Part shown: positions 1-64,000 of the stretch, in pieces
How the letters are laid out: each line of letters starts with the position of its first letter
Numbering within the stretch: the stretch's first letter is position 1
DNA from: a virus
DNA: 64,000 nucleotides
Reading direction: 5' to 3' (one strand)
IMG/VR virus record: IMGVR_UViG_3300011417_000001
Made by a program: the position numbers and the translations under genes
The notes under the pieces: model-generated
Told to the model about the DNA's origin: nothing
What the model saw: the letters and a program-made list of their open reading frames with translations, nothing else
Databases searched by the model: none

Positions 1-32
1 AAAAGGAATTGGATGCAGTAACTTCAAACTTA

Positions 33-126
33 ACGGAGCGTGGGCAATTTTAATTTATTTTTTTTTCGTTCATACCAGCACGAACTTAAATACGGAGCGA
101 TACACCCCCATTGCTTTAACGGACGG
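33..126 (+). repeat. Three direct copies of an ACGGAGCG-like octamer (33-40 ACGGAGCG, 92-99 ACGGAGCG, 119-126 ACGGACGG)
   Basis: Read directly; the copies lie upstream of the methyltransferase gene. Function unknown. Confidence 0.3.
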
Positions 127-170
127 GGCTATACGCTCGGTTTGTTTTTCACAAACTGGCGTTATAGCCC
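126..170 (+). other. Long imperfect hairpin (GGGCTATACGC ... GCGTTATAGCCC, with inner GGTTTG/CAAAC helix)
   Basis: The arms at 126-136 and 159-170 are complementary apart from one extra T. An inner stem pairs 139-144 with 152-156. No U-tract follows the hairpin. Confidence 0.4.
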
Positions 171-172
171 AT

Positions 173-186
173 GTTACCAGTAGTGC
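173..186. repeat. Left arm of a 14-nt inverted repeat flanking the methyltransferase ORF (GTTACCAGTAGTGC)
   Basis: The reverse complement of 1020-1033 is GTTACCAGTAATGC, a 13/14 match. Confidence 0.45.
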
Positions 187-210
187 GGTTAATTATAGAT
201 AAAATTTAAT

Positions 211-1020
211 ATGGAAAACGAAACAACTTTTAATAATTTTTTGTGCGGTGGCAAACTTACTCACGGTTCTCTTTTTAGTGGAATTGGAGGATTTGAATTA
301 GGTGCAGAATGGGCTGAAATACCAACATTATGGAATTGCGAAATATTACCATACCAACAAAAGATACTTAAACAACATTATCCAAATACAAAACAATATG
401 CAGACATCAAAGAATTGCGAAACCCCGAATACTGCGACATCATTAGCGGTGGATTCCCTTGCCAAGACATTTCAAATAGTGGAACAAAACTTGGAATTAA
501 AGGACACCGAAGCGGATTGTGGGGCGAAATGTTTAGAATTATTCGGGAAGTTAGACCTAAATACGTCATCATTGAAAACAGCCCAGCACTCATTATTCGA
601 GGATTTGAACGAGTGTTATGCGACCTTTCCCAAATCGGGTATAATGCAGAATGGCAATGTTTATCGGGCAAGCAGTTTGGAACAACCCATAAACGAGAAA
701 GAATATACTGCATTGCCTACTCCGATGGCTTCGGACAACAAGCATTTTATGAACCGAGTAGATTCGGTATTAAGTCGAGTAAAAATTGGGAAGCAGATAG
801 CACTTGTTTCAGTATGCCAAATGAATGGCTTGACAGACCAGGAAATAGTTTCACTATACGAAGGGGTAATGACGTTCCCAATAAATTACACCGAATTAAA
901 GGGTGTGGGAATGCCGTGATGCCAGTTATTGCTTACTATCTATTTTCTTGTATTAAAAAAAGGGAGGAAAAAAAATTATTAAAAGTTGAACCGAAATGTT
1001 CAATCGAAGCACTAATGTAG
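211..1020 (+). CDS. DNA (cytosine-5)-methyltransferase, orphan, short target-recognition region
   Basis: C5-MTase motifs occur in canonical order: I FSGIGGF, IV GFPCQDIS, VI ENSPAL, VIII QFGTTHKRERIY, X GNAVMP. No neighbouring restriction endonuclease was recognised. Confidence 0.9.
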   Translation: MENETTFNNFLCGGKLTHGSLFSGIGGFELGAEWAEIPTLWNCEILPYQQKILKQHYPNTKQYADIKELRNPEYCDIISGGFPCQDISNSGTKLGIKGHRSGLWGEMFRIIREVRPKYVIIENSPALIIRGFERVLCDLSQIGYNAEWQCLSGKQFGTTHKRERIYCIAYSDGFGQQAFYEPSRFGIKSSKNWEADSTCFSMPNEWLDRPGNSFTIRRGNDVPNKLHRIKGCGNAVMPVIAYYLFSCIKKREEKKLLKVEPKCSIEALM

Positions 1021-1033
1021 CATTACTGGTAAC
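1020..1033. repeat. Right arm of the inverted repeat flanking the methyltransferase ORF (GCATTACTGGTAAC)
   Basis: Overlaps the TAG stop of the methyltransferase and pairs with 173-186. Confidence 0.45.
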
Positions 1034-1118
1034 GTTTTGCCGCTTTATGCAGTGCGATTATTAAGCAGGAACATCACTATGAAAAACGAAAGAAAAAATT
1101 AAAATAAAATTTAGAGCG

Positions 1119-1583
1119 ATGGCAAATATTTTACCCGTAATAACATTATACCAACCGTGGGCTACTTGGATAATGAGAGAATGGAAAACAATAGAAACAA
1201 GAACCCACAACCGTTTTGCATCTTTAATTCACAGGCACGTTTTGATACACGCAGGGCAAAGAACTGACGATAGCGACCTGACTGTAAAAAATCCATACCT
1301 GACTAAAGAACAAATATGTTTCAATCCCGATGAAGTAATTAACGGGGCAATATTAGGGAGCGTTTATGTAGATGCTTGTGGCTGGCTTTGCGGAGATAAT
1401 TACGAGAACAAAAGCGCATTGATTGAAACAACAAACAGGTATGGATTATTTTTAAAAGATGCAAAACGGTTTGACGAACCATTATATGTGAAGGGTGAAA
1501 TGGGAATATGGTATTACGATTTAGATGCAAAACAGAAAGTTAAAAAACCAGTTACAAATGCGGGTCAGGAAATTTTATTTTAA
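1119..1583 (+). CDS. ASCH (PUA-like) domain protein
   Basis: The N-terminal ITLYQPWATWIMREWKTIETRTH matches the ASCH signature (QPWA..I..G.K..E.R). The size is about 150 aa. Confidence 0.6.
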   Translation: MANILPVITLYQPWATWIMREWKTIETRTHNRFASLIHRHVLIHAGQRTDDSDLTVKNPYLTKEQICFNPDEVINGAILGSVYVDACGWLCGDNYENKSALIETTNRYGLFLKDAKRFDEPLYVKGEMGIWYYDLDAKQKVKKPVTNAGQEILF

Positions 1584-1938
1584 TTTTTTCCTCCCGAAAG
1601 TTCCTATGAAAACGGAAACTAAGCATTGCATTAAAGCGGCTTGTTATGCGGTCGTTTTAATGCCGCATAACGTTCCGAAGATTAAGGAAGTTAAAAAATA
1701 AAAAATTAGGAAGCACCATGTTTCACTTACCGATACACTTTATAGAAAGCACAACTGCCCGAAGTTCCGACAATGCTTTTTATTTTTTAATTTACTTTAA
1801 TCTTTTTGTTATCAGTAGTTGCCTTCCAGTAAACTTCAATCGAAGCCGTAAACCTTTTTTTCTTAAAACTTTTTTGAGGGTGGCTTTTATTTTTTCTCCC
1901 TTATTATCAAACACTTACAAATTTATTTTCAAAAACAC

Positions 1939-1969
1939 TTGTATATCTCATATACACGATGTATATTTG
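1939..1969 (+). promoter_or_regulatory. Bacteroidota-type promoter (cTTG, 20 nt, TATATTTG)
   Basis: The -7 box TATATTTG is at 1962-1969 and TTG at 1939-1941, about 40 nt upstream of the 2012 ATG. Confidence 0.5.
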
Positions 1970-2011
1970 CACCGTGATTGTAATTCAGCACCCACATAAA
2001 CAAATAAAGAA

Positions 2012-2380
2012 ATGAAAACTTATTCAGCAAATGACCACGCAAAACTTGACACAGCAGAAAGAAAAAACTCTTTCATTAAATTTATGGAGTTAGAATATGC
2101 TGGTTACATTGATTCAGATTCAAAAAGAATATCTGCTCACAACGATGGAGATTTTGATTGGTTCGTTGGAGAATGGCTTAAATGGTTTAACACAGAGGAA
2201 ACTCTGTGTTCTGTGGAAACAAAAGGCGGTTCAACATGGTATGTTGATTTTCAAAGAAGGAGAAACCTGTTCAATGTTCATCAGGACGAAAAATTCAGAG
2301 TGCAAAGAAAAACAATGGGCGAAGCACTTGAATATATTTTTAACGCATTGGGCGGTAAGGCACATTTAAAATTCGCATAA
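2012..2380 (+). CDS. Hypothetical protein
   Basis: 122-aa ORF downstream of the promoter. Its stop is 1 nt from the next ATG. Confidence 0.5.
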   Translation: MKTYSANDHAKLDTAERKNSFIKFMELEYAGYIDSDSKRISAHNDGDFDWFVGEWLKWFNTEETLCSVETKGGSTWYVDFQRRRNLFNVHQDEKFRVQRKTMGEALEYIFNALGGKAHLKFA

Positions 2381-2381
2381 C

Positions 2382-2588
2382 ATGGAAACGAAAAAAGTAA
2401 AAGCGAAAACAATCAAAGTGGGTGATGTTCTTTTTTACGAACACACCCACAAGGATAAAACCTATTCAGGCACTCATTCAATTACAAGGGTGAGCGATAT
2501 TGATAGAACGACTGTCAATATGAATTATGCCGAAGGTGGTTTCGGATTGTATCAGAAAAACATTTTTGTAAACAAAGTAATTCAATGA
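2382..2588 (+). CDS. Hypothetical protein
   Basis: 68-aa ORF coupled to its neighbours, with an ATGA overlap to the next ORF. Confidence 0.45.
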   Translation: METKKVKAKTIKVGDVLFYEHTHKDKTYSGTHSITRVSDIDRTTVNMNYAEGGFGLYQKNIFVNKVIQ

Positions 2589-2764
2589 GAAAAAATTTAG
2601 ACATATCACCCGAAGCGGTAAAAGCATTGACACTGGAAGCGGTTAATCAGAATACGGTTTTTAAATTGTATGCTGAACAAATATTGGAAGATGCAGCTAA
2701 ACCTTTTATGAATTTGAAAAATTCAAAGAGCGTTGGCAAAAAAAGTTTTAAGAAAAAAAGATGA
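2585..2764 (+). CDS. Small protein, possible ribbon-helix-helix fold
   Basis: 59-aa ORF below the track cutoff, found by hand: MRKNLDISPEAVKALTLEAVNQNTVFKLYAEQILEDAA... It shows a strand-helix-helix pattern, has a Lys-rich tail, and overlaps the upstream stop as ATGA. Confidence 0.35.
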   Translation: MRKNLDISPEAVKALTLEAVNQNTVFKLYAEQILEDAAKPFMNLKNSKSVGKKSFKKKR

Positions 2765-2845
2765 TTAGCACTACACTTCATTCGGAGACGGGGCAATTAC
2801 TGATAACGATACAATAAACGAATCTGTATTGATAATCAAACAACA

Positions 2846-3736
2846 ATGACGCACAAAGAAAAGTTTTTATCGGTTCTTTCTGTTAGAGATTTGCAACCAA
2901 ATACTGTTAATACTTATACGACTATTTTTGATTCTTTCATGCGATATTGCATTTCTTTGAAATTAATTCCCGAAGATGTTTCAAGAGAGCAACTTATTTT
3001 TTATGTTTCAAAAATTAATTCTGATTCAATGAAGTGTCAGGCAATAGGAATGCTCCATAATTTTTATGAGTTCGCTTTAATGCAGGGGGTTAAGTTATAC
3101 AATTTCCCATATCCGCATAAAAAACGCGAACTACCGGATTATTTAACCCCACAAGAGCTTAAATTGCTTTTTGACAATGTTTCAAATATTAAACAGCGAA
3201 CAATTCTAAAACTTCAATATGCTTGCGGACTTCGTGTGCATGAGGTGTGTAAGATAAAGCGAAGTGATTTTATAAAAAAATGGGATGGCAATAATGAAAG
3301 ATTTGTTTACGATTTAAAGATAATAGGAAAAGGCGGACATTATGGAATTATACCCGTACCAGAAGAAACAATTAATGAGATTTTTTCTTATTGGAAATGG
3401 TTAAAAGAAAGGCATCCTGAATATTTATTTAAAGGGCAGTTTCGGTCATCGTATTCAACAGCAACAGTTCAGCTAATTATAAGAAAAACATTGAGAAGTC
3501 TTGGAATAATAAAACGTGGTTCATCGCACCTGCTTAGAACAAGCCGGGCGGTTCACCTTCTTAATGCCGGAATAGACATTGCGTTTATTCAACGGCTTCT
3601 CCGACATCGTAGCATAAAAACGACACAGCAATATTTGGGATTCAAGACCGATGATATGCGGGTAGTGTTCAGAAATGCCGACCTGTTTTTACAAAAAGAA
3701 TTTGAAATAAATCACAAACAATTAAAACAAGCATGA
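2846..3736 (+). CDS. Tyrosine site-specific recombinase / integrase
   Basis: Catalytic signature present: GLRVHEVCKIKRSDF (Arg box), HLLRTSRAVHL (HxxR), RLLRHRSIKTTQQYL (H/R...Y). The N-terminus resembles a SAM-like core-binding domain. Confidence 0.9.
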   Translation: MTHKEKFLSVLSVRDLQPNTVNTYTTIFDSFMRYCISLKLIPEDVSREQLIFYVSKINSDSMKCQAIGMLHNFYEFALMQGVKLYNFPYPHKKRELPDYLTPQELKLLFDNVSNIKQRTILKLQYACGLRVHEVCKIKRSDFIKKWDGNNERFVYDLKIIGKGGHYGIIPVPEETINEIFSYWKWLKERHPEYLFKGQFRSSYSTATVQLIIRKTLRSLGIIKRGSSHLLRTSRAVHLLNAGIDIAFIQRLLRHRSIKTTQQYLGFKTDDMRVVFRNADLFLQKEFEINHKQLKQA

Positions 3737-3915
3737 CAGAAAAAGAAAAAATTATCTTCAACGACATCGAGGCAAAAGCGGAGTACAGAAAGCAGTTCCA
3801 CCGCCTGCTGCCTACATCCGATATTGACAAACGATTTACCGTATCTGACCTCTATCGGATGGCATTAAAAAAGTATTTGCCTGAACTTAAAAAGTTAAAG
3901 GAATGGAGAGTTTAA
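3733..3915 (+). CDS. Hypothetical protein
   Basis: 60-aa ORF overlapping the integrase stop (ATGA). Confidence 0.4.
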   Translation: MTEKEKIIFNDIEAKAEYRKQFHRLLPTSDIDKRFTVSDLYRMALKKYLPELKKLKEWRV

Positions 3916-3954
3916 GTATCTTTACAAAACGGTTTTAGTTTTTATTTTTTATTC

Positions 3955-3997
3955 CCGCAGGTCGGTTTCGGGTTAGTTGCTGACTTGCGGTTTTTTT
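3955..3997 (+). terminator. Rho-independent terminator
   Basis: The stem pairs CCGCAGGTC (3955-3963) with GACTTGCGG (3982-3990), including one G-U pair, and is followed by T7. Confidence 0.6.
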
Positions 3998-4007
3998 ATT
4001 ACCTTTG
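3977..4007 (+). promoter_or_regulatory. Bacteroidota-type promoter (gTTG, 20 nt, TACCTTTG)
   Basis: The -7 box is at 4000-4007 and TTG at 3977-3979. Confidence 0.4.
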
Positions 4008-4037
4008 TCTTATTAAGCACGAATCACTTTTCAAGAA

Positions 4038-4068
4038 GCCGCCATTATTCCTCAAGTGGCGGTTTTTT
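4038..4068 (+). terminator. Rho-independent terminator or attenuator
   Basis: The stem pairs CCGCCA (4039-4044) with TGGCGG (4057-4062) and is followed by T6. It lies only about 50 nt after the predicted start site of the 4000-4007 promoter. Confidence 0.55.
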
Positions 4069-4084
4069 ATTATCTTTACCATCC

Positions 4085-5014
4085 TTGAAAATCTACATCA
4101 CCTCCGAAGATAGCGGATATGTCAGTACCGCAGCCCTGCAAGCGGATGTTCATGGGGTGTATCACAAAGCAACATGGTACAGCTTACAGGATGCTAACGG
4201 TAAGTTAAATCAAATAAATCTTACCGCTTATTATAACCGATGTAAAGCGTATGTAGCAACCGGCAAGAAGCTGATGATAGGCATTACTGCCGGGACAACT
4301 TCCTCCGCTTGCCTTTATCCGAGTGTTAATAAGTTACACTTTAAAGAGTACCGGGATGGCACACAAATCATGGACGAGTTCTGGCTTCCAAATGTCATGG
4401 ATGTGGATTACTCAAACAAATGGCTAAACTTCCTCAACCTGTTTTTCGCATGGATTAAATCTACGGATATTTGGAAGGATGTGGATATGCTAAAGCTCAC
4501 AGGGATTAACCGCGATAGCCAAGAGATAAGGCTTACCACCCAAACACCCTTTATCATCAAAACACCGCTTGCCACCGATGCCGATGCTATATGGACTTCG
4601 GTAGGCTATAATAAACAAGTAATCATTAACCTTTGGAAAAACATTGTTGATAAGGTAAAGTTACAGGGAAAGGATTTTACAATGGCGTTAATTACCAACA
4701 AGGCTTTCCCGCTTGAAAGTTTTCCCTTTCAGAACACTACTCTAACGCTTAGGGATTACGTTGTTTTAAAGGGAGGCTATGTTCAGAGTAACGCCCTGAC
4801 AGAAACCGCAGGCACGCCCGCAATAGTAACGCAGTGTCCTAAGTTCGGTTTTCAGGTGCATCGCCAGAAATATGATAAGATAATCGTTACCGATGAAGTT
4901 TTTGAAAACGTATTAAGAAATGGCATGAACAAAGGAGCGAAGTTTGTGGAGATATGGGATAGAAATGCGGTGAATCATAAGGAGGTGGTGGAAAAGATTA
5001 ATGCGTTAAATTAA
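4085..5014 (+). CDS. Hypothetical protein (cargo next to the integrase); start uncertain
   Basis: The long ORF at 3977-5014 runs through two terminator hairpins at its 5' end. A start at the in-frame TTG at 4085, or at the ATG at 4274, is therefore more plausible. No motif was recognised. Confidence 0.45.
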   Translation: MKIYITSEDSGYVSTAALQADVHGVYHKATWYSLQDANGKLNQINLTAYYNRCKAYVATGKKLMIGITAGTTSSACLYPSVNKLHFKEYRDGTQIMDEFWLPNVMDVDYSNKWLNFLNLFFAWIKSTDIWKDVDMLKLTGINRDSQEIRLTTQTPFIIKTPLATDADAIWTSVGYNKQVIINLWKNIVDKVKLQGKDFTMALITNKAFPLESFPFQNTTLTLRDYVVLKGGYVQSNALTETAGTPAIVTQCPKFGFQVHRQKYDKIIVTDEVFENVLRNGMNKGAKFVEIWDRNAVNHKEVVEKINALN

Positions 5015-5476
5015 GCCCAATCCTACTATGCTGCCAATTATCAACAGCCGCCAATACCATGCTAATTTAATTTTGTGACAGAATATAAACGCCACTAATC
5101 CATAAATTATTATTTCAAATATTTCTACTTTGTGAGGATTACCAATCAGTTCATCAAATAAATCATTTACCGTTATAGATAGCAGCCCCACAGTCAGCGA
5201 GTGGTCAATAATATTGTAGGTGTTTAAGAAAAGATATTGAAGAATTATCAGCAGCGAAATCAGGTAGCCGATGTACCAAAACTTATCCCCGCTTAATGGA
5301 ACGCATTCACAAACAGGCAGCAGCCGGTAAAGGTTGGTGTGGATAAGAATAATGACTAACGCTGTGCGTACGCCATATCGGTTAGTGAGGTCTTGATGGC
5401 GGATGAGAACCCGTTTTAAGGTCTGCCGCAACGTCATCAGCCTTGTCGTCAAATTCGCTTTGTTGAATCTCGTCAT
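5006..5476 (-). CDS. Multi-pass membrane protein; start may be the internal Met at 5437
   Basis: Several hydrophobic segments are present (ALVIILIHTNLY, WYIGYLISLLIILQYLF, IIIYGLVAFIF, LLIIGSIVGLGLI). Confidence 0.45.
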   Translation of the reverse strand: MTRFNKANLTTRLMTLRQTLKRVLIRHQDLTNRYGVRTALVIILIHTNLYRLLPVCECVPLSGDKFWYIGYLISLLIILQYLFLNTYNIIDHSLTVGLLSITVNDLFDELIGNPHKVEIFEIIIYGLVAFIFCHKIKLAWYWRLLIIGSIVGLGLI

Positions 5477-5618
5477 TGGCGTTCATTTCCGCTTCCTCCT
5501 CACCGAACTCAACTTTTACTTTGTAGCAACCTTCGGATTCTATCAGCTTTCGTTTAAAGGTTGGGGTGAAGGTATAATACGCGGTTTCTTCTTCCGTGAT
5601 TACTTTGTAATATGCCAT
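5382..5618 (-). CDS. Hypothetical acidic protein
   Basis: 78-aa ORF whose start directly abuts the stop of the PAS gene. Confidence 0.4.
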   Translation of the reverse strand: MAYYKVITEEETAYYTFTPTFKRKLIESEGCYKVKVEFGEEEAEMNANDEIQQSEFDDKADDVAADLKTGSHPPSRPH

Positions 5619-6293
5619 TTATAGTTTTTTTAAGGTGCAGGTGTAGCCTGTTGTTTTTCCGTTTGGTTTTCCGATAAATCTTACTTTGAAGTCAGGGGAG
5701 TTTGTTACCCGTAATTCAATATCAAAGATGCTGTTGCTTAATACTTTTGCTATTACTTGTTGGTACGCCCGAAGTTGGTCATCCTGATGAAAAATATTAA
5801 AGTAGTTTGTTTCGGTAATTTCTTCTATTTTCTTGCCCGACCATTCTAATACCGTTTCATTAGCAGAGAGCAAATGTCCGTTTGAATCCAATTCAAGAAT
5901 GCCGAAATTAGTATGGTCAAATATTACCTTTTGCCCCGCCCGTAATTTATTAACGCTACGGTCAATATTCAGTACAGTGTCTTTTAGGCTTTTGCCGCCA
6001 TTGCTTGTCAGCTCGTTTTTTATCTCCGTTTGCCCCAATAGAATCTGGTCAAGAACATCATTCTTTGCTACCATCTGTTTTTCAAGCCATGCGATTCTTT
6101 TCATAAACGGTATTCTAACGTATATCCATTTTAAAGGCACTAAAACTTTGTGCCTTACCTTGCGAAAGGTTAATGCAAGTGCGGTTATCCCAGCTATCAA
6201 CTCTGCCGTGATTCTGATTGCCTCTGGTAATTCTGCAAACCATTTAATGTTGATTGAGATTAGGTGGGCTGCCCCGTATAGTTCCTGTACCAT
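5619..6293 (-). CDS. Membrane-anchored PAS-domain protein with no output domain
   Basis: The N-terminus has a hydrophobic segment (AELIAGITALALTF) followed by a coiled linker. The C-terminal 110 aa fit the PAS pattern (FGILELDSNGHLLSANETVLEWSGKKIEEITETNYFNIFHQDD...IELRV). Confidence 0.65.
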   Translation of the reverse strand: MVQELYGAAHLISINIKWFAELPEAIRITAELIAGITALALTFRKVRHKVLVPLKWIYVRIPFMKRIAWLEKQMVAKNDVLDQILLGQTEIKNELTSNGGKSLKDTVLNIDRSVNKLRAGQKVIFDHTNFGILELDSNGHLLSANETVLEWSGKKIEEITETNYFNIFHQDDQLRAYQQVIAKVLSNSIFDIELRVTNSPDFKVRFIGKPNGKTTGYTCTLKKL

Positions 6294-6499
6294 GTTCGTT
6301 TGAGGTTTGGTTGGATGAACTTGGGGTTAAAAGTTCTAATAATTCGAGCAGCACAATATATGAGGCACAGTAGTCCTCGGTGGTAACTATAATAGGATTC
6401 TCGATTGGGGTATCGGGGCTGACTCGTTCTATTAATAGCATAAGGCAAATGTATATTAAAAGTTAAACGAAAAATACCATAAGTAATAAAGTTGTGAAC

Positions 6500-6715
6500 C
6501 TACTTTTTACTTTCATTGTCTTTTCTCTCCTCCTCTTTTCCTTCTAATCTTCCGAGGTCTTTTGCTTCGGCTATGCGTACCGTTAAGCCCGAATTTATAA
6601 GTTGATGCACTTGTGATATTTTGTTCCGGTTTTTTAAAGACACAATTAGTCCCGCTACCGCTGCTATGGTCGGGGCTGCGGATACTATCAATGCCAGCTG
6701 TACTGATTCGCTCAT
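6500..6715 (-). CDS. Small single-pass membrane protein with a charged C-terminus
   Basis: The transmembrane segment is LALIVSAAPTIAAVAGLIV and is followed by a Lys/Glu-rich tail. Confidence 0.4.
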   Translation of the reverse strand: MSESVQLALIVSAAPTIAAVAGLIVSLKNRNKISQVHQLINSGLTVRIAEAKDLGRLEGKEEERKDNESKK

Positions 6716-6721
6716 ATTGGA

Positions 6722-7180
6722 TTAAAAAATGATTGCCGTTCCAACACTTGTAGAAATTGTTTCCACATCGCCCCAACTCCTTCTTATGCCGTTTAACTTT
6801 AATGTGAACATATCGCTTAACCGTAACGAGTAGCCTACACCCATTCCTAAAAAATGCCTGTGATGGTCGTCCGAAAACTTGCTTGCAGGCTCGCTTTCGT
6901 CAAAATCCACGCCCACATCCAAGCAAAAATAAAACCTGCTGTCATCGGTTGGCTTTATAACCAACGCCTCGCTTCGGATGCCGATTTGGAAGTAGTCAAA
7001 TTCTGAATTGGTCGAAGCCCATCCGCCCCATTTTATTAAAGTGCCTGTTAAATAGCTTGCCTCAAACTGAAACTGATTGATGTCTAATACAGGATTTGTC
7101 GGTTCATATGCCGTAGCAATTCCTAACTGCCCCTTGCATGTTGCGGCAATGAGCATAAATAGTATGATTAATTTTTTCAT
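6722..7180 (-). CDS. Secreted small outer-membrane beta-barrel-like protein (lom/OmpX-like position)
   Basis: Has a signal peptide (MKKLIILFMLIAATCKGQ), alternating aromatic/hydrophobic strands and a C-terminal ...TAIIF (terminal Phe). It lies just downstream of the tail-fibre genes. Confidence 0.5.
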   Translation of the reverse strand: MKKLIILFMLIAATCKGQLGIATAYEPTNPVLDINQFQFEASYLTGTLIKWGGWASTNSEFDYFQIGIRSEALVIKPTDDSRFYFCLDVGVDFDESEPASKFSDDHHRHFLGMGVGYSLRLSDMFTLKLNGIRRSWGDVETISTSVGTAIIF

Positions 7181-7398
7181 TTTAATTTGTTTTTTGGTTT
7201 TATAAGAAATGTTACCGTGTCGCCCGGTGAATAAAGTTCTTTTGAATCCAGCACCACTGACGTATGTTCAAGTGAATGTTCGTACCATGTTCCGTTTTTT
7301 GTTGATTTCATTTTTACTGTATCAATGACATAGTTGTCGCGAATATGTACTGAACACGAGCTAAAGATAATTGATAATATAATGCACAAGAGTTTCAT
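7177..7398 (-). CDS. Lipoprotein
   Basis: Starting at the internal Met gives MKLLCIILSIIFSSC, a lipobox followed by Cys. Confidence 0.5.
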   Translation of the reverse strand: MKLLCIILSIIFSSCSVHIRDNYVIDTVKMKSTKNGTWYEHSLEHTSVVLDSKELYSPGDTVTFLIKPKNKLK

Positions 7399-7406
7399 TT
7401 GGCATA

Positions 7407-8921
7407 TTAAAACATTGTGAAATCGAAGGTAGAATATTGCCACACCTTCGGGTTTTGATTATAAGCATCGCCCGCCCATTTAATAGTATTTGTAAATAAC
7501 GCCTTGATGTTATCTTCAACTGTTGGGATGTTGTTTGCAGAATAACTGATGATTGACAAGCCCCTTTCTAATCTCCACCGGCAGCCGTTGCCATTTGTAT
7601 TAATAAATATTTTCCCGGTATGCTCCCATTTATTAACATCCTGCACAAACATTTCGGCAGCTACTCCTGAACCGGACGCGTCAATAAGAATCATTCCGCT
7701 TAGTGCGCCTACATCGTGGTTAGGAGAAATCAATTTAAATATTCCGGCATTTAGATTAACCTTAGCAAAACAACCGCCAGTGGTAAAGCCTTGCGTAAAC
7801 TCAAAGTGCGGCTCAATTACATCTAATTGTTTAACAGTGTTGTTACCAAAATTATCTATGTCGAATACTCTGAATACTTTGGCGTTGCCCTCCACTTCGG
7901 GTTTATAGGTGACACAACCAAAACTATGATAGATGCCAAAACAAATATTCATGTTAAAACCATTAGATGCGTGAATGCGTGGTTTATGGCACTCGGTATC
8001 GTTACTCTGCGCCTGTGATGGGTTGATGCCGTTAATACTTTCTGCATCCCTCATAATTCCGTTTACGCAGTTATTGATACTCCAATTTCTTATATCCCCA
8101 TTTTGCGTGGTGCGGAAATAACCTGCTGTTTGGAAGTTGCTTACTTGGAAGTTTTCAAAAAGGGAGTTGGAATTGGCAGCAGGCTCAAACCCTGTTCCTG
8201 TTCCATTGCCGATTATTTCAATATCCCTTATAGTGTATTTTGTGTTTTGTTGCTGTTGTGATTCGGTAAGGTTAGCAGGGCGTGGGCGGGTAATCCCTCC
8301 GCAAATTATCTTAGCCCTACCACCATACCATGTAAGTGAGTTGAATTGTTTGGGTAGGATTAAAACAGTAGTACCGCAGTTATATGTTCCTGATGAATAA
8401 ATAGGAAGCCCATCAGTACAGGCGGAAGTTAAACACGCTTGCATTGCCACTGCCCAATTTCCTGTGTAGAATTGGTCAGGAGTATAGTAATTAAACTTTT
8501 GCGCTCCTCCGCCTCCCGATTCTCCTTTGTCACCTTTTGGTATTCCAAAGTTTAAGACAGGATTTAGCGGTGTGCCTGTTTGAGTTACGGTTGCTTGGCT
8601 TCCGGCAGGTAGTGTTTGGGCGGTTGGTGTTCCGAATACCGGGGTTTGCCCATTCGCCCCAACAACCTTTCCTACATTTTGTGTAGTGGTATCTGTATAG
8701 GTAATAATAAGATTTCCGCTACCATCAATGGCACACGATTGTACTGATTTATTTGCAATGCCAAAGAAGTTTTTTTGTTCTGTCCATACACTATTTGCCC
8801 AAGAATACACTTTGCTTGTGCTTAAATCAATCATTACGTCCGGTTTTCTGTAACCTGCTGGTGGTGCGTTTACCGGAACTCCTGTGTTGGTAAAGAATCT
8901 TCCTACTATGCTGTATGCCAT
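7407..8921 (-). CDS. Tail fibre / receptor-binding protein
   Basis: The N-terminal fibre-like region ends in a collagen-like GIPKGDKGESGGGG. The C-terminal part has beta-helix-like Asn/Gly-rich repeats. The gene sits at the distal end of the structural operon. Confidence 0.65.
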   Translation of the reverse strand: MAYSIVGRFFTNTGVPVNAPPAGYRKPDVMIDLSTSKVYSWANSVWTEQKNFFGIANKSVQSCAIDGSGNLIITYTDTTTQNVGKVVGANGQTPVFGTPTAQTLPAGSQATVTQTGTPLNPVLNFGIPKGDKGESGGGGAQKFNYYTPDQFYTGNWAVAMQACLTSACTDGLPIYSSGTYNCGTTVLILPKQFNSLTWYGGRAKIICGGITRPRPANLTESQQQQNTKYTIRDIEIIGNGTGTGFEPAANSNSLFENFQVSNFQTAGYFRTTQNGDIRNWSINNCVNGIMRDAESINGINPSQAQSNDTECHKPRIHASNGFNMNICFGIYHSFGCVTYKPEVEGNAKVFRVFDIDNFGNNTVKQLDVIEPHFEFTQGFTTGGCFAKVNLNAGIFKLISPNHDVGALSGMILIDASGSGVAAEMFVQDVNKWEHTGKIFINTNGNGCRWRLERGLSIISYSANNIPTVEDNIKALFTNTIKWAGDAYNQNPKVWQYSTFDFTMF

Positions 8922-8978
8922 GTTATTATATTTGGGCGTTAATAAGGGTTGGGAAAAGAAGAAGGAGGAGGTGTTTTT

Positions 8979-9221
8979 TCATGTGTCCATTGGTTTTCTT
9001 ATTATTCTTTCAAAGGCAATAGATTGTATGTTATCAGAAAAAGTTATTTCTTGACTCCCATTGTTGGTATGGTGGTAGGTGATTCCGCCATACTGGTATG
9101 TGTCCGGGAAATTATATCCGGAATAAACCCTAATTTCTGTTAATCCTTTTTGGCGAACCAACGGAGCTATACTGCCATAGATTAGCCTAATGTTTCCTTT
9201 GTGTTTTTCGTTTATTGTCAT
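8979..9221 (-). CDS. Hypothetical protein (possible fibre chaperone position)
   Basis: The internal ATG at 9221 overlaps the upstream TGA as ATGA, giving 80 aa. Confidence 0.4.
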   Translation of the reverse strand: MTINEKHKGNIRLIYGSIAPLVRQKGLTEIRVYSGYNFPDTYQYGGITYHHTNNGSQEITFSDNIQSIAFERIIRKPMDT

Positions 9222-10627
9222 AACTTTGGAATTATCGAACAAAAGTCCGGTATTTGGTCTGACCACATGGCCGCATCTGCTTGTAAATCTAATGCGTCTT
9301 GCGGGCTGTTGTTTAGGGCGCAGCGAGTAAAGTCTGGTCGTACATACGCCTTGCTTATAGCCGCCCCAATTAACCCAAACTGCTGAAAAGCCTGAGCGTA
9401 TCGGTAGTTTTGAAGATTAACATACACTTCTCCGGCTATGCTTTCGGCATTCCAGATGATTCGGTTTTCGGTGGCGTAGAGTCCCTGCTTGTGGTTAAAT
9501 AAGTCATTAATCTGAAACATTCCTTCTCTCGCTTTTATCTTTACAATAGAATCCGTGTAGCTTTGTTCTGCATGCAGCCCATTAATCACAAATCCTTTTA
9601 CTACCGTTGAATTGAGGTCATCGTAGTAGATTCCGGCAATAGGCTGGTCGGCTTGTGTGCCCGATTCCGGCCCCTCAGTAGTACATCCATTCACATTAAT
9701 ATCGGAAACGCCCTGAAGGAATAATCCGTAATCAGACTCTAACGCGTTGAATATTTCAATGTTATAAAGGTCGCAGTCGTTAGAGGCTGAGTTGCTCAGG
9801 GTTGCGCCTGTCCACAAGGCAGAACCCGCAGCGTCTAATCCGCAGTGTAGCCATGCGTTGTAGGTGGTAGCGTTGGTTAGCTGACAGTCTTCCATTGAAG
9901 CAAATAAGCAGAACATTAAATCAACATTTATATCACATCCCGCCATCTCGCAATCAGTAAAGGTTACATGCTTCGCTCCGCCTATTTGAACCCCTGTTTG
10001 TCCATTACCTTTTGCTCCCCCTATTCCATTAATGTAGAAGTGAAGAAAGGATAGTTGCCTTGCTATGTAAAGGTCAGCATCGGTCTGGTCTGCCGGTACG
10101 GATTCAAAGATGTTAGTAGTGTTTGAGGTGGTTATTTCGCAGCCATGTCCCTGATGGATAAATCGTTTACTTGATTTTGTTGTTGTAGTAGGTAGTATTA
10201 TAGGCTTGTTAATTACATACTTTCTCATGCCATAAAGTCCGTAATCAATTTGATTCTGTTTTGCGCTATTCATTAATTGAAATTCGGCCTCACAAGAAAA
10301 CGCCCAATCAACAAGGTCGGTATCTTCTGTAACATTCGCATTTGGGGCATCTGCCTGCGCTTCCGCAAGCGATTTTCCATAGGATGCAAAGGTCTGCGCT
10401 GTGCCGTCTCCTAAAGAGTAAACCGGGTCGGCTGCTGCTGCTACCGTTTCGGGGGTTAGCCATTCGTTCCCAACTACTACTACTCCGGCATTGAAGTAGG
10501 TCTTCATCGCTCCAAGCGTCTGCTTCTTAGAAGCAAATGTTCCAGCGGACTCTTCTGAGTACCGGATAAGGTCAGCGTCTTTTATCGCTCCGCCAGTGCT
10601 TTCGTTTGAGGTTGTTTCGTCAGCCAT
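9218..10627 (-). CDS. Tailspike/tail fibre with parallel beta-helix-like repeats
   Basis: A repetitive pattern typical of pectate-lyase-fold spikes is present (NGIGGAKGNGQTGVQIGGAKHVTFTDCEMAGCDINV...). Confidence 0.5.
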   Translation of the reverse strand: MADETTSNESTGGAIKDADLIRYSEESAGTFASKKQTLGAMKTYFNAGVVVVGNEWLTPETVAAAADPVYSLGDGTAQTFASYGKSLAEAQADAPNANVTEDTDLVDWAFSCEAEFQLMNSAKQNQIDYGLYGMRKYVINKPIILPTTTTKSSKRFIHQGHGCEITTSNTTNIFESVPADQTDADLYIARQLSFLHFYINGIGGAKGNGQTGVQIGGAKHVTFTDCEMAGCDINVDLMFCLFASMEDCQLTNATTYNAWLHCGLDAAGSALWTGATLSNSASNDCDLYNIEIFNALESDYGLFLQGVSDINVNGCTTEGPESGTQADQPIAGIYYDDLNSTVVKGFVINGLHAEQSYTDSIVKIKAREGMFQINDLFNHKQGLYATENRIIWNAESIAGEVYVNLQNYRYAQAFQQFGLIGAAISKAYVRPDFTRCALNNSPQDALDLQADAAMWSDQIPDFCSIIPKL

Positions 10628-10629
10628 AG

Positions 10630-11097
10630 TTATTCTCTTAATTCAAGACCGCCATCCTCGCGGAGTTCGTAAAAGCTGTCCTCCCGAAGCTCGATATTGG
10701 TTTGTTCATCTCCACAATTTGATTCTACAAAATTTGTACTCCAAGCTCCCGTCCCATCTTCCAATCCCTCGATAAGGTCTAAGCAGCAATCGTCTTGGCA
10801 TAAATTAGTTATCGCTATATCAAAGAAGAAGGTTGCTGGTTGTTGGGTAACGCTTACCCCCATCGAATTGTTGCATCCGTGAACTATTAGCGCATCCTTT
10901 AGCGGCTCTGAATCCGCCACAAGGTCGGTTAATCGCAGATTTCCTATGTCTAATTCCTCGCCTGTTATACATCTTGTCATTAAAGATATAACTCCATCCG
11001 CAGATAAGAATATAGTTACAGTATAATCACAGAATGTGCCACAAGTGGCTGGTGTCGGTATTGCCTGTTGGGGGTCTGAACTATGCCAGCCCCCTAA
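10630..11097 (-). CDS. Cys-rich C-terminal-domain ORF. It has no canonical start for its first 39 codons and is in frame with the upstream gene across a single TAA.
   Basis: Similarity to the C-terminal domain of the 11843-12787 product begins upstream of the first ATG at 10980: CGTFCDYTVTIFLSADGVIS versus CTSFCDYTTTTFLFADGTIT. Confidence 0.45.
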   Translation of the reverse strand, partial: LGGWHSSDPQQAIPTPATCGTFCDYTVTIFLSADGVISLMTRCITGEELDIGNLRLTDLVADSEPLKDALIVHGCNNSMGVSVTQQPATFFFDIAITNLCQDDCCLDLIEGLEDGTGAWSTNFVESNCGDEQTNIELREDSFYELREDGGLELRE

Positions 11098-11655
11098 TTA
11101 AGCGGAGATTGCGAAGCACCTGTCGAATATCCCAGCGGGAGTATTGAAAGGGCAAGGCAAGTCTCCTGTCCACTTCGCTTGCGCGTTGTAGGTTACATAG
11201 CTCTTCAGGTCGTTGGCAACCGGCACTTTAGGCGTGAACGTGGCTACCGCCCCGCTAAACCATACCTTTGTTTCGGTCCGCCACCCTATCTGCCACTCGG
11301 ACTGGCTTCTTAAAGCCGTGTAGAAATCACAGTTGTCCTCGATGTTCGGGTCAAGCCAGTTCAGAATGTGAACCGTTCCTCCATTAATTGTTTCGAGGTC
11401 TCCGAAGCCTACCAGTTCCTCTGTGGTTCCTCCGTCATAGTCGCCCTGCGTGTCTTTGATGATGATTACATCGCCAGCGTTGATGTATACACCCCACTCG
11501 GCAGAGGAGGACTGGTTGACGAATGCCACCGTTGACCGATAAAGGAATACTGAGCGAATCCTGCCAAGTTCCGGGTCAATACACGGGGCGCAGGTGTAGA
11601 GAGGCATTGTTTCGGCAGTGCCGCAGCCCTCTGTTGGATAATAGATTGTTGACAT
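11098..11655 (-). CDS. Virion-associated protein, possibly the N-terminal part of a split or readthrough protein
   Basis: 185-aa ORF. Its TAA at 11098-11100 is in frame with the 10630-11097 ORF. Confidence 0.5.
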   Translation of the reverse strand: MSTIYYPTEGCGTAETMPLYTCAPCIDPELGRIRSVFLYRSTVAFVNQSSSAEWGVYINAGDVIIIKDTQGDYDGGTTEELVGFGDLETINGGTVHILNWLDPNIEDNCDFYTALRSQSEWQIGWRTETKVWFSGAVATFTPKVPVANDLKSYVTYNAQAKWTGDLPCPFNTPAGIFDRCFAISA

Positions 11656-11656
11656 G

Positions 11657-11842
11657 TTATTTACGTTTAATATTAAATTCGTATGATTTTTTCCCTAACT
11701 CGGTTAGCTGGTATTTTCCCTCTTTTATTTCAACCACTCTTTGTTTAATTAATTCTTGTGCTGCTTTGTAATTTAGCAAAGTAGATTCTACCGGCTGATT
11801 GTTGCTGATGTGAACTAACTCTTCTCTTAGTTTTGATTCCAT
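11657..11842 (-). CDS. Hypothetical protein
   Basis: 61-aa ORF packed tightly between two structural genes. Confidence 0.35.
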   Translation of the reverse strand: MESKLREELVHISNNQPVESTLLNYKAAQELIKQRVVEIKEGKYQLTELGKKSYEFNIKRK

Positions 11843-12787
11843 TTATGTGCAGTTTGATATAGTGAATGACGCAGCCCAATCCGGCCCGCCATCTTCTGTT
11901 CCAAGCAATTCATAAAAGCTACAATCAGTATTACAAACTCTTAACATGGTAACCTCATAAAAGAATGTTCCGGGTTGCGGAACAACAGTTATTACCATAG
12001 TATCGTTACATCCAAGTCCTATTAATGCACTTTTGAGTGGTTGGGGGTCTATTACAAGGTCGGATAATATTAATGGAACTATGGCATATATAGGGTAAGG
12101 GTCTGCTCCTACTATTGCTGTTATAGTTCCATCGGCAAATAAGAATGTTGTCGTGGTATAATCACAAAAGCTGGTACAGGCGTCTTCCTGAATAGGTGGG
12201 CACTCCTCGCACAGCTCAATACAGGATTTATTGTAAACGGTTGCAATAGTGTAGTTTACCTGAAAGAGGATGGATTCTGGCGGTAGGGAGTAGGAGATGT
12301 TTTGAAACTCCCGTGCCCATACCGTCTGAGAATTATTCTCAACATTGCTTATCGAAATTGCCACATCGCTCAGCCCTAATCTTGACTGGTTGAATGCCTT
12401 AGTCGTAGTTGTTGGGAAGCCACCGGCAATTACCGAAGCAAGCCACTCTTGCGTCATCTGTAATCGCTTGCGGTCTGCCCAGCAGAACAGTGCCATGTTA
12501 GCGGTTTCACGTGAAAAGAGTTGGCCGTCTCCAAAATCCAGCTGTTCAACTCCCTCGTAGTTTAGCCCCTCACATTTGTGGTAAATCGTTATCGAGTACC
12601 TGTCGTCAACCGCGTTAAATTCTCCGTTCCCTGAGTTATCAACATATGCTGGAATCTGGGTGCTGTCTTCATCCGTTCTCGGCATTTGTTTACTAATCCC
12701 TTTTAGCGAAATAATAACCTTCGAGGCGTTGAGCTTATCCTCAATCCCGGTGTTTATCAGCCCTACTATGGAGTCTAAAAATGGCAT
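11843..12787 (-). CDS. Structural protein with a Cys-rich C-terminal domain (paralogue of 10630-11097)
   Basis: 314 aa. The C-terminal 120 aa align by eye with the 10630-11097 product. Confidence 0.5.
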   Translation of the reverse strand: MPFLDSIVGLINTGIEDKLNASKVIISLKGISKQMPRTDEDSTQIPAYVDNSGNGEFNAVDDRYSITIYHKCEGLNYEGVEQLDFGDGQLFSRETANMALFCWADRKRLQMTQEWLASVIAGGFPTTTTKAFNQSRLGLSDVAISISNVENNSQTVWAREFQNISYSLPPESILFQVNYTIATVYNKSCIELCEECPPIQEDACTSFCDYTTTTFLFADGTITAIVGADPYPIYAIVPLILSDLVIDPQPLKSALIGLGCNDTMVITVVPQPGTFFYEVTMLRVCNTDCSFYELLGTEDGGPDWAASFTISNCT

Positions 12788-13269
12788 TATATTTTCTGTA
12801 TCTGCCGGTTAATGAAGTCTTCGGCAATTATTCTGACGTTGGTTTTTTCTTGCTGGGTTAGTCCGAATATTTTCTTCTTGTATCTCTCTTCGTTCCACTG
12901 GCTCTTTTTGAAGTTGATGCTGTTTTTAAATCCTATTCCGTAGCCTGTCTGGGTTTTTTCGGGTTCGGGATTGTTTACTCCAAGCGTAAAGTCATTTTCC
13001 ATTTGATGAGTAAGAGATAAGATAACTTTTGGGTCTGCTGTCCGGTTGTACTTTTTTACTCTCCGCTTTATGTAGGCTGGCGAGTACGTTCCTATCTGGG
13101 TGCTTGCCGTGTCTTTTCCTTGCTCATGAATCCTCGCCCGCATGGTTCCGGCTGTACTTATAGCAATTTCCCTTTCCATCGCGTCTAAATTAGGCTCAGT
13201 AGATATCGCATATAGCTTTTTCAGCAGCCTTTCGGCTACGCTTTTTATATTTGTTGTGATTTTTATCAC
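12787..13269 (-). CDS. Head-tail/neck protein, HK97 gp10-like
   Basis: Called from its 160-aa size, its position after the capsid block, and a general resemblance to the gp10/virion-morphogenesis family. This is a weak call. Confidence 0.4.
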   Translation of the reverse strand: MIKITTNIKSVAERLLKKLYAISTEPNLDAMEREIAISTAGTMRARIHEQGKDTASTQIGTYSPAYIKRRVKKYNRTADPKVILSLTHQMENDFTLGVNNPEPEKTQTGYGIGFKNSINFKKSQWNEERYKKKIFGLTQQEKTNVRIIAEDFINRQIQKI

Positions 13270-13332
13270 CTTCCTCTTGTGCCTCTGCCTCTTGGCTTAG
13301 AGCAGCTTCCGCATTTATTCATTTTATTAATT

Positions 13333-14478
13333 TTATAATGTTGATTCCATTAATTTAAGTTCTCCGGCACACTCTAAGCAGCAATCTGAGCAGTCTAAGT
13401 TTATTGTTTCGACCGCCAAGTCTAATGCCCCTTTGATAAATGTTGTGGTTCCGTTGTTATCGGTTCTTTGTCCTCCCATGTAGTCTAATTCCCAAAGCGA
13501 TTTCAGCTTTTCGGCTTTTTTAATGTCAATGGTTGTGTAGCGGTTTAGCCTGTCAGTGTTTAGCTGCTCGTTCATGGTTTCGATACCAAGCAGATACCAG
13601 AAAGCCGTAGCGAATACGTCTTTATTAGCGCATACTAACCTATCCCACGTGCAGCGGGAACCGAGTATAGATGATACCCCATAAGTATTATCGGTGTAGG
13701 TTATAGTAGCTCCGTAATAGGTGTTTGGATTGGCTACGACCGTAATGTTGGCCGGCTTGAATTTCATCTCGCAGCAGCCACAGATTGAGGTTAGGTAACT
13801 CGGCAGTATCAGTTCTTTTACGGCTAACGCAGCGTCAAATCGTACTCCGATAAAGTACTTCTGCGAGTTGTTTACTAACGAGAAATCCGCATCGGTTTTG
13901 TCGGTAATGAAGTTAATGTTTGAGTCTATCTTTGTCCAGCCGTTGGTTAAGAATATGGTGGTCGCTAATGAAATGGTTTTACTTTTCAGCAGGTGGCCGC
14001 TCGCAATGTCAAACACTATCACCGTAGCAGTTACGGCAGCTCCGGGGACAGCGGTTGTAAACACATACAAATGTTGTAAGTATAGTTCTTGTAATAATGA
14101 ATCCACAAAGTCATCATCTGGCGAGCAGTCTAATTCTACTACAAACCCGTATGCCTTTGTGGTGTCTAATGCCTGGTCTAAAGTATCGTCAACTTTTACT
14201 CCTAAGTTAAGGCTGTTCTGGATGCTGGATAAGTCCCACTTTTTTGAGAACTTGTTCTTTACATCTAAAGCAAATCTCCTGATTGCTCTGGTCTGAATGT
14301 CATCCCACGCACCTTCGAAGGTTATCTGCTCACTATCGGCTATTCCCTGTAATCCCTTGAAGGATATTCCGGGAAGCTGGTTAATGTACAGCCCGCTTGG
14401 TGGAGTGGTTGTATTTCCACACCAATCAACTCCGATATAGTTTCGTAGACATTCCATAACTTTAATAAATACCCGCAC
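13333..14478 (-). CDS. Structural protein, Cys-rich (ICGCCEMKF, LDCSDCCLECAG)
   Basis: 381-aa ORF directly after the capsid-position gene. Confidence 0.45.
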   Translation of the reverse strand: MRVFIKVMECLRNYIGVDWCGNTTTPPSGLYINQLPGISFKGLQGIADSEQITFEGAWDDIQTRAIRRFALDVKNKFSKKWDLSSIQNSLNLGVKVDDTLDQALDTTKAYGFVVELDCSPDDDFVDSLLQELYLQHLYVFTTAVPGAAVTATVIVFDIASGHLLKSKTISLATTIFLTNGWTKIDSNINFITDKTDADFSLVNNSQKYFIGVRFDAALAVKELILPSYLTSICGCCEMKFKPANITVVANPNTYYGATITYTDNTYGVSSILGSRCTWDRLVCANKDVFATAFWYLLGIETMNEQLNTDRLNRYTTIDIKKAEKLKSLWELDYMGGQRTDNNGTTTFIKGALDLAVETINLDCSDCCLECAGELKLMESTL

Positions 14479-14520
14479 CCCTTTTTAGAGGCACGGTATA
14501 TTTACAGCAGGTTAAATAAA

Positions 14521-15639
14521 TTAGGTGTTGGTAATAGTATAACGAAGTGAACCGCGTACTCCGGCAAGGATGTCTGCTCCATCGTACTGGTCGGCAGGAG
14601 GCGCAAACAAGTCGTAGTGCTTGCTGATGTACACCGCTACCCCTCTGTTAAAGGTTGCTGTTCCTCCGGCATAGCCGTTGGTCAGCGTGGTGGGGCAGTT
14701 GATGAACTTCACATGGATGTCGAAGCGCACGTTGCTCATTCCTTGCGGTGACCAGCACTGAACACGCGGGTCGGCAAAGGTGGCAAAGAACGACTCTCCC
14801 CTGTCTCCGGCAAACGAGCCTACGTTGCGCAGGTCTTCAAGCAGGTGAACAGCGGACTCTTCAAACACACCAATCTGGTTGGTTCCCCACTGTGAGGAAG
14901 CGTAGATGTCGTGGAAGAACTGGTACGACATGAGGTTGTTTAGGTTGATGCCGGACTGGTTAGCCGATACTGCGGCCGCCTGACGCATCAACTCGAAGTT
15001 AAGCCAGTTGCCCGAACCTACAATGGTGGGCATCTGTCCGCAAAACTCGTTGGTGATAACATCCGCCATCACCTGAGCTGCCCCTGTTGCGAGGTTGTTC
15101 TGGGTTCCGTCCAGCGGAACGTTGATGGTGGAAGTGGTGGCCAATCCAGTTCTCCGGTTGATACCGAAGGCGCTCGCCATAGTGGTCAATAATTGCTTGT
15201 CAATCGCTTGGTACAGGCCGTTCATGTTGGTAAGAATACCGTCCATCACGTCCGCCATCACTTGTGTTGGAGGCGTTCCGAAGGTTACCATGTTGCTTGC
15301 ATCGGTGCAGTACTGGCGGATAGTTGCATCGTCAAAGTACAATCCGATTTGCGCGATTTGGCTGATGGTCTGCGAGGTCTCTTTCCATGCAGGCGTCAGG
15401 TCAATGTCGCAGCTTTCGGTGGTGTTGACGTAGTTCTCATTGCCGCGCACCCGGTACTTAATGTTGACTGTGCGGTTATGCCCCTGCTGAAAGCCTTGTG
15501 TCTGGATAACGGTAGGGCGGTCAGGCTGGGATAAGAGATACTGAAGAAATCCTGGAGGGGTTACTTTTTTGCCCGCGTAACCGTTGCGGGTTATTTGTTC
15601 AAGATGAACAAGTATAGCAGGACAGAATCCTAATGCCAT
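14521..15639 (-). CDS. Major capsid protein (assigned by position)
   Basis: 372 aa, immediately downstream of the scaffold-like gene. It looks like the most GC-rich and codon-biased ORF of the block by eye. Confidence 0.6.
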   Translation of the reverse strand: MALGFCPAILVHLEQITRNGYAGKKVTPPGFLQYLLSQPDRPTVIQTQGFQQGHNRTVNIKYRVRGNENYVNTTESCDIDLTPAWKETSQTISQIAQIGLYFDDATIRQYCTDASNMVTFGTPPTQVMADVMDGILTNMNGLYQAIDKQLLTTMASAFGINRRTGLATTSTINVPLDGTQNNLATGAAQVMADVITNEFCGQMPTIVGSGNWLNFELMRQAAAVSANQSGINLNNLMSYQFFHDIYASSQWGTNQIGVFEESAVHLLEDLRNVGSFAGDRGESFFATFADPRVQCWSPQGMSNVRFDIHVKFINCPTTLTNGYAGGTATFNRGVAVYISKHYDLFAPPADQYDGADILAGVRGSLRYTITNT

Positions 15640-15787
15640 TTTATGTATGTTTTTTTAGTTAGACTGAACCCCTTTCCGCTTTGGAATGGGTGAAAATATC
15701 CGCCATGTGTGGCGCAATTATTTCAGCCTTATGGACTGACTCTTTACTATTTCCCTTGCGGGACAATTATTTCCTGAAAATTCAGGA

Positions 15788-16702
15788 CTATACTTTTAAT
15801 GTGCCGTTCTCGTTCATTATTCCGATGTCCCTCAATGACTGCTGGGCTTCGTTTAATGCTTTTGGGAGTGGCTGGTATTGGTTATTGGGGTTTAATGCCG
15901 GCTGTGACTGCGGATTCGCAGTGGTAATCTTTGTCGGCTCATTCGTCTTTATTAATTTTTTGTCAGTTACTAATTTAGCAGCATAATCGTCAAAACTTAC
16001 TTTCTGATTTTCACGTGTAAAGTCAAGGCTTTCGTCAATCGCCTGAACAAGTTTTAGCTGTCCGTCAGGAGCAAGAATTACTTTTGCGTTGTCAGCCTGC
16101 AGCTGGCGGGTGAGATTTATCATTGCAAGTTCCATCGCATCTGCCTTGTCGTATTGGTCACTGTAATTATAGCCGGAAAACTTTCCACGAATGTTCCAAT
16201 TCAATTCTTTGTTTGCGCTATCCTTTAAAATATTAGATTTTTCGTTTTTGAACTGCTCCTTTAAGGTAAGTATACTGTTATTCAGTTCATCAATTTTGTC
16301 GGTTAAATGTTTTTTGTCGCCAACCTGCGCGGTTGCCTTTTTCTCATGCAGGTTTTTTACTGCCTTTACAAGTAGCTGTATTTTTTCGTAAGTGTTTTTT
16401 TCGTTTTTAATAGCGTTTGACAAATCCACATCATCAGCTATCCCATACTCGGTTAAGTACTTTTCGTGAATCTCGGTGTCAATCGGGGCGAGACTTTCTT
16501 GGCGGAAGTGCGCTTTCAATACCGGGCTTTGTTTTGCCACATCCAGCGTCATCAGCTTTTCGTTCATGTCCTTTACCTGCTTATCATCAAGATTTATTTT
16601 GGTGAGTTCCGGGTTTCCGAGAACTTCTTTCATCTCTGCCGAAGGTTCTACTCCGGCTTTCTTGAACTGGTTGCTGATAAAGTCTGCTGCTGTGATTGGC
16701 AT
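15788..16702 (-). CDS. Scaffolding protein
   Basis: 304 aa with a Lys/Glu/Asp-rich coiled-coil composition, located between the MuF-like and capsid genes. Confidence 0.6.
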   Translation of the reverse strand: MPITAADFISNQFKKAGVEPSAEMKEVLGNPELTKINLDDKQVKDMNEKLMTLDVAKQSPVLKAHFRQESLAPIDTEIHEKYLTEYGIADDVDLSNAIKNEKNTYEKIQLLVKAVKNLHEKKATAQVGDKKHLTDKIDELNNSILTLKEQFKNEKSNILKDSANKELNWNIRGKFSGYNYSDQYDKADAMELAMINLTRQLQADNAKVILAPDGQLKLVQAIDESLDFTRENQKVSFDDYAAKLVTDKKLIKTNEPTKITTANPQSQPALNPNNQYQPLPKALNEAQQSLRDIGIMNENGTLKV

Positions 16703-16703
16703 A

Positions 16704-16889
16704 TTAGGGTTTTAATTTGGTGACGATTTTGTTTAACTCTTCTTTGGAAACATTTATTCTGGGCTTGATAACAAGTTTTTTCTCTTCCGGTTTTCCGTAG
16801 TACTGCTGACGCACAAACGGCTCCGATGCTTTGGGAACTACTGTCATAAATTTATTCCCCAACCACACTTCAATTTCTTCTTGCTGCAT
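16704..16889 (-). CDS. Hypothetical protein
   Basis: 61-aa ORF whose stop lies 1 nt from the scaffold gene ATG. Confidence 0.35.
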   Translation of the reverse strand: MQQEEIEVWLGNKFMTVVPKASEPFVRQQYYGKPEEKKLVIKPRINVSKEELNKIVTKLKP

Positions 16890-16950
16890 TTGGCAATAGT
16901 AATAAATATTTAATTAACAATAGATAGTTGAAAATAATTTTATTAACAAT

Positions 16951-17871
16951 TTAGTTTTCATATTTTTCTCTTAATGCTTTCGGAACAAGTGCGCTGCTTA
17001 CCGGGTAGAACTGGTGGTTACAATTATACCCCCCGCGCCTAATGAAAAGATTATCTGCCGAAGTTCCTTCAATCATTCCATGTGGCAAATCGTATCGTTT
17101 ATAAATCGCTACCTGATGCCCGCAAATTTGCCCGTCAACTAATTTAGCGAACTGCGAACGGTGAACGTAGGGCTGGCAGGTCTCTTTTGAACGAATCATT
17201 TCCTTGCACCACTCCCGCGAGGTTTCCATCAGCGAACCCACGTACTGAAACCACTCTAACCCTAAATCCGCTGTGGCGATTTGATTGTAGGAAGCATTGT
17301 ATTGATTAATCGAATCGGTTGTGATTTGCTTAGCGTACTTTACTAAAGCCCCGTCTCCGGCTCTCGTATCAGTAATGTACTGCCGCATCTGCTCTACGTA
17401 GTCCTCAAATCTTCCGCCTGATGTTATGTTTACCCGAAGTATCTCTCTTATTTTTTGGGTTACGTTTTCGCCTATCCCCGCTTCGGTAAGCGATGCCATT
17501 GTTTCATCAATGGTCTGCTTTTTTATTTCCCGGAATACCGGAGTGGGCTTGAATTTTTTGTTGATTGCTGAAAAGTACTGTCCGTTGATTTCTTCAACCG
17601 TGTCGTAGGCAGCAATAAACTCATCCAGTTTTTTCAGGTACGGCTTGCTGATAATGATTGCGTCAAGTTCTCTTTTTATCTGAGCTATTAGCCGGACATT
17701 TTTTACTGATGGTTTTATTCTGCCGTTGGCAATGTCAAGCTCTTTGCTTAGCTCAATAATTCTGGCAAATACCTGCTTCTGGGTTGCGGGTAAACTCTCG
17801 TTAAACTTGACCGTTGCCTTGTCAATCGAAGAAAGGATGTTTTTTATTAACTGGTCTGGGCTGGTTGCCAT
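16951..17871 (-). CDS. Minor head protein, Mu F / SPP1 gp7 family
   Basis: The C-terminal half shows WFQYVGSLMETSREWCKEM and a GGYNCNHQF ending typical of the Phage_Mu_F domain. The gene overlaps the stop of the portal-position gene. Confidence 0.7.
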   Translation of the reverse strand: MATSPDQLIKNILSSIDKATVKFNESLPATQKQVFARIIELSKELDIANGRIKPSVKNVRLIAQIKRELDAIIISKPYLKKLDEFIAAYDTVEEINGQYFSAINKKFKPTPVFREIKKQTIDETMASLTEAGIGENVTQKIREILRVNITSGGRFEDYVEQMRQYITDTRAGDGALVKYAKQITTDSINQYNASYNQIATADLGLEWFQYVGSLMETSREWCKEMIRSKETCQPYVHRSQFAKLVDGQICGHQVAIYKRYDLPHGMIEGTSADNLFIRRGGYNCNHQFYPVSSALVPKALREKYEN

Positions 17872-19661
17872 TATTCAACGGGGTCATTTGCCGGAGGTAT
17901 TACTTCTTCTTCTGTCTCTGTCGGCTGCATGGATTCTATTAACTCTTCGGCATATCTTCGAAGTATTTCAATCTGTTGTTTTTTAGGCAGCGTGTCAAAC
18001 TTCGCATTCTCTTCCATCGCCCGCTCGATAAATGAATGTATGTTGGCGTGAATTATAGAATCTGTTTTTTTGACTAATCCGAAAGCATCTCTTGAATTAA
18101 CTACATCTTCCGGTTGCCCGGCAAACGGGTCAAGGGCAAGTTTCATCGAAACTATCTTGCTTATCTTTTCGTCTGTGCTGAATCTTTTGGCAGCAAACTC
18201 TATCTCGGCAGCGTTTATTATTGCAGCGTCCATCTTAGCCTCTTTCATTGACCGTATTCTGTCTAACATAAATTCGTCTCCAAGCAGGTCAAACTTCTGC
18301 GGGACGTTGATTACCGGGAGCATCAATAGCCTTTTGGAATCGTCTTTTACAGAGGTTTTATAACGATAATCATTAATACAGAAAACAATGTTATCCAAAA
18401 GTTCTACCCCATCCTCTGCCACCCCATGAACGAAGTTGTTAAGTTCTTCTTTGTCAACCTCTTTCGCTAATCCGCTTTGATTTAGTGGTGTTGAGGCAAG
18501 AAACTCCATGTTGATTGAGGCGTATGCCTGAAAGAAGTGTCCTTCGATTCGCTCGCGCTGAATAGATACTATGCTTGTATCTTTGGTGATAAATCCGGCT
18601 GGTGGTGATGGCAGGTTGGTTTCTCCGGCAGGTGGTTTTCCAAGTACAAGATTTTCGTAAGGATTAAAAGGATAAATACCTTTTCCTCCACACATCCCGC
18701 AGGTTTCTTTGGAGGGCTTTGTCCCGGCCGCCTTACTCTTGTTTATCATTTCATACCCCGTCCCCCCACACCGCTTACAATCGTGAGGCTGGTACGCCCA
18801 AAGGGTAGAGTGAACATGCTGCACTACCTCTGCCTGCATATCAGAATACTCACGTGTTGCCTCGTCCAAAAATGGAATCATGCCCATTATCTTGCTTTCA
18901 TAGAGCGTCTGGTAGAGTGTTTCATTAAAGACTATTCCCTTCATATCATACACCGGCACATACCCCAACCCGTGTTTGTAGTTAAACGCCTCCCGGTACT
19001 GGTGGTCAAAACTGACTTGGTCGAAAGTCTGAATGTTTGTGTCAGTCACCACATAGTACCGGCAGCCGTTTGTATATTCTGTTCCGCTTTGCACGTACCT
19101 GATTTTCTCTATGCTTTTTAAAACATAGTATTTTTTGTACTCGTAATCAATAACATTTTCAGAGTTGTAAATAAATGGGTATGGTTTCAGGTACTCGTTG
19201 TCTTTAGCCTCTAAATTTATCGGCATCACAAATACCTTAGCGTTGGTATCTACTAACTGCTGCTTTAGCCCGATTTGAAAGTACCAGTTGGTAATGGAAG
19301 TATATTTTGGAAAGTTAAGGATAAGATAATCAAATAAGGTCTCCCCTTCTCTTACTGTTGATACGCTGCTGTCCTCCCCAAACTTTATAGACCAGTCTTG
19401 TGACTTACGTATCTTCATCAGCGAGTTATATACTTTCGTAAAACAGCTTTTAGTTACAGGTACGTAAATCTCTTCCCGGTATTTCTGAATCTTTTCGGAC
19501 TCGGATGGCCTGCGCTTGGTAAGCAAGTCTCCCGGCTTTTCCCCGTTGGCGTGTACTTTTATAGCGTGGTACTTCTTAACGCTCTGGTCGTAGAAAGGAT
19601 GGTAGTACTTTAGCTTGTCCGGCTGGATGTACTTGTTAAACTGGGCAATGGTAAATTCCAT
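17871..19661 (-). CDS. Portal protein (by position and size) carrying an inserted CxxCxGxG zinc finger
   Basis: 596 aa, directly upstream of the MuF-like gene. Residues 295-328 read CKRCGGTG...CGMCGGKG. Confidence 0.55.
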   Translation of the reverse strand: MEFTIAQFNKYIQPDKLKYYHPFYDQSVKKYHAIKVHANGEKPGDLLTKRRPSESEKIQKYREEIYVPVTKSCFTKVYNSLMKIRKSQDWSIKFGEDSSVSTVREGETLFDYLILNFPKYTSITNWYFQIGLKQQLVDTNAKVFVMPINLEAKDNEYLKPYPFIYNSENVIDYEYKKYYVLKSIEKIRYVQSGTEYTNGCRYYVVTDTNIQTFDQVSFDHQYREAFNYKHGLGYVPVYDMKGIVFNETLYQTLYESKIMGMIPFLDEATREYSDMQAEVVQHVHSTLWAYQPHDCKRCGGTGYEMINKSKAAGTKPSKETCGMCGGKGIYPFNPYENLVLGKPPAGETNLPSPPAGFITKDTSIVSIQRERIEGHFFQAYASINMEFLASTPLNQSGLAKEVDKEELNNFVHGVAEDGVELLDNIVFCINDYRYKTSVKDDSKRLLMLPVINVPQKFDLLGDEFMLDRIRSMKEAKMDAAIINAAEIEFAAKRFSTDEKISKIVSMKLALDPFAGQPEDVVNSRDAFGLVKKTDSIIHANIHSFIERAMEENAKFDTLPKKQQIEILRRYAEELIESMQPTETEEEVIPPANDPVE

Positions 19662-20551
19662 TATATGTGACTCCTTTCTTTGAGGTATTTTGATTTAGAA
19701 ACATTTTCAAATGTGGGCACTCCCCGGTAGTAGGCGTAGTGCTTTACTAAGTTGTCGGCTATCTTTTTTATGCGCTGTCCGATGTGCTTTCCGCCCAGCG
19801 ATATTCCGTAGTAGTTTTGCAAGATGTACTGGTCGTTCTTCTGACGGTGTAGCGGTTCCCAATAGGTAGGGTAGTACGGTATCGCGTGTGGCATCATGTT
19901 TAGTTTTAGCATCGCAAGACAGAAGGCAGGCTCGTCCGGCTTGCCCCCAGCAAACTGCTTGCATATCATTTTTTCATCATCATAGAATTGTCGTGCGGTG
20001 TTAAATAATTCACTCGTCTGCTCAGACTGTTTAAAGTAAATCCACTCGCTGCTTAAATCTATCCACTTTTCTATCCCGAAGTTTTCTTTCATCAGTGCCA
20101 TATCCACCCAGTCACTGTGGCCTGCGCTGATTGGGCTGCTTCCCCTGTTTGCCATCGTGAAGTTAATGTTTGCATACTCCTCAAATACTTGAGAAGGTTT
20201 TTTGTAGGGTGACCATACCATGTCTACATCGAGAAATAATGTTTCCTGAAACGGGCTTAACTTGTCAAGATAGAGCTTAGGTTTAACATAGCAGTGGTCT
20301 GTTCCGAACATGGAATAGTTGTAAGGACATTTAATTTTAATATCAAACAAGAACTTTTGCGCCTCGTCCAACTCAACTATTGAGCTTTCATTGTGAATCA
20401 GTGCAATCTTTAGTTCCGGCTCCATCTTTTTCAGTCCCACCGCAAGATTGACCGCAAAGCGTCCGTAGATGTGGTGCCCAAGTGCCATTAGTACAATGCC
20501 TCTTCCTGATTTATCGGGGCGGTTGGCGGTGTTTATTTCGATTATTTCCAT
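19661..20551 (-). CDS. Glycosyltransferase, GT8-like (GT-A fold)
   Basis: KPKLYLDKLSPFQETLFLDVDMVW matches the GT8 pattern around the DxD motif. The gene is embedded in the structural operon. Confidence 0.5.
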   Translation of the reverse strand: MEIIEINTANRPDKSGRGIVLMALGHHIYGRFAVNLAVGLKKMEPELKIALIHNESSIVELDEAQKFLFDIKIKCPYNYSMFGTDHCYVKPKLYLDKLSPFQETLFLDVDMVWSPYKKPSQVFEEYANINFTMANRGSSPISAGHSDWVDMALMKENFGIEKWIDLSSEWIYFKQSEQTSELFNTARQFYDDEKMICKQFAGGKPDEPAFCLAMLKLNMMPHAIPYYPTYWEPLHRQKNDQYILQNYYGISLGGKHIGQRIKKIADNLVKHYAYYRGVPTFENVSKSKYLKERSHI

Positions 20552-20555
20552 GTTT

Positions 20556-22505
20556 TTAGGTTGAACAATTTCGGTTAAATAAAACTTTCTCTATCCTCTT
20601 TTGAACTTCGATGGTTGATTGTGCTAAATTCCTTTTTCCTCTTTCCGCCCAGTTGGGTTCGTAGTCTTTAAAGATTACAAGGTACTCCACCCCGTCAATC
20701 TCGAATATGTCACACGGAATCATTCCGTTGCCCATTGTGTCGTGACCGTACTCGTCCATGTAGTCAAACAGCATCTCGTAATGTTTTTCTACTGAAGCAT
20801 AGATTCTCTTTTTTGTGCCGGTGCTGTAGGTATAATCCTCCCCCGAAATCGGGTAGGTTGGTGTCATGTACAGGGTTCGGAATCGCTGAATCAGCATAAA
20901 GATGTTGCCGTTATTACCAAAGTTGAATCCTAATGCAACCCCGTCCGCCCATGCTCTTATTCTCTTAGTACACGGATGTTGAGATGTGTAATTAATAATT
21001 GTATCTGATGTATATAAGAAAGGTATGGGGGGCGAACCCGGAGCATCGCAATAATCCCTAAACTCAACCCGGTAACAAGAGTATGGCAATTCAACGGGGA
21101 TGCCGCCAGAAAGAATAGCATCCAATGAAGTCACTCTCCATGTTACCCAATCCTCGTCATAATTAATCGGATTTGAGGATGAGTTTTCATCATGCCAGTC
21201 AGTTGCGCCTGAGCCATCTTCGTAAACTAATCTCATTTCGTAATCTCTTCTTAACTGGCAAAGTTCAATGGCCGGTAAGATGCAGCCATCAAAATCGGAT
21301 GATGGCGTAAACATTTCTCCGGCTGTTGTTAGTGCTGTAAAGTAGAAGTTGTAAATCCCGCTTTGGGTTATTGTTCCTAACTCTACTCCCCCGGCTTCTA
21401 CCACTAATTCCCCTTCTGTCATGCTTACCTGAATGGTCATCTTGTAATAATTCCCGATTGTAAGCGTGTTGCCTGCATAGAAAGCATTTACCCAAGTTAC
21501 CTCATGACAAAATCCATCCGTAGGATTGTATGACCATCCGCTTGCTGTTTGGGTGGCCGAAGCATCATCTACCGTACCGTCAAAACCACCTGTGGGAGAA
21601 AGCCTGAACAAGTCATCCGCTAAGTTTTGATTAGGGGAATTTATTGTCAGTACTCCATTTGCCGATGAGCTTGTTAAAGTAACTAACCCGAAAACCATTG
21701 TGAGCGTACCAGCGGTTCTTGCACTAATTGTTACCGCCCATAATATATCTGCTCGCTGCCGTTCGATATTTAACAGTTGAGTAACAGATGATGTTCCTGC
21801 TGGGGTAGTGTGAGTAACCGCATTGGCAGCGTATGTCCAACTGGAGTCAAATGTCCATCCTGTCGCGCCACCCGTAAATGCACCATTAGCAATATATTCC
21901 GTAGTTGAAGTGTCAAACGTATAACAAGACGCGATTTCTTTTACAGAAGCATTGGTAATTACTAACTCGCCTGTGTCTGGTACTGAATAATCGTTGTTGC
22001 TTCCAAAGGCCACTATCCCTGTAGTGCCTGCTACCCCGTAAATAATTTGCTCTCCGGTTGCATTTGCATCAATAGTCCCAGCCCTCCTGCCTCCTAAATA
22101 AACATCTACTCCATAGTTAGTCGAATTGCTTACTATGGTGATGGTTATCCTATAAGACTTCCCGGTTGTTATTGCAAGTCCTGATTGGCTTATTGATGGG
22201 GCTGCTCCTCCACCCGGTGGGGTTAGGGTGGCCTCTCCACCTGCTATTACCCACCCAGCATCGCATGTCCAATCTACCCCACACAAAGTAGAAAAATCTC
22301 CGGCAGTCACTAATTCAGCTCCAAGTTCATCTGCATCACAAGCCAAGTTGTCCCCACAGCAGTACTGCTTTGCCTGAAAGTTGAGCGGGTCTTCGGGTTG
22401 CATCAAAACAGCGTAGCCAGACAAGTCCTTGTTAATGCAGGCTTGGTCATCAAACTTTGCGGAGTTGAATCGTATAGGTTGGTTGTCTATAAAAGTAATT
22501 GCCAT
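20556..22505 (-). CDS. Structural protein with three tandem jelly-roll/CBM-like repeats
   Basis: Three repeats of about 110-130 aa share the patterns G.F....GW and Y.ItI.V...G.L.V..GG...GTI. Confidence 0.5.
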   Translation of the reverse strand: MAITFIDNQPIRFNSAKFDDQACINKDLSGYAVLMQPEDPLNFQAKQYCCGDNLACDADELGAELVTAGDFSTLCGVDWTCDAGWVIAGGEATLTPPGGGAAPSISQSGLAITTGKSYRITITIVSNSTNYGVDVYLGGRRAGTIDANATGEQIIYGVAGTTGIVAFGSNNDYSVPDTGELVITNASVKEIASCYTFDTSTTEYIANGAFTGGATGWTFDSSWTYAANAVTHTTPAGTSSVTQLLNIERQRADILWAVTISARTAGTLTMVFGLVTLTSSSANGVLTINSPNQNLADDLFRLSPTGGFDGTVDDASATQTASGWSYNPTDGFCHEVTWVNAFYAGNTLTIGNYYKMTIQVSMTEGELVVEAGGVELGTITQSGIYNFYFTALTTAGEMFTPSSDFDGCILPAIELCQLRRDYEMRLVYEDGSGATDWHDENSSSNPINYDEDWVTWRVTSLDAILSGGIPVELPYSCYRVEFRDYCDAPGSPPIPFLYTSDTIINYTSQHPCTKRIRAWADGVALGFNFGNNGNIFMLIQRFRTLYMTPTYPISGEDYTYSTGTKKRIYASVEKHYEMLFDYMDEYGHDTMGNGMIPCDIFEIDGVEYLVIFKDYEPNWAERGKRNLAQSTIEVQKRIEKVLFNRNCST

Positions 22506-24478
22506 TATTTAAGCATTTCCTGAGTTCCAAGCAAGGTAACATTCGCCATGCTTGTGTTGTGATTGTATTTTAAGGTGTCAATCCATCCCGCCTGTACCTT
22601 GTTCCCGTTGTAGGTAATCGCTATCTTCTGAAAGACGTTGTCTTCGATTGCGTAGAAGTCAGCGTTGGGAATTGGGTACTCGAAGTCGGCTTTTACTATT
22701 GGGATTTCGTTCTGATTATTCAGAGTTATAACTTCGCCACCGGAATCGGGTGCGCTTGTGCAGGCGAAGTAGGTTTCGTTGTTAGCACCCAAAACAACGA
22801 TGTAGGCCGAACCCAATCCTATTACAGCGTCTATTGTAACATCACACGAAATATAATCTCCTGCAAGACAATAAAATGATGCCTGATGAGTTATAATTGT
22901 AGTTTGAGGAACAGTGGTAGTATTATTGACGATGTCTAATACTCCACTTGCCTCTTGAAATATAGTGCCACTATTATATCGCTGGAATCCGTGTGAGATA
23001 GTTGCATACGATGAGGATGCCAATATTTGGAATTGGTGATAGAATGTGTGAGTTCCTTCTGCCACGCAAGTATATCTTGAATTGGCTTGTGATACAGGTG
23101 TTCCTTGTGCCGTACCATTTCCATAATTATTAACAACTCCATTACCATCGAAATTTGGAAAGTTAAAGTCATCATCAAATTGAAATGGGAAATAAGTTGT
23201 ATAGCTAATGGCAATAATATTTATATTAGCTGTATGAGCTGCTCTAAACAAATTATTGACTGTCCCTGTAAAGTTTACAATGCTGTTCGGTATTTGGCTG
23301 TTCCACCTTTCTAACACTTCGTTATTCATTAACCTTGTGTTGTAGAAGTATGGAGGAGCGGAGGCGAATGGGTTTCCGGGTATAGCCGTGCTTGTATATC
23401 CGCTTCCGGAAACAGTTACATCTTCGCAGTCAACAAAGAATATTTCTTCGGCAAAGTTGGTTGTTGGCTGAATAAGCAAATCCTCTATCATGTTGCTCGA
23501 AATAACATAGCTGCTCATCAGGTCAAGACGGGCATCAATGTTGCACTGCTCAAGTGTAGTGTAGTTTTCCGGTTTGTAGGTAAAGTATAAATTGCTCTCT
23601 ACAAACGATACTCCATTTCCGGGAAGCGCATCCAGAATCTTATCCGAACCTACAGAGATAATCGCTACCAGTTTTGATGTGTCTATTTTAAACTTTACCC
23701 CGTTTACGTTTTCAAGTTTTCTAACGATGGTGTTTAAAAACAAGTCCTGATACTTTTCGATTCTCAGTACAGGTACATTTCCTGTAGTGTCTATGTAGAA
23801 AGTGACGTTTATTTTCTTTTTTACTTCCTGAAAAAACTTGTCAAATGAGGCTTTGATGGCTCCGCCCGTTCCAAAGAATGCTATCTCCTGTCCGTACATA
23901 ACGGAAAGTCCTTCAAACTCCCCGCCCAATCCAAATAGGTTAGAATCAAAAGCCACTTCATCATCACTCATAAAGGCTATCATGTTCTTAAATACATCAT
24001 AAACACGGTAGCCTGTTCGTGGGTCGGTTATTGCTGTCGGGCCAACTGAATCGGGTTTAAACATCGTGATTGTATTCTCTGCCGCTGCATCAATCGTTTC
24101 TCCGTTCTTGCTTCGGGTAGTGTCTACTGTTATCTCAATAGATTTGTTTTTATTAATCCGGGCGTAGAAGTTGTTGTCCTGAACCGGGGCGGTGATGATG
24201 CAGTTGGAGTCTTTCTCTATCTCAAGAATAAAAATCTTCCCTATAAATATCCGTATGTCTTGTCCATCACAGTTATCCCATATTTCACAGGCTATCTCCG
24301 CGCAAAAACCGCTAGTGTCAATTACGCCTTGTATCAAATCAAATCCATCACCATGCCATTTTAGCTTCGCATCGTTGGTAATTAGAAATCCTCCAAGCTG
24401 TGAGTCCCGCTTAATGGTTGTCAGGATGTCGCCATCAGGTTCATCGTTTATAAAGGTGTTATTTAGGTAAAATTTCAA
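22505..24478 (-). CDS. Tail tip/baseplate-position protein
   Basis: 657-aa ORF overlapping the tape-measure stop. Assigned from position only. Confidence 0.4.
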   Translation of the reverse strand: MKFYLNNTFINDEPDGDILTTIKRDSQLGGFLITNDAKLKWHGDGFDLIQGVIDTSGFCAEIACEIWDNCDGQDIRIFIGKIFILEIEKDSNCIITAPVQDNNFYARINKNKSIEITVDTTRSKNGETIDAAAENTITMFKPDSVGPTAITDPRTGYRVYDVFKNMIAFMSDDEVAFDSNLFGLGGEFEGLSVMYGQEIAFFGTGGAIKASFDKFFQEVKKKINVTFYIDTTGNVPVLRIEKYQDLFLNTIVRKLENVNGVKFKIDTSKLVAIISVGSDKILDALPGNGVSFVESNLYFTYKPENYTTLEQCNIDARLDLMSSYVISSNMIEDLLIQPTTNFAEEIFFVDCEDVTVSGSGYTSTAIPGNPFASAPPYFYNTRLMNNEVLERWNSQIPNSIVNFTGTVNNLFRAAHTANINIIAISYTTYFPFQFDDDFNFPNFDGNGVVNNYGNGTAQGTPVSQANSRYTCVAEGTHTFYHQFQILASSSYATISHGFQRYNSGTIFQEASGVLDIVNNTTTVPQTTIITHQASFYCLAGDYISCDVTIDAVIGLGSAYIVVLGANNETYFACTSAPDSGGEVITLNNQNEIPIVKADFEYPIPNADFYAIEDNVFQKIAITYNGNKVQAGWIDTLKYNHNTSMANVTLLGTQEMLK

Positions 24479-26607
24479 TTTCTTAGCGGGGAGTTGTAAC
24501 TGTATTCGCTCATGTATCTTGCTACGCTTCGCCCAATCCTATCGGCTTGTTCTGGTAGTATCTTTCGATTGGCTCTTGTTAGTTTTCCTGAATCCATAAA
24601 CGCCTCTACCTTTCCAAAGTTGTGATTTATAGCAAAGGAGTTGAGGATTTCGGGATTGATTAGATTCTTCCTGATGGCTAAAAGTGTAGGCTCAAACTTG
24701 CGTGTTTCGGCTGCTGTCATTACCGATTCTCCCCTGCTTAACATCGCGGGAATGCTGTCGGATGTTTCTGTTCCATGTCCTTCTAATCCTATTACTCCTT
24801 TTTTAAATTTAGGAACTGGGGCGGATAGAATTGCGCTGGTTTGGAGTGCCCCGAAAGCTATTGCAAGTGCCGAAAGTATTCCGGGTGGAATAGTTGCAGC
24901 AAATAGCTTAACTGCATTTTCGGCTGTCTGTATTGCTACTCTTATCAGAGAGGCTGTTCGGTCTGCGATGAATGCTTTGCGTTTTTCATCCGCTATCTTT
25001 TTGTTGAGTTCCTTTTCTGTTGCTTCTCTCTGTTTCGCTAACTCCTTTTGCTTTTGCGCATATAACCCATCCGATATGATTTTATTATTGTTTAGCTCTT
25101 CAAGTCTTTCCTCCTCTTCATCAAATGCCTCTAATCTTCGGTCTTTCTCTGCGTTTAATTGGTCTACATTAGATTCAAATCCTACTGCTAATGTGGTAAA
25201 CAAATCAATAAACATTTCTTTGCCTTGTTCGGTAAAACTTTCCAGCGCAGCCAGCCCCTCTTTAGTAAATCCTATTTCTGCCCCTAAGATATTTTTAAAT
25301 GCCAACTCACCTGCTTTACCAAACTCCTGAGTTTTTACTTTAATTAAATCAAGTTTGTCGGGTAGCTCATTAATCGGCTTCATTGATTCTTTAACCGAAT
25401 CAATCATTTTTTGAATCGCATTAATAGAATCGGTTGGTATTACATTTTCTGCCCTCTCCTCTTGTAATGCAGCATTAAGTTGGCGCTGTAAGATTAATCG
25501 GTTGTTAAGAATGTCTAATACTGTTTGTGTAGATTTATTGTAAGCATCTGTACTCTTTACGTTATCCCGAAGGATGCGCTGATATTTTAAATCAATATCA
25601 TTCTGCTTTAATTTAAGGGCTAATATTTCCGATTGCTTGCCCCCGGTTTCTTCCAATAACTTTATCTGCCGTTCCAAATCTTTTACTACTGCATTCCCCG
25701 CTAACCTTTTTTCCTGAGCAGCGGTTATGGCATCATCGAATTTAAGGTTCTTTTCTAATTGTTTATTGTACGCTTCCTGCGCTGCCTCCGCCCGCTCTGA
25801 TGCGCGTGTTACAGCATAGTAAATGGTTACCAGTGTAGCTAATGCGGCAACTACTATCCCAATGGGGTTGGCCAGCATAATTGCCGTAAGTCTGGCTTGT
25901 GCGGTTGCTAATACATTTGTAGCCGTTGCCCCCGCTACCTGAGTTGTGTTGAGTGCAGTTTGGGCAGTAGCGGTTATTCCTAAAAGTATTCTAAGGCTTG
26001 TAAAAGCATCTTTTAATCCAAGAACCGATTGAAGTCCCTGAGTGAGAGCTAACGCTGCCTGAACTTTTAATAATGCCTTTTGAACATCCTCTGATTCTTC
26101 TCCAAACAATGCCATCGCCCCCTGTGCAGCAGCAAATCCACCAGCAATACCTGTACCTAATTGAAGAAATGCACCTAATTTTTGTTCAGGATTAAGGTTT
26201 CTTATTACCTTATTTAAATCATCCATCTTGTCCTGCAATTTTCCTGCTGAACGAGCTGCTTCAATAGCCTGTGGCGAAAATTCGCCCATTGTTTGAGCAA
26301 GCCGCGCTGCTTCAACCTTCGCTTCAGCTACCTGAGACCTTAATGATTTAAAAGCGGTAGTGGTTTTTTCTGCCTCTTTAGATGGGCTTGGATTCTTTTT
26401 TCCTCCAGGCAAACTATCCGAAAGTTTCGTTGCCTCCTCTGCCGCCTTCTTTGATTCAACCGCTAACTTAGCCGATTGGTCAGCAAGTTTCTTGAACTCC
26501 TCAGCATCCTTAGCCGTAATCTGTCCAAGTTTTACCAATAGGTCAATGGTAGGCTTCATGGCCTCCGCATTTGACGACACATTAACAACTATATTTTCTA
26601 CTGCCAT
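24475..26607 (-). CDS. Tape measure protein
   Basis: 710 aa with long Ala/Lys/Glu coiled coils and Gly/Ala-rich hydrophobic blocks (GTGIAGGFAAAQGAMALFG, IGIVVAALATLVTIYYAV). Confidence 0.75.
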   Translation of the reverse strand: MAVENIVVNVSSNAEAMKPTIDLLVKLGQITAKDAEEFKKLADQSAKLAVESKKAAEEATKLSDSLPGGKKNPSPSKEAEKTTTAFKSLRSQVAEAKVEAARLAQTMGEFSPQAIEAARSAGKLQDKMDDLNKVIRNLNPEQKLGAFLQLGTGIAGGFAAAQGAMALFGEESEDVQKALLKVQAALALTQGLQSVLGLKDAFTSLRILLGITATAQTALNTTQVAGATATNVLATAQARLTAIMLANPIGIVVAALATLVTIYYAVTRASERAEAAQEAYNKQLEKNLKFDDAITAAQEKRLAGNAVVKDLERQIKLLEETGGKQSEILALKLKQNDIDLKYQRILRDNVKSTDAYNKSTQTVLDILNNRLILQRQLNAALQEERAENVIPTDSINAIQKMIDSVKESMKPINELPDKLDLIKVKTQEFGKAGELAFKNILGAEIGFTKEGLAALESFTEQGKEMFIDLFTTLAVGFESNVDQLNAEKDRRLEAFDEEEERLEELNNNKIISDGLYAQKQKELAKQREATEKELNKKIADEKRKAFIADRTASLIRVAIQTAENAVKLFAATIPPGILSALAIAFGALQTSAILSAPVPKFKKGVIGLEGHGTETSDSIPAMLSRGESVMTAAETRKFEPTLLAIRKNLINPEILNSFAINHNFGKVEAFMDSGKLTRANRKILPEQADRIGRSVARYMSEYSYNSPLRN

Positions 26608-26614
26608 TGGGTGA

Positions 26615-26989
26615 TTATGGTGTTAAGCCTAAATCTGTAAGCTGTTCTGAACTTAATTTGGTTTTAATCCACTTCTTTTTTAATGCTGATTGGTCAAGTT
26701 CATTCTGCGTGTAGAATGCTGTTTCGGTTATTACCGGCACTATCGGGTAGGTAATTTCTACTTTTATACCATTGGCATTGGTAACTACTTTAAGTTCTGA
26801 CGGGAATACTCCTTTATCTCCCTGTAACTTTTTAAGAATGCCAAGCCATTGTTCTGCATCGGTTCTGTTTTTGAATTTCAGAAACGGCTGCTCAAATTCT
26901 CCGAATATAAGGTTAGAATAAACAATCCTGTATTTGGCATCCGCCTGCTCAATAACTCCTTCTAATGATACTTCGTAGTATGATGTCAT
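26615..26989 (-). CDS. Tail assembly chaperone-position protein
   Basis: 124-aa ORF immediately upstream of the tape measure. No productive frameshift partner was found. Confidence 0.35.
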   Translation of the reverse strand: MTSYYEVSLEGVIEQADAKYRIVYSNLIFGEFEQPFLKFKNRTDAEQWLGILKKLQGDKGVFPSELKVVTNANGIKVEITYPIVPVITETAFYTQNELDQSALKKKWIKTKLSSEQLTDLGLTP

Positions 26990-26993
26990 GTTT

Positions 26994-28676
26994 TTACATT
27001 GTTAGCCACAACCTCCAGTAACTTGCCCCTGAAAGCGGTGTGCCTGTGTTATAAAATGCGAGCTTTGTTCCATCAGCAAGGTAGCCGAGCGATATAAACG
27101 CCCACCGTGCCGCGCTGAAACCGCCACTGCCGGAGATGCTTGGTATTCCCGCGATTTTTTCTATCCTTCGGCTTTGGCAGTCAAATCTTATAAATGGCCT
27201 TTGATAGGTGGATGCAACGGTTGAGTTTCCAACACAGAAATACATATATCTCCCGTCCTGTGTATGAGGGTTGTAGGCTACATGAAGGCAGTCAGTTGCT
27301 ACAATAGTGTCCGATGTCGCGCCTCCTGCCCAATCAACTATTGTTAAAGCGTTTGTCCAGCTTCCTGTTGCCGCTCCCGCAATGTCGAATAAATCATAGG
27401 TAGTAGTCGCGCCCCTGAATAAAAAGATATTACTTGATTTAACAGCGTTGATTTCATCAGCTACCATTCCGAATGCGAACCAGCCAAATGCGCCTGTGGT
27501 CTGCGTTGTCGTCCCCTTTACCGCCCATGTGGTTGTGTCCCACTGGTTAGAGGTATTTACTGCGGTGTAGTTATTGGCGATGGTGTAATTATACATCGTT
27601 GTTGTGCCTCCGAAGAATCCGAGAATATTATCCGTCCAGTTTTCAATTACATACTTTGCTGTTGCTGATGGTGTAACCGTCCAATTTGTCGTTCCTGATG
27701 AAATGGTGTAAACCGGGGATGCCCCTGCGGTGTGGCTGATTATCCTGCGCCTCTGTCCTACTGCTGTTGGCGTTCCGGTGTCCTCAACAATTCTTATTTG
27801 ATAATTGCGGTACTGATTTACTAACACTGCCGCATCTCCGCCTGCCGCTTGTCCAGTTATCGTTGTCGCTGCGATTGCCGTTGCTGTCAGGCATTGCAAG
27901 GTAGTTCCGTTTATATCGCTGCCGTAAGTTGATGTTCCTAAATATCCCTCTCCTGATTTTCTATCGTGTGGCACATATCCTTCGTCCGTTGCTACTAAGA
28001 AATTGCCAGTTGTCGGAACGGTTGCTATTAAGTTTGTAGTGCCTAATGATGATAGTGATGCAGTTAAACAATCATATCTTCTCCACTGATTTGCCGCGAT
28101 TGCACCTGTGCCTAAATATAAATAACTCCCTGAAAGAAATTCGTATCGGTCATTGGCGTTTGGTGCGGTTGGTAGGGCGGACTCTAAAATGATTGTCGGT
28201 GTAGTGCTTGAGGTGTTGGCTACACATCTGCGCTCGGATATAACCCCTGTCACGATATTAATTATTCTAATAATAAATCCTTTGCCATCACCCCTGTCAG
28301 CTAATTGATTTTCGCCTACTGTTGCCGGTAGTGCGGTGCTTAATACTACCTTAGTGGTTGTTCCGCCTGCTGCTAATACTCCTGATGGAGATAACGCGGG
28401 GCTGAATACTGCTGTGTTGCCAGCCCCGAATCCGCCCCCTGCTCCGAAAGTAGTGTTAATCTGCCCCCACGAATCGTGCATAATATTATACCCGTATTGT
28501 GCGGATGCCGTTCCATTAAGATATACTATCGGGTGGTTGTAGCCGTTATTGCGTAAATCCTCTGCTGACCAGTACCCGCTTCCTACTGCTGTTATTGCCG
28601 CCATTACCGGCTGTGATAATAGTTCCCATTCGTGGGTGTCGAGGACTTCTATATGTTCATTTATTGATGCTGGCAT
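26994..28676 (-). CDS. Thr/Gly-rich structural protein in the major-tail position, possible beta-propeller
   Basis: 560 aa with recurring blocks of about 45-60 aa containing aromatic-x-hydrophobic strands and W/Y (RYEFLSGSYLYLG, KYVIENWTDNILGFFGG, IFLFRGATTTYDLFD, RYMYFCVGNS, LAFYNTGTP). Confidence 0.4.
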   Translation of the reverse strand: MPASINEHIEVLDTHEWELLSQPVMAAITAVGSGYWSAEDLRNNGYNHPIVYLNGTASAQYGYNIMHDSWGQINTTFGAGGGFGAGNTAVFSPALSPSGVLAAGGTTTKVVLSTALPATVGENQLADRGDGKGFIIRIINIVTGVISERRCVANTSSTTPTIILESALPTAPNANDRYEFLSGSYLYLGTGAIAANQWRRYDCLTASLSSLGTTNLIATVPTTGNFLVATDEGYVPHDRKSGEGYLGTSTYGSDINGTTLQCLTATAIAATTITGQAAGGDAAVLVNQYRNYQIRIVEDTGTPTAVGQRRRIISHTAGASPVYTISSGTTNWTVTPSATAKYVIENWTDNILGFFGGTTTMYNYTIANNYTAVNTSNQWDTTTWAVKGTTTQTTGAFGWFAFGMVADEINAVKSSNIFLFRGATTTYDLFDIAGAATGSWTNALTIVDWAGGATSDTIVATDCLHVAYNPHTQDGRYMYFCVGNSTVASTYQRPFIRFDCQSRRIEKIAGIPSISGSGGFSAARWAFISLGYLADGTKLAFYNTGTPLSGASYWRLWLTM

Positions 28677-28955
28677 TTATCGTGTAATTAATTGGCTGTT
28701 TCTTGTGTTAATCATTATCTTGTTCTGAAAATAAATTGAAAAGGTCTGGTCAACTAATCCTGAACCTGCTGTGGTGAAGGCTACTGAGCCGCTTATTGGC
28801 AGCGTGCCGGCTGATGCGCCCGGTGTAATTTTTACCATCCCTATCTCATTTGTATAAGACGGGGTGTTGGCAACCTGAATTAGTTTTTTTAGCCCTATGA
28901 TAATGCTATCAAGATGCTCTATTGTTTCCTGTTCTCGTGTGAATCCTTGTGACAT
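28677..28955 (-). CDS. Hypothetical structural-operon protein
   Basis: 92-aa ORF whose stop abuts the next ATG. Confidence 0.4.
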   Translation of the reverse strand: MSQGFTREQETIEHLDSIIIGLKKLIQVANTPSYTNEIGMVKITPGASAGTLPISGSVAFTTAGSGLVDQTFSIYFQNKIMINTRNSQLITR

Positions 28956-28959
28956 GTTT

Positions 28960-29289
28960 TTAAGTTATTAGTACTCCAAATAAATTAAATGATAATCGGG
29001 TATTGCCAGCATAAACTCTTATTACGTCCGTTGCATCAAGCGTTATTCCTACGGTGGCTATAAAGGTATCATTGGCAGGAATAGGCACATCGTAGTATAG
29101 GTATTGTTCGTTGGCATCTGCCGCCCCGTTTGGGGCTACTGATACCCGGAAGGTGGTAGCAGAAGCATCCCTGTTGCACACCACTACACTGCTTATAACG
29201 CACTCTGTCGCTGCCGCAATGGTAAGTATATCCGTTAAGGTTGTTGCTGCTGGTGCGCTTTGTGCTAATACTCTTCTAAATTCTGCCAT
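28960..29289 (-). CDS. Hypothetical structural-operon protein
   Basis: 109-aa ORF, tightly packed. Confidence 0.4.
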   Translation of the reverse strand: MAEFRRVLAQSAPAATTLTDILTIAAATECVISSVVVCNRDASATTFRVSVAPNGAADANEQYLYYDVPIPANDTFIATVGITLDATDVIRVYAGNTRLSFNLFGVLIT

Positions 29290-29290
29290 C

Positions 29291-29614
29291 TTACATTCCT
29301 CCTAACATCATGTGTTTCCAATATTCCTCGTCTATGCTGGTTAGTTGTGATATTAACATTGCGTCTATCGCGGCTTTTAGTGCTGCGGCCGAGGCAGTTG
29401 CCGGAGCTATTATGCGGTTAAAGTCCAGATAGTAAACCCGCTCTCCCTCGTTTATCTCGTACCAGTGCCACTTGAATAATACTATATTCGGGTCGTTAGG
29501 GTCAATGTATGTCTCCACATACGCCTTTTTAACGTAAACAAACTGGCCTTCTACCGTTAGCTGAAGGTAAATGGGGCTGTAGTCTACTATGCTTGTTACG
29601 TTGCTTGTTGGCAT
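29291..29614 (-). CDS. Hypothetical structural-operon protein
   Basis: 107-aa ORF. Its ATG directly follows the TAG of the -1 frame extension (TAGATG). Confidence 0.4.
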   Translation of the reverse strand: MPTSNVTSIVDYSPIYLQLTVEGQFVYVKKAYVETYIDPNDPNIVLFKWHWYEINEGERVYYLDFNRIIAPATASAAALKAAIDAMLISQLTSIDEEYWKHMMLGGM

Positions 29615-29914
29615 CTACTCTTCCGACCAGGAGCCGGCTTTTGCAGGTTTTATATTTTTGGTTTTTTCAAGAAAGTCATTTACAAGAACAAAGTAGTCGT
29701 AGAGGGTATGGTATTTCGTGTCCGTGTTGTATCGTGCGCCTATTTCGTGCCGTTGAGTGAAGAAACTTCTTCGCGTGTTGCCGATTGCTTGCCAGAAGTG
29801 GCTTTCGATTGGTATTTTAGTATCTTCTCCAGTGTCGTTTGACAGGTTTGATAAATCTCTTTTGATAATTTTGGCAAGGGTATCAAACTGTCGAGCTGCT
29901 GATACAAAAAAAAA
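29615..29914 (-). other. -1 frame extension ORF (99 sense codons, no ATG/GTG/TTG) that opens exactly at a T9 slippery run
   Basis: On the - strand, GAT TTT TTT TTG (plus-strand A9 at 29906-29914) gives the heptamer T TTT TTT in the zero frame. The -1 frame is closed by TGA TGA immediately before the run. It then stays open to the TAG at 29615-29617. Confidence 0.5.
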
Positions 29915-30372
29915 TCATCAACATCCCCGTTTTTCTTCCATGTCGCTATCTTTTTCTGCGAGTATGTCTCGTTGTAGGTGTAGGGGCTTTCGTTCTCATC
30001 AAAGTAGGCTACTGCTGCCATTTTATAGATAAGATTCTTTGGCGGGATAACAAAGTTTACCCGCTCCTCTAAGAAGTTAAGCACCCGGCTTACTTCAAGT
30101 ATCTGTATCGGGTTAGAATTACACAGCTTTTTAAACTCTTTGACAAACTCTTTTAAGGTAGTAACCTCTATCCTCATACTTATCTCTTCATACACCTGAT
30201 ACGCATCTAATCCACGTTCAGTAAACGTATCAAACATGTCATGCAGCTTGTAGTATGGCTTTCCCCCTGAATAAAACGCTACATCAACAATGTGCCCGGT
30301 CTGTAATTCCCACTTCTTGCGCTTGGTGAAGATTAGTTTAAGGAGATGCTGTATGTATTTCCATTTTGTCAT
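29740..30372 (-). CDS. Hypothetical protein (zero-frame product, 210 aa) containing the candidate frameshift site
   Basis: The ORF overlaps the stop of the upstream 65-aa ORF. A 125-nt apparent gap follows its own stop. Confidence 0.5.
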   Translation of the reverse strand: MTKWKYIQHLLKLIFTKRKKWELQTGHIVDVAFYSGGKPYYKLHDMFDTFTERGLDAYQVYEEISMRIEVTTLKEFVKEFKKLCNSNPIQILEVSRVLNFLEERVNFVIPPKNLIYKMAAVAYFDENESPYTYNETYSQKKIATWKKNGDVDDFFLYQQLDSLIPLPKLSKEIYQTCQTTLEKILKYQSKATSGKQSATREEVSSLNGTK

Positions 30373-30569
30373 CAGTACTGTTTTATTGTTTCAATTAGCT
30401 TTTCATCTGTTGACTGTATTATCTTTGAGTTCTTTCGCCCTAACCAGAAAAGGTTGTTTTGATAGTAGTGGTATAGCTTGTACAGCCCCTTTCGATATAT
30501 TTTTCCTTTCATTGCGCAGTTGCAGTACCCGTGCCATGCCCAGCCTAAGTTGATGATTTGCTCGTGCAT
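30372..30569 (-). CDS. Hypothetical protein
   Basis: 65-aa ORF, Cys/His/Tyr-rich. Confidence 0.35.
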   Translation of the reverse strand: MHEQIINLGWAWHGYCNCAMKGKIYRKGLYKLYHYYQNNLFWLGRKNSKIIQSTDEKLIETIKQY

Positions 30570-30577
30570 TCACGTTT

Positions 30578-30739
30578 TTAGATTGTTTCTGTTGGATTGG
30601 GGTCGGGTTTTGGCGGTTCGTTGGGTAAGAAGTTTGTAAGTTTAATTCCATCCACATTAACCCCAATTGATTTTAAATAATTAACACAGGCGATTGCCTT
30701 TGATTTTGTGTCCTGAAATTCTTTTGTTTCTTCTGTCAT
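30578..30739 (-). CDS. Hypothetical small protein
   Basis: 53-aa ORF found by hand (MTEETKEFQDTKSKAIACVNYLKSIG...). It has an ATGA overlap with the upstream stop and ends 8 nt before the next ATG. Confidence 0.35.
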   Translation of the reverse strand: MTEETKEFQDTKSKAIACVNYLKSIGVNVDGIKLTNFLPNEPPKPDPNPTETI

Positions 30740-31044
30740 TTAATATTTGTTCTATAATATTCAATACAACTATTTATTAATGTATTTAATGCGCTTAACC
30801 CAAATACATAAATGATATACACTAAGGCGTTATGAAGATTAAGTTCGTAGTTGTACCAATAGATGTAAGTTGAGTGGACGCTCGCCATGCATGTGGGACA
30901 ATCGTATAGCGGTTTTTTAATATACTCCGGTAAATTGTGGCACAAATTGTCTACCCATGCGTTGACTTCGCCCTCCTGTGTGCTGAGGTGAAAGCCGATA
31001 ATGAATAGAGAATTAAAGATGAGTAACAGAATTAATTCGCTCAT
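30736..31044 (-). CDS. Membrane protein
   Basis: Hydrophobic segments ELILLLIFNSLFIIGF and ALVYIIYVFGLSAL. Confidence 0.4.
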   Translation of the reverse strand: MSELILLLIFNSLFIIGFHLSTQEGEVNAWVDNLCHNLPEYIKKPLYDCPTCMASVHSTYIYWYNYELNLHNALVYIIYVFGLSALNTLINSCIEYYRTNIK

Positions 31045-31165
31045 GCTTTTGATTTATAAATCCGCTTGCGCTTTTTCTTTTTGGCTTTTGCCTCTGTTTT
31101 CATTGGTTCGTAGTTGTAAAGCCATGAATGAAATTTGTCGGGCTTTGTACTGGTGATGACATGAT

Positions 31166-31840
31166 TCATGCTATCTCAGTTGTGTAGTTAAGGTTAAGTG
31201 TCAGGCAGTCGTAAATTGCGTAGCCAATGGTGAATGTTACAGTCTGGTTATTAACATTGTTTATAAATACGGTGATTGCCCCGAAGTCAGGGGTGAAGAA
31301 TCCTTCTGGAAAGTTGGCTACTCTTATGGTGAAGGAGCCATCTGCTTCGGTAGTTACTGTTTGTGAGTACTTGTTCCCGTGAAGGTCGGTGAATATTAGC
31401 GTATAGTCGGTGGCCGCTTGTAGGTCTAAATCTATTACATAATTTCCGTAACAAGAAATGAGGTCGTAAGGATAACAACTTGCACAGCCAGTGGTTTCGG
31501 CTACGACCTCGTACCATGCTGCGCTGGCAAGGTAAATGGTGTCTGCCCCGTCTCGGTAGTAAACATCAACCTGCTTACCTAAGAAAAGCGCAATGTCAAT
31601 GTCACGGGTTATTTGAAGTATTGGGTTTTGATTCGATGCGATGAATCCGCTGCCCCCGGTGTTTATGCAGGTTAGCAGTTCGTTGAGGAATGTATTTAAG
31701 CTCATCCCTGTCCAGTCCTGTGAATTGGTGCATAACGTGTAGACTACCCCGTAAATATCAGTAGTCTCAATGTAAAGTGTCTGTACTCCTGTCGGTAAGG
31801 TTACGCCCGTAAAGTCTAATTCCGCAATGATTTGCGCCAT
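31166..31840 (-). CDS. Hypothetical virion-module protein
   Basis: 224-aa ORF downstream of the large terminase. Confidence 0.4.
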   Translation of the reverse strand: MAQIIAELDFTGVTLPTGVQTLYIETTDIYGVVYTLCTNSQDWTGMSLNTFLNELLTCINTGGSGFIASNQNPILQITRDIDIALFLGKQVDVYYRDGADTIYLASAAWYEVVAETTGCASCYPYDLISCYGNYVIDLDLQAATDYTLIFTDLHGNKYSQTVTTEADGSFTIRVANFPEGFFTPDFGAITVFINNVNNQTVTFTIGYAIYDCLTLNLNYTTEIA

Positions 31841-31933
31841 AGGTGAAATTGGTAAGGTTTACGCTATTTCCCGGTGGCGGGACAGAAAAGTGTATTTCCG
31901 AAAAAAACGGACGTTGCGAATATATAAACTATT

Positions 31934-33151
31934 TCAATACTTTAAAAAGGTTTTGTGAAAAGTATTTAACAAATATCTTACACAATCAAGTAGGTGTGTT
32001 TGGTGCTTGTCTTTTGTCTTGTCAATGTCGCCTTCGGAATCTACCTCGCAGTATATCATGTCTTCGATTAAGTATTCACAAGAGGGGTCAATATTTATTT
32101 CTCCGTTCTGCAAGATGGAGTTCATAAGTACTCTTGTATCTTGCGCTGCCGGATTAACTGCGGGTTGTTTCATCTGCGTGTCTACCAAATTTAATTCTTT
32201 TTTTATTACCGAGTAGTAGTTAATGTTTCCTCTCGTTAGTGCGCTGCGGTTGTGCCCGGTTGCGTCACCTGTGATTATAAACACTGAATCAGGATAGGCT
32301 ACTTTTATTCTTTGACATAGCTCATAAATATCAGATTGTTCAAGCCTAAATTCTTTGATGATGTTTACTTTTCCTGTTTCTGTTGACTGCGCGGCAATGC
32401 AGGTTATCGGGTCAACGTTAAAATCGAACGCTAACTGTAAATACTCCTGTGGATTGTACTCGCACTCTTTGATGTGCTTTTCTTTTGAGAATGCATAGGC
32501 AAAAGGATTAAGTGAAAGGTCAACGTCATCCGCCATGAACTCGCACCTAAATGTCATGCTGTCTAATTGATGCTTGACTGTTTCTATTTCCGCATGGTCT
32601 ATAAATGGATTGTCGTAGGTGGTGAATTTAAACGCTGCCCAATCATCATACTTTGTGCAGGTTCGGAATAGCTCTTTAAAGTAGGTCTTGCCGAATTTAG
32701 GTGTAGATAAAAACCATGCCGTCCCTTTGTAGTCGGTTAGTGTTGCTCTGATGGTCTGCTCCCACGCCTCTTTAAACTTGTTTGCCTTCTCGCACTCGTC
32801 AACTATTACAAGGTGGTACTTTCTCCCCCTGCCTGAATCGGGGTTGTCCATTGACCAGATGTCAAGCGTTCCGTTGGTTATCGTTGTTATCTGTTTTACC
32901 TGTTCGTCCTTTGACCTGATGACTTCAAAAAGGGTGTTCTTGAGCATGTTCCATGTCTCGTAAACATCTTTGTAGGTCGGGGCGTAGTAGGCTACATATT
33001 TGCCGTCTAAAAGCGCATTTACTGCAAGGTCTGTGGCGATTTCAGTCTTCCCCCACCGTCTTCCGCATTTAAGAACGTTAAACCGCTTCTGCCCCTGTAT
33101 TACTTTCTCCTGATTCGGATGGAGGGTTTTCAGGTTTATCGTTAGCTCCAC
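31934..33151 (-). CDS. terL: Terminase large subunit
   Basis: Walker A-like CGRRWGKT near the N-terminus and Walker B LVIVDECE. The C-terminal part looks nuclease-like (DFNVDP, ITGDATG). Confidence 0.85.
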   Translation of the reverse strand: MELTINLKTLHPNQEKVIQGQKRFNVLKCGRRWGKTEIATDLAVNALLDGKYVAYYAPTYKDVYETWNMLKNTLFEVIRSKDEQVKQITTITNGTLDIWSMDNPDSGRGRKYHLVIVDECEKANKFKEAWEQTIRATLTDYKGTAWFLSTPKFGKTYFKELFRTCTKYDDWAAFKFTTYDNPFIDHAEIETVKHQLDSMTFRCEFMADDVDLSLNPFAYAFSKEKHIKECEYNPQEYLQLAFDFNVDPITCIAAQSTETGKVNIIKEFRLEQSDIYELCQRIKVAYPDSVFIITGDATGHNRSALTRGNINYYSVIKKELNLVDTQMKQPAVNPAAQDTRVLMNSILQNGEINIDPSCEYLIEDMIYCEVDSEGDIDKTKDKHQTHLLDCVRYLLNTFHKTFLKY

Positions 33152-33398
33152 GTATTATGCGAATAATGGTGTCGTTCTCGGTTTCGTTGATGATGTGTTC
33201 GGATGGTTTGCCGTATTTATAACCAAAGTAAAGCTGAGCGTGTTGAATGTTTCCTTTAAGGGCTTCTTTTTTAACTGCTTTCCATATTTCCTGTTCTTCC
33301 TCTTTAGTAATACACTGCTCTAACGTTTTAGCAAGGCCAAGTATTTCAGCCTTTGTTCGCCTACCTGCTCCGGGTCTTGCTCCGCCTGTTCCTGCCAT
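33078..33398 (-). CDS. Terminase small subunit (putative)
   Basis: 106 aa with an N-terminal MAGTGGARPGAGRRTKAE motif common in small terminases. It overlaps the start of terL by 74 nt. Confidence 0.55.
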   Translation of the reverse strand: MAGTGGARPGAGRRTKAEILGLAKTLEQCITKEEEQEIWKAVKKEALKGNIQHAQLYFGYKYGKPSEHIINETENDTIIRIIRGANDKPENPPSESGESNTGAEAV

Positions 33399-33440
33399 TG
33401 ATTTTTATTGAAGATTCAATATCAATTAGTTACAAATCAA

Positions 33441-33755
33441 CTATTCGCATTTCATTACTTTACTTTCGATTGTCCAGTGAAGTCCCCCGTCAACTGAGGT
33501 TTTTTTGTAGTAAACCTGGCCTTGTTCGATTTCGTTGTATTCTCCGTTGCAGTACTTTGTCTGGCTTTCGATGTAGGTTTGGGTGGGCTGTCCTGATGCT
33601 GCCGGGTCAATGGTTGTGGTCAGGGTGCAGGTTTTGCAGATTGGCTCGTTTTCTTCTTTTGAGCAGCCCATTAAAAAACAGATGAAGCAAATCAGAAGTA
33701 TCTGGGTTATTAGCCGGATTTTCTTTTCAACTGATTCTCCGTAGATTCTGCTCAT
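33441..33755 (-). CDS. Lipoprotein
   Basis: Signal peptide plus lipobox (ICFICFLMGC). Confidence 0.5.
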   Translation of the reverse strand: MSRIYGESVEKKIRLITQILLICFICFLMGCSKEENEPICKTCTLTTTIDPAASGQPTQTYIESQTKYCNGEYNEIEQGQVYYKKTSVDGGLHWTIESKVMKCE

Positions 33756-33935
33756 TTAATTTAGGTAAACTTCAATTTCGTAAATTACCAAAGGGTGCGT
33801 TTTTATTTTCTTGCTTTTGTTTATTAACATAAACATTTGACGCACTCCTTCAATCCTGCCTTTTTCTACTGGCGGTGGCTGAAAGTTTGCCGGGTCGTAC
33901 CCACTAAAATTTATTCCTTCTAAATCTTCAAACAT
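33756..33935 (-). CDS. Hypothetical small protein
   Basis: 59-aa ORF found by hand. Its TAA abuts the ATG of the lipoprotein gene. Confidence 0.3.
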   Translation of the reverse strand: MFEDLEGINFSGYDPANFQPPPVEKGRIEGVRQMFMLINKSKKIKTHPLVIYEIEVYLN

Positions 33936-33950
33936 AATTGCAAATATAGT

Positions 33951-34148
33951 TTATTTTTTAATCCGTTCAGCAGTTAGCCCTTTTATTTCTTTACCCTCTT
34001 TATCAACATTTAACTTGTTCTTGGATTTGAAAGCGAAGTCGCCTCTTAGGTAGTTTTTTATTTCTTTCTGCTGCTGCTTTCTTATTGCTTTGTATTCTTC
34101 AAAGCTCATTCCTTCGGGGCGGGCGGTTAGGATAGGTGTTAGTTCCAT
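33951..34148 (-). CDS. Hypothetical protein
   Basis: 65-aa Lys-rich ORF overlapping the upstream stop. Confidence 0.35.
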   Translation of the reverse strand: MELTPILTARPEGMSFEEYKAIRKQQQKEIKNYLRGDFAFKSKNKLNVDKEGKEIKGLTAERIKK

Positions 34149-34468
34149 TATTGATTTATTTCTAACATATTAAAGTTAGTCCATGTTTTTAAGTGTCCTA
34201 AAACATCTTTCGGTAATGGCGGTAGCGGCATCCAATATAAAACATCTTCCGCAAAATATAGTTTTTCTTCGGCTTCAAATCTTCTGTTTTCTGTGATAAA
34301 TATATTTGAACGATGGGTATGTTCTGTTTCATAGTTTTCCATGAATATCGCCCGACATCTCCCGGTGTTAGATTTTAAATAAATATTTTTGTATTCTAAT
34401 ATTATTAAAACCTCTTGTAGATTTTTTGGGTTTTGTTCTTTAGTTGAAATCCATCCGTTTGTATTCAT
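34148..34468 (-). CDS. DUF551-like protein
   Basis: The N-terminal GWISTKEQNPK and C-terminal VLYWMPLPPLP resemble the DUF551 pattern. Confidence 0.4.
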   Translation of the reverse strand: MNTNGWISTKEQNPKNLQEVLIILEYKNIYLKSNTGRCRAIFMENYETEHTHRSNIFITENRRFEAEEKLYFAEDVLYWMPLPPLPKDVLGHLKTWTNFNMLEINQ

Positions 34469-35028
34469 AGTGTCGCTCGTGTTATTTTTTTATCGAAAAT
34501 ATATGTGTGAAGTATCTTGTCAATGTGGTGTTCAGTTTCGGCTATCTTCCATGCCTGCTCGCAGAAGATGGTGTCTTCGCCAAAATTACTGATTCCAAAA
34601 TCAAGATGCTTGAATTTTTCTGTTTTAAATGCACAGCAGGAGAATGGTTTTCTTTTCGTAATTCCATTGGCGTTAAATTCTTCGTTCTCGTTTTGCAGTG
34701 AGAAGTTGATAGTTGATTCGCCCCACTCTTCAATAATAGCGGTTTGGTCGAAGGTGATTATGTCTACATCTGATTCTGCGGCTTTTAATAGCTCTTCAAT
34801 ATAATCCTCGCTGCACTTATCATCATCGTCTAAGAATGCAAAATACTTCCCGTTCGCTAACCTCATGGCTCCCGTTCGCTTTTCTCCGATGGTTCTTTTT
34901 TTGTTGTCCATAAAAACAATTATTTCAGCTTCAGGGTAGTTGTAAGATTGTGTTAATAACTTGTCAACAAGTTTTTGAAGCGTAGTAAAGCGTTCTGGGA
35001 TTGAGCAGATTAGTATTGAGAGCGTCAT
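34465..35028 (-). CDS. Glycosyltransferase family 2 (GT-A)
   Basis: LSILICSIPER at the N-terminus and a YFAFLDDDD DxD motif. Confidence 0.7.
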   Translation of the reverse strand: MTLSILICSIPERFTTLQKLVDKLLTQSYNYPEAEIIVFMDNKKRTIGEKRTGAMRLANGKYFAFLDDDDKCSEDYIEELLKAAESDVDIITFDQTAIIEEWGESTINFSLQNENEEFNANGITKRKPFSCCAFKTEKFKHLDFGISNFGEDTIFCEQAWKIAETEHHIDKILHTYIFDKKITRATL

Positions 35029-35174
35029 TTTATTTTAAATTGAATGCAGTAATAAAGCCACCCAATATTAAGATAACAGAAATATTTATCATAATAAAAA
35101 GATATGAACGGTAAAAGATTTAGGTTTTTCCAATCCCCGTCTTCTCTTGGCTTGTATAAATTATATACCTTCAT
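35025..35174 (-). CDS. Hypothetical micro-protein
   Basis: 49-aa ORF found by hand. It bridges the 142-nt gap exactly, with an ATGA overlap at each end. Confidence 0.3.
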   Translation of the reverse strand: MKVYNLYKPREDGDWKNLNLLPFISFYYDKYFCYLNIGWLYYCIQFKIK

Positions 35175-35731
35175 TTTATTACTACTAAAACATCATCATA
35201 ACGGTTTTTGATGTGCCTGCGGTCTATTGTCTCTATTGTTTTTTCTGAATCTATATATTTATAAAACGGAACCACTTCTTGTATATCTTCAATAATATAG
35301 ATACCATCTTTATTTAAATAAGGTTTGAAGTTTCGGTAAAGTAGCATTTGTTGGTCAAAGCTGTGGTTCGCATCCTCAATTATCACATCAAATTTAATGC
35401 CTAAAAAAAACTTTTCTATCGTTGCCTGGTCTTCTGCATCTCCGATAAATATTTTGTGCGTTCCTTCGGCTATTATCGGGCGTAAATCGTACCGGCCTCC
35501 TATTGGGGTTTCGTCACAATCTATCCCGTAAACATTCGCTTGTTCTGAAAAGTATCGCTCCCACATTCTCATTGATGCCCCTTCAAGCAGCCCAATTTCT
35601 AAAATGTTTTTCGCGGTTGCCCTGTAGGGGCGCAGGATTTCTTCATACACTTCAATATAGCTGTGAATTGACCCTTTGTCAGATTCGTGTCCCTCGGCTT
35701 TAAGCTGGTTGTAGATTTCCTGTAAAGTCAT
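35171..35731 (-). CDS. Class I SAM-dependent methyltransferase
   Basis: ILEIGLLEGASMRMW (motif I-like), VYGIDCDE and DVIIEDANHS. Confidence 0.65.
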   Translation of the reverse strand: MTLQEIYNQLKAEGHESDKGSIHSYIEVYEEILRPYRATAKNILEIGLLEGASMRMWERYFSEQANVYGIDCDETPIGGRYDLRPIIAEGTHKIFIGDAEDQATIEKFFLGIKFDVIIEDANHSFDQQMLLYRNFKPYLNKDGIYIIEDIQEVVPFYKYIDSEKTIETIDRRHIKNRYDDVLVVIK

Positions 35732-36024
35732 TTATTAAAATGATTTTTATTGACATAAAAACATCGGTGTGGCCCTCGTGCATCATAAGCGCTTCCGTAA
35801 AAACAATCCCAACCCGCTTGTTTAAATTCTTTAATTACATCATCCATTATACCTTCAAAGGCATAGGCTGGAGTTATTATGATGGCATGATAGTTTTCAT
35901 TTTTAACAAATATTTCTTCATGCCAATCTTGCTTTAATAATTTTTCATTAAAGTATTCTATTGGAGTGTTCAGTCTGGGGTTGCTATTAATCTCGACTGG
36001 TTTTATAGGATGTATTTGGTTCAT
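35728..36024 (-). CDS. Hypothetical protein
   Basis: 98-aa ORF coupled on both sides. Confidence 0.4.
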   Translation of the reverse strand: MNQIHPIKPVEINSNPRLNTPIEYFNEKLLKQDWHEEIFVKNENYHAIIITPAYAFEGIMDDVIKEFKQAGWDCFYGSAYDARGPHRCFYVNKNHFNK

Positions 36025-36860
36025 ATCGGATAAAGTTTACCTTCTATTTCTACTGTTTGGGTGTTTGCCGGGAAGCCTAAGTTTTCCGGGTGCCCGATTG
36101 ATACTATTCTTCCTTTGCTCAGCCAGCTTGCAACTGCCCCTGTTGAGCTTCGGTTCTTGATGTAGTGGGCGCATTTTGAGAATAGCCATACCATTAACAC
36201 AGGTTGCAGCCCTCTTTCATATCCTGATACATTTGAGAATCTTTCAGGGTTATCTTTCGCTCCGTACGGGGCTTGGATAAATTCTTCAACTACAAACGCC
36301 TGCGGATATTTATTTAACAGCGGGTCAAGTATTCCCTGCTCTTCGGCTGTACACATTATTCGCATATCATCCGTTAATACTTCATCAATGAATGGGAAGT
36401 AGGTTTCTATCGATATTCGCGGCCTGCCGTCAAGATAAATATCTGTGCCCCTCCATGTTATTCCGATTGTTTTTGTAAAGTCAATTTTGTATTTGTCAAC
36501 AATCGCCCGCCCTCTTTGATTCGTTGCTTCGTTAAATTTTAAATGCCTTTGATAGTATTCTTTTATAACGCTTAGCGGCTGCGCCATAAAGCCTACCGGA
36601 GTGGGGTCTGCCCAGTTTTCCCATGTCCATGTTTCTTCCCGTTTTTTATTTCCGAATGGCTGCTCAAAAAACCAGTCATAGGCGTTAGGAATTTTCTGAA
36701 ATTTAGCATCATCGTTGTAAGATTGTACCGATAATCCTTTCGGCCAGTTGATGTATGCCGTGTGGCCGGTTTGCTCGGCTGCCCACATTTGCCAATAGTG
36801 GCAGTACAGCCACGTGGTGAGGGTGCTGTGTATATCGTTTTTCTCTAAGAATATATTCAT
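36021..36860 (-). CDS. Hypothetical protein, possibly a glycosyltransferase
   Basis: 279-aa ORF in the sugar-enzyme cluster. IGITWRGTDIYLDGRPR is reminiscent of fucosyltransferase-type GTs. This is a weak call. Confidence 0.3.
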   Translation of the reverse strand: MNIFLEKNDIHSTLTTWLYCHYWQMWAAEQTGHTAYINWPKGLSVQSYNDDAKFQKIPNAYDWFFEQPFGNKKREETWTWENWADPTPVGFMAQPLSVIKEYYQRHLKFNEATNQRGRAIVDKYKIDFTKTIGITWRGTDIYLDGRPRISIETYFPFIDEVLTDDMRIMCTAEEQGILDPLLNKYPQAFVVEEFIQAPYGAKDNPERFSNVSGYERGLQPVLMVWLFSKCAHYIKNRSSTGAVASWLSKGRIVSIGHPENLGFPANTQTVEIEGKLYPI

Positions 36861-37141
36861 TTTTCTTTAAACACTTTTACTGGTTCATCATGATTTCCTC
36901 CCATTGGTTCACATTTATATCTTAAATTTATTCTTTTACAATTTATGCAGTATTGAATGTATTGCCATCTTTCAACTGAAAATGGTGAAACACGATAAAC
37001 AAAATATTTTGCTGCCCCGCAATTCCAGCACTCCTCTAATGAATCGTTTTGGTTGAGACTTTTTTCTTTTTCTAATTCAAAGCATGTCTCTAATTCCTGT
37101 TCAGAGATTTCTTTTGATAATAAAAGTTCGCGTATTTTCAT
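36857..37141 (-). CDS. Zinc-ribbon protein
   Basis: CWNCG ... CINCK, i.e. two CxxC pairs. Confidence 0.4.
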   Translation of the reverse strand: MKIRELLLSKEISEQELETCFELEKEKSLNQNDSLEECWNCGAAKYFVYRVSPFSVERWQYIQYCINCKRINLRYKCEPMGGNHDEPVKVFKEK

Positions 37142-37827
37142 ATCGGTGTAAGTATTTCGCCATCGTGCTTAATTTCCGGATAAACAAATCCGGTTTCTTG
37201 ATTGATTGTTTTCCAGCTACCGTGAAAACCGAATGGGCTGCTGTGGTGATAGTGTGGATTCGGATTGCCTCCCTGACCGAAGTGTGACGCTGTTTTCAGG
37301 TCTGCAAACTTAAATCCTTCCGCCTCTAACTGATGACGGTGGGTGATTGCTATCTCGCCATCCTCGTACATCCTTATGTTTTTTTGAAGGTTGTGCGCCT
37401 GTTCGTTCGTGCCATCCCACTGGGGATATTTTTCGGAAACAGATTGCATGATTGATTTGCTGCGAAACGAAAATCCACCTACTCCCATAACGTCATACTG
37501 ATTAAACAGTGCTCCAATGTAGTCGTACTGCTCCCATTTTTTGTTCCATGCCTGCGGGTTGAGTATCCACCCGTCTCGTTGAACTATCAGTATGTGTTTG
37601 GTGTCTACATACTCGTGAATTTTTTTTAGCATGAATACCGAGTAATGAATAAGTGTTTTTACTTCCTTTATTTCTACTTTATGAGGATAGTCGGTGGAGA
37701 AGTGTGTAAGAAGTTTTATGTCTGCGAAGTCACAGAGTGCCTTGCACCGTTCTACTACTTTTATGGCGCGGTCAATGTTGAGGCAGTCAACAATTAACAG
37801 GGTGGTGGTGTTTAAATTTGGTTTCAT
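37138..37827 (-). CDS. DUF5672-family protein (putative glycosyltransferase)
   Basis: ILIVQRDGWILNPQAWNKKWEQYDYIGALF matches my recollection of the DUF5672 core. The start was chosen at the ATG that forms an ATGA overlap with the upstream stop. Confidence 0.5.
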   Translation of the reverse strand: MKPNLNTTTLLIVDCLNIDRAIKVVERCKALCDFADIKLLTHFSTDYPHKVEIKEVKTLIHYSVFMLKKIHEYVDTKHILIVQRDGWILNPQAWNKKWEQYDYIGALFNQYDVMGVGGFSFRSKSIMQSVSEKYPQWDGTNEQAHNLQKNIRMYEDGEIAITHRHQLEAEGFKFADLKTASHFGQGGNPNPHYHHSSPFGFHGSWKTINQETGFVYPEIKHDGEILTPI

Positions 37828-38564
37828 CTTTTTTGTTTCCATCCGAGCGACCTCTTGCGGTTTATTTCTTTGATGCGGTCGCGGTAGTAGTCCCGGTAGT
37901 CCCACGCCATTCCCTGTGACAAAAATATTGCTTCTTTGTTGAGCGGTGTCGCTTCGCTAACGTAGTGAATCCATCCCTCCGGGTCAGTGTAGTTGAATCC
38001 GTGTTTGTGCATGATTAGGCTGAGGATGGTTTGGTCGTGGCGGGTTCCAAATATTCGCGGGTCGTCTCCTAATTGGTTGTCTTCGTTCTTCCAGCTTCCT
38101 TTGAAAAGATGAATGTTCTCAAAGTACTCTTTAAAGATTGTTTGCCCTGCCGGGTGGTCGAAGTTTAGCCCTACAATACATGCCATCGCGTGAGGTATGG
38201 AGTACGCCTCTTCGCGGGTGTAGCCGAACGCTTTTAGCTGCTCATCACTTGACCAGTTACCAGTGCTCCATCCGTTTCTAAGAACAAAGTAGCCGTCTTG
38301 TTTTATCTTGTCAAATATCGGGGTAGGGTTGTGCTGTGCCCACACTGCGGCATCGCACCACACTACCATCTTGTGCAGTCCCTCGTCTTTAATATCTTTA
38401 AAGGCGTAGGGCTTAAACGCGTAAGGTATTTGGTTATGTTCGGGGCATCCCTTTGGATAGGTGTTTTCCCATACCCGGTGGCGCAGTCCGTACTTGGAGA
38501 TGGACTCAACCAGCCTCTTTTGCCCTTTTGGATGCCAAAACTTTACCGCTACGTTTATGAACAT
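37824..38564 (-). CDS. Hypothetical protein, possible nucleotide-sugar transferase
   Basis: 246-aa ORF within the cluster. No firm motif was found. Confidence 0.35.
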   Translation of the reverse strand: MFINVAVKFWHPKGQKRLVESISKYGLRHRVWENTYPKGCPEHNQIPYAFKPYAFKDIKDEGLHKMVVWCDAAVWAQHNPTPIFDKIKQDGYFVLRNGWSTGNWSSDEQLKAFGYTREEAYSIPHAMACIVGLNFDHPAGQTIFKEYFENIHLFKGSWKNEDNQLGDDPRIFGTRHDQTILSLIMHKHGFNYTDPEGWIHYVSEATPLNKEAIFLSQGMAWDYRDYYRDRIKEINRKRSLGWKQKR

Positions 38565-39139
38565 TTTCCTATTAGTAGATTTTCATCATTAAACAAAATC
38601 TCTTTATATCCCGCAGCTAAGTTAAGTATTTCTTCTTTCCTTCCATCATGCTCGATGCACCATAGTTTACAGTTTTGAAACTCGCTGAACATCTTTAAGA
38701 ATAGCTCTGCGCTGGTTGCTTCGGTGTCTATGTTAATGAAGTCGAAAATGTCTCCGTACTTTTCTTTTAGTGCAGCAAAGTGAATGCCGTAAACTTGGGT
38801 AGGCTTGAACGGCACATGACTCCACTTTGCTACATGGTCGGTGTTGGTAGTTGATAGAAAATCCCCGTTGGATTCGTAGAATGTCTGCCATCCTGCGGTA
38901 ATTCCTACCACCGCATTTACTATCTCGGTATTTAGTCCTTCCATGTTTTTTATCAGTGCCGGGATAAGATGTGCCGAGGGCTCTACCATCACGCCTTTCC
39001 ATCCATTTAAGAGTAGCTGGTAGGAGTTGGACATTACCTTGCCATCCGCACTACCGATATCCAGCAGCGTTCCTGTGCTTATGTTTTGTTCCTGAAAGTA
39101 GTTCAAGATGGAGTGTTCTTCGGTTTTTTGCGAGTACAT
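38555..39139 (-). CDS. FkbM-type SAM-dependent methyltransferase
   Basis: LLDIGSADGKVMSN is glycine-loop-like, and the size fits the family. Confidence 0.55.
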   Translation of the reverse strand: MYSQKTEEHSILNYFQEQNISTGTLLDIGSADGKVMSNSYQLLLNGWKGVMVEPSAHLIPALIKNMEGLNTEIVNAVVGITAGWQTFYESNGDFLSTTNTDHVAKWSHVPFKPTQVYGIHFAALKEKYGDIFDFINIDTEATSAELFLKMFSEFQNCKLWCIEHDGRKEEILNLAAGYKEILFNDENLLIGKCS

Positions 39140-39146
39140 CTTTCTA

Positions 39147-39509
39147 TTAATTATTGCGGTGTTTCATGTAGGCGTATGGCCGGGCATCATAGCCCTGTAT
39201 GCCATATTTCTTTTTTAGTGATTCATATTTTATAAACTCTTCTCTTGTCATAAAATCTAATATGGGAAAAAATAATTCAGTTAATTCCTTGCCTAATATT
39301 TTTCCCGATTTTTCCTTAACTTTACTAATCTCTTTATATGGTGTTGTAGATTTTCCATCAATTAATTTTTCTCCAAACATTACTTCTTTTACCGTTACTC
39401 CAAGTACTTTCATGTTCAAGTCTGATGGCCTGCCAATTAGATAATAGAATCTATAAAACTCTTTTTCTAAATTCCAAATTTCCTGACACTGCTCTTCCGT
39501 CCACTTCAT
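39147..39509 (-). CDS. Hypothetical protein
   Basis: 120-aa ORF overlapping the upstream stop. Confidence 0.4.
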   Translation of the reverse strand: MKWTEEQCQEIWNLEKEFYRFYYLIGRPSDLNMKVLGVTVKEVMFGEKLIDGKSTTPYKEISKVKEKSGKILGKELTELFFPILDFMTREEFIKYESLKKKYGIQGYDARPYAYMKHRNN

Positions 39510-39925
39510 TTGTTTTTATTGTCTTTCATTGATTCATACATTATTCGGGCAATCTTTTCAATCGTCCGGTTTAATCCTCTTGGGGTCAAATATATTTTCT
39601 CTTGTGAAGTAACATAGGTTCTTATAAGGTCTTCTGTTTTTCTATCGCTTTCGGCTTTTGTTCTATTATTCTCTACCTGAAATAAAACATCCTTTGCAAG
39701 TTTTAAGGCTTCAATTTGCTTTATGTTATTATATTTTCTAATGTAGTTGGCTAATCTTATTATGCTTTTTATATCAGATGTTTCAAACAAATAGTGGTCT
39801 TCTATTGTTTCTGCTTGTGCTGGCGTCATGGCACTTTTCTCTTTTAAATGTTTTCTATAACTAACGGCTAAATAGGTTAAATATACAATCAGAATTAATA
39901 TAAATATTGCTATATTATAATTCAT
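39506..39925 (-). CDS. Single-pass membrane protein
   Basis: N-terminal transmembrane segment IAIFILILIVYLTYLAV. Confidence 0.4.
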   Translation of the reverse strand: MNYNIAIFILILIVYLTYLAVSYRKHLKEKSAMTPAQAETIEDHYLFETSDIKSIIRLANYIRKYNNIKQIEALKLAKDVLFQVENNRTKAESDRKTEDLIRTYVTSQEKIYLTPRGLNRTIEKIARIMYESMKDNKNK

Positions 39926-40470
39926 TTATTTCTACGATACTGATAAAAATACATTGGCTGGTCTATAAAATACTCGGTTTTCAGCAGCCCTGATTCTGCC
40001 ATTCTTTTTGCAAAGTCGGCATCTTCTCCAAAGGATGTTTCGGGGAATTTTACCTGTCTTGCCAGCTCAACTTTCATCGGGTTGAGGTGGTTGGGTGGGC
40101 GGAAGTAGATGCCTTTTTGCTCGGTGTATTTTAGTCCAAGTTTATGAATGAATGTCTCCGGCTTTTTGCCCTCTGAGGTTATGATTCCTTTAAAGGTTAC
40201 TACGTCCACCCCTTTGTTTATTCCTTCGTGCACTCGTTCTACGTAGTCTGAGCTTACTAAGTCATCATCGTCTATGAATGCACAGTATTCGGTCTCACAT
40301 TTGTCAAGCAAGTGGTTTCTCTTGTGGCCGATGGTTTCTTCGCCCCTGTCTTCAAGGATGAATATCTTAGTATCTATCTGCTTGCACTGCCCACCGATAA
40401 CGTCTATCAGCCGGTCCAGAAAGTGCTTGCGGCTTGTCAGGGTTGGGATGAGGATGGTTAGCTTACACAA
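39922..40470 (-). CDS. Glycosyltransferase family 2 (GT-A)
   Basis: LTILIPTLTSRKHFLDRL at the N-terminus and a CAFIDDDD DxD motif. Confidence 0.7.
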   Translation of the reverse strand: MCKLTILIPTLTSRKHFLDRLIDVIGGQCKQIDTKIFILEDRGEETIGHKRNHLLDKCETEYCAFIDDDDLVSSDYVERVHEGINKGVDVVTFKGIITSEGKKPETFIHKLGLKYTEQKGIYFRPPNHLNPMKVELARQVKFPETSFGEDADFAKRMAESGLLKTEYFIDQPMYFYQYRRNK

Positions 40471-41146
40471 AATCTTTTGCCTTTCTTTGCTCGTAAATCT
40501 TTTTTCCTAAATCCCATGCTGATTGGGAGTTTTCGCGGTTGTAGGTGTGGTCTTTCGGGTTTTTGCCGTTGATGAAGTGCCGGTGTTCAAACTTTAAATC
40601 AGAGTAAATCAGCCAGCCGTTTTTCTTACAAACATCGTGCAGCTCGTTGTCGGCAAACATGGAGAAGTAGCGCGGGTTGTAGATGTGTCCGAGTTTCTCG
40701 TAAATGCCTCTGCTTATTATTGGTAGTGTCATGCAGCCGGACTGGTTGCCGTTGATGCAGTCGTCTATCATTATTGCGAAGTTTTCTGCCGGTTCGTTAA
40801 GGTGCGTTGTAACTAATCCGCTTAATCTGCCTGAAGTGTTTTTTATTTCAACATCCCAATCTTTCGGGCATCCAAAATCATCGCTAACCACTATTAAACA
40901 ATCTCCTGTTGATAACTTGGCTGCGTTGTTTACCGCGTCTATCATGCTGCGATTTTCATTGATTAAAAGTTTTATGCCGGTTTCTTTGAACTGGCTTTTG
41001 TAGCAGTCTATCTGCGCATCGTCTTTGTCAATGCTTAGTATGTACTCGTACTGGTTCTGGTCGGAGGCATTGCCCATCCATTCTACAAAGGCTTTGTATG
41101 CCATTTGGCAGCGTTCGCGGCTCGGATGTATCAAGGTGTAGCGCAT
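40463..41146 (-). CDS. GT-A-fold glycosyltransferase-like protein
   Basis: YILSIDKDD and LIVVSDDF (DxD-like) motifs. Confidence 0.5.
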   Translation of the reverse strand: MRYTLIHPSRERCQMAYKAFVEWMGNASDQNQYEYILSIDKDDAQIDCYKSQFKETGIKLLINENRSMIDAVNNAAKLSTGDCLIVVSDDFGCPKDWDVEIKNTSGRLSGLVTTHLNEPAENFAIMIDDCINGNQSGCMTLPIISRGIYEKLGHIYNPRYFSMFADNELHDVCKKNGWLIYSDLKFEHRHFINGKNPKDHTYNRENSQSAWDLGKKIYEQRKAKDFV

Positions 41147-41147
41147 T

Positions 41148-41354
41148 TTACTGAACTCTTACAAGTATTGTGTGCCCGTTTTCGGTGTAGGTGCGGAATT
41201 TCCAGTTGAGTTTGCGGGTTTGCGCCTGCCGCTTTGCGCAGTTTAAGGCTACGCTTGAGGTAATTGTATCAAGTACTCTCCTTTCGCCCAACTCCATATT
41301 GTAAAAATGGTGTATGGGTTTCCGGCCTCTATTTTCCGGGATGACTATTTCCAT
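41148..41354 (-). CDS. Hypothetical protein (first gene of the minus-strand sugar-enzyme operon)
   Basis: 68-aa ORF 8 nt downstream of a -7 box. Confidence 0.4.
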   Translation of the reverse strand: MEIVIPENRGRKPIHHFYNMELGERRVLDTITSSVALNCAKRQAQTRKLNWKFRTYTENGHTILVRVQ

Positions 41355-41361
41355 GATGGCG

Positions 41362-41369
41362 CAAAGATA
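41362..41369 (-). promoter_or_regulatory. -7 box TATCTTTG (minus strand)
   Basis: The plus strand reads CAAAGATA. This is one of two divergent promoters in the 41355-41560 intergenic region. Confidence 0.45.
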
Positions 41370-41468
41370 TAAATAAATATTTAATTAAATGATAAAAAAA
41401 TAAATAAAAATAATTGCCTTGATTTTCAAACACTTGCTATATTATTGCAATATTTCTTTTATTATTAC

Positions 41469-41498
41469 TTGTACATATTAAAATAAGCATTATGTTTG
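41469..41498 (+). promoter_or_regulatory. Bacteroidota-type promoter (cTTG, 19 nt, TATGTTTG)
   Basis: The -7 box is at 41491-41498 and TTG at 41469-41471. Confidence 0.5.
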
Positions 41499-41559
41499 CA
41501 CCGTATTTATAAACAATCATTCACTAATTAATCAAACAATTTAAAAACGTATCAATAAA

Positions 41560-41754
41560 ATGAACACAAATTTTGAAAACATTTCCGCGCTTCGTAAAGC
41601 TGCATCAGGTAAACAGTTATTTGTTAAATGCGGGCAGTTGCCTGTATTGATTAAAAAGTCAGCAATTAACCGCGCTTTACTTGGGCAAAAGTTTTACGCC
41701 TCTGCCTTTGCTACTGACCGCGCACTGTATATTAATTCTATTCAATTATATTAA
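41560..41754 (+). CDS. Hypothetical protein
   Basis: 64-aa ORF downstream of the promoter. Confidence 0.35.
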   Translation: MNTNFENISALRKAASGKQLFVKCGQLPVLIKKSAINRALLGQKFYASAFATDRALYINSIQLY

Positions 41755-41953
41755 TATGAAAGTTGAAATTAACACTTTCTCTATGAATAGGGGGATATCA
41801 CCTTTAAACACTTAGAAAAAATGAAGAATGAAAAAGAGAAAAACGACAAAAAAATTGAAAATCCCGAATTAAAAAAACAATGTGTAACTATACATGGGGA
41901 TTCGGGGCATTATTATTTATCCAAAGGGATAAGCCATATTAACGGTATTCCTG

Positions 41954-42517
41954 TTATACAAACGACATCGCCAGACGAAGTTCCCCCCTTGGAACAGATG
42001 GAGGATTAATATCATCTATTATTCCCTTTTGCAAAGCAAACTTTACGTCCTTGCTTTCACCTTGATTAAACAAAGTATTAATTTCTTCTGCTGTTAATTT
42101 TGTTCTATTAACAAAGGTATCTACTGTTCTACTTTCCATCCCCTCAAGCATACTAAGGTTTTCTTTTATTAGTGCCTTCCCAACGGGGGCATTAAAGCTA
42201 AGAGTATAGCCATGAAATAAAAAAGCAGCGTTTGGGGCTGCGTACCTCTTTCCGCCTGCTATAAAAATAATATTGGCAATAGAATCAATAGTTCCAATAT
42301 TGTGCATTGTTACAGTAAGTTTACTTTGCAGCGAAATCAGAAAATTATACAAAGTAAATCCAGCATCCACATCACCACCTTTTGACGAAATAAAATAATA
42401 TAATTCTGTTGGATTATATTTACTAATTACATCAGTAGTAAATTGGATGAATTTATTAACCTTTACTAAATCAATACCATCATAAAAATTAATGTAAACT
42501 GTTTTTTGATTTTCCAT
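41954..42517 (-). CDS. ClpP-fold serine peptidase (ClpP/S49-like)
   Basis: Aligns by eye with the E. coli ClpP core: YFISSKGGDVDAGFTLYNFL versus YINSPGGSVTAGMAIYDTM. The catalytic Ser context is GTIDSIA and the His context is LFHG. Confidence 0.65.
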   Translation of the reverse strand: MENQKTVYINFYDGIDLVKVNKFIQFTTDVISKYNPTELYYFISSKGGDVDAGFTLYNFLISLQSKLTVTMHNIGTIDSIANIIFIAGGKRYAAPNAAFLFHGYTLSFNAPVGKALIKENLSMLEGMESRTVDTFVNRTKLTAEEINTLFNQGESKDVKFALQKGIIDDINPPSVPRGELRLAMSFV

Positions 42518-42605
42518 TAATAAAAAAATTATTTATATTGAGGGAATGGATAATGGCTGCATTATAATCAATAATGATATTTAATTTATTAAAAAGAAAA
42601 GGTCT

Positions 42606-43160
42606 TCATTGAGTATTAAAATAGTTCTGAATGCCTACACAGTTCATTATTAGCGTTGTTCCAATCATACTTCCATCGCCATCTAAGTTTAGTTTATCGA
42701 AATAACCAATTATAATGTAAAGATATTGCGCATCAGTTAGTTCAGCTAATACAATAGGATGTATGCTTTTTCTTGGAGCTGAAGAATAAAGAGTTTCAAA
42801 GTCTGCACTAAATTTATGATGAGAAATAATATTTGATAAAGCCTGGACTGTTCCATCGACTTTTTCATCAAGTTTGTTATCCATAAATAACGCAACTAAA
42901 TTTTGTGGAGTAAGTTGAGTGTAGTATTCACGAGTACTTTCTGTTCTAACAAAAGCTAATCTATTTGAATCTGTAAATAAAAGCCCGTTTACGCTTGGCG
43001 GTTGGGCTTGCTGTGTTTCTTGTTGAAATTTTTCCTTTATCTCAAAAAAGTCCAATATTGGAATTTCGCATTCTAAGCAACAAGATTTCGGAAGTTCTTT
43101 AACTTCGGTTTCTATAAAATAATTTTTGTCTTTTAAGAATTTTATTAAATCACTGAACAT
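42606..43160 (-). CDS. Hypothetical protein (middle gene of the ATPase operon)
   Basis: The ATG at 43160 lies 1 nt after the ATPase TAA. No family was recognised. It contains FVRTESTREYY and NLDGDGS. Confidence 0.5.
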   Translation of the reverse strand: MFSDLIKFLKDKNYFIETEVKELPKSCCLECEIPILDFFEIKEKFQQETQQAQPPSVNGLLFTDSNRLAFVRTESTREYYTQLTPQNLVALFMDNKLDEKVDGTVQALSNIISHHKFSADFETLYSSAPRKSIHPIVLAELTDAQYLYIIIGYFDKLNLDGDGSMIGTTLIMNCVGIQNYFNTQ

Positions 43161-43161
43161 A

Positions 43162-44493
43162 TTAATTATTAATAAGGTCACGCATTGGTTCAGCTAATTT
43201 CTTATAAATAGGATTTTTATCATTCGTTACATCTATAAAAGTTGTAAATCCACCTTCCGATTTATCGCCAAAATAAAAACGAGTTTTGTTGCTTACTAAT
43301 GTATTTGCCTTACTGAACTTGGAAAGGGCTTGAATCAGATATGGCGAATGTGAACTAATTACAACAGGTATTCCACTTGCGCATAAACTCACAATGATTT
43401 TAGCGTATTCAATTTCCCATTGTGGGTGCAAGTGAACCTCTGGTTCATCTATAATTAATAGCGAGTTTTGATTAACGTATGTAGGATTTAGTAATAATTG
43501 GAGTAATCCTAATGATTTTACTCCAGTAGCTATGTTAAAAGCCCGGACAATAGCTCCATTGTTTTTTATAAAAACTATTCCACCCTCATCACTTTTAAAT
43601 TTCATTTCTCCAGAAATAACAGATTTAATCATTTTAAATATTTCCGCAAAGACATCACTACTAACAGGAGGTGAAATTTTAACTTTTTGAGAAATGTCAG
43701 AATAGTGCAATGGTAAATCCCCTCGCTGATTTCCCGTTGGGGAAAATGCTAAACTATTAGTAATAAATTCTGCCAACTGTACAATCGTTGGCGTTTCAAT
43801 TATTGTTGCATCTTTTAAATAGAACGGATTGTCAACCTTAAATGATGAAGTTAAGTTTTTTTCTACTACAAGTTTAAGAATAGACGTTACCCCTTCTTCA
43901 ATATTAATACTAAGTTCATTGTCTGTTAAAAGTGAATTAATTTGACTTTGAAATATTCTTTGAATGATGTTTCTGTCAAAATATGTTTTATATTTTGCTT
44001 CATCCGTTGGAATATCCTCTAAAGTCTGAATAATTTTTTTTTCGTATATGTTGATATTTAAAATTGCATCTTCAAACCTCTTTTTCGTGGAATCAGGTGC
44101 GTTTACTTTGGTTGATTCTAAATCCTCCTTTACTTTGACAATATATTCCCTAACCTCGTTTGCAAGTTCGGCATTAACTGATTGCACTCTGCCAATGTAA
44201 AGATTTACTAATTTTTGAACTAAAATATTCGTATTAAATTTTTGAGCCTTATCTTGAGTGAATGGAATAACAGACCTATGGGACGAATTAATATTATTTA
44301 AATTGTTCGTTGACTGGGAATACTTCTCGATATTCATAAAAGTATCGGCATTATTTATTGTTTTAATAATCGAATAAATACCTTTGCTTATAAAAGATTT
44401 CCCTGTATCATTGGTTCCGGTTATAACAGTTAGTCCATTAACTTCAATAGAAGCCTCTTTAACAATGCCGAAATTTTTAAAAATGAATTTCAT
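43162..44493 (-). CDS. ABC-type (AAA_15/AAA_21-like) ATPase
   Basis: Walker A GTNDTGKS at aa 26-33, Walker B/D-loop LLIIDEPEVHLHPQW, and H-loop VISSHSPY. Confidence 0.85.
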   Translation of the reverse strand: MKFIFKNFGIVKEASIEVNGLTVITGTNDTGKSFISKGIYSIIKTINNADTFMNIEKYSQSTNNLNNINSSHRSVIPFTQDKAQKFNTNILVQKLVNLYIGRVQSVNAELANEVREYIVKVKEDLESTKVNAPDSTKKRFEDAILNINIYEKKIIQTLEDIPTDEAKYKTYFDRNIIQRIFQSQINSLLTDNELSINIEEGVTSILKLVVEKNLTSSFKVDNPFYLKDATIIETPTIVQLAEFITNSLAFSPTGNQRGDLPLHYSDISQKVKISPPVSSDVFAEIFKMIKSVISGEMKFKSDEGGIVFIKNNGAIVRAFNIATGVKSLGLLQLLLNPTYVNQNSLLIIDEPEVHLHPQWEIEYAKIIVSLCASGIPVVISSHSPYLIQALSKFSKANTLVSNKTRFYFGDKSEGGFTTFIDVTNDKNPIYKKLAEPMRDLINN

Positions 44494-44592
44494 AGTTAAT
44501 TATTGCTGAAAAAATAAAAGTTTACAAAAGTAGCAATAAAAAAATCTCCAACAATTTGACTATCAGACTAATTTTTTTTCATGTTTAGTTGC

Positions 44593-44605
44593 AAGTTTGA
44601 AACTT
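44593..44605. promoter_or_regulatory. 13-bp palindrome AAGTTT-G-AAACTT (candidate operator)
   Basis: Perfect palindrome lying between the divergent ATPase operon and the HTH gene. Confidence 0.4.
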
Positions 44606-44623
44606 ATTACTATCTTTGCACCC

Positions 44624-44794
44624 ATGAAAGACCCATTTATAGGCTTGTTAACAATAAAAAATTATGCTGATAAATTCAGCGTTACCACTTCTTATATATA
44701 TAAATTGATAAAACTAAAAAGGGTACAACCAGTAATAATAGACGGAGTAAAATTTATTGACACCATAAAATTTCCACGCATACCAACCAAATAA
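44624..44794 (+). CDS. HTH_17 / excisionase-family DNA-binding protein
   Basis: LTIKNYADKFSVTTSYIYKLIKLKRVQPVIIDGVKFI fits the MerR-like Xis/AlpA HTH pattern. The ATG lies 6 nt after the -7 box TATCTTTG (44611-44618). Confidence 0.5.
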   Translation: MKDPFIGLLTIKNYADKFSVTTSYIYKLIKLKRVQPVIIDGVKFIDTIKFPRIPTK

Positions 44795-44818
44795 TATTTT
44801 TTTTACCGAAACTGTTTC

Positions 44819-44831
44819 AAGTTTCAAACTT
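44819..44831. promoter_or_regulatory. Second copy of the 13-bp palindrome AAGTTT-C-AAACTT, preceded by the palindrome GAAAC-T-GTTTC
   Basis: Lies 10 nt upstream of the transposase ATG. It is the reverse complement of 44593-44605. Confidence 0.4.
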
Positions 44832-44840
44832 CTAACCACT

Positions 44841-45713
44841 ATGGAAAACACAAAATTTACTTACAAAGAATTTAAAAGAATCTATCCGACTGATACAGCA
44901 TGTTTGCATAAAATATTCATGCTTCGATATGGACATTTAACCCATTGTCCTAAATGCAAAGAACCCGCAGCATGGCGCAGAATTACAACAAGACGTTGTT
45001 ATCAATGCAGACATTGTTACGAGCAATTCTACCCAACAGCTGGAACAGTATTTCACAATGTACGCAGACCTTTAACCGAATACTTTTACATTATGTTTTT
45101 ATTTACAACCACTCGTCATGGTGTGGCAGCAAAAGAAATTGAAAGGCAATTAGGTTTGCATTATAAAACCGCTTTCAGAATGTGTCATGTAATCCGCAGG
45201 TTAATGGATAAAATAGGAACGGATAAATTAAAAGGATTTGTTGAGGCGGATGAAACCTATTTTACGCATGGTAAAAGGGATGGCGAAAGGGGTAAAACAC
45301 CCGATACACAAACACCCGTATTTGGAATGATAGAAAGAATGGGAAATGTAAAAGCGTTTGCATTGGATGAAGTAAAAAAGCGGGTAATCTTTCCGTTAAT
45401 TGAACAGCACATTGACAAGTTAGCAAAATTAAGCACGGATGAATTTGCGCTTTATACTAATGTTGAAAAGGAGTTAGGCATTAAGCATGGAGCAGTAAAA
45501 CACGCAATGGGACAATATAGAGCGGGCGACATAACCACAAATACTATTGAGGGGTTTTTCGGGCAATTAAAAAGAATGGTTTACGGTGCGCATATTCACA
45601 TCAGCAAAAAGTATTTACAGGTATATGTTTCTGAATGTGTATTCAGATACAACAATAGAAAAAATCAAAATGGAATGTTTGAGGCTATTCTAAAGAATCT
45701 CCCTTTAGCTTAA
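44841..45713 (+). mobile_element. IS1595-family (ISXO2-like) transposase gene; terminal inverted repeats not identified
   Basis: An N-terminal zinc ribbon (CPKCKE...CYQCRHC) is followed by a DDE-type domain (VEADETY, STDEFALY, NTIEGFFGQLKR). Confidence 0.8.
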
Positions 45714-45951
45714 GCATTTCACCAAGCAATTTATCAAAGTCCTCTTTGCCTTTCGGGTTGTAATCCTCGTCTTTCATCTTCTTAAAAAATTCCTCTCGAT
45801 ATACTTTTTTCTTTGAACCCCTCCCACCCTTCTTTTTATAAATAAGATTATCGGGTAAATTAGGTTTGCGTTTTGGTTTCGCTTTTTTCTTTCTCATTTC
45901 AATGCAAAGTACGTAACAACTATTTTTATAAACAAGTGTTTGTACGTCCAT
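45685..45951 (-). CDS. Hypothetical basic protein; start uncertain
   Basis: Lys/Arg-rich ORF convergent with the transposase and overlapping its 3' end. Confidence 0.3.
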   Translation of the reverse strand: MDVQTLVYKNSCYVLCIEMRKKKAKPKRKPNLPDNLIYKKKGGRGSKKKVYREEFFKKMKDEDYNPKGKEDFDKLLGEMLKLKGDSLE

Positions 45952-45996
45952 CTAAATAATTATATTTGTTCCTGTATTTAATTCAAAATTGTTTCA

Positions 45997-46575
45997 ATGA
46001 AAAAAGTATCTGATGATTGGATTGATAGCGAACTAATAAGGCTATCACAAAAAGACGCTGTAATAAAATGTGAACGGTTTATGTTCCGGCTAACAGCAGA
46101 AGCCATAATAGAAGATTCGTTTCGTGTCAGTAATGAGGCTGCGCCAAACCCACCCGGTTATTTTTATGTAAAAAAGAAAATAATTGATTTAGTAAATAAA
46201 GAAAAAATGGGAACAGATGGTGCAATAACTCACCTGCAATTATTGAACAATGATAAATTCAATAAAAAAATACAAGACGCAACCATTGAAGATGTTTATA
46301 ATATTGCTGCGCCAAATTACCCGTTAATGGATTATAAACAGTCTTTCGTTAACGCTGTATTTAATGCTCAAAGCTCATTGTATTGGACAATCAAATACAC
46401 ATTAAAAACAATAAAACTTACTTGTGTTTCATTAAGTGTAATTGATGGAACTGCCATACTATTTTACATTAATCAATTCAATGAAATAAACAGCATGAAA
46501 GTAATTAAGAAGCAAATAACCGATGTGGAACTATTTGTACCTACTAAGAAGATAGGTAATAAGGTCATCAGTTAA
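45997..46575 (+). CDS. Hypothetical protein
   Basis: 192-aa ORF in the AT-rich island. Confidence 0.45.
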   Translation: MKKVSDDWIDSELIRLSQKDAVIKCERFMFRLTAEAIIEDSFRVSNEAAPNPPGYFYVKKKIIDLVNKEKMGTDGAITHLQLLNNDKFNKKIQDATIEDVYNIAAPNYPLMDYKQSFVNAVFNAQSSLYWTIKYTLKTIKLTCVSLSVIDGTAILFYINQFNEINSMKVIKKQITDVELFVPTKKIGNKVIS

Positions 46576-46740
46576 ATGTTTGTTTTGCTCAAACCAATTA
46601 TAAAAAAACAAATCCGGCTTATCCGTTGGAGTTAAAGAATTAAATAATAAAATGCTTGAACATTTCTCTTTAGAATTTAGCAACGTAAGCAAGCCCTTTT
46701 TGATTCTCTTTTTTTCTTTTGTATTCATATTTAAACCCAT
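46531..46740 (-). CDS. Hypothetical protein
   Basis: 69-aa ORF. A minus-strand -7 box TATCTTTG (plus strand 46829-46836) lies about 90 nt upstream. Confidence 0.35.
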   Translation of the reverse strand: MGLNMNTKEKKRIKKGLLTLLNSKEKCSSILLFNSLTPTDKPDLFFYNWFEQNKHLTDDLITYLLSRYK

Positions 46741-46934
46741 TTATAATTTTCATTTCAAATCTTTTTTTGCGGGTTTAAATTCTGTTAAGTTTTATCTTTC
46801 AAGTGTTCGTACGTGACAATCACCTTCACAAAGATATAATTTAGAGGGACAAACCCGAATATTCAAACTAAGCAAACAAGCTACAAAAATAGTAAAAAAT
46901 AAATTTAACAATCTAACTATAAATAAATAATAAT

Positions 46935-47306
46935 ATGAAAACAAAAATAAATTTAAGTATTGACCGGGCGCAGGAGCTTGCCAATATGCTACACACTAAC
47001 ATTTTTGAGGGCGTTAATGCAGCCGATGAAATTGTGTTTCGCTGTAATTGCATGACAATAAAACAGGCATCTGAAAAGGTTAAATTCGCTTTTGGGGATG
47101 GTGCGTATTTTATTAAAGTGGTGCAAGTGCCGGTTAAAAAAGTTAGTCAGGATGACCGCAACCACGAAGCGCAGCAATTAATTTATGAAGTATTAGAACA
47201 TATTTCAGCCGGGCGAATGAATATAGACCTGATGAAACAGAAACTAATTCAGGCAGCCAAAAATTTACCCTGCAAACTTCATTCAGGTTTATCTAAATAT
47301 AATTAA
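46935..47306 (+). CDS. Hypothetical protein
   Basis: 123-aa ORF. Confidence 0.45.
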   Translation: MKTKINLSIDRAQELANMLHTNIFEGVNAADEIVFRCNCMTIKQASEKVKFAFGDGAYFIKVVQVPVKKVSQDDRNHEAQQLIYEVLEHISAGRMNIDLMKQKLIQAAKNLPCKLHSGLSKYN

Positions 47307-47377
47307 TCCAATAACTCAAAGAACACAATTCAAAAATACAAATTAATAATTAAATAACAAAGCTATGACACAAAAAA

Positions 47378-47620
47378 ATGAAAACAGAAAAAATTGAAAA
47401 AAATTACATTTTGGCTTATAAGTGCCGTAAAATGTCAAGGGTTCCTAAGTCGTTTCCTTATGCCGGGGCGGTTCAGGTACTCGATGCGTGGACAACTAAT
47501 AGCTCATACGAAAAAATGACGGGCTTTATCAAAGACGCTTTAGAACTTGGAGCCACTCATATATTCTGGATTCCTGCCGGAGCTACACAGGGAACACTTG
47601 TACCAATTTCAAAATCTTAA
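47378..47620 (+). CDS. Hypothetical protein
   Basis: 80-aa ORF. Confidence 0.4.
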   Translation: MKTEKIEKNYILAYKCRKMSRVPKSFPYAGAVQVLDAWTTNSSYEKMTGFIKDALELGATHIFWIPAGATQGTLVPISKS

Positions 47621-47792
47621 TTCACTCAACGAATGAAAAGACTAAGACTTTTAAAATTATACAACATGGAGGACTGGCAAACCGGCAGATGTTCTTTTAA
47701 GCAATACTCCCGGTCTTTTACAATCCGATACTATCTTAGAAAACTGAAAAGATTAAGAATTAAAATAATATGGTAAACATAAAATTAAAAAT

Positions 47793-48092
47793 ATGGAAAA
47801 ACTAAAATTAAATGATAGTGGGTTTGAATCCGAAAAGTATCGAAGTTTCCTTGTTACTGACGATGATAATTTAACGTTGCGGGCGCAAGTTTATGGCAAC
47901 ACTTTAGAAGAATCAAAAGCTAATGCCGAACGCCTTGTTAAGTGCTGGAATATGCACGATGATTTAGTAAGGGCAACTAAACTGCTTTTGGGGGCGTTAA
48001 TGCTATTAACTGATAACGGGGATGACCTTACAGCGGAAGGGCTTATAAATGTTGAGGAAATAAAAAAAATATTAAAACAAGATAACGAATAA
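47793..48092 (+). CDS. Hypothetical protein
   Basis: 99-aa ORF. AERLVKCWNMHDDLVRA resembles a widespread small phage protein motif. Confidence 0.4.
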   Translation: MEKLKLNDSGFESEKYRSFLVTDDDNLTLRAQVYGNTLEESKANAERLVKCWNMHDDLVRATKLLLGALMLLTDNGDDLTAEGLINVEEIKKILKQDNE

Positions 48093-48106
48093 CTAAAATT
48101 AAAACT

Positions 48107-48436
48107 ATGAAAAAAACATTTTGGATTTCTTTTGCAACTGATGAAACAGGAAATTTAGGCTGCTGTATTGTGGATGCGAAAAATGAAACGGATGCTATTA
48201 AAAAAACGTGGAAGCTGAAAATTAATCCGGGCGGTCAGGCGATGCTTACCGAATACGCATTGAATGAAAGCGCTAAAATTGAAATAGCTAAGTGGGGGAA
48301 AAATAAACTTATCAGCCCCGAAGATTTAATGAATGACGGGTACAAAAAGCTGAAAGATTTGGATTTAGATTTGCAGGATAAAATTACAAACCTTACCCGC
48401 GTTTCAGGGGTGTGTGAAAAACATAACAAAAAATGA
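48107..48436 (+). CDS. Hypothetical protein
   Basis: 109-aa ORF. Confidence 0.4.
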   Translation: MKKTFWISFATDETGNLGCCIVDAKNETDAIKKTWKLKINPGGQAMLTEYALNESAKIEIAKWGKNKLISPEDLMNDGYKKLKDLDLDLQDKITNLTRVSGVCEKHNKK

Positions 48437-48742
48437 AAAACTTCTCTGAATCTTTACTTTGCTTGGCTCTGTTCCGGGCTGATAATTGGTACGAAAAATA
48501 TTGTTGCATTGCATTTTGGGGAACGGTTATTTCGTTGTTTACATTTATAATATTTGAATTATGAAATCAATTTTTTATTCGTGTGTGCATCCAAAAATCC
48601 GGGAGCAACTACTTTGGTTAGATGTTTCGCCATACCATTGCGGGGGCGCGGCTATGCCTGCCTCTTGGTGGCTCGCTTACTTTGGAAAAGAGGTGGAAAC
48701 ATTTACGTGTTCGGTTTGGCTGGATGCGGATGTTTCAAGTAA

Positions 48743-49171
48743 CTAAACTTCTTTTATTATTATGCCGTCAATAGCTTCCATTAATTTCTTTTTTATTCTG
48801 TAAACAGGGAGCGTTCGGGTAAATTTACTCTTTACGTCCTCAACTACATATTCGTCCGGTTCAGGAATATCATTTGCGCCCATGCTTAAAGTTGTATAAA
48901 CAAAATCGGCAATGTATTTACAAATTACAAAACCATTTACTGATAAAATAAATTCCTTTTGGCATTGCAGGTTTGTTATTAGTCCGGCTTTTTCCATCAT
49001 GGTTAATTCTAAATACCTGGCTGCCTCTTTTTTGCTGTCAAACTTTCGCCCGTGTGCCTCAACTACCTTGTTCCGGTACTTGTTCGGCTTTTCTGTTACC
49101 ACTGTCCGGCTGTGGCTTAGTTCTTTTTCCTGATGCGCCCGAAGTTCGGCTGATGTCCATTTAACGCCCAT
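48743..49171 (-). CDS. DUF1064-family protein (putative nuclease/resolvase)
   Basis: NKYRNKVVEAHGRKFDSKKEAARYLELTMMEKAGLITNLQCQKEFIL matches the DUF1064 core pattern. Confidence 0.6.
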   Translation of the reverse strand: MGVKWTSAELRAHQEKELSHSRTVVTEKPNKYRNKVVEAHGRKFDSKKEAARYLELTMMEKAGLITNLQCQKEFILSVNGFVICKYIADFVYTTLSMGANDIPEPDEYVVEDVKSKFTRTLPVYRIKKKLMEAIDGIIIKEV

Positions 49172-49172
49172 G

Positions 49173-49355
49173 TTACCTCTCGATTTCTTTTACTTTTAGT
49201 TTATTTTCCCACAAATCTAAATATTCAACCATTAACACGCCTTTGTCGGTTATCGCTATTTGTTCAATTTTAGAATAACAGTAATTGTGTTCCGCAAATA
49301 GCTGATTAAGTTCTTTAATTTGGTGGTCGGTTAAAACTTGGAATGTGCCTGTCAT
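49173..49355 (-). CDS. Hypothetical protein
   Basis: 60-aa ORF, coupled to its neighbours. Confidence 0.35.
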   Translation of the reverse strand: MTGTFQVLTDHQIKELNQLFAEHNYCYSKIEQIAITDKGVLMVEYLDLWENKLKVKEIER

Positions 49356-49819
49356 TTTAACCAGCCCTTCTCTCTTGCCCTTATTGGTTTATCGTGGATG
49401 TAGTTGTGTCCCGCGCGGCTGACCGCCATCCATGTGCTGACATCTAAAAAATGTGCTGACCGTTTACTGCCCGCAAAAGTATGGTGTACTTCTACGCTGG
49501 GGTTGCCAAAAATGGCGCACTTCGGATTCTCTTTCAGGAATTTTGCCCGCAGCTTTAGGTATTCCCGGTTCTGTATTTCACGCTTTTTTGACATTTTTCG
49601 GATTGGCTTGGCTTTATTAGGTCGCTTATAGGCTCGTTTCGCGGGTTGGGTGGTATCGGAATACCTTTTAACCTCTTTTAGTAAGTCCTGTGCCTTCTTT
49701 GCAAGCCTTTTGGGGTACTTCCCCGCTTTTAGGTCAGCCTCTAAATTGGCTTTTTGCCTATCCCACCACTTCTTTATGCCTTTTTCCCGGCTCTTTCTCA
49801 TGCTTTCGGTTAGGTTCAT
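49352..49819 (-). CDS. HNH-like (beta-beta-alpha-Me) phage protein
   Basis: KCAIFGNPSVEVHHTFAGSKR...WMAVSRAGHNYIHD resembles a phage HNH family with partly degenerate Cys ligands. The N-terminus is basic. Confidence 0.4.
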   Translation of the reverse strand: MNLTESMRKSREKGIKKWWDRQKANLEADLKAGKYPKRLAKKAQDLLKEVKRYSDTTQPAKRAYKRPNKAKPIRKMSKKREIQNREYLKLRAKFLKENPKCAIFGNPSVEVHHTFAGSKRSAHFLDVSTWMAVSRAGHNYIHDKPIRAREKGWLK

Positions 49820-49820
49820 G

Positions 49821-50114
49821 TTATGCGGTTTTGGCGGGGTGTAAATGTTTGATTTTGAAATTATTAACAATTTCTGTCAGCCCCGTGTGCGATTTGCCCG
49901 TTCGGGTGTAGTCTTGATATTCAAACTCTAATTCTATCTTTTCTCTCACTTTGCAGATTTTGCAAAAAATTGTTTTGTGTGATAGGTCGGTTTCAATGGT
50001 GCTGCTGTCCGGCAATGGCTTTTTCTTGCCGTTCATCCTTGTGCGGGGGTTGTTCTGTATTACATCCTCTTTGTGGAATACGCTTTTCTGAAAGGGGTGC
50101 TTGCTTCGTGCCAT
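49821..50114 (-). CDS. Hypothetical protein
   Basis: 97-aa ORF. Confidence 0.35.
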   Translation of the reverse strand: MARSKHPFQKSVFHKEDVIQNNPRTRMNGKKKPLPDSSTIETDLSHKTIFCKICKVREKIELEFEYQDYTRTGKSHTGLTEIVNNFKIKHLHPAKTA

Positions 50115-50261
50115 TATTTTTTCTTTTTTCTCTTTATCCGGTTTTTCCTGTATGATATGCCAATTCTTTCATACATAGCCCTTTTTTGTTGCTCCTGATA
50201 CTCAACCATTTTGACAAGTTCGGGGTTTAGTCCTGCGGGTAGTGGGAATAGTTCTCTCATT

Positions 50262-50471
50262 TCATTGCTCCATTACTTGTTTAATTGTGGCGGTGAAAGT
50301 GAAATTTGATACGTCCCATTTCTCTAAATTGGGGTCTTTGTTGAGGGAACGTAGGGCGGTGCGCTGATAAAACCTGTCCTGATAATCCTCTGCGCTGCGG
50401 GCAATCGTTTCTGTTGTCAGCACTTCTTTGGTTTTTTTGTGGGTTATACGCACCGAAAATAATGCAATCAT
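50262..50471 (-). CDS. Hypothetical protein
   Basis: 69-aa ORF. Confidence 0.35.
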   Translation of the reverse strand: MIALFSVRITHKKTKEVLTTETIARSAEDYQDRFYQRTALRSLNKDPNLEKWDVSNFTFTATIKQVMEQ

Positions 50472-50475
50472 CTAT

Positions 50476-51216
50476 TCAGGCTGTTAGTAAGTTCAATAGT
50501 TCATTTTTTATTTTTTCCTCCCCTGAATCTACTCCATATTTTATTTTTTCTAATTGCGCAATCCACGATAATTTATATTCTTTTTTCAATGTAGGAATGG
50601 ATTTTATAAACACATTGTAATCTGCTTTACTTAATACGGGGTCGAAATTTTCAGCAGCTTTTATTTGTTCGGGAAATATCGAGGGGGTGCGCCATCCTTT
50701 TACTATTTCACCGTATGTTTTATGTAAAATGCCTTTTACGATTTCTTTTACCTGTTCCGGTTCTGCTCGTTTTTCGTCTGAGGGTATAGCTATATGGTTA
50801 GACTTGTGAATGGATTCTCGGTATGCGCTTTTTTCCTGTTCAAATAATGATACCGCTTTAAATAATATTGCGGGGGTGATGGTAAAGCTGCTGCCATAAA
50901 CTTTGAGTTCTTCAAGGTGTGAATTTAATAAAAAGAATTTGAAAAACAAAATTATATCATCCCTTTTCCAGTCCTGTTTATTTTCAAGTATGTTTTGAGA
51001 AAATATAACGGGAGTGTTCACCAAATCGGATTGCGGGTAGTTGGCTTTAATAAAGTTCAGCGTTTGCAGGGCTATCCACTTTTGCAGGGGCTTTTCAAAT
51101 CCGCGTCTTTTTAAAGACAGGAAGTTGATGCCTTTCTTTTGCAGGGATTCGGAAACGCTGCTAACCGATTTTCTCGGCAATCTGCTGCTCGATACTTTTT
51201 GAATCTCCGTTCCCAT
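50476..51216 (-). CDS. Hypothetical protein (replication-module position)
   Basis: 246-aa ORF. Confidence 0.45.
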   Translation of the reverse strand: MGTEIQKVSSSRLPRKSVSSVSESLQKKGINFLSLKRRGFEKPLQKWIALQTLNFIKANYPQSDLVNTPVIFSQNILENKQDWKRDDIILFFKFFLLNSHLEELKVYGSSFTITPAILFKAVSLFEQEKSAYRESIHKSNHIAIPSDEKRAEPEQVKEIVKGILHKTYGEIVKGWRTPSIFPEQIKAAENFDPVLSKADYNVFIKSIPTLKKEYKLSWIAQLEKIKYGVDSGEEKIKNELLNLLTA

Positions 51217-51556
51217 TTTTGTTAAACTGTTTTGAGTTTTTATTCCATGTTGCTAACCTTCGGCTGATGTCGAATACTTTTTGCATTTCAAATTTCATCT
51301 TTTTACCGTTAGGGCTATGTTCTGACCAATAATTTACGAACTCAATTAGCATTTCGTCTGAATACTCATGCCTGAATAACGATACATCGGATATGAATTT
51401 GGCTTTGCGGTTTTCAATATTGTCTTTTCGGGTTTCGATAAACGAATGAGCATAGGCTATAATCCTCTGTTCTAATAAGTTCCGGTATTCGTTAGTAACA
51501 TTCTCAAAGGTCTGTTGCACGTCATCGGCAATTTCTTTTGCGGTCAGCTTATCCAT
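51161..51556 (-). CDS. Hypothetical protein
   Basis: 131-aa ORF. Confidence 0.4.
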   Translation of the reverse strand: MDKLTAKEIADDVQQTFENVTNEYRNLLEQRIIAYAHSFIETRKDNIENRKAKFISDVSLFRHEYSDEMLIEFVNYWSEHSPNGKKMKFEMQKVFDISRRLATWNKNSKQFNKNGNGDSKSIEQQIAEKIG

Positions 51557-51583
51557 TTGGAGGTTATGGTTAGGAGATTCATT

Positions 51584-51895
51584 TTATTCTTGCATCCATT
51601 CTTCAAATGTAAATTTATAATGGATTGTAAAGTTAAGTTTTGCGGGCAACACTATGTTGTGGTCTTCCTTTTGATAGCGGGCAAACATAGTATATAGGGC
51701 TTGCGCTTTTTTAATTAGTTCGTCCTCATTCCACGAATCAACCTGAATAACAATTCCGCTCAATTCTTTAATGTAGGCACATAGGTAAAAAACATATTCA
51801 TCTTTTTTCTCAATAAACTCCTCGTCTTTTATTACATTCAGAATTACGTCCGTTGTACCCGCATTGGCAAATTTTTTAACGTCCTCTTGTGTCAT
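51584..51895 (-). CDS. Hypothetical protein
   Basis: 103-aa ORF. Confidence 0.4.
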   Translation of the reverse strand: MTQEDVKKFANAGTTDVILNVIKDEEFIEKKDEYVFYLCAYIKELSGIVIQVDSWNEDELIKKAQALYTMFARYQKEDHNIVLPAKLNFTIHYKFTFEEWMQE

Positions 51896-51935
51896 TTATT
51901 GTATTTCTCATAATGGGCAGTTGCTTGACGTTAGT

Positions 51936-52187
51936 TTATTCTTCATCTGCTTCGCTTTCCAATTCGTTCCATTGTTCACCACAAATCTCCTCTACGTCCG
52001 TCCACTGTTGTAGATTCTGAATAAACAATCCTCCTATTTCTTCACGATTTTTCCAAAGATAGTCGTCAAGGCTTGTCCCGTTTTCTTTTGCTTCGGCAGC
52101 ATCCTCTTTATTTTGCTCTAAAAAATCGCCAATAATTTCTTTTACGTGGGTGTCGAAATCTTCATCGGTGGTGTGAATAGTTCTCAT
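51936..52187 (-). CDS. Hypothetical acidic protein
   Basis: 83-aa ORF rich in Asp and Glu. Confidence 0.4.
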   Translation of the reverse strand: MRTIHTTDEDFDTHVKEIIGDFLEQNKEDAAEAKENGTSLDDYLWKNREEIGGLFIQNLQQWTDVEEICGEQWNELESEADEE

Positions 52188-52191
52188 AGTT

Positions 52192-52353
52192 TTATTTTTT
52201 TACAAGTTTAAGTAAGTGAATTTCAAGATAGTTGTTGAGAGAGGGGCAAGTAGATTTTTCAGCAAGCTCCTGCAATTTCTTTTTTAAGAATTTGTTTTTT
52301 GCCTGCGGGCGCACTACTATTAGCCCTGTATTATCTCTTTTGGTTTTGTTCAT
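52192..52353 (-). CDS. Ribbon-helix-helix (Arc/CopG-like) regulator, putative
   Basis: Starting at the internal Met gives MNKTKRDNTGLIVVRPQAKNKFLKKKLQELAEKSTCPSLNNYLEIHLLKLVKK, a strand-helix-helix pattern. The longer ORF would run into its own promoter. Confidence 0.45.
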   Translation of the reverse strand: MNKTKRDNTGLIVVRPQAKNKFLKKKLQELAEKSTCPSLNNYLEIHLLKLVKK

Positions 52354-52371
52354 TGTATAATAATTATTGTG

Positions 52372-52379
52372 CAAATGTA
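52372..52379 (-). promoter_or_regulatory. -7 box TACATTTG (minus strand) for the RHH operon
   Basis: The plus strand reads CAAATGTA, 19 nt upstream of the 52353 ATG. Confidence 0.45.
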
Positions 52380-52455
52380 TAACCATTTTTTGATTTGCCA
52401 AATTATTTCTTAAAATAGTTATTAACACCCCCTGTTAAAAATATTTTCTTACAAA

Positions 52456-52486
52456 TTTGTTTATTTCATTTATTTGCTTAATTTTG
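52456..52486 (+). promoter_or_regulatory. Strong Bacteroidota-type promoter (TTTG, 19 nt, TAATTTTG) pointing into an ORF-free region
   Basis: TTTG is at 52456-52459 and the -7 box at 52479-52486. It is divergent from the RHH promoter. Confidence 0.5.
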
Positions 52487-52491
52487 CACCA

Positions 52492-53032
52492 CCTAAAATA
52501 ACCAAACCCAAAAGTTCAATGCTGTCCATTGAATACACAAAGATAGTACTCCCGTCCGCTTCTTCGCAGACAAACGAGCCCGTCAATTATTGGACAGCAA
52601 TAAATTGGCGGGTTTTCGCTTTTTTAGCGGTGTAATTAAATCTGTTTCGCACACGGGCAACCGCCATCTTGGATGCCTAAATGAAAGTTAAGGTTGACCT
52701 ATCATAGTCAGACATGAAGCGATAATGCACTAATAAATGGCTTGTGCTAAACCCATTCAAAGTTCTGATGACAGCAAACCGGAAAATGTCCTGCTCTGTT
52801 CCAACATAACAACAGGCGACTGATACCTAAAGAGGGTTTGAATCCGGTGATGCTCACGTAAAAAACAGTAATCAGGGGCGTGGAATGATAATATACCAGT
52901 GCTGTTAAAGATGATTAACAATAACAGCAAGCTTCTATTCAGGGCATTAAACCCCTCTATCAGGAGAAGATGTTGATATTACACAGCAAACAAAAAAACA
53001 TCAAAAAAAGTACCCCCTATTCCTGTAATAGC
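52492..53032 (+). ncRNA. Candidate large structured non-coding RNA; alternatively a replication origin or switch region
   Basis: No ORF of 60 aa or more exists in any frame over about 600 nt. A consensus promoter lies upstream. Many helices are visible, for example 52514-52520/52526-52532, 52520-52528/52591-52599, 52606-52611/52661-52666, 52900-52906/52922-52928 and 52831-52839/52950-52959. ACAGCAA occurs four times. Confidence 0.3.
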
Positions 53033-53194
53033 TTAGATGGTGTTGTTTTTTAAAATCTTTTCAATGTGGCTTAGGCAGGATTCCGCTGGCTTGCCCATAG
53101 CCTCATAACAACTAATTATACCAAGTATAGCCCGCCACATTTCAGTCCCTTCTATGCCATTAGCCATTGTTTTTTTAAGTGTTTCGTAGTCCAT
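53033..53194 (-). CDS. Hypothetical small protein
   Basis: 53-aa ORF found by hand (MDYETLKKTMANGIEGTEMWRAILGIISCYEAMGKPAESCLSHIEKILKNNTI). It is the last ORF of the minus-strand operon. Confidence 0.35.
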   Translation of the reverse strand: MDYETLKKTMANGIEGTEMWRAILGIISCYEAMGKPAESCLSHIEKILKNNTI

Positions 53195-53250
53195 CTTTAA
53201 ATTATTTTAATGTTCCGTTTTTTAATTTCTGCTTTTTCCTGTAATTGTAG

Positions 53251-53667
53251 TTAGCAAACAATACCGCTTCGGGGTGAATCTTTTAATATTTTTTGCAGCC
53301 TTGCAATTTCTGAATAATGATATTGTATTTTCTTTTCTATGTCGTTGGGCTGAACGGTTGCATTTATTAATACCCGGAATTTGTTAAAATCTTGCCTTAG
53401 CCCGGCAGCTAAAGCCCCCCTTGTGTAGTTTTTCATAAGATTCATAATAGAGGCATGGTCTCGGTTAAGCATAAAACCCACTTGCGCATAAGAAAACCCT
53501 TTAGCGCGGAAATAACACGACATTAACGCCCGCTGATAAACAATATCTGTTTCCCTGCATTCGGATAAAACCCTGTTTATATTTAACCAAACAGAATATG
53601 CTTCAAAAAACTCTACGCACAAATGAAGCTCATCCAATAATTCGGTTTCCGGGATAGCGGTTCTCAT
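53251..53667 (-). CDS. DnaA domain IV-like helix-turn-helix protein
   Basis: IVYQRALMSCYFRAKGFSYAQVGFMLNRDHASIMNLMKNY parallels the DnaA C-terminal pattern R..aMYL.r.lt..S...IG..fgRDHsTV. Confidence 0.5.
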   Translation of the reverse strand: MRTAIPETELLDELHLCVEFFEAYSVWLNINRVLSECRETDIVYQRALMSCYFRAKGFSYAQVGFMLNRDHASIMNLMKNYTRGALAAGLRQDFNKFRVLINATVQPNDIEKKIQYHYSEIARLQKILKDSPRSGIVC

Positions 53668-53677
53668 GGTTTATGGT

Positions 53678-53938
53678 TTATATTTTATCCAATATGTTTA
53701 ACTTAGCAGTGAAGTAATCCCATTCCTCATTTAGTGCCTCAAACGAAAATTCATAATTAAAAAGTTCGCACATCTTCCGAAGCTGATTTCTGTTTACTGT
53801 ATGCGTAATCTTTTTGTCAATGTCTTTACCGCTTTCCAGAGTATTAAACATTTGCCCACATTCAAATCCATTTGTGAACGATTCTGATTCATCATCAAAC
53901 GGCATTAGGGATTGGTAATCGTCTTTATATCTTTTCAT
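53678..53938 (-). CDS. Hypothetical protein
   Basis: 86-aa ORF. Confidence 0.4.
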   Translation of the reverse strand: MKRYKDDYQSLMPFDDESESFTNGFECGQMFNTLESGKDIDKKITHTVNRNQLRKMCELFNYEFSFEALNEEWDYFTAKLNILDKI

Positions 53939-54066
53939 TTATATTTTACATTCGTTACTTTCATATCATCATCCACCTCAATGTACTCCCAACCTTGTTC
54001 GTGTTTTATGGGATAGAGTTTTTTCATTTTGTTATAAGATTTGGGTGTTCGTAAATATTTATAAAC

Positions 54067-54318
54067 TTAATCCCTTCCCCATCGTTCTCTGTTATCTGCC
54101 TCTTGCACATCGTCATCAGCAAAGGACACAACAGTACATTTTGCGGGTATAAATGCGTCGACATCATCAGCATAACCCCATTTTTCTCCATTATCGTTAT
54201 ACATCCACGTGTGTTCACCTATTCCCTCGCTAACCCATTGTTCATCTCGGTCTTTAAAGCCAACATATACAGTATTATGACAATCATGCGTAGCGATAAA
54301 TTTAGTTTCTTTGCTCAT
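54067..54318 (-). CDS. Hypothetical protein
   Basis: 83-aa ORF. Confidence 0.4.
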   Translation of the reverse strand: MSKETKFIATHDCHNTVYVGFKDRDEQWVSEGIGEHTWMYNDNGEKWGYADDVDAFIPAKCTVVSFADDDVQEADNRERWGRD

Positions 54319-54337
54319 GTGTTTTGGGGGTTAAGAA

Positions 54338-54553
54338 TTATCCATTATCGTTATGTGAGGCGTGAAAATTTAGCGCAGCAATAATTCCCTTTTTTGTTGG
54401 GGTTATTTCAATGGTGGTTATTTCTTTATCCCAGCCATCATCCCAAACACCTTCTGCATTTTTTTTTCTTGATTCTGCATCTTTTAATGAGCTTGTAAAA
54501 TAAAATCCCGCACTTGATTCATTGACCTTGAAAGCCACTTTATATATTTTCAT
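54338..54553 (-). CDS. Hypothetical protein
   Basis: 71-aa ORF overlapping the upstream stop. Confidence 0.4.
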   Translation of the reverse strand: MKIYKVAFKVNESSAGFYFTSSLKDAESRKKNAEGVWDDGWDKEITTIEITPTKKGIIAALNFHASHNDNG

Positions 54554-54933
54554 AGTTTTTTAAGTATCACAAATTTCGATTCAGGCTTGAAGATTATTCC
54601 GTTTGCCTGTAAGAGCGTTCTAAAACTTTCTTCTTTGGTTTCAACGCAGTTATGAAGGTGTCCCCTGAATAAAATGTAATCCTGATATTCGCCATTATCC
54701 CACTTTTCCACAAACTCCTCCACATCAAAATCAATGTCGGATTGTGTGCAAGTGCCGAGAAACTCATAATCTTCTTTTGGTATTTCAATAAAGCCGTGTC
54801 CCTCATTTGATTTTTCAAGCCGATATGATATGACGGTTTTATTATTAATAAGATTTTTACATAAATGACTGTAAGAATTTTCAGGCACTTCCACAACTAT
54901 TATCGTCCCTGATGCGGTTTGGATGGAGGTCAT
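54550..54933 (-). CDS. Hypothetical protein
   Basis: The start was chosen at the Met that forms an ATGA overlap with the upstream stop. Confidence 0.4.
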   Translation of the reverse strand: MTSIQTASGTIIVVEVPENSYSHLCKNLINNKTVISYRLEKSNEGHGFIEIPKEDYEFLGTCTQSDIDFDVEEFVEKWDNGEYQDYILFRGHLHNCVETKEESFRTLLQANGIIFKPESKFVILKKL

Positions 54934-55292
54934 GGCTTTTTTCTTTCGTTGTATAATTTTATAAATTCTGTAACAGCAATCCATGTTGCCCCAATTTTAG
55001 TGTCGGCAGTATAAAATCCTCGTTTGTTGATTTCGTTTACGTTATTTTCCTTCTCCCATTCATCAATAGAGCAAGAGCATCCACGAATACTCATCAGGTA
55101 AGTAGCTTCAATCTTTTCCACCACAGGCATAAGAAAATCCCAAGAGCAATCATATTTACAATACTCCGAAACAGGAGTGTCCTGCTCAAATAGGAATCTT
55201 ATTGTAGGCACTATTCCGTTTTTATAATATACTTCAAAATCCATAAATTTTGCAATCAGTATATTCCCATTAATCGTTTCTTCTCTGGTCAT
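54930..55292 (-). CDS. Hypothetical protein
   Basis: 120-aa ORF. Confidence 0.4.
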   Translation of the reverse strand: MTREETINGNILIAKFMDFEVYYKNGIVPTIRFLFEQDTPVSEYCKYDCSWDFLMPVVEKIEATYLMSIRGCSCSIDEWEKENNVNEINKRGFYTADTKIGATWIAVTEFIKLYNERKKP

Positions 55293-55332
55293 CTTATTTT
55301 ATTGTTAATGTAATTGGTGTATTCTTCGGGGG

Positions 55333-55539
55333 TTATCCGTTTTTATTAAACACATTTCCGTGTCCTGCGCTGCAATAAAAAACTCTTGATTTATCTGTCC
55401 TTCTGTCAAATTGAGCCTGATTAATAATAAATGGATTCCCGCAATTACAGCAGTAATATGTATGGTGGTTGAATGGTTTTAAATTTGAAACAGTTCGCTT
55501 CAATTCTTTCAACTCTATTTCTAATTCACGTTTGGTCAT
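55333..55539 (-). CDS. Zinc-ribbon protein
   Basis: YYCCNCGNPF ... FYCSAGHGN. Confidence 0.4.
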   Translation of the reverse strand: MTKRELEIELKELKRTVSNLKPFNHHTYYCCNCGNPFIINQAQFDRRTDKSRVFYCSAGHGNVFNKNG

Positions 55540-55558
55540 TGTTAATTGAGTTAGGGGG

Positions 55559-55837
55559 TTATCGTATTTGGTAATAATGGTTGGGTTTATTGTAGCGTTC
55601 CATCACCTTTTCGTCCGTCTTTATCAGGTAGCCTTTATGGTATAGGTTAGTGCAGCTTCTTCTTACGCTTGATTCATGGAACTTTAGCGCATCTGCCGCT
55701 TGCAGGGCGGTTGCCTTTTTTACCTTGCGGAAGTATTCAAGTACCTTTTCTTCTTGTGTGTGCGCCTGTTGCTCGAATTTAACGAGTTCTTTTCCTTCGC
55801 TGGCGATGGTGTTGAAAAAACTTAACTGCTCTTTCAT
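55559..55837 (-). CDS. Winged-helix DNA-binding protein (MarR-like)
   Basis: VLEYFRKVKKATALQAADALKFHESSVRRSCTNLYHKGYLIKT. The internal Met was chosen as the start. Confidence 0.45.
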   Translation of the reverse strand: MKEQLSFFNTIASEGKELVKFEQQAHTQEEKVLEYFRKVKKATALQAADALKFHESSVRRSCTNLYHKGYLIKTDEKVMERYNKPNHYYQIR

Positions 55838-55985
55838 ATATCCACCGATGTCCAAAATAATAAATTCCCAAGAGCATATCCCCAAACTAATGCTATAAGT
55901 AACGTTAATTGATTTGGCGGCAACAATCCTAACAGGGACATTGCCGGGATAAACCATAATAAGTTTTTTAGAAACTTTTTTCTGT

Positions 55986-56342
55986 TCATTCTAATTGGTC
56001 TTTTACTTTCTGAATTTCGGCATCCATGTAATTATTGTAGTAGGTTTCCCAGTCGAGTTCCCCGCCTTTTTGTTCCCACAATCTATATATACAAGCCCGG
56101 AGTTTCTGTGATTTTGTCTTTACCTTTTTCCCGTCTTGCATAACCGTTTCATCAATCATCTTTTCTTCCAATGGGGAAATGTTGTTGTCGGAAAGAAGCG
56201 CCTTAACATATTTATTTCTCATAGAGAAAACATTAGTTATGTCGGTTGAGTCTATTTCTTGTGACCCCAATACTATTTTAAGGCTTCCATCTGACCTTGT
56301 GGATAAATTTTCTATTATTACGCCCAATACGATTTTAGCCAT
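55986..56342 (-). CDS. Hypothetical protein whose N-terminus is duplicated in the upstream HNH gene
   Basis: MAKIVLGVIIENLSTRSDGSLKIVLGSQE matches MSKIVLGIVIEGISTRSDNSFKIVIGTQE at 19 of 29 positions. Confidence 0.45.
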   Translation of the reverse strand: MAKIVLGVIIENLSTRSDGSLKIVLGSQEIDSTDITNVFSMRNKYVKALLSDNNISPLEEKMIDETVMQDGKKVKTKSQKLRACIYRLWEQKGGELDWETYYNNYMDAEIQKVKDQLE

Positions 56343-56958
56343 TGTATGTAAATTTATAATTATTGCCACATGATTCCTGTACGCCCCGGCACACCTTTGA
56401 TACAGAGGAAACGCTCAAGCCTAATTCTTTTGCCGCATCTATTATAGAGCCATAAACTTTATTATTTGTCAAGCATTTTATTGACCTTGAACTTTTCGAT
56501 GCCCCGCCTGTTTTTATAAGCCCAATATTTACAGCGTGGCGGATATTCTCTCTTCGGGTAACCCACTCTAAATTTTCAACCCTATTGTCTGTCTTAATGC
56601 CATTAATATGGTTGACCTCTGGTTTCTTTTTTGGATTAGGAATAAATGCCTGTGCAACCAAAAAATGAATAGACATCGCCTTAGCGTCTTTTTTGCTTCT
56701 CGCTAATCTGATGAACAAATACCCTCTTGTCATCTTTTGGTTTTTGCGTATAATTTCTTTGCGAGTTCTGGTTTTTCCGTAAGACGAATTAACTGTTTTT
56801 GCAAATGCTTTTACTCTACCAACATTGCTTATTTGATAAAGCCCCTCATAGCCGACAACATCTTTCCATGCCTCTTGTGTGCCGATGACAATTTTAAAGC
56901 TGTTGTCGCTGCGGGTGCTTATTCCCTCTATAACTATGCCTAAAACTATTTTGCTCAT
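56335..56958 (-). CDS. HNH homing endonuclease (NUMOD4 + HNH_3 + C-terminal HTH) fused to a 30-aa copy of its neighbour's N-terminus
   Basis: WKDVVGYEGLYQISNVGRV (NUMOD4), EVNHINGIKTDNRVENLEWVTRRENIRH (HNH), AAKELGLSVSSVSKVCRG (NUMOD1-like HTH). Confidence 0.8.
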   Translation of the reverse strand: MSKIVLGIVIEGISTRSDNSFKIVIGTQEAWKDVVGYEGLYQISNVGRVKAFAKTVNSSYGKTRTRKEIIRKNQKMTRGYLFIRLARSKKDAKAMSIHFLVAQAFIPNPKKKPEVNHINGIKTDNRVENLEWVTRRENIRHAVNIGLIKTGGASKSSRSIKCLTNNKVYGSIIDAAKELGLSVSSVSKVCRGVQESCGNNYKFTYNG

Positions 56959-57085
56959 TTTATATAATAAATTGACGCTACAAAAATATACACAATATTT
57001 ATTGATTCAACAAATGGCGTTAAATTATTTCTCCTTGATACTTAAATAGTTAAATAAAAGTAGCATAAAAAAGTTACTTTTAGTG

Positions 57086-57115
57086 TTGCATAATAGGATT
57101 ATTGATATATCTTTG
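57086..57115 (+). promoter_or_regulatory. Bacteroidota-type promoter (gTTG, 19 nt, TATCTTTG)
   Basis: The -7 box is at 57108-57115 and TTG at 57086-57088. It drives the plus-strand module. Confidence 0.5.
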
Positions 57116-57130
57116 CATCAAAATTATAAT

Positions 57131-57280
57131 ATGAAACAATCAAAAAACAATAGGAAAATCGGGCGGAAAAAGCTACCTTTGGGAGATAAAAAGAAGGTAA
57201 TCCGCGTATGGATAAAAGAGAAGCACTTCGCATCCGCCAAAAAACAAATCAACGAACTAGTCCGAGAAATAGAAAAATGA
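57131..57280 (+). CDS. Small basic protein
   Basis: Starts at an internal ATG 16 nt after the -7 box: MKQSKNNRKIGRKKLPLGDKKK... Confidence 0.35.
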   Translation: MKQSKNNRKIGRKKLPLGDKKKVIRVWIKEKHFASAKKQINELVREIEK

Positions 57281-57549
57281 AAATAACAAACAGCATGACA
57301 CTTCTCGAAGAAACCATACTAAGGCACTGGCATCGTTTAAAGGACTTTGAAATAGTTGCCTTGAAACAATTAGAAAAGAAGGTCGTTAAACAATTAATCA
57401 GCCTTGACCCCGAAGAACAGCAAAAAGCGGACGCAAATCAGGAGCTAATTGAAAGCATAATTGAGTTGCTGAACTACGAAAAGTATTCACGATTAGACGA
57501 GGTAAAAGAATTAATAAGAGTAGAAGTAAAAGAAGCACTTGAAGCATGA
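57277..57549 (+). CDS. Hypothetical protein
   Basis: ATGA overlap with the previous ORF. Confidence 0.4.
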   Translation: MKITNSMTLLEETILRHWHRLKDFEIVALKQLEKKVVKQLISLDPEEQQKADANQELIESIIELLNYEKYSRLDEVKELIRVEVKEALEA

Positions 57550-57743
57550 AAACGCCAATAATAATACTTTCAATTATCTTTATTGTTATTATGCTTGTGC
57601 TATATTTGAAATATAGGTTTCCCCAATCCGCTAATTTAATTGACGGAATCTGTTGCATGATTTATTCTGTTTTACTATTTATCGGGGCAGCCTTATTATT
57701 CTCTTGTGGCGCAAATTTAATTGAACCATTATTTAAAAAATAA
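57546..57743 (+). CDS. Two-pass membrane protein
   Basis: IIILSIIFIVIMLVLYL and MIYSVLLFIGAALLFS. Confidence 0.4.
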   Translation: MKTPIIILSIIFIVIMLVLYLKYRFPQSANLIDGICCMIYSVLLFIGAALLFSCGANLIEPLFKK

Positions 57744-57747
57744 ACCA

Positions 57748-57999
57748 ATGAACAACAGAGAAAAGAAGTTACAGGAGGCTGCGAACAATTTAGCATCTGA
57801 ATATGCAGAGGATGGCTTTGGTTTTGAATATAAAAGAGGCTTTCTTCATGGCGCAAATTGGGAGAGGGAAAACAACGAATGGCTCGTTATTGTTGGAATA
57901 GCGTTTGAGAGAGGTAAATTAGAGGCAAGAAAAGAGCCTAACAAACAAATGACGGGAAGCGAATATATAGAATCTATCCTGAAACAAAAAACCACATGA
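57748..57999 (+). CDS. Hypothetical protein
   Basis: Internal ATG start; 83 aa. Confidence 0.35.
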   Translation: MNNREKKLQEAANNLASEYAEDGFGFEYKRGFLHGANWERENNEWLVIVGIAFERGKLEARKEPNKQMTGSEYIESILKQKTT

Positions 58000-58238
58000 A
58001 CTATGTTGATGAACATATTGACCGAATGTATAGGGAGGCAATGGCGCATCAGGAAAAAATAGTAGCTATGATTGAAAGTTTAAAAAAGGAAAAGAGGAAA
58101 TGGAAAAGCCCAAAGCATCAGGGGGAGCATCGCACACAGAAAGGGCAAATGGAACACCTGAAACAAGACTTGTTAGATTCAATCGCATGGACAAAAATGC
58201 TTGACGGCAAAAGATTCAAACAAAATTCAATAAAATAA
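57996..58238 (+). CDS. Hypothetical protein
   Basis: 80-aa ORF, coupled to its neighbours. Confidence 0.4.
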   Translation: MNYVDEHIDRMYREAMAHQEKIVAMIESLKKEKRKWKSPKHQGEHRTQKGQMEHLKQDLLDSIAWTKMLDGKRFKQNSIK

Positions 58239-58246
58239 AAACACCA

Positions 58247-58621
58247 ATGCCGCGCACAGCTACTAATATGAAAAAAGAAGATTTAAAAATAGGGCAAGTT
58301 CTTTATTTAAAGCCAATAAACAATGCCTCAAGGAGAGGGGATGGCGAAATAAAAGAAACCTACATCACTAAAATAGGCAAAAAATATATCATAGTAGACG
58401 GGTATTATGGCAGATTCTTTATTGATTCATTGCTACAAGATGCCGGACAATATTCCTCTAACTATCAAGCATACACTACAAGACAGCAAATCGAGGAGGA
58501 AAGAGAAATGCAGACACTTAGAGATAAATTAAGAAAATATTTTGATGGCGTGTGGGGCGAATCGCGGAAACTCACTCTACAACAACTTAGAAAAGTAGAT
58601 AATATTATTTCAGAAAAATGA
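58247..58621 (+). CDS. Hypothetical protein
   Basis: 124-aa ORF. Confidence 0.4.
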   Translation: MPRTATNMKKEDLKIGQVLYLKPINNASRRGDGEIKETYITKIGKKYIIVDGYYGRFFIDSLLQDAGQYSSNYQAYTTRQQIEEEREMQTLRDKLRKYFDGVWGESRKLTLQQLRKVDNIISEK

Positions 58622-58761
58622 AAACCCGCACCTTCCACAATGCTATTTGCACAACCGACATTACAAGGTTCATGCTATGGCTCGCCACCAATGATATGGC
58701 GGGAAAGAAAACAGATACCATAAAAACAAAACTCGGAACACTTTATATTATTCACAACTAA
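58618..58761 (+). CDS. Hypothetical small protein
   Basis: 47-aa ORF found by hand, with an ATGA overlap to the previous stop. Confidence 0.3.
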   Translation: MKTRTFHNAICTTDITRFMLWLATNDMAGKKTDTIKTKLGTLYIIHN

Positions 58762-58774
58762 AACAAATAAAATC

Positions 58775-59170
58775 ATGGAACAAAAAGGAATTATGGGATG
58801 GCTATTCTTCGGAACATTCGTTATTGTAGGACTAATCGTTTTATCAATGTGGGGATGCCCGCAGTACAATGTCTATCAACAGCGCAAGGCAGGGGAAGCG
58901 AAATTAGCGGAAGCGGAATCCTCTCGGCAAATAGCCATAAAAGAGGCAAGCGCAAAGCAACAGAGCGCATCACTATTAGCACAAGCCGACACTATCAGGG
59001 CACACGGAATCGCCCGCAGCAACCAAATAATCGGGCAGTCATTATCGCAACCGTACCTACATTGGTTTTGGATTGATAACATTGATAAAAGCAATAACGT
59101 AATCTATGTACCCACAGAAGCAAACATTCCTATTATGGAAGCGGGCAGGCACGAAATACAACCAAAATAA
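58775..59170 (+). CDS. Membrane-anchored protein resembling the C-terminal region of SPFH/band-7 proteins
   Basis: An N-terminal transmembrane segment (WLFFGTFVIVGLIVL) is followed by an Ala/Gln-rich helix and ...NNVIYVPTEANIPIMEA. Confidence 0.35.
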   Translation: MEQKGIMGWLFFGTFVIVGLIVLSMWGCPQYNVYQQRKAGEAKLAEAESSRQIAIKEASAKQQSASLLAQADTIRAHGIARSNQIIGQSLSQPYLHWFWIDNIDKSNNVIYVPTEANIPIMEAGRHEIQPK

Positions 59171-59189
59171 AAACTAAAACACAAACATC

Positions 59190-59549
59190 ATGGAAACATT
59201 AAAAACAAAAATCACCGTAACCGAAAAGCGGGAAGTTGAAAAGGAAATTGAATTGCCGTACTATTCAAAAAGCGAGTACGAACATTATGTAATTTACGGA
59301 GATGGCAAAACCGTAACTGTTTGGCTGAACAAGGCGCAAACCACCACCAATATTTCTACTATTGATTCCGCAAACGACTACGAAAAAGCAATCGCAGCCG
59401 AACCATGCACCGAACAGGAGTTTTACGAAGCCATGCAAAAAGCCATCTGCATAATTGCAGTAGCATCTAATTTGCTGATTGATGTAGGGAGATTGCCAGA
59501 ACCTAAAGATTTTGAAACCGCAAGCACCGAACCCAATGTATCAATTTAA
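59190..59549 (+). CDS. Hypothetical protein
   Basis: 119-aa ORF. Confidence 0.4.
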   Translation: METLKTKITVTEKREVEKEIELPYYSKSEYEHYVIYGDGKTVTVWLNKAQTTTNISTIDSANDYEKAIAAEPCTEQEFYEAMQKAICIIAVASNLLIDVGRLPEPKDFETASTEPNVSI

Positions 59550-60579
59550 CTTCCGTAAGATTTGGAACGAATCGCTGCCAATGACGCAGCGTGAACCGAA
59601 GGAGCGCAACTACCTGTACGCCTCTGAACTATACAAGCCAATGATTGACCGCTACCTTGCGCTCAAAGGAACGCCACCATCAAATGTACCCAACGAAAGG
59701 TCATTCAGAAAATTTTGGAGTGGCAACGCATGGAACTTCATTGCGGGGCTGGTATTACATCAGCTTGGCATTGTTCAGGCGGCAGAACACGTTGTCAATA
59801 TCGAAGATTTGCCCGTACCCGTTCATGGCAGGCTTGACTACCTTGTTGGCGGCATCCCGGACTATGACAAAGCCCGCAAAACAATATCCTCTTACCCCTT
59901 TGAAAAAGAAATGATGGAACGGTTTATGACAGTCATCAACAACTTTGAACAAACCGTAGGGCATCAGGAAATCGAACTAATGGTACACGAAATAAAATCC
60001 TGCTCCGAATTTGTTATCAACATGATTAACGAGGGCGGGCATATTACAGGACACGATTTACAGGTTTACCACTACCTGAAAGGATTGAATATGCAGCGCG
60101 GGGTAATATCCTACATCAGTAAAAATGATTCCCTGATGGGCGATGTTATTATTAACCATCCTGACGCTAATCTTGAAAATCTTTACATGGGCGACTTGTT
60201 ACTTTTGAGAGGATATTTAGATGACAATACCCGCCCAGAACCACTCTCATTAATTACCTTTGAGGGCAAATTTAAAAAGCGGTTGGATATTGAATACAGC
60301 AATTATTTAACTCTTGTGTATGGCTTCAAAGAACCTATGGAGTATTCCGATTCAGTTAAAGGACAAGTCAGCAGATGGAATCGTGTCTTGGCTCGGCTAA
60401 AAGATATTCAGGATGGCAAGCGTGGCAAACCCACCAAGAAAGAACCCGAAGGAAAATTAGTAGCATTAACCGATAATAACAAATCCGCGATAGATGAAAT
60501 GTCAAAGGACGGGTATAACGCTTACGAACTTGCCAAAGAAGCCGTAATTATAGAGGAAGAAATTGAAGAAACAGAATAA
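59536..60579 (+). CDS. PD-(D/E)XK family nuclease (recombination exonuclease candidate)
   Basis: HGRLDYLVGG (D) followed by ELMVHEIKS (ExK). The ATG start at 59536 is preferred over the TTG at 59512. Confidence 0.55.
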   Translation: MYQFNFRKIWNESLPMTQREPKERNYLYASELYKPMIDRYLALKGTPPSNVPNERSFRKFWSGNAWNFIAGLVLHQLGIVQAAEHVVNIEDLPVPVHGRLDYLVGGIPDYDKARKTISSYPFEKEMMERFMTVINNFEQTVGHQEIELMVHEIKSCSEFVINMINEGGHITGHDLQVYHYLKGLNMQRGVISYISKNDSLMGDVIINHPDANLENLYMGDLLLLRGYLDDNTRPEPLSLITFEGKFKKRLDIEYSNYLTLVYGFKEPMEYSDSVKGQVSRWNRVLARLKDIQDGKRGKPTKKEPEGKLVALTDNNKSAIDEMSKDGYNAYELAKEAVIIEEEIEETE

Positions 60580-60581
60580 CA

Positions 60582-61340
60582 ATGGTAGATTTCAGCAAAC
60601 ATTTAGACAGAAATAAACATTTAAACAATCAAACAAATATCACAATGACAACAAACGACATTCCGGGAACGGGAAAAATTTACGACAAAAAAAGGTTTTA
60701 CCTTAACATCATTAACGGCAAGCTGGCTCAAAAAGTAACTCCTGAATCCGAAGGGGCGCAAAAGCGAACCTACAAAAAGAAAAATGGGGAGGAAGTAACT
60801 AAGTATGAAAAGTATTATGCCACTATTGAAGGATTGCTGGCAGATGTAATTTTACAGGACAGCGACTTCGGGGAACAGATACTTATAAAGCTAACCCCAA
60901 ACAACGAATCAGAAGTTATTGTTCAACTGCCGTTTAACTCACGGGAGGCGAACAAATTCCTGTTAAAGCTGCCCAACATCAATCCCAAGCAATTAGTTAA
61001 ATTATCCCCGTACAACTTTTCAGACAAAGAGGATAAAGAAAAAAAGATAATCGGGATGAATGTATTTCAGAATGAAGTTAAAATTGCGGATTACTACACG
61101 CCCGATAAAGCAAACGGCTATCCCTACCCCGACAAAGGCGATGACGGCAAATTCGTTTACCTCGACAAAGACGAATTTAAAATCCTCACCATCAAACAGG
61201 GTAAATTCCTGAAAGGTGAACTCGAAAAGTGGAGGATGAACCACCAACCCGAACAAACAGGAAATGTATCTATAAGTGCTGATGAAGTTCCTCCATTGAC
61301 CATTCCTGTAAATGATGATTCTTCGGGTTTGCCCTTCTGA
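60582..61340 (+). CDS. ssDNA-binding protein candidate (gp2.5-like) with an acidic C-terminal tip
   Basis: Ends in ...VNDDSSGLPF, like the SSB-type D-D-x-(I/L)-P-F tails. It lies directly after the nuclease gene. Confidence 0.4.
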   Translation: MVDFSKHLDRNKHLNNQTNITMTTNDIPGTGKIYDKKRFYLNIINGKLAQKVTPESEGAQKRTYKKKNGEEVTKYEKYYATIEGLLADVILQDSDFGEQILIKLTPNNESEVIVQLPFNSREANKFLLKLPNINPKQLVKLSPYNFSDKEDKEKKIIGMNVFQNEVKIADYYTPDKANGYPYPDKGDDGKFVYLDKDEFKILTIKQGKFLKGELEKWRMNHQPEQTGNVSISADEVPPLTIPVNDDSSGLPF

Positions 61341-61370
61341 TGTAAGATTGTGTTTGTAGTTTATTGATAG

Positions 61371-61398
61371 AGGCGGGGTGTAAAAGCCTCGCCTTTTT
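61371..61398 (+). terminator. Rho-independent terminator (+)
   Basis: AGGCGGGG pairs with CCTCGCCT and is followed by TTTT. Confidence 0.6.
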
Positions 61399-61403
61399 AC
61401 ATT

Positions 61404-61437
61404 AAAAAACCGAGAGTGCCTATGAGTTCACCCTCGG
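61404..61437 (-). terminator. Rho-independent terminator (-)
   Basis: CCGAGAGTG pairs with CACCCTCGG (8 of 9 positions), with A6 on the plus strand giving a U-tract on the minus strand. Confidence 0.55.
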
Positions 61438-61493
61438 TAACTTTAAAAACTAAACACTCTAAAAACACTAAACCATGAATAAAAAAAACTTCT

Positions 61494-61934
61494 TTAATCT
61501 TTCATGTAAACTGTTTTGCCGTTTTCTTTGACGGCTCGCAAATTCTCATAACCCTTGTTATTTCTTGTATTTACAGACAAGTGAACCCAAGAATCAAACT
61601 CCTGTATTAGTTGGCGGTATGGTAGACTTGAATGTTTAATAAATTGATAAAACTGCTCAACCGTCCAGCCCGGTACTGTCATATCAACCGCTTCGTAAAG
61701 GCAATGCCGCGAGGTTGCAGCCCCGCCAATGGCTTTATTTAGTTCGGGCGAACGATACCCGGAGCTTATCCTTATCGGTGTTCCTATAGCTTCCCGCAGG
61801 GGTTCTAATAAAGTATTGCACAGGTAGCCAAGTTTAATGATACCGTCTTCTGTCGGGGTATTGTTTATTCCCAGCCTGATTGCGGTTTGCGAGAATGTTA
61901 GTTCCTCTAAAGTAAAATGTTCGCTCAACTTCAT
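61494..61934 (-). CDS. Endolysin, peptidase M15 family (zinc D-Ala-D-Ala carboxypeptidase fold)
   Basis: SGYRSPELNKAIGGAATSRHCLYEAVDM and WVHLS supply the H..D...H zinc ligands typical of Peptidase_M15_3. Confidence 0.8.
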   Translation of the reverse strand: MKLSEHFTLEELTFSQTAIRLGINNTPTEDGIIKLGYLCNTLLEPLREAIGTPIRISSGYRSPELNKAIGGAATSRHCLYEAVDMTVPGWTVEQFYQFIKHSSLPYRQLIQEFDSWVHLSVNTRNNKGYENLRAVKENGKTVYMKD

Positions 61935-62113
61935 ATTAAATGCTTTGTGGCTTGTATGATTTGATTCAATCTTTCAATTTCTTCTTCCCTGCCCGTTATT
62001 TTGTCGTCCACGTAGTTTACCAATTCTCTTAAAATCTGTTCATCTGGCGCATCATTGTTTTTGAGCCGGTCAAGGATTTGGGCGAGTTCGGATTGTATCT
62101 GTATGCGGTTCAT
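61931..62113 (-). CDS. Hypothetical protein
   Basis: 60-aa ORF overlapping the endolysin start. Confidence 0.35.
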   Translation of the reverse strand: MNRIQIQSELAQILDRLKNNDAPDEQILRELVNYVDDKITGREEEIERLNQIIQATKHLI

Positions 62114-62115
62114 TT

Positions 62116-62325
62116 TTATTCTTCTTCCACTTCAATATCCCTCCACTCTTGACATCCATCATTAGACTGCCACCTTTGTTGTAATGTTCTCTGGGTAGCA
62201 TCATGCTTAAAAACTTTCCATCTAAATATGGCGGTTGGTGTCCATGATTTTATGTTGGCGATATCAAGAGTAATAGTATCGGGTTGTTCTTCCATAAGTG
62301 TATATTTTTTAAAGTTTGGAAACAT
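62116..62325 (-). CDS. Hypothetical protein
   Basis: 69-aa ORF. Confidence 0.35.
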   Translation of the reverse strand: MFPNFKKYTLMEEQPDTITLDIANIKSWTPTAIFRWKVFKHDATQRTLQQRWQSNDGCQEWRDIEVEEE

Positions 62326-62924
62326 TAAAATGTTATTGCTATCCCGCCTATGGGAGTTGAGTTTAAGAAATTATATCCGATTAAAAATTGTCTTTTCTTT
62401 TTGTCATTGTAAATTACTAACGGTGAGGCTAAATCTTTTCCGAATATTGCGCCTACTCCAAGTGTTCGTTTTGCTGATGGCATCCGAATCTCTTTTAAAT
62501 TGTGTCGCCATGTGATGCTTACCGAATCGGAGTACCCCACAACCTTTTCCATAACTTTGATGCTAATGAGGCTATCTCCTGCGCTGTACGAATAATTACG
62601 TACCCGCATAAGGCTATCAAGTAAATTATCGCTGCTAAGAATCTCAATATCCATGTCCACGCTATCTCTATGGCTGTTCCAAACTTCCCTAAGACTGTCG
62701 AAGTTGATTTTTTTATCACGGTATATAATTTTGAGAACTTTAATCGGGTCTGCCGCCTCTGTTGCAACCGGCTTCTGATTTGTAAATGTCGAGCTATGCG
62801 TTGACGTGTCTGCTCGTTGAAGTATCGCACCCTCGTTGCCATCTCCCTTATTGCATTTTATCTCCCATATTATCATTAACAGGATGCCAACTACTATTCC
62901 GATAAGAATTTGTTGCCATTTCAT
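62325..62924 (-). CDS. N-terminally membrane-anchored protein (lysis-cassette position)
   Basis: Transmembrane segment ILIGIVVGILLMIIW at the N-terminus. Confidence 0.4.
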   Translation of the reverse strand: MKWQQILIGIVVGILLMIIWEIKCNKGDGNEGAILQRADTSTHSSTFTNQKPVATEAADPIKVLKIIYRDKKINFDSLREVWNSHRDSVDMDIEILSSDNLLDSLMRVRNYSYSAGDSLISIKVMEKVVGYSDSVSITWRHNLKEIRMPSAKRTLGVGAIFGKDLASPLVIYNDKKKRQFLIGYNFLNSTPIGGIAITF

Positions 62925-63034
62925 CTAATAACAATAATGAATATACGCTCCTATTAATGAACACATCGCTACAAATAAGATTACTTCAATCAGGTGTATT
63001 ACCCACATCTTTGGTCGCCAGCCGCTTGGTGCGC

Positions 63035-63283
63035 TCATTCCTCAAACAGAATTTTAATCGTGTACTCCACATCGTTTTCAAAAACTTTTACATACAGCCC
63101 CTCACCTAATGCTTCCCAATCCGTTGTTAGCTCCTCTCTGTCCTCTGCATTTAATTCGCTTTCTAAAACAGTGTAGGACAAGTTCTGTTCCGTGTCGCCC
63201 CGCTTTATGCGGTCTGATATGTATTCTTTGGCTTCGGTAAATGTCATTAGTGTGTTGACTTGTACCGCAACGTCATCACCCAA
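63035..63283 (-). CDS. Hypothetical acidic protein
   Basis: 82-aa ORF. Confidence 0.35.
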   Translation of the reverse strand: MGDDVAVQVNTLMTFTEAKEYISDRIKRGDTEQNLSYTVLESELNAEDREELTTDWEALGEGLYVKVFENDVEYTIKILFEE

Positions 63284-63558
63284 TCAATAAGCAGGTTCGG
63301 GGCGGTGGCGATAAAGGCAAGTGTCGCAAATTGTACTGTGCCTGCCGATGTGCTGTTATACAAGTAGAAGAAACCCGTTGATACAATCAGGTTGAACCAG
63401 TTTTCGTTTATCCACCGCTTCCAGTCAAAGGCGGTGCTGTCCGATTTTGTGCGGAACTCGGCAGTGTAGTAGATTGCCATTATAATCAGAAATGTCATCC
63501 ATGATGCAACGCTGAATGAGGCGTAGGTTGAGGTAAGAAGGTTTGTTAGGAAATCCAT
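63247..63558 (-). CDS. Holin candidate (three predicted transmembrane segments)
   Basis: SFSVASWMTFLIIMAIYY, WFNLIVSTGFFYLY and FATLAFIATAPNLLIDWV. It is the first gene of the operon that ends with the endolysin. Confidence 0.4.
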   Translation of the reverse strand: MDFLTNLLTSTYASFSVASWMTFLIIMAIYYTAEFRTKSDSTAFDWKRWINENWFNLIVSTGFFYLYNSTSAGTVQFATLAFIATAPNLLIDWVMTLRYKSTH

Positions 63559-63665
63559 ATTTTTATGTTTTTATTTTTGCGCCAATTTAAGTATTTGATG
63601 TTTGTGAATTACGGGGTTTGAAACATTTTATTAACAACATTGTTTAAAACTTTTTATTATTTATT

Positions 63666-63696
63666 TTTGTATTATTAGATTATTGTATTATATTTG
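63666..63696 (+). promoter_or_regulatory. Strong Bacteroidota-type promoter (TTTG, 19 nt, TATATTTG)
   Basis: TTTG is at 63666-63669 and the -7 box at 63689-63696. Confidence 0.5.
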
Positions 63697-63701
63697 CAGC
63701 C

Positions 63702-64000
63702 ATAACGGTCAGAAAATTAATTCTCGTTTGGCTTTTTGCCTATAAAAAATCAGACGAGAAAAAAGACAAATGGAATTTAATTTTTATGTTATAAGATGAA
63801 AATTTTGGGGATTCGATGTAAAGAGCCGAGTAAAGTAGGTCGGACAACTAAGAGTAATGAAAAGGTAAGGGGTTGCTGTAACGAAAGTTGCACACTGCAA
63901 ACCGAAGTAACAAATGATGTTGTGGGCTGGTTCGGAATAATAAGTTGGATGCCCCAAAATTATTTGAGCGATGGCAAGAGATAATGCACCAATAAAAAAC
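63702..64000 (+). ncRNA. Promoter-driven structured leader or ncRNA candidate, truncated by the window end
   Basis: Helices at 63722-63728/63757-63763 (TTCTCGT/ACGAGAA) and 63803-63810/63952-63959 (TTTTGGGG/CCCCAAAA). The only ORF here (63796-63984) has an implausible composition. Confidence 0.25.

Follow-up and report, generated by a model that had tools for sequence, protein, structure and literature searches.

The 64,000-nucleotide stretch of viral DNA analysed here (the window; IMG/VR record IMGVR_UViG_3300011417_000001) carries on its minus strand a gene of 210 codons followed by a 125-nt gap, in a block where neighbouring genes mostly overlap or nearly touch. A run of nine T's lies within this gene. 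The initial annotation proposed that a programmed −1 frameshift on this run extends the protein through the gap, following the logic of the G/GT tail chaperones, and named the conservation of the run and of the −1 frame in related phages, together with purifying selection on that frame, as the observations by which the proposal could be judged. Does this gene encode two proteins and, if so, what is their function? Comparison with relatives confirms that the candidate is a true recoding site, of a type already known and conserved to a very high degree, and that it belongs to a large protein family absent from the catalogues. We consider it highly probable that the long-tailed, uncultured Bacteroidota phage from which the window derives encodes its tail assembly chaperone in this gene (30372..29740) and obtains two proteins from one start.

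Anatomy of the gene and its slip site

The features of the gene are the following.

29740..30372, minus strand: 0-frame gene with its ATG at 30372, encoding the short, G-like product of 210 aa
29908..29914, minus strand: slippery heptamer, T TTT TTT, of X XXY YYZ type and in phase, with which the T9 run (29906-29914) begins
29615..29914, minus strand: −1 frame extension, 99 sense codons and a TAG, encoding the predicted C-terminal 'T-like' domain of a 252-aa long product
29743..29907, minus strand: dual-coding overlap of 55 full 0-frame codons, with constraint on both the 0 and −1 frames
29618..29739, minus strand: part read solely in the −1 frame (the 'gap' of the initial annotation), used for pN/pS
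29291..29614, minus strand: next gene, 107 aa, the first of an inserted cassette, whose ATG abuts the −1 stop

In the 0 frame the slip site reads GAT TTT TTT TTG, position 29914 being the third base of GAT. Upstream of the T9 run, the −1 frame is closed by two adjacent stops, TGA TGA; from the run onwards it remains open for 99 sense codons, none of which is ATG, GTG or TTG, and it terminates at a TAG (29617-29615) that abuts the ATG of the next gene at 29614 (TAGATG). Each of these anatomical statements had been made in the initial annotation and each was confirmed. The same applies to the size of the shifted product, estimated there at about 155 + 96 aa and computed here as 252 aa, with 155 shared residues followed by 97 codons read in the −1 frame. 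The predicted junction peptide of this long form is ...DVDDFFFVSAAR...

The probability that such an open frame arises by chance had been put at well under 1 percent. The order of magnitude was right, though the figure was slightly optimistic: in 20 genes of the window, the −1 frame was open for at least 99 codons at 1.3% of the in-frame positions (median open length, 10 codons), which makes the anatomy alone suggestive, not decisive. The 125-nt gap (29615-29739) is the largest uncovered gap of the block; another gap, of 93 nt, is present at 31841-31933.

The slip site is located 57 codons ahead of the 0-frame stop (family median 56; 5th to 95th percentile, 41-74). Each form therefore has its own conserved C-terminal module, and about 165 nt of DNA are dual-coding. 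The gene is predicted from this layout to give two products, a short 0-frame form and a longer form reached by a programmed −1 shift into an ORF devoid of a start of its own.

Conservation of the site and the route into the second frame

Using the fused sequence as a query, we found 19 close homologues, all of them 196-221 aa long and corresponding to the 0-frame product. The 0-frame C-terminus is conserved among them (DVDDFFLYQQL..LIPLP.LSKE.Y, with P165, P167, L169 and S170), indicating that the short form is a real protein rather than a truncated fragment. The DNA of 15 relatives sharing 42-100% amino acid identity was recovered from IMG/VR, JGI and Logan contigs. The in-phase heptamer was present in every close relative for which enough sequence was available, as T9 in the clade of the window and as exactly T7 in a second clade, and was followed by a −1 frame of 85-102 codons ending 0-20 nt ahead of the start of the next gene. 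The single exception, L011, has an early −1 stop situated 11 nt from the end of its contig. The −1 products of both clades align without any internal gap, and their amino acid conservation begins at the heptamer itself.

A profile search of 1.84 billion representative proteins retrieved 763 clusters (50% identity) at E ≤ 0.001. Further scans raised the total to 281 loci, and 160 distinct homologues were used for the family statistics. A scan of isolate-genome contigs with a sub-alignment chosen more centrally gave 25 loci, as against none with the close alignment. Of the 160 homologues, 158 had the heptamer T TTT TT[T/C] in phase (141 with an aligned T TTT TTT, 11 with T TTT TTC and 6 with the site one codon later, as G/C TTT TTT TTT); the remaining 2 could not be placed because of an alignment gap. 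Among the 158 members, the T run was most often T9 (91), followed by T7 (38), T6 (11), T8 (10) and T10 (2). A −1 frame of 85-115 codons was present in 152 of the 154 untruncated relatives. From the site onwards, the median open length was 97 codons for the −1 frame (5th percentile, 86) and 6 codons for the +1 frame; upstream of the site, the −1 frame was open for only 3 codons (family median). Furthermore, a single HMM of the −1 domain matched 154 of 158 −1 products.

Both reading frames bear the mark of selection. Past the 0-frame stop, pN/pS in the −1 frame amounted to 0.22 in clade 1 and 0.29 in clade 2, the other two frames giving values of 0.95-2.5. Within the overlap, values of 0.6-0.85 were obtained for both the 0 and the −1 frames. 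The pS of the 0 frame was 0.875 (clade 1) and 0.715 (clade 2) over the 57 codons upstream of the site, and 0.37 and 0.34, respectively, in the overlap. Such a halving of the 0-frame synonymous divergence from the slip site on is what a second reading frame starting there would be expected to leave. Conservation of the slippery run and of the −1 ORF, and purifying selection on the latter, by which the initial annotation had proposed to judge its candidate, were all strongly positive.

Codon usage at the site also departs from the background. All 14 close relatives compared use TTT for both Phe of the site, whereas TTT represents 54% of the Phe codons elsewhere in the same genes, and the codon preceding this pair always ends in T, as against a T third base in 57% of Asp/His codons in the background. 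Family-wide, where Leu follows the two Phe (29905-29907 in the window), its codon is TTG or TTA in 91 of 91 cases and never CTN, for a background of 56% TTR and 44% CTN.

A long product could also arise at the level of transcription, if slippage of RNA polymerase on the T9 run introduced an extra U in some of the transcripts, which would then be translated normally. Runs of 9 A or T are classic sites of bacterial transcriptional slippage, which is used by Shigella mxiE (PMC5009743), and the present site resembles these in that a nine-base tract joins overlapping frames into an extended product. The predominance of T9 in the family, the occurrence of T10 variants and the invariable TTR codon for Leu, which keeps the run at 9, would be in keeping with such a mechanism. 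Yet, the TTR codon could equally result from selection for the T9 run or from a requirement of the −1 frame for an aromatic residue, Phe or Tyr, at this position (FFF or FFY). Unlike what is expected for transcriptional slippage, many relatives have only T6 to T8 tracts, and those with T7, T8 or the T6 site T TTT TTC keep the full −1 domain, whereas short runs slip poorly. Moreover, the phase of the heptamer is X XXY YYZ in every case, a constancy that slippage of RNA polymerase would not need. The combination of a run length that varies from 6 to 10 and a phase that is constant favours a ribosomal slip involving tandem tRNA-Phe as the common mechanism. We consider it unlikely that RNA polymerase is the main source of the long product; its slippage would be at most an added contribution at the sites of this family, and it may contribute too in the T9 version found in the window.

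No consensus pairs that would point to a stimulatory RNA structure were detected with RNAalifold in sets of 11 and 96 non-redundant sequences, and the z-scores for single-sequence RNA folding were near 0 (median 0.09). In phage lambda, the long-to-short ratio is roughly 1:30. A similarly low ratio would fit the weak shiftiness of U_UUU_UUU, which proved a much weaker shifter than A_AAA_AAG in E. coli reporters (PMC5009743).

Neighbourhood of the gene and its probable function

The genes surrounding the frameshift gene in the window include the following.

31934..33151, minus strand: terminase large subunit (phrog_2 at 3e-36; Pfam Terminase_6N)
26615..29289, minus strand: rest of the variable cassette, genes of 109, 92, 560 and 124 aa, recognised by comparison with L014, L015 and L016
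24475..26607, minus strand: tape measure protein, 710 aa (phrog_9959, phrog_18891, phrog_8462)
17871-19661: portal, 596 aa

Four small genes (224, 102, 53 and 65 aa) lie between the terminase and the frameshift gene. Over 17871-33151, the terminase is followed by the tail chaperone and the tape measure; next come two large tail proteins and a glycosyltransferase-like gene, with the portal and head genes only after these. The order terminase, 2-4 small ORFs, chaperone and tape measure recurs family-wide. In the N-terminal third of the tape measure, residues 31-275 match two long PHROG profiles, phrog_971 (labelled endolysin, 1.4e-15) and phrog_21917 (unknown function), and residues 213-369 and beyond match tape-measure PHROGs. 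The window also contains three further 9-base T tracts (58-66, 44034-44042 and 54459-54467), the second of which is inside a minus-strand ATPase gene (43162-44493) and reads A9 on the coding strand.

According to the initial annotation, the site lay four genes upstream of the canonical position of a tail chaperone. This part of the proposal has to be revised. The window's subclade has acquired a five-gene cassette (26615-29614), to which the 124-aa ORF immediately ahead of the tape measure also belongs; the odd position of the frameshift site is thus due to an insertion, not to displacement of the site. L014 shares the five genes (about 107, 109, 80-92, 560 and 104-124 aa). At the same position L015 has one 208-aa gene, which shares its N-terminal 93 aa with the 107-aa gene of the window, L016 has three different genes, and other relatives have none. 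Homologues of the window's tape measure sit directly after the frameshift gene in relatives. As for the cassette itself, its 560-aa protein bears a Kelch motif and its 109-aa protein has a weak match to a tail-fibre PHROG; it may be an accessory or host-recognition hotspot.

At the family level, an ORF of at least 600 aa (600-1118 aa) starts at the −1 stop in 51 of the 88 loci with enough flanking DNA, the median gap being 0.5 nt. Ten of these ORFs were sampled; tape-measure PHROGs were matched by seven of them, with E values down to 9e-59, and by none of the other three. Judged from these gene orders, the frameshift gene is adjacent to the tape-measure gene in the family at large, with five genes intervening in the window itself, and the G/GT analogy put forward in the initial annotation is supported by the position of the gene directly upstream of the tape measure in most relatives.

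We searched for homology to known chaperones. No tail-chaperone family was revealed by Pfam and PHROG, whether the query was one of the two products or one of 109 family members, and a PDB profile search of the family gave chance-level matches only, with nothing convincing. Comparison of the region by blastn, and of three family members by tblastn, with 50,697 GenBank phage records yielded no match. The shared/short form and the −1 domain were modelled with AF2 as two separate parts. The short form is modelled (pLDDT 76) as an N-terminal helix, a beta hairpin at residues 27-45 and seven helices, after which the tail is disordered; for the −1 domain (pLDDT 63) the model has three helices. When these models were compared by Foldseek with PDB and BFVD, no match had an E value below 0.3; the HK97 chaperone 2ob9 came up only at E = 5.4. 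There is no homology, of sequence or of fold, to a catalogued chaperone family (Phage_TAC_*, PHROG or 2ob9) in these searches, and the frameshift protein represents a large family matching no Pfam, PHROG, PDB or cultured-phage entry. To our knowledge, the known chaperone families are themselves mutually unrelated in sequence, so that the absence of homology does not exclude a chaperone role.

The frameshift could be genuine and the protein nonetheless be another two-form morphogenesis factor encoded beside the tape measure. This would agree with the lack of similarity just described, with the size of the short form, which at 210 aa exceeds that of typical G proteins and includes a conserved C-terminal module of its own, and with the unusual order of the modules, in which the terminase is followed by tail genes and then by the portal. 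In addition, no tube gene is recognised upstream: none of the 2-4 small genes between terminase and frameshift gene matched a tail-tube family, though a divergent tube protein may be among them. Against this, the sequences of known tail chaperones vary very widely, and a −1 pair ending on the start of the tape measure is the defining signature of the chaperone in long-tailed phages (Xu, Hendrix and Duda 2004, as cited in PMC5009743 and PMC3091744). Furthermore, no other frameshifted pair was seen in the 51 loci where the pair directly precedes the tape measure. A role other than that of tail assembly chaperone appears quite improbable to us.

Both forms of G/GT pairs are needed for tail assembly and are absent from virions; their shared part binds the tape measure and their −1 domain binds the tube. 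If the present gene is a tail assembly chaperone, most ribosomes would read through the site and make the 210-aa short form, while a minority, with two tRNA-Phe on U UUU UUU, would slip back by one base, read 97 more codons in the −1 frame and make the 252-aa form, with a different, three-helix C-terminal domain; this long form would terminate exactly at the start of the next gene. If the parallel with lambda gpG/gpGT and P2 E/E+E' holds, the tape-measure protein would be coated by the residues that both forms share, and the tail tube protein would be recruited by the −1 domain; a fixed low rate of slippage would set the ratio of the short and long forms.

In lambda, gpG and gpGT are produced by a −1 frameshift at G GGA AAG (Levin, Hendrix and Casjens 1993; Xu, Hendrix and Duda 2004, 2013, 2014; as summarised in the review PMC5009743). 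The gene described here resembles this system in that one start would serve two products with a common N-terminus, in its −1 slip on an in-phase heptamer for which no stimulatory RNA structure seems needed, in a long form that ends at the start of the next gene (family-wide, the tape measure) and in an arrangement that is kept across very divergent relatives. It differs from lambda by the absence of detectable sequence or fold similarity, by a short form of 210 aa versus 140 aa for gpG, by its all-U heptamer, by the lack of a recognised upstream tube gene and the five genes that precede the tape measure in the window, and by the distance of 57 codons from the slip site to the 0-frame stop, which leaves each form with a C-terminal module of its own. 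The slip site is also unusually far from the end of the short ORF when compared with annotated actinophage (SEA-PHAGES) chaperones, for which the mean distance is about 26 nt (PMC10885494).

The P2 pair gpE/gpE+E' results from a −1 frameshift at T TTT TTG (Christie et al. 2002, as cited in PMC3091744), and no RNA structure is reported for this TTTTTTG site (PMC3091744). Like the P2 site, the present one is a U-rich heptamer that would be read by tRNA-Phe, with no downstream hairpin, in a pair located just upstream of the tape measure. Unlike P2, in which the heptamer is T TTT TTG, the sequence is T TTT TT[T/C], usually extended to T9, and the proteins are unrelated, P2 E and E+E' having 91 and 142 aa.

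Natural fusions and the reach of the family

Two weaker explanations do away with frameshifting altogether. The 125-nt gap might be an independent small gene or be translated by reinitiation, and gene callers do sometimes put a 45-aa ORF in it (L015). Yet, besides the lack of ATG, GTG and TTG in the −1 frame of the window, there is no ATG anywhere in the −1 ORF of 50 of 152 relatives, and only 18 have one within the first 30 codons; the amino acid conservation of the −1 product, which sets in at the heptamer, also argues against this explanation, which we regard as very improbable. The other explanation takes a single 252-aa ORF to be the true gene, here in decay as a pseudogene or broken by an error of sequencing or assembly in the homopolymer. 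The error-prone character of A9/T9 tracts on some sequencing platforms and the existence of one T10 prophage and one metagenomic protein with fused ORFs speak for it, but it has a negligible likelihood and is already refuted by the comparative data, since the layout in two frames recurs in more than 150 independent assemblies, two of them complete isolate chromosomes, and persists with T6, T7 and T8, and since the 0-frame C-terminus past the site is conserved as protein family-wide.

The isolate genomes deserve mention in this respect. T9 and the −1 ORF are found together in prophages of Limibacterium fermenti and Niabella insulamsoli, whose genomes are the complete chromosomes referred to above, and of Danxiaibacter flavus and two Dysgonomonas; among the isolate genomes examined, only the T10 prophage departs from this pattern. 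Cultured hosts carrying the family include Limibacterium fermenti me31, Niabella insulamsoli N803 and Dysgonomonas alginatilytica DSM 100214. Their presence in isolates excludes the homopolymer error that the initial annotation had itself listed as an alternative. The host phylum is Bacteroidota, the window originating from an uncultured Bacteroidota long-tailed phage.

The fused ORF of the T10 prophage occurs in Proteiniphilum sp. X52 (L277, NZ_RDSD01000002.1). The T10 tract, at 8408-8417, results in a single ORF of 247 aa, which runs from ...AFFF into the −1 domain, and the short form is lost; the locus is identical to IMG/VR locus L077. The metagenomic protein P0094 (256 aa) likewise carries the fusion in frame. 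These natural fusions show, as far as predicted ORFs go, that the junction expected from a −1 shift can yield a coherent protein. The T10 tract of Proteiniphilum sp. X52 could be a real variant in tract length or a SPAdes homopolymer or assembly error.

A more speculative scheme, which we hold to be rather improbable, is that the site does more than fix a ratio by ribosomal slippage. The long overlap would endow the short form with a functional C-terminal module of its own, and the two products would then be adaptors with alternative heads instead of 'G' and 'G plus T'; slippage of RNA polymerase would add to the long form, and heritable changes between T9 and T10, of the sort seen in the Proteiniphilum prophage, would switch a prophage between the production of both forms and that of the long form only. 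The preferred reading remains that of a tail assembly chaperone made in two forms by a ribosomal slip.

For this family, annotation would be directly affected. In at least 763 clusters (50% identity) from Bacteroidota phages and prophages, gene callers give the 210-aa form alone and either leave a gap after it or place a spurious 45-aa ORF there; as only the short form is reported, the −1 domain is missing from protein databases. Where the structural genes of a phage have hardly any matches, the chaperone pair would provide a reliable landmark for finding its tail module. Bacteroidota are a phylum that does not rely on Shine-Dalgarno pairing. For recoding research, the family offers a large natural series of U UUU UU[U/C] sites, from T6 to T10, without stimulatory structure, and the overlap of about 165 nt, constrained in both frames, is of interest to the same field.

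What the first reader, a model, noticed from the sequence alone, without database searches (positions are those of the whole stretch)
41954..44493. ABC-type ATPase, unknown 184-aa protein and ClpP-fold peptidase operon: candidate undescribed anti-phage or abortive-infection module
Three co-oriented minus-strand genes sit behind their own -7 box (TACTTTTG).

- The first encodes a 443-aa ATPase with an N-terminal Walker A (GTNDTGKS), LLIIDEPEVHLHPQW and SSHSPY. This is the AAA_15/AAA_21 ABC-like class used by PARIS AriA, Septu PtuA, Gabija GajA and OLD nucleases.
- The second is a 184-aa ORF whose ATG lies 1 nt after the ATPase stop. I recognise no family for it. It has FVRTESTREYY and, later, NLDGDGS. 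That E...DxD arrangement is faintly reminiscent of TOPRIM/DUF4435 (AriB-like), but the resemblance is weak.
- The third lies 88 nt further on. It encodes a 187-aa ClpP-fold peptidase that keeps the ClpP Ser (GTIDSIA) and His (LFHG) contexts.

The trio lies in a visibly AT-rich island beside an IS1595 transposase, about 22 kb from the head genes. ATPase-protease pairs exist in defence (ietAS uses a subtilisin-type protease). I know of no described system that pairs this ATPase class with a ClpP-fold protease.
Basis: partly seen in the sequence, partly recalled or inferred. Interest (0 to 1): 0.72.

Follow-up and report, generated by a model that had tools for sequence, protein, structure and literature searches.

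The report
Two-gene defence-type module plus unrelated ClpP
The three genes are real, but they are not one new ATPase-protease system: the ATPase and the small protein form a two-gene pair of an already known anti-phage kind, here with a degenerate nuclease motif, and the ClpP-like gene is an unrelated bacterial gene that sits next to them only in this phage.

Summary
Three co-oriented minus-strand ORFs (443, 184 and 187 aa) lie in a 31-33% GC island of a ~64 kb temperate phage (whole window 40% GC), beside an intact IS1595 transposase.

The three-gene interpretation fails.
- The 184-aa protein belongs to a family of ~160-230 aa proteins that almost always directly follow an orthologous ABC (AAA_15/AAA_21) ATPase.
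- The ATPase scores best against PADLOC HEC-02A and PD-T4-4_A. Both are ATPase plus PD-(D/E)xK nuclease defence systems.
- Canonical relatives of the partner carry D...ExK...K and weakly match HEC-02B models. Their fold hits are PD-(D/E)xK nucleases, not TOPRIM.
- The window copy belongs to a subclade that has lost these residues (N58, R72, E74, G103), so a canonical nuclease mechanism is doubtful.
- The ClpP-like protein belongs to a highly conserved (60-66% identity) family of stand-alone ClpP paralogues scattered across bacterial phyla. None of 41 genome loci has the ATPase or partner nearby. None of 80 ATPase loci has a ClpP, apart from a copy of this same phage.
- It is not at the prohead-protease position.

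Verdict: a divergent HEC-02/PD-T4-4-type two-gene module carried as phage accessory cargo, plus an independently captured ClpP paralogue. Interest is modest.

The parts
44525..44532 (-). Bacteroidota-type -7 promoter motif TACTTTTG, 31 nt upstream of the ATPase ATG. It is a candidate promoter of the module.
   Evidence: Read directly. It is the only intergenic TAnnTTTG on this strand between 41900 and 44700. The motif frequency is about 0.67 per kb per strand, so this is positional evidence only.
43162..44493 (-). ABC-type (AAA_15/AAA_21) ATPase, 443 aa. Walker A is G26..G31-K32-S33, Walker B is D349-E350 and the H-loop is H382. It is the proposed sensor/motor of the two-gene module.
   Evidence: Pfam AAA_21 3.8e-13 and AAA_15 1.1e-11. 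PADLOC HEC-02A 2.2e-30; PD-T4-4_A 4.2e-29, and 8.6e-25 for the full-length match; AriA 9e-16. phrog_14430 5e-54, full length. Full-length orthologues (36-52% identity) sit next to partner homologues.
42606..43160 (-). 184-aa partner protein with a PD-(D/E)xK-like (NERD/HEC-02B-like) fold. In this copy the canonical D...ExK...K..D/E residues are replaced (N58, R72, E74, G103). K100, K42, C28 and C174 are conserved.
   Evidence: No hit in Pfam, PADLOC, PHROGs or NCBIfam for this copy. 39 homologues in the exhaustive HMMER search. Found directly downstream of the ATPase in 61 of 83 loci. Motif table. HEC-02B hits for canonical members. AF2 model pLDDT 91.5. Foldseek results.
41954..42517 (-). 187-aa ClpP-fold serine peptidase with a complete Ser79-His102-Asp157 triad and a short N-terminus. 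It is a neighbouring, independently acquired gene, probably co-transcribed here, and not a conserved part of the module.
   Evidence: Pfam CLP_protease 54 bits. The family is 60-66% identical across phyla, with 77% mean column identity. Contexts are stand-alone. Nearest structure is 9UXT, PpClpP1. No promoter or terminator motif in the 88-nt gap.
44841..45713 (+). Intact IS1595-family transposase (Zn ribbon plus DDE), divergent from the ATPase gene. It is a possible vehicle of the cassette.
   Evidence: Pfam DDE_Tnp_IS1595 3e-31 over the full profile, and Zn_ribbon_IS1595. IS1595-type transposases also lie directly upstream of ATPase orthologues in L070, L071 and L074.
41200..48900 (.). Low-GC (about 33%) accessory island of the phage genome. 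It contains the cassette, the IS and several ORFs with no family match (the 192-aa and 65-aa ORFs were scanned).
   Evidence: Composition profile and per-gene GC.

Best explanation
The locus holds two separate things.

(1) A two-gene module: an ABC ATPase followed, 1 nt later, by a ~180-aa protein with a PD-(D/E)xK (NERD-like) fold. It is a divergent relative of the validated HEC-02 and PD-T4-4 anti-phage systems of the 'nuclease-NTPase' kind. A temperate Bacteroidota-type phage carries it as accessory cargo in a low-GC island next to an IS1595 transposase.

Inferred mechanism, by analogy with those systems: the ATPase and the partner form a complex. The ATPase senses an infection cue from a competing phage, and ATP binding or hydrolysis switches on the partner. 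In canonical relatives the partner cuts nucleic acid through D58, E72-x-K74 and K100. This would protect the lysogen or exclude rival phages.

In this phage's subclade the acidic and lysine catalytic residues are replaced. The partner is therefore probably not a canonical metal-dependent nuclease, and the output step is unknown.

(2) A ClpP-fold peptidase gene that sits downstream only in this phage. It comes from a strongly conserved, patchily distributed family of stand-alone bacterial ClpP paralogues with a short N-terminus and an intact Ser-His-Asp triad. It is probably read through from the module's promoter, but it is functionally independent. The nearest solved structure, PpClpP1, forms rings on its own and with the canonical ClpP and does not bind ClpX, so this protein plausibly forms ClpP-type rings, possibly mixed with the host ClpP.

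Shown: gene structure, family membership, co-occurrence statistics and the motif loss. Inferred: defence function, complex formation, co-transcription and the role of the ClpP paralogue.
For: ATPase family:
- Best PADLOC hits are HEC-02A (2.2e-30) and PD-T4-4_A (4.2e-29).
- HEC-02 is an ABC ATPase plus a NERD-like (D/E/Q)xK nuclease. Both genes are required for defence.
- PD-T4-4 is a P-loop ATPase plus a PD-(D/E)xK nuclease.

Partner family:
- Partner homologues P0122, P0146 and P0123 each directly follow a 434-451 aa AAA_21 ATPase, with no ClpP.
- Those ATPases are full-length orthologues of the window ATPase, at 47% and 36% identity.
- In 83 loci analysed (80 metagenome ATPase loci plus L009, L013 and L015), a partner homologue overlaps or abuts the ATPase stop in 61. 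Most of the other loci lack room or have a 160-235 aa ORF in that place.
- 49 of 61 partners carry D58/E72/K74 and nearly all keep K100. The window, L015, L066, L067, L068, L073 and L074 do not carry D58/E72/K74.
- Canonical members hit five HEC-02B models at E 7e-5 to 1e-2, in some cases over nearly the whole profile.
- Top Foldseek hits of a canonical member are MUS81, Can2, XPF/Hef, cap-snatching endonucleases, HamA and Bse634I, all PD-(D/E)xK. For the window model the best hit is EcoO109I.
- Another human-gut phage (MT835532) has the same pair with D...ExK and no ClpP.

Phage context:
- The phage has a tyrosine integrase at 2846-3736.

ClpP-like family:
- 41 genome loci across Bacteroidota, Binatia, Chlorobi and Proteobacteria have no ATPase or partner and no conserved neighbour. 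Some sit among housekeeping genes.
- Close relatives were not found in IMG/VR; the three hits are 28-38% identical.
Against: - No experiment shows defence by this clade.
- The window partner itself hits no defence model. The link to HEC-02B rests on weak HMM hits of distant relatives and on non-significant Foldseek matches (E about 0.01-1).
- The catalytic signature is lost in the window's subclade, so the analogy with a nuclease effector may not hold.
- Neighbours of family members are only modestly enriched in defence genes. A handful of Lamassu, MADS, PDC and DRT hits were found among 135 neighbour proteins, without a background control.
- The 88-nt gap without a promoter or terminator motif means the ClpP-like gene is probably expressed with the pair in this phage. 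A phage-specific functional link cannot be excluded.
Confidence: 0.68

Rival explanations
1. One reading: a genuine three-gene system in which the ClpP-fold peptidase is the effector, or a co-effector, of the ABC ATPase. In its refined form, the peptidase replaces the nuclease activity that the partner has lost in this lineage.
For: The three genes are co-oriented. There is no TAnnTTTG and no terminator-like site in the 88-nt gap. The partner's catalytic residues are lost, which leaves the pair without an obvious effector. The trio is identical in all contigs of this phage.
Against: 0 of 41 ClpP-family genome loci have the ATPase or partner. 0 of 80 ATPase loci have a ClpP, apart from the same phage. 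Other members of the degenerate subclade (L015, L066, L068, L074, P0122) have an opposite-strand or distant gene downstream and no ClpP. One contig of this phage (L069) carries a 43-bp frameshifting deletion inside the ClpP-like gene while the ATPase and partner are intact. The ClpP family is 60-66% identical to stand-alone chromosomal genes, so it has not co-evolved with the module.
Confidence: 0.07
2. Anti-defence decoy: the phage-borne ATPase plus pseudo-nuclease pair mimics host HEC-02/PD-T4-4-like immunity and poisons it. It could do so by forming mixed inactive complexes or by titrating the trigger, which would help the phage rather than the host.
For: Loss of D58, E72, K74 and D/E103 together with retention of the fold and of K100. 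The pair is located in a phage genome.
Against: The degenerate subclade has at least about 20 representatives at the 50%-identity cluster level. It also occurs on contigs with no recognisable phage genes, for example L015 next to a Ribonuc_L-PSP gene. The ATPase motifs are fully intact and its orthologues are under constraint. Temperate phages commonly carry true defence modules; PARIS, for example, is often virus-encoded (abstracts).
Confidence: 0.1
3. Transposition accessory module: the ATPase and the PD-(D/E)xK-fold protein work with the IS1595-type DDE transposase, loosely like TnsC and TnsA with TnsB in Tn7, rather than in defence.
For: An IS1595-type transposase lies directly upstream, on the same strand, of ATPase orthologues in L070, L071 (6-nt gap) and L074, and next to the window ATPase. 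Divergence of the transposases parallels that of the ATPases among L070, L071 and L074: 78% versus 63%, and 38-39% versus 38-39%.
Against: Most family loci with upstream sequence have no transposase. The orientation differs in the window, where the genes are divergent. No terminal inverted repeats enclosing transposase plus module were found. The closest characterised relatives are validated defence systems.
Confidence: 0.05
4. The ClpP-like protein is the phage's prohead (head-maturation) protease.
For: Weak hits to PHROG head-maturation protease families (phrog_94, 9e-16) and to the NCBIfam ClpP-related head-maturation domain (50 bits).
Against: The NCBIfam score is far below its cut-off (50 versus 120 bits), and canonical ClpP models score similarly. 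The gene lies 22 kb from the portal, in a low-GC island. The slot next to the portal is occupied by a 306-aa protein with weak head-morphogenesis/protease PHROG hits. Homologues at 60-66% identity are stand-alone chromosomal genes beside tpiA-, folP- and alaS-like genes, with no phage genes. Only distant relatives (28-38% identity) turned up in IMG/VR.
Confidence: 0.03

Closest known systems
HEC-02 (PADLOC 'Hma-embedded candidate 02'; Payne et al., bioRxiv 10.1101/2024.01.29.577857)
   Same: It has a two-gene architecture: an ABC ATPase followed by a ~170-185 aa PD-(D/E)xK (NERD-like) protein. The window ATPase's best PADLOC hit is HEC-02A. Canonical members of the partner family hit HEC-02B profiles of the same length and carry the ExK signature.
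   Different: The ATPase is about 100 aa longer than the HEC-02A profiles and matches them in two pieces. The window partner hits no HEC-02B model. It has R72-T-E74 where the (D/E/Q)xK signature should be, and N58 in place of the upstream Asp. It is carried by a phage rather than embedded in an Hma system.
PD-T4-4 (Vassallo et al. 2022; E. coli)
   Same: It pairs a P-loop/ABC-like ATPase with a PD-(D/E)xK nuclease. PD-T4-4_A models match the window ATPase nearly as well as HEC-02A, one of them over residues 1-390.
   Different: No member of the partner family hits a PD-T4-4_B model. The catalytic motif is lost in the window copy.
PARIS (AriA/AriB), Septu (PtuA/PtuB), Gabija (GajA), OLD
   Same: They use the same broad ABC ATPase class (weaker PADLOC hits, 1e-10 to 1e-16). 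PARIS is often phage- or satellite-encoded, and all follow sensor-ATPase plus nuclease logic.
   Different: Their effectors are TOPRIM or HNH. The window partner shows no TOPRIM/DUF4435 or HNH signal in Pfam, PADLOC or Foldseek.
Non-canonical ClpP paralogues (P. plecoglossicida ClpP1, PDB 9UXT; P. aeruginosa ClpP2)
   Same: 9UXT is the nearest solved structure to the 187-aa protein (E 2.5e-12, better than any canonical ClpP). Both have the ClpP fold and a short N-terminus. In PpClpP1 the missing N-terminal loops abolish ClpX binding, and the protein forms homo- and hetero-tetradecamers.
   Different: The window family keeps a full Ser-His-Asp triad, whereas PpClpP1 has Ser-His-Pro. It has a conserved C-terminal tail (PSVPxGxIHLAMxFV). 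It forms its own tightly conserved family, about 32% identical to a Pseudomonas homologue (L057).

Membership tests
HEC-02 (ABC ATPase + NERD-like nuclease) | ATPase component matches HEC-02A | tested here: met
   PDLC04214 HEC-02A at 2.2e-30 is the best of 107 PADLOC hits. The match is in two stretches, and PD-T4-4_A scores almost the same.
HEC-02 (ABC ATPase + NERD-like nuclease) | Partner matches HEC-02B (NERD-like PD-(D/E)xK fold) | tested here: inconclusive
   The window protein has no PADLOC hit at E<=1. Five canonical relatives hit five HEC-02B models at 7e-5 to 1e-2. Top Foldseek hits are PD-(D/E)xK nucleases but are not significant.
HEC-02 (ABC ATPase + NERD-like nuclease) | (D/E/Q)xK catalytic signature in the partner | tested here: not met
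   The window copy has N58, R72-T-E74 and G103. 49 of 61 family members have D, ExK and K.
HEC-02 (ABC ATPase + NERD-like nuclease) | Both genes adjacent and jointly required for phage defence | not testable with these tools
   Adjacency is met: there is a 1-nt gap, conserved in 61 of 83 loci. The requirement for defence needs an experiment.
PD-T4-4 | PD-T4-4_A ATPase and PD-T4-4_B nuclease both present | tested here: not met
   The A component matches (4.2e-29, and 8.6e-25 over the full length). No partner-family member hits any PD-T4-4_B model.
PARIS (AriA + AriB) | TOPRIM/DUF4435 effector next to the ATPase | tested here: not met
   There is no DUF4435/TOPRIM hit in Pfam or PADLOC for the window protein or for 32 relatives. 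No TOPRIM structure ranks near the top of the Foldseek hits.
ClpP (peptidase S14, Pfam PF00574) | ClpP fold and Ser-His-Asp triad | tested here: met
   PF00574 scores 54.4 bits against a cut-off of 20.2. S79 and H102 are invariant and D157 is nearly invariant in 41 sequences.
Canonical ClpP (clpP equivalog, partner of ClpX/ClpA) | Equivalog-level similarity and N-terminal axial loops for unfoldase docking | tested here: not met
   NCBIfam ClpP models score 18-42 bits against cut-offs of 228-361. The Pfam match starts at profile position 43 for residue 33, so the N-terminus is about 10 residues shorter. The nearest structure is the N-truncated PpClpP1. The absence of the loops is inferred, not modelled.
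ClpP-related prohead protease | Family score above cut-off and position in the head module next to portal and capsid genes | tested here: not met
   NF045542 scores 50 bits against a cut-off of 120. The gene is 22 kb from the portal. Its homologues are chromosomal stand-alone genes.
Proposed new ATPase + unknown + ClpP three-gene system | Co-conservation of the three genes in unrelated genomes | tested here: not met
   Co-occurrence is 0 of 41 (ClpP side) and 0 of 80 apart from the same phage (ATPase side).

The most novel reading that the evidence does not exclude
The subclade to which the window pair belongs is a functionally distinct type: an ABC ATPase paired with a PD-(D/E)xK pseudo-nuclease that has lost D58, E72, K74 and D/E103 but keeps K100. 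It would then signal or act by a non-nucleolytic route. In this phage that route could be recruitment of the co-transcribed ClpP-fold peptidase as effector, or the pair could act as a decoy that disarms host HEC-02-like immunity.
Probability: 0.12. Interest if true: 0.65.

Novelty: new variant of a known kind. Interest (0 to 1): 0.3.

Why it matters
It removes a tempting but unsupported claim of a new ATPase-ClpP defence system. It places the cassette within the growing class of ABC-ATPase/PD-(D/E)xK 'nuclease-NTPase' systems.

Three smaller points remain useful:
1. A sizeable subclade of these pairs has lost the nuclease signature while staying conserved. This is a natural test case for how such systems signal.
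2. Temperate Bacteroidota-type phages carry these modules as cargo, sometimes beside IS1595 transposases.
3. A very strongly conserved, patchily distributed family of short stand-alone ClpP paralogues has no assigned role.

Tried and rejected
- **TOPRIM/DUF4435 for the 184-aa protein.** Rejected. There are no Pfam or PADLOC hits for it or for 32 relatives, and Foldseek gives PD-(D/E)xK-type hits instead.
- **Prohead protease.** Rejected on score, position and the contexts of homologues.
- **Composite transposon or IS cargo with clear ends.** Searches for inverted repeats around the window cassette and around the transposase-plus-module units in L070, L071 and L074 gave only AT-rich noise.
- **k-mer-seeded protein search with the 184-aa protein.** It found only the protein itself. 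The exhaustive HMMER search was needed.
- **The search for related loci with the partner alignment.** It failed because no stretch was conserved enough. The ATPase alignment was used instead.
- **Megablast of the island against INPHARED phages.** No match.
- **IMG/VR scans.** The ClpP protein, the ClpP alignment and the ATPase alignment gave only distant hits.
- **Search for a related phage lacking the island.** The one IMG/VR relative (L149) ends at the island boundary and is uninformative.
- **PDB sequence search with the partner profile.** Nothing relevant.
- **BFVD fold search.** Nothing significant.
Full report
**1. Observation**

The three minus-strand ORFs exist exactly as described:
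- an ATPase at 43162-44493 (443 aa);
- a 184-aa ORF at 42606-43160, whose ATG lies 1 nt after the ATPase stop;
- a 187-aa ORF at 41954-42517, after an 88-nt gap.

All quoted peptide motifs are present. Pfam gives AAA_21/AAA_15 for the first ORF, nothing credible for the second and CLP_protease (54 bits, cut-off 20.2) for the third. The neighbouring plus-strand gene at 44841-45713 is an intact IS1595-family transposase.

The three genes have 31-33% GC. The flanking phage genes have 42-44%.

TACTTTTG lies 31 nt upstream of the ATPase ATG. TAnnTTTG occurs about 0.67 times per kb per strand, so only the position of the motif is suggestive.

**2. What the window is**

Identical copies of the region lie on 63-66 kb contigs from many samples. 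The window encodes:
- a large terminase (31934-33151);
- a portal (17871-19661), followed by a 306-aa protein with weak head-morphogenesis/protease PHROG hits;
- a tyrosine integrase (2846-3736);
- a C5 methylase and an HNH endonuclease.

It is therefore a temperate phage genome with Bacteroidota-type promoter motifs. It has no close relative in INPHARED, and the IMG/VR scans that used its proteins found only one partial relative, L149.

**3. The ATPase and the 184-aa protein are one conserved two-gene unit**

A word-seeded search found only the protein itself. An exhaustive HMMER search of 1.8 billion cluster representatives found 39 homologues of about 180 aa.

- Where context could be read (P0122, P0146, P0123), the homologue directly follows a 434-451 aa AAA_21 ATPase and no ClpP follows it.
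- Those ATPases are full-length orthologues of the window ATPase, at 47% and 36% identity.
- A metagenome scan with the ATPase alignment returned 80 loci.
- With HMMs built in the sandbox, a partner homologue overlapping or abutting the ATPase stop was found in 61 of 83 loci (the 80 plus L009, L013 and L015). Nearly all the others either end too soon or have a 160-235 aa ORF in the same place.
- A human-gut phage record (MT835532) has the same pair.

**4. What kind of unit it is**

The best PADLOC hits of the ATPase are HEC-02A (2.2e-30) and PD-T4-4_A (4.2e-29; one model matches residues 1-390). AriA, PtuA, GajA and Old score much lower.

HEC-02 is an experimentally validated two-gene system: an ABC ATPase plus a NERD-like PD-(D/E)xK nuclease with a (D/E/Q)xK signature, both genes being required. 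PD-T4-4 is likewise a P-loop ATPase plus a PD-(D/E)xK nuclease.

The partner family shows the corresponding signature in most members: S-x-D58, F-I-E72-x-K74, K100 and D/E103. 49 of 61 carry D58, E72 and K74, and nearly all keep K100. Five canonical members hit five HEC-02B profiles of the same length (E 7e-5 to 1e-2), two of them over nearly the whole profile.

AlphaFold models of the window protein (pLDDT 91.5) and of a canonical member (pLDDT 90.3) have a strand/helix order compatible with the PD-(D/E)xK core. No Foldseek match is significant. The top of the list for the canonical member is nevertheless almost entirely PD-(D/E)xK nucleases: MUS81, Can2, XPF/Hef, cap-snatching endonucleases, HamA and Bse634I. 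For the window model the best hit is EcoO109I. No TOPRIM structure ranks near the top of either PDB list.

**5. A real peculiarity**

The window protein belongs to a subclade in which the catalytic positions are replaced together. This subclade makes up most of the 27 non-canonical sequences of alignment A1 and includes L015, L066, L067, L068, L073 and L074.

The replacements are D58 to N/S/T, E72 to Q/R, K74 to E or variable, and D/E103 to G (except in L067, which keeps D103). K100, K42, C28 and C174 stay conserved. The ATPase motifs remain intact.

The canonical nuclease output is therefore doubtful for this copy. Members of the subclade have no conserved third gene downstream.

**6. The ClpP-like gene is independent**

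It belongs to a family of 185-189 aa proteins that are 60-66% identical to it, with 77% mean column identity and an invariant Ser and His and nearly invariant Asp.

- 41 genome loci span Flavobacterium, Chryseobacterium, Chitinophaga, Binatia, Chlorobiaceae, delta- and beta-proteobacteria and others.
- None has the ATPase or the partner within 6 kb.
- There is no conserved neighbour. Some loci lie among genes that read like housekeeping genes (a tpiA-like product with the AGNWKMN motif, folP-like and alaS-like products).
- Conversely, the ClpP HMM hits only L009 and L069 among the ATPase loci, and both are this same phage.
- Close relatives were not found in IMG/VR; the three hits are 28-38% identical.
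- Scores against prohead-protease models are far below cut-off and no better than against cellular ClpP.
- The nearest solved structure is PpClpP1 (9UXT). This is an N-terminally truncated paralogue that does not bind ClpX and forms mixed rings with canonical ClpP.
- One contig of this phage (L069) carries a 43-bp frameshifting deletion inside the gene, next to an intact ATPase 3' end and partner gene.

The 88-nt gap contains no -7 motif and no terminator-like site. Read-through transcription in this phage is therefore likely, but it is inferred.

**7. Context of the module elsewhere**

135 neighbour proteins from 46 loci are heterogeneous. They include some mobile-element signatures: IS1595 transposase three times, ParA-like proteins three times, and P2-type scaffold and terminase twice each. 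A handful hit defence families (Lamassu LmuA/B, MADS, PDC-S11, PDC-M48B, DRT, AriA). This gives weak support for a defence or mobile-element association. No background control was run.

**8. Conclusion**

Its central interpretation, a new three-gene ATPase-ClpP system, fails its own refutation test.

What is there:
- a divergent HEC-02/PD-T4-4-type ABC ATPase plus PD-(D/E)xK-fold pair with a degenerate active site, carried as cargo by a temperate phage;
- an unrelated, captured ClpP paralogue.

Defence or superinfection exclusion is the most likely role of the pair (confidence about 0.5-0.6). The output mechanism in this subclade is open.

Noticed in passing
window 44841-45713; L070:235-2583; L071:4057-6356; L074:2990-6284: IS1595-family transposase genes recur next to the ATPase-partner module. 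In L070, L071 (6-nt gap) and L074 the transposase is directly upstream on the same strand. Its divergence parallels that of the ATPase: 78% versus 63%, and 38-39% versus 38-39%. The module may be IS1595 passenger cargo, or the three proteins may be functionally linked. No enclosing inverted repeats were found.
   Followed up: partly
window 42124-42166 (relative to L069): A 1826-bp metagenome contig (L069) is otherwise 100% identical to the window. It lacks 43 bp inside the ClpP-like gene, which gives a frameshifted 172-aa product (P0002), while the ATPase 3' end and the partner gene are intact. This could be a natural pseudogenised variant or an assembly artefact.
   Followed up: partly
L018-L058 and L001-L008 (ClpP-like family): The stand-alone ~187-aa ClpP paralogue family is unusually conserved (60-66% identity between distant phyla) yet patchily distributed, with no conserved neighbour. 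In Binatia genomes it sits amid group II introns and transposases. This pattern suggests horizontal spread of a strongly constrained gene of unknown role.
   Followed up: partly
window 44597-44794 (+): A 65-aa ORF lies between the ATPase promoter region and the transposase gene. It has no Pfam hit, is flanked by an 18-nt inverted repeat (44588-44605 / 44819-44836), and its sequence looks like a small DNA-binding (Xis/AlpA-like) protein.
   Followed up: no
window 34465-41146 (-): A long run of co-oriented glycosyltransferase (GT2), methyltransferase-like and DUF5672 genes lies between the terminase and the island (Pfam marks). This is an unusually large sugar- or nucleotide-modification block for a phage.
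   Followed up: no
window 5619-6293 (-): A 224-aa ORF has weak PAS-domain hits (E about 2e-4, just below the gathering scores) near the integrase. A PAS sensor domain would be unusual in a phage.
   Followed up: no
window 16951-17871 (-): The 306-aa protein directly downstream of the portal has only weak hits to PHROG head-maturation protease and head-morphogenesis families (4e-5, 5e-4), and Pfam returned only a weak DUF3196 hit below its cut-off. No major capsid protein was recognised by PHROGs among the ORFs tested, and Pfam was run on only one candidate, so the head module is very divergent.
   Followed up: no

Follow-up and report, generated by a model that had tools for sequence, protein, structure and literature searches.

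What function, if any, is encoded in a phage interval that holds no gene? In the window, i.e., the whole 64,000-nt stretch of viral DNA analyzed here (IMG/VR record IMGVR_UViG_3300011417_000001), the 679 nt between positions 52354 and 53032 form a gap three times as long as any other between genes. The initial annotation had proposed a large structured RNA or, alternatively, an iteron-type replication origin. Our best explanation is that the gap serves as regulatory intergenic DNA where two early-gene modules of a novel Bacteroidota-type phage meet, and that it contains two back-to-back promoters and a predicted terminator-ended RNA of ~135 nt. We put this explanation forward tentatively, with slightly less than even confidence in it as a whole. 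The features discussed below are listed in Table 1.

Table 1. Features of the gap and its flanks (positions in the window)
Feature	Position	Strand	Description
RHH-like gene, 53 aa	52192..52353	-	heads the downstream minus-strand operon; called on public contigs
Gene-free stretch	52354..53032		679 nt, from the RHH-like gene to the 53-aa gene
Sigma-A-type promoter of the RHH-like gene	52372..52402	-	TTTG-N19-TACATTTG; exact pattern match
Palindrome TTAACA-N5-TGTTAA	52422..52438	.	midway between the -33 boxes; read from sequence
Sigma-A-type promoter P(+)	52456..52486	+	TTTG (52456-52459)-N19-TAATTTTG (52479-52486), exact; predicted start A at 52491
Predicted small RNA, ~135 nt	52491..~52625/52626	+	exact promoter, fold z and terminator-like element
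38-codon ORF	52519..52635	+	inside the predicted RNA; 28-nt A-rich leader; coding score +4.3 bits
Intrinsic-terminator-like element	52576..52625	+	17-bp bulged hairpin (52576-52592 / 52598-52615, loop GACAG), then UUUUCGCUUUUUU (52613-52625)
ACAGCAA copy 1	52594..52600	+	within terminator loop and upper stem
Featureless tail	52627..53032	+	406 nt; local z ~0
ACAGCAA copy 2	52771..52777	+	
ACAGCAA copy 3	52924..52930	+	3' arm of hairpin TGCTGTTA...TAACAGCA (52900-52929)
ACAGCAA copy 4	52983..52989	+	
53-aa gene	53033..53194	-	last of the upstream minus-strand set; coding score near zero
DnaA-domain-IV-like HTH protein, stand-alone, 138 aa	53251..53667	-	own match weak: PF08299 E = 0.0012, NF001154 E = 2.4e-4

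Extent and coding potential of the gap

The initial annotation had described about 600 nt closed in all six frames, and this description holds. ORFs of at least 60 aa are absent from all six frames across 52429-53250 (822 nt), the longest such run in the window (the runner-up measures 257 nt), and the gap is empty in the gene calls of public contigs. The longest plus-strand ORF, as previously reported, has 38 codons if ATG starts are considered; with TTG starts allowed, ORFs in the gap reach 53 aa on the plus strand and 57 aa on the minus strand. Stop codon density in the six frames equals the random expectation, and codon-usage log-odds are negative in each frame except for +4 bits at the 38-aa ORF. 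These data support the conclusion that the stretch is truly non-coding.

Stop-codon recoding is ruled out, as all three stops occur in every frame and there is no suppressor tRNA; a search for tRNA and tmRNA genes found none. Also rejected were an internal duplication within the gap (chance-level score), a packaging site (the large terminase is 19 kb distant), and a MITE or other insertion (the sole terminal match is a low-complexity 9 bp).

Both flanks are occupied by minus-strand genes. The RHH-like protein has a strand-helix-helix AF2 model (pLDDT 70); it has no sequence hit in Pfam, NCBIfam, or PDB, and Foldseek retrieved nothing at E<=0.001. On the other side, the identification of a DnaA-domain-IV-like neighbor is confirmed at the family level: the family comprises 116 representatives, and PF08299 recognizes all but one of 30 members that were scanned, at best with E = 6e-11. 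For the 138-aa protein itself, AF2 gave a model of poor quality (pLDDT 48). The GC skew is ~0 at 49-52 kb versus -0.11 to -0.14 at 53-57 kb, even though both gene sets lie on the minus strand; this shift marks a module boundary.

Searches for relatives of the region gave no homologue among GenBank phages (blastn, megablast, tblastn) or GTDB genomes, and JGI metagenome contigs yielded just two chance 20-mers. IMG/VR, queried with flanking proteins and DNA patterns, produced unrelated domain hits or nothing. Protein-guided synteny led to no more than two distant relatives (L029, L050), both lacking a counterpart of the gap. A single-sequence covariance model built on the 136-nt element was run against 26 sources, and its sole match was the element itself. 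More than 16 contigs (JGI, ENA, Logan) carry the gap, 100% identical in all. Among the genomic contexts of the DnaA_C-like family, one analogous, non-homologous gap was observed, in L053/L054: in L053, a distant phage sharing this family, a 582-nt ORF-free gap precedes an RHH-like gene whose promoter is of the same type. The present case is thus one sequence without relatives, and its value lies in a specific, cheap-to-test prediction rather than in a discovery.

Back-to-back promoters and a centered palindrome

The Bacteroidota sigma-A consensus consists of a -33 box TTTG and a -7 box TAnnTTTG about 19 nt apart, the latter covering positions -12 to -5 from the transcription start (PMC9723704). 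The rightward promoter P(+), earlier called near-perfect, matches this consensus exactly, and so does the segment 52402-52372 on the minus strand. The window contains six occurrences of the pattern TTTG-N19-TAnnTTTG where 2.4 would be expected, and five of them are intergenic. The orientation of P(+) is likewise as initially described: it points away from the RHH-like gene and its divergent promoter, and runs convergently towards the minus-strand genes upstream. Transcription of the RHH-like gene is predicted to start near 52367, giving a leader of 14 nt to the ATG at 52353.

The two -33 boxes are separated by 53 bp, and the palindrome between them has one exact copy in the window, looser copies occurring at chance frequency. 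Judged by its sequence and placement, it is a candidate operator shared by both promoters. The left 280 nt of the gap would constitute a compact cassette in which two sigma-A promoters stand back to back around a centered palindrome; the minus-strand promoter would transcribe the RHH-like gene plus the operon behind it, and P(+) would produce a structured RNA of ~135 nt ending at a strong intrinsic terminator. The promoter pair beside the small RNA probably gates the early operon. The segment 52355-52490 (22% G+C), a candidate unwinding element under the origin reading discussed below, is at the same time just the promoter region.

An invertible promoter switch is rejected: no inverted-repeat pair brackets either promoter, and the public contigs spanning the gap are all identical in orientation and sequence. 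A parallel is the PR/PRM switch of phage lambda, likewise with back-to-back promoters within about 125 bp, a gene for a small DNA-binding regulator on one side, and a palindrome between. Unlike in lambda, the other arm is a short predicted RNA and not a repressor protein, and the phage has its main divergent junction at 56959-57207, outside the gap.

A predicted terminator-ended small RNA

The left part of the gap is probably a new phage cassette of promoters and a small RNA, the RNA itself being a prediction. As in a small-RNA gene, P(+) is followed within a few hundred nucleotides by a hairpin and a U-tract. The terminator-like element lies ~85 nt past the predicted start, and therefore the default expectation is an RNA of ~135 nt. 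Its hairpin (52576-52615), which the initial annotation did not list as such, has z = -5.65 and dG of -25 kcal/mol. Together with its T-tail it ranks second of 57 such elements in the window, both strands considered, and hairpins of comparable class sit at the ends of transcription units (3955-3990, 61372-61393, 61438-61409). The element is directional: three G.U pairs of the hairpin form on the plus strand alone, and only this strand provides a good U-tract.

Folding of the whole segment is also pronounced. For 52492-52630 the fold z is -3.87, none of 200 shuffles being as stable, and nowhere else in the gap does local z stay below -2.5 in several windows. The predicted layout starts with a single-stranded 5' end rich in A, followed by an 8-bp hairpin (52514-52534), a small hairpin (52554-52571), and the terminator. 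On the minus strand the 135-nt segment folds equally well (z = -4.45), hence a role at the DNA level or on the minus strand is conceivable.

The small RNA is a putative regulator. Any transcript reading through from the minus-strand genes upstream would be fully complementary to it, so that a cis effect on such read-through is conceivable; alternatively, its targets may lie in the host, with action in trans. A further possible role of the hairpin is to shield the RHH operon from transcription arriving from upstream. Within the phage, complementarity between the gap and the rest of the genome does not exceed that of shuffles and singles out no outstanding target; the same holds for predicted duplexes with 118 translation-initiation regions, which showed no excess over shuffles.

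Lambda OOP and P22 Sar are short terminator-ended regulatory RNAs of temperate phages. The predicted RNA resembles them in its constitutive-looking early-region promoter that opposes the surrounding operon, its size range (~70-140 nt), and its intrinsic terminator. It differs in that OOP and Sar each lie across a coding gene or its ribosome-binding site, whereas the RNA predicted here overlaps intergenic sequence only, unless read-through occurs; moreover, it shares no homology with them and comes from a phage with hosts in another phylum. To our knowledge, Bacteroidota are a phylum without Hfq-type paradigms. If real, the ~135-nt RNA would be among very few regulatory RNAs proposed for Bacteroidota phages.

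In Bacteroides and Flavobacterium, chromosomal intergenic sRNAs have been mapped and experimentally detected by dRNA-seq (PMC7366714, PMC9723704). They share with the present candidate the sigma-A boxes (-33 TTTG, -7 TAnnTTTG), the organization as an independent unit, and a structured length of ~100-200 nt (PMC7366714, PMC9723704); in contrast to them, the candidate is phage-borne and predicted only.

Alternative interpretations of the transcript and the tail

The large structured RNA of ~0.5 kb envisaged by the initial annotation is not upheld, given the lack of an Rfam match, chance-level complementarities, a limited folding signal, and an early terminator. The Rfam scan that had been recommended gave no gathering-score hit in the whole window, and Rfam 15 at E<=10 over 52200-53300 returned only sub-threshold chance hits to SNORD79 and mir-242. 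Fold z for the whole region is -1.9 on the plus strand and -1.4 on the minus strand; locally, folding beats shuffles at 52500-52675 and, weakly, at 52900-52999 (z = -2.6), with z ~0 in between. The complementarities listed previously are all present within +/-1 nt, but their counts are those of dinucleotide shuffles for 7- to 10-mers (20 exact complementary 7-mers vs 17.3+/-5.3; two 9-mers vs 1.4). Similarly, the AAACCCA...AAAGTTC duplication exists but scores at shuffle level. The gap shares with GOLLD and ROOL the phage association and an ORF-free length of ~0.6 kb; it differs from them in having no Rfam model match, no multi-domain fold signal, and a terminator after ~135 nt.

The tail to the right of the terminator shows no consensus promoter, fold, coding, or repeat signal, and a tblastn search against phages (E<=1) gave no hit. 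Its composition (A.36, C.21, G.20, T.24) is close to that of plus-strand genes (.38/.19/.20/.23) and is the mirror of that of the flanking minus-strand genes, which suggests plus-strand transcription or former coding past the terminator. The tail may be what is transcribed when the terminator is occasionally read through, or else what is left of a plus-strand gene since lost. It does not have the marks of a decayed gene, as stops are random, log-odds negative, and hits absent both in tblastn and in tblastx against related loci.

Three other readings of these data were weighed against the promoter and small-RNA cassette. One takes the tail as mostly functionless spacer, an eroded plus-strand gene relic at a module recombination joint; the lost gene, e.g., repressor-like, would once have been expressed from P(+), mirroring the 125-aa opposite-strand gene of L053. 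This would account for the plus-gene-like composition without any ORF, the GC skew that marks the module boundary, the 378-nt opposite-strand gene at the corresponding place in L053, and the absence of fold, repeat, and promoter signals. We nevertheless consider it unlikely, since stops are already random in the three plus frames with negative coding log-odds, nothing including L053 shows tblastn or tblastx similarity, 400 nt of junk would be unusual in a compact phage genome, and the terminator would precede the supposed gene. Another reading lets transcripts from P(+) pass the hairpin, seen here as either a structural domain or an attenuator under regulation, and form a plus-strand non-coding RNA of at least 0.55 kb that spans the gap and continues antisense into the 53-aa and DnaA_C-like genes. 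Its mode of action would be antisense, transcriptional interference, or that of a structured RNA of a new kind. The promoter is real, the 406-nt tail has the composition of plus-sense transcripts and lacks a minus-strand terminator or consensus promoter, and the ACAGCAA enrichment is confined to the plus strand. In addition, an alternative 9-bp helix is available between TGCTGTCCA (52520-52528) and positions 52591-52599 in the loop and upper stem of the terminator, but it breaks just 4 of 17 terminator pairs. With a strong terminator ~85-135 nt past the start, z ~0 at 52625-52900 and -1.9 for the whole region, chance-level complementarities, no Rfam hit, and no plus-strand terminator-like element near 53000-53060, such a transcript is unlikely; if true, the whole 0.55-kb product would be a lineage-specific long regulatory RNA. 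Finally, P(+) and the A-rich leader could serve the 38-aa ORF (MLSIEYTKIVLPSASSQTNEPVNYWTAINWRVFAFLAV) as a moron-like micro-gene for a putative small protein, the hairpin being an imperfect terminator or a translation-coupled attenuator. The 28-nt leader equals the Bacteroidota median (24-32 nt), this is the sole frame of the gap with a positive coding score, and its G+C content is above that of the flanking promoter regions. However, the stop codon sits 8 nt past the U-tract, and therefore terminated transcripts would be non-stop; the coding score compares poorly with the 7-33 bits of real genes; and the ORF matches no protein family and is uncalled on the full-length public contigs examined. 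We regard the micro-gene as improbable.

ACAGCAA boxes and the origin hypothesis

The four copies of ACAGCAA, all on one strand, are confirmed within +/-1 nt of their earlier positions. Their enrichment is modest, with p about 0.005 (in 10 of 2000 shuffles, some non-low-complexity 7-mer reaches four copies); 470 nt of the gap contain six ACAGCA/TGCTGT, compared with about 0.9 per kb in the rest of the window. The spacings are 177, 153, and 59 nt, and recurrence is limited to the 7-nt core. Given this enrichment, a box-type binding region may be considered. An iteron-type origin, on the other hand, finds no confirmation in tandem or long direct repeats, DnaA boxes, or skew. Repeat search and TRF found no iterons (at least three direct repeats of ~15-22 bp) in 52300-53100. 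DnaA boxes (TTATCCACA-like) at <=1 mismatch are absent from the gap and at <=2 mismatches amount to 3 per kb versus a background of 3.95 per kb, and the GC skew has no inflection.

Under an origin or initiator-binding reading, the DnaA-domain-IV-like protein would bind ACAGCAA-type boxes in both orientations, scattered as DnaA boxes are in oriC, and unwinding would take place in the promoter segment 52355-52490 (78% A+T), activated by transcription from both promoters. Its attractions are a neighbor from a truly DnaA_C-like family that adjoins helicase and polymerase genes in other phages, the six ACAGCA/TGCTGT and five AAACCC/GGGTTT in 604 nt along with the p value of the heptamer, the inverted recurrence of the bipartite AAACCC-N10-TGCTGT (52504-52525, 52594-52615), the 22% G+C of the promoter segment, and three independent contigs that terminate within the quasi-palindrome. 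Still, we find this reading improbable: iterons and tandem repeats are absent, the shared core is just 6-7 nt with irregular spacing, DnaA-box-like sequences are no higher than background, the skew has no inflection, and ACAGCA is over-represented on the coding strands of this phage anyway (63 observed vs 29 expected). The family also lacks an AAA+ domain, its member L051 has no long gap nearby, and no motif is common to the L053 gap. The same low expectation applies to the proposal that the 135-nt quasi-palindrome and the ACAGCAA/AAACCC boxes form an origin or other DNA-level end or nick site recognised by the DnaA-domain-IV-like neighbor.

The region does resemble oriC and lambda ori in that non-coding DNA lies beside a DnaA-domain-IV-like gene, with a motif in both orientations and an adjoining AT-rich transcribed segment. 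Unlike oriC with its DnaA boxes or lambda ori with its O-protein iterons, it has no 15-22-bp iterons, DnaA-box consensus, AAA+ domain in the binder, or skew evidence. If true, the origin reading would provide a new initiator-origin pair for a Bacteroidota phage family of 116 representative proteins. The stand-alone DnaA-domain-IV-like family is widespread and uncharacterised, which makes the gap an obvious starting point in a search for its binding sites.

An ORF-Free Region with Divergent Promoters

Over 52429–53250 (822 nt), all six frames lack ORFs of at least 60 aa, which bears out the initial annotation and makes this by far the longest ORF-free stretch of the 64-kb window, the runner-up being 257 nt. 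Gene callers on public copies of the genome leave 52354–53032 (679 nt; hereafter, the gap) empty. Its longest plus-strand ORF with an ATG start has 38 aa (52519–52635), as previously noticed; if TTG starts are allowed, ORFs of 53 aa (plus) and 57 aa (minus) appear. Stop density in all six frames equals the random expectation for the composition. Codon-usage log-odds, with the long genes of the phage as training set, are negative in every frame of 52400–53000 except for the 38-aa ORF, whose weak score of +4.3 bits compares with +7 to +33 for real neighbouring genes. Stop-codon recoding is disfavoured, since every frame contains all three stop codons and a tRNA search of the window found none. 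Both the non-coding stretch and the promoter it carries are genuine, and they stand out in this phage genome.

The rightward promoter P(+), initially described as near-perfect and divergent from that of the RHH-like gene, matches the Bacteroidota sigma-A consensus exactly, and a second exact match indeed precedes the RHH-like gene. Six such matches occur in the window against 2.4 expected, five of them intergenic. Counts from a sigma-70 promoter scan and the accompanying terminator scan were the same as in shuffles and hence uninformative. In Bacteroidota, the -7 box spans -12 to -5 from the start site, and leaders have a median length of 24–32 nt (PMC9723704). From the box geometry, transcription starts are predicted at A52491 (+) and 52367 (-). 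The palindrome centred between the -33 boxes, which are 53 bp apart, occurs in exact form only here within the window, and its looser variants show no enrichment. The RHH assignment of the 53-aa gene is putative, being based on a sequence pattern and an AF2 model (strand-helix-helix, pLDDT 70); no confirmation of it came from profile, PDB, or Foldseek searches. Exact promoter matches are also intergenic at 63666–63696 (+) and 47331–47361 (-); the latter aims into the 3' end of the plus-strand ORF 46935–47306 and may be the source of a further antisense or small transcript.

Features of the gap, its surroundings, and an analogous locus in L053
Feature	Coordinates	Strand	Remarks
RHH-like gene	52192–52353	-	53 aa; one border of the gap
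Promoter TTTG-N19-TACATTTG	52402–52372	-	exact match; upstream of RHH-like gene
Palindrome TTAACA-N5-TGTTAA	52422–52438		centred between the -33 boxes
P(+), TTTG-N19-TAATTTTG	52456–52486	+	exact consensus match
RNA 5' end		+	A-rich, single-stranded in predicted fold
8-bp hairpin	52514–52534	+	inside predicted RNA
Small hairpin	52554–52571	+	inside predicted RNA
Bulged 17-bp hairpin	52576–52592/52598–52615		loop GACAG, then UUUUCGCUUUUUU
53-aa gene	53033–53194	-	other border of the gap
Large terminase gene	31934–33151		19 kb from the gap
L053 gap and RHH-like region	4880–5617		51-aa RHH-like gene at 5462–5617, uncalled

A Predicted Small RNA

The segment 52492–52630 folds more stably than shuffles (z = -3.87 on the plus and -4.45 on the minus strand), its 3' part being formed by the 17-bp hairpin (z = -5.65, dG -25 kcal/mol). 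When hairpins abutting a T-rich tail were scanned for on both strands of the whole window, this hairpin and its tail (52576–52625) ranked second of 57; its peers lie after the integrase gene (3955–3990) and between convergent genes (61372–61393, 61438–61409), as expected of terminators. Three G.U pairs of the plus-strand stem become A.C mismatches on the minus strand, where the tail is merely GUUUGUCU; hence, the element looks like a plus-strand terminator, perhaps a weakly bidirectional one. Since P(+) is followed by this element, its default product is predicted to be an RNA of ~135 nt, from 52491 to about 52625. The 38-aa ORF would have a leader of suitable length (28 nt from the predicted start), and its stop codon (52633–52635) lies 8 nt past the U-tract, so that transcripts terminated here would have no stop codon. 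This favours an RNA over an mRNA as the product. The 9-bp pairing TGCTGTCCA/TGGACAGCA, listed in the initial annotation, is not a convincing anti-terminator, as it would open just the top four terminator pairs. Searches of 26 sources with a covariance model built on the 136-nt element (52491–52626) matched only the element itself. The protein encoded at 58247–58621 has a phage ProQ C-terminal-like domain (PF24203, E = 5e-17) and might matter if the phage makes regulatory RNAs.

The 406 nt beyond the terminator (52627–53032) show no fold, coding, or repeat signals, neither strand has a consensus promoter there, and the three concatenated plus-frame translations have no tblastn similarity to phages at E<=1. 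Only base composition gives a positive sign: A.36, C.21, G.20, T.24 comes very close to the plus-strand genes of the phage (.38/.19/.20/.23) and is the mirror image of the flanking minus-strand genes. This suggests either that plus-strand transcription continues past the terminator or that a plus-strand gene once lay here. The best-supported reading of the gap is a divergent-promoter cassette with a terminator-ended small RNA of ~135 nt and, beyond it, about 400 unexplained nucleotides of plus-sense-like character. As a prediction, the small-RNA cassette is specific and testable; it lies in an ORFan region of a phage not described before.

Alternative Interpretations

The initial annotation offered two other explanations, a large structured RNA or an iteron-type origin; neither is supported, though both keep a low probability. 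Rfam gave zero matches in the whole window at gathering thresholds and, at E<=10, just two sub-threshold chance matches in 52200–53300. A 546-nt fold reaches only z = -1.9 (+) and -1.4 (-). Sliding 100-nt windows scored against shuffles confine excess stability to 52500–52675 (z -2.5 to -3.7, both strands) and 52900–52999 (z -2.6, plus strand), with z ~0 across 52600–52899. The complementarities listed as a sign of structure are what chance would produce, because exact complementary 7-, 8-, 9-, and 10-mers are as frequent in dinucleotide shuffles; the AAACCCA...AAAGTTC duplication is likewise at chance level.

As to an origin, the gap has no iterons or tandem repeats, no DnaA boxes with up to one mismatch, and looser boxes only at background density, and genome-wide skew has no inflection. 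A box-type binding region is nevertheless a minority possibility, with several observations in its favour. The four copies of ACAGCAA reported earlier are confirmed, all on the plus strand, whereas any non-low-complexity 7-mer occurred four times in only 10/2000 shuffles. ACAGCA/TGCTGT occurs six times, ACAGCA being generally over-represented on coding strands of the phage (63 observed vs. 29 expected), and AAACCC/GGGTTT five times; AAACCC-N10-TGCTGT (52504–52525) is present again, inverted, at 52594–52615. The neighbouring 138-aa protein (53251–53667, minus strand), previously called DnaA-domain-IV-like, matches this domain weakly by itself, and the assignment is strengthened by its family: 116 representatives found by exhaustive search, stand-alone proteins of about 130 aa that retain the signature NRDHAT, 29 of the 30 scanned matching PF08299 (best E = 6e-11). 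Members of the family occur in early or replication modules of phages; in other phages, helicase or polymerase genes lie close by, and in two cases the immediate neighbour is a PIF1 or SNF2 helicase.

Independent assemblies break off inside the quasi-palindrome: a megahit contig (ERZ27267681) and a Logan contig (SRR6448217), which differ in assembler and sample, both stop exactly at 52606, and a JGI contig stops at 52581; further ends within the gap are at 52714, 52844, 52847, and 52909. The ends at 52581 and 52606 may mark a nick or physical end in the DNA, but they may also stem from a minority structural variant (e.g., an IS insertion) or from coincidence. A more conventional candidate origin or late promoter region is the intergenic, very AT-rich segment (20% G+C; 41355–41559 and 41369–41853) with short tandem repeats, upstream of a long minus-strand gene set (about 5–41 kb) that includes the large terminase.

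Relatives and Genome Context

The phage had no match in the scans run on GenBank phages, IMG/VR, and GTDB genomes; it is about 63–66 kb long, has Bacteroidota-type promoters, had not been described before, and recurs as 63–66-kb contigs in many JGI, ENA, and Logan assemblies. The gap is 100% identical in every copy examined, as are examined stretches of up to about 8 kb. Some 60 kb of aligned flanks showed just two SNP positions, 53377 and 50978. Proteins flanking the gap have almost no relatives, and in two distant syntenic phages (L029, L050) other genes stand in its place. In another, distantly related phage (L053/L054), an opposite-strand 125-aa gene lies 1.3 kb downstream of a DnaA_C-like homologue and is followed by a 582-nt ORF-free gap and an RHH-like gene preceded by a TTTG-N20-TACTTTTG promoter. 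That gap shows no sequence similarity to the window, no Rfam match, and no excess fold (z = +1.2); the arrangement is an architectural parallel, not homology. In L053, a DnaA-box-like TGTGGATAT overlaps the start region of this promoter.

The gap separates two minus-strand early-gene sets of unlike GC skew (about 0 for 49–52 kb, -0.11 to -0.14 for 53–57 kb), and this difference between co-oriented sets suggests a module (mosaic) joint. A packaging site is unlikely, given the distance to the large terminase gene. Elsewhere, the low-GC segment 41–47 kb (about 31–34% G+C) carries an IS1595-family transposase gene (44841–45713; DDE_Tnp_IS1595, E = 3e-31). At 41954–44493, a 443-aa AAA_21/AAA_15 (AbiEii-like) ATPase adjoins a ClpP-like protease gene, and the pair could serve the phage as a defence or exclusion cassette.
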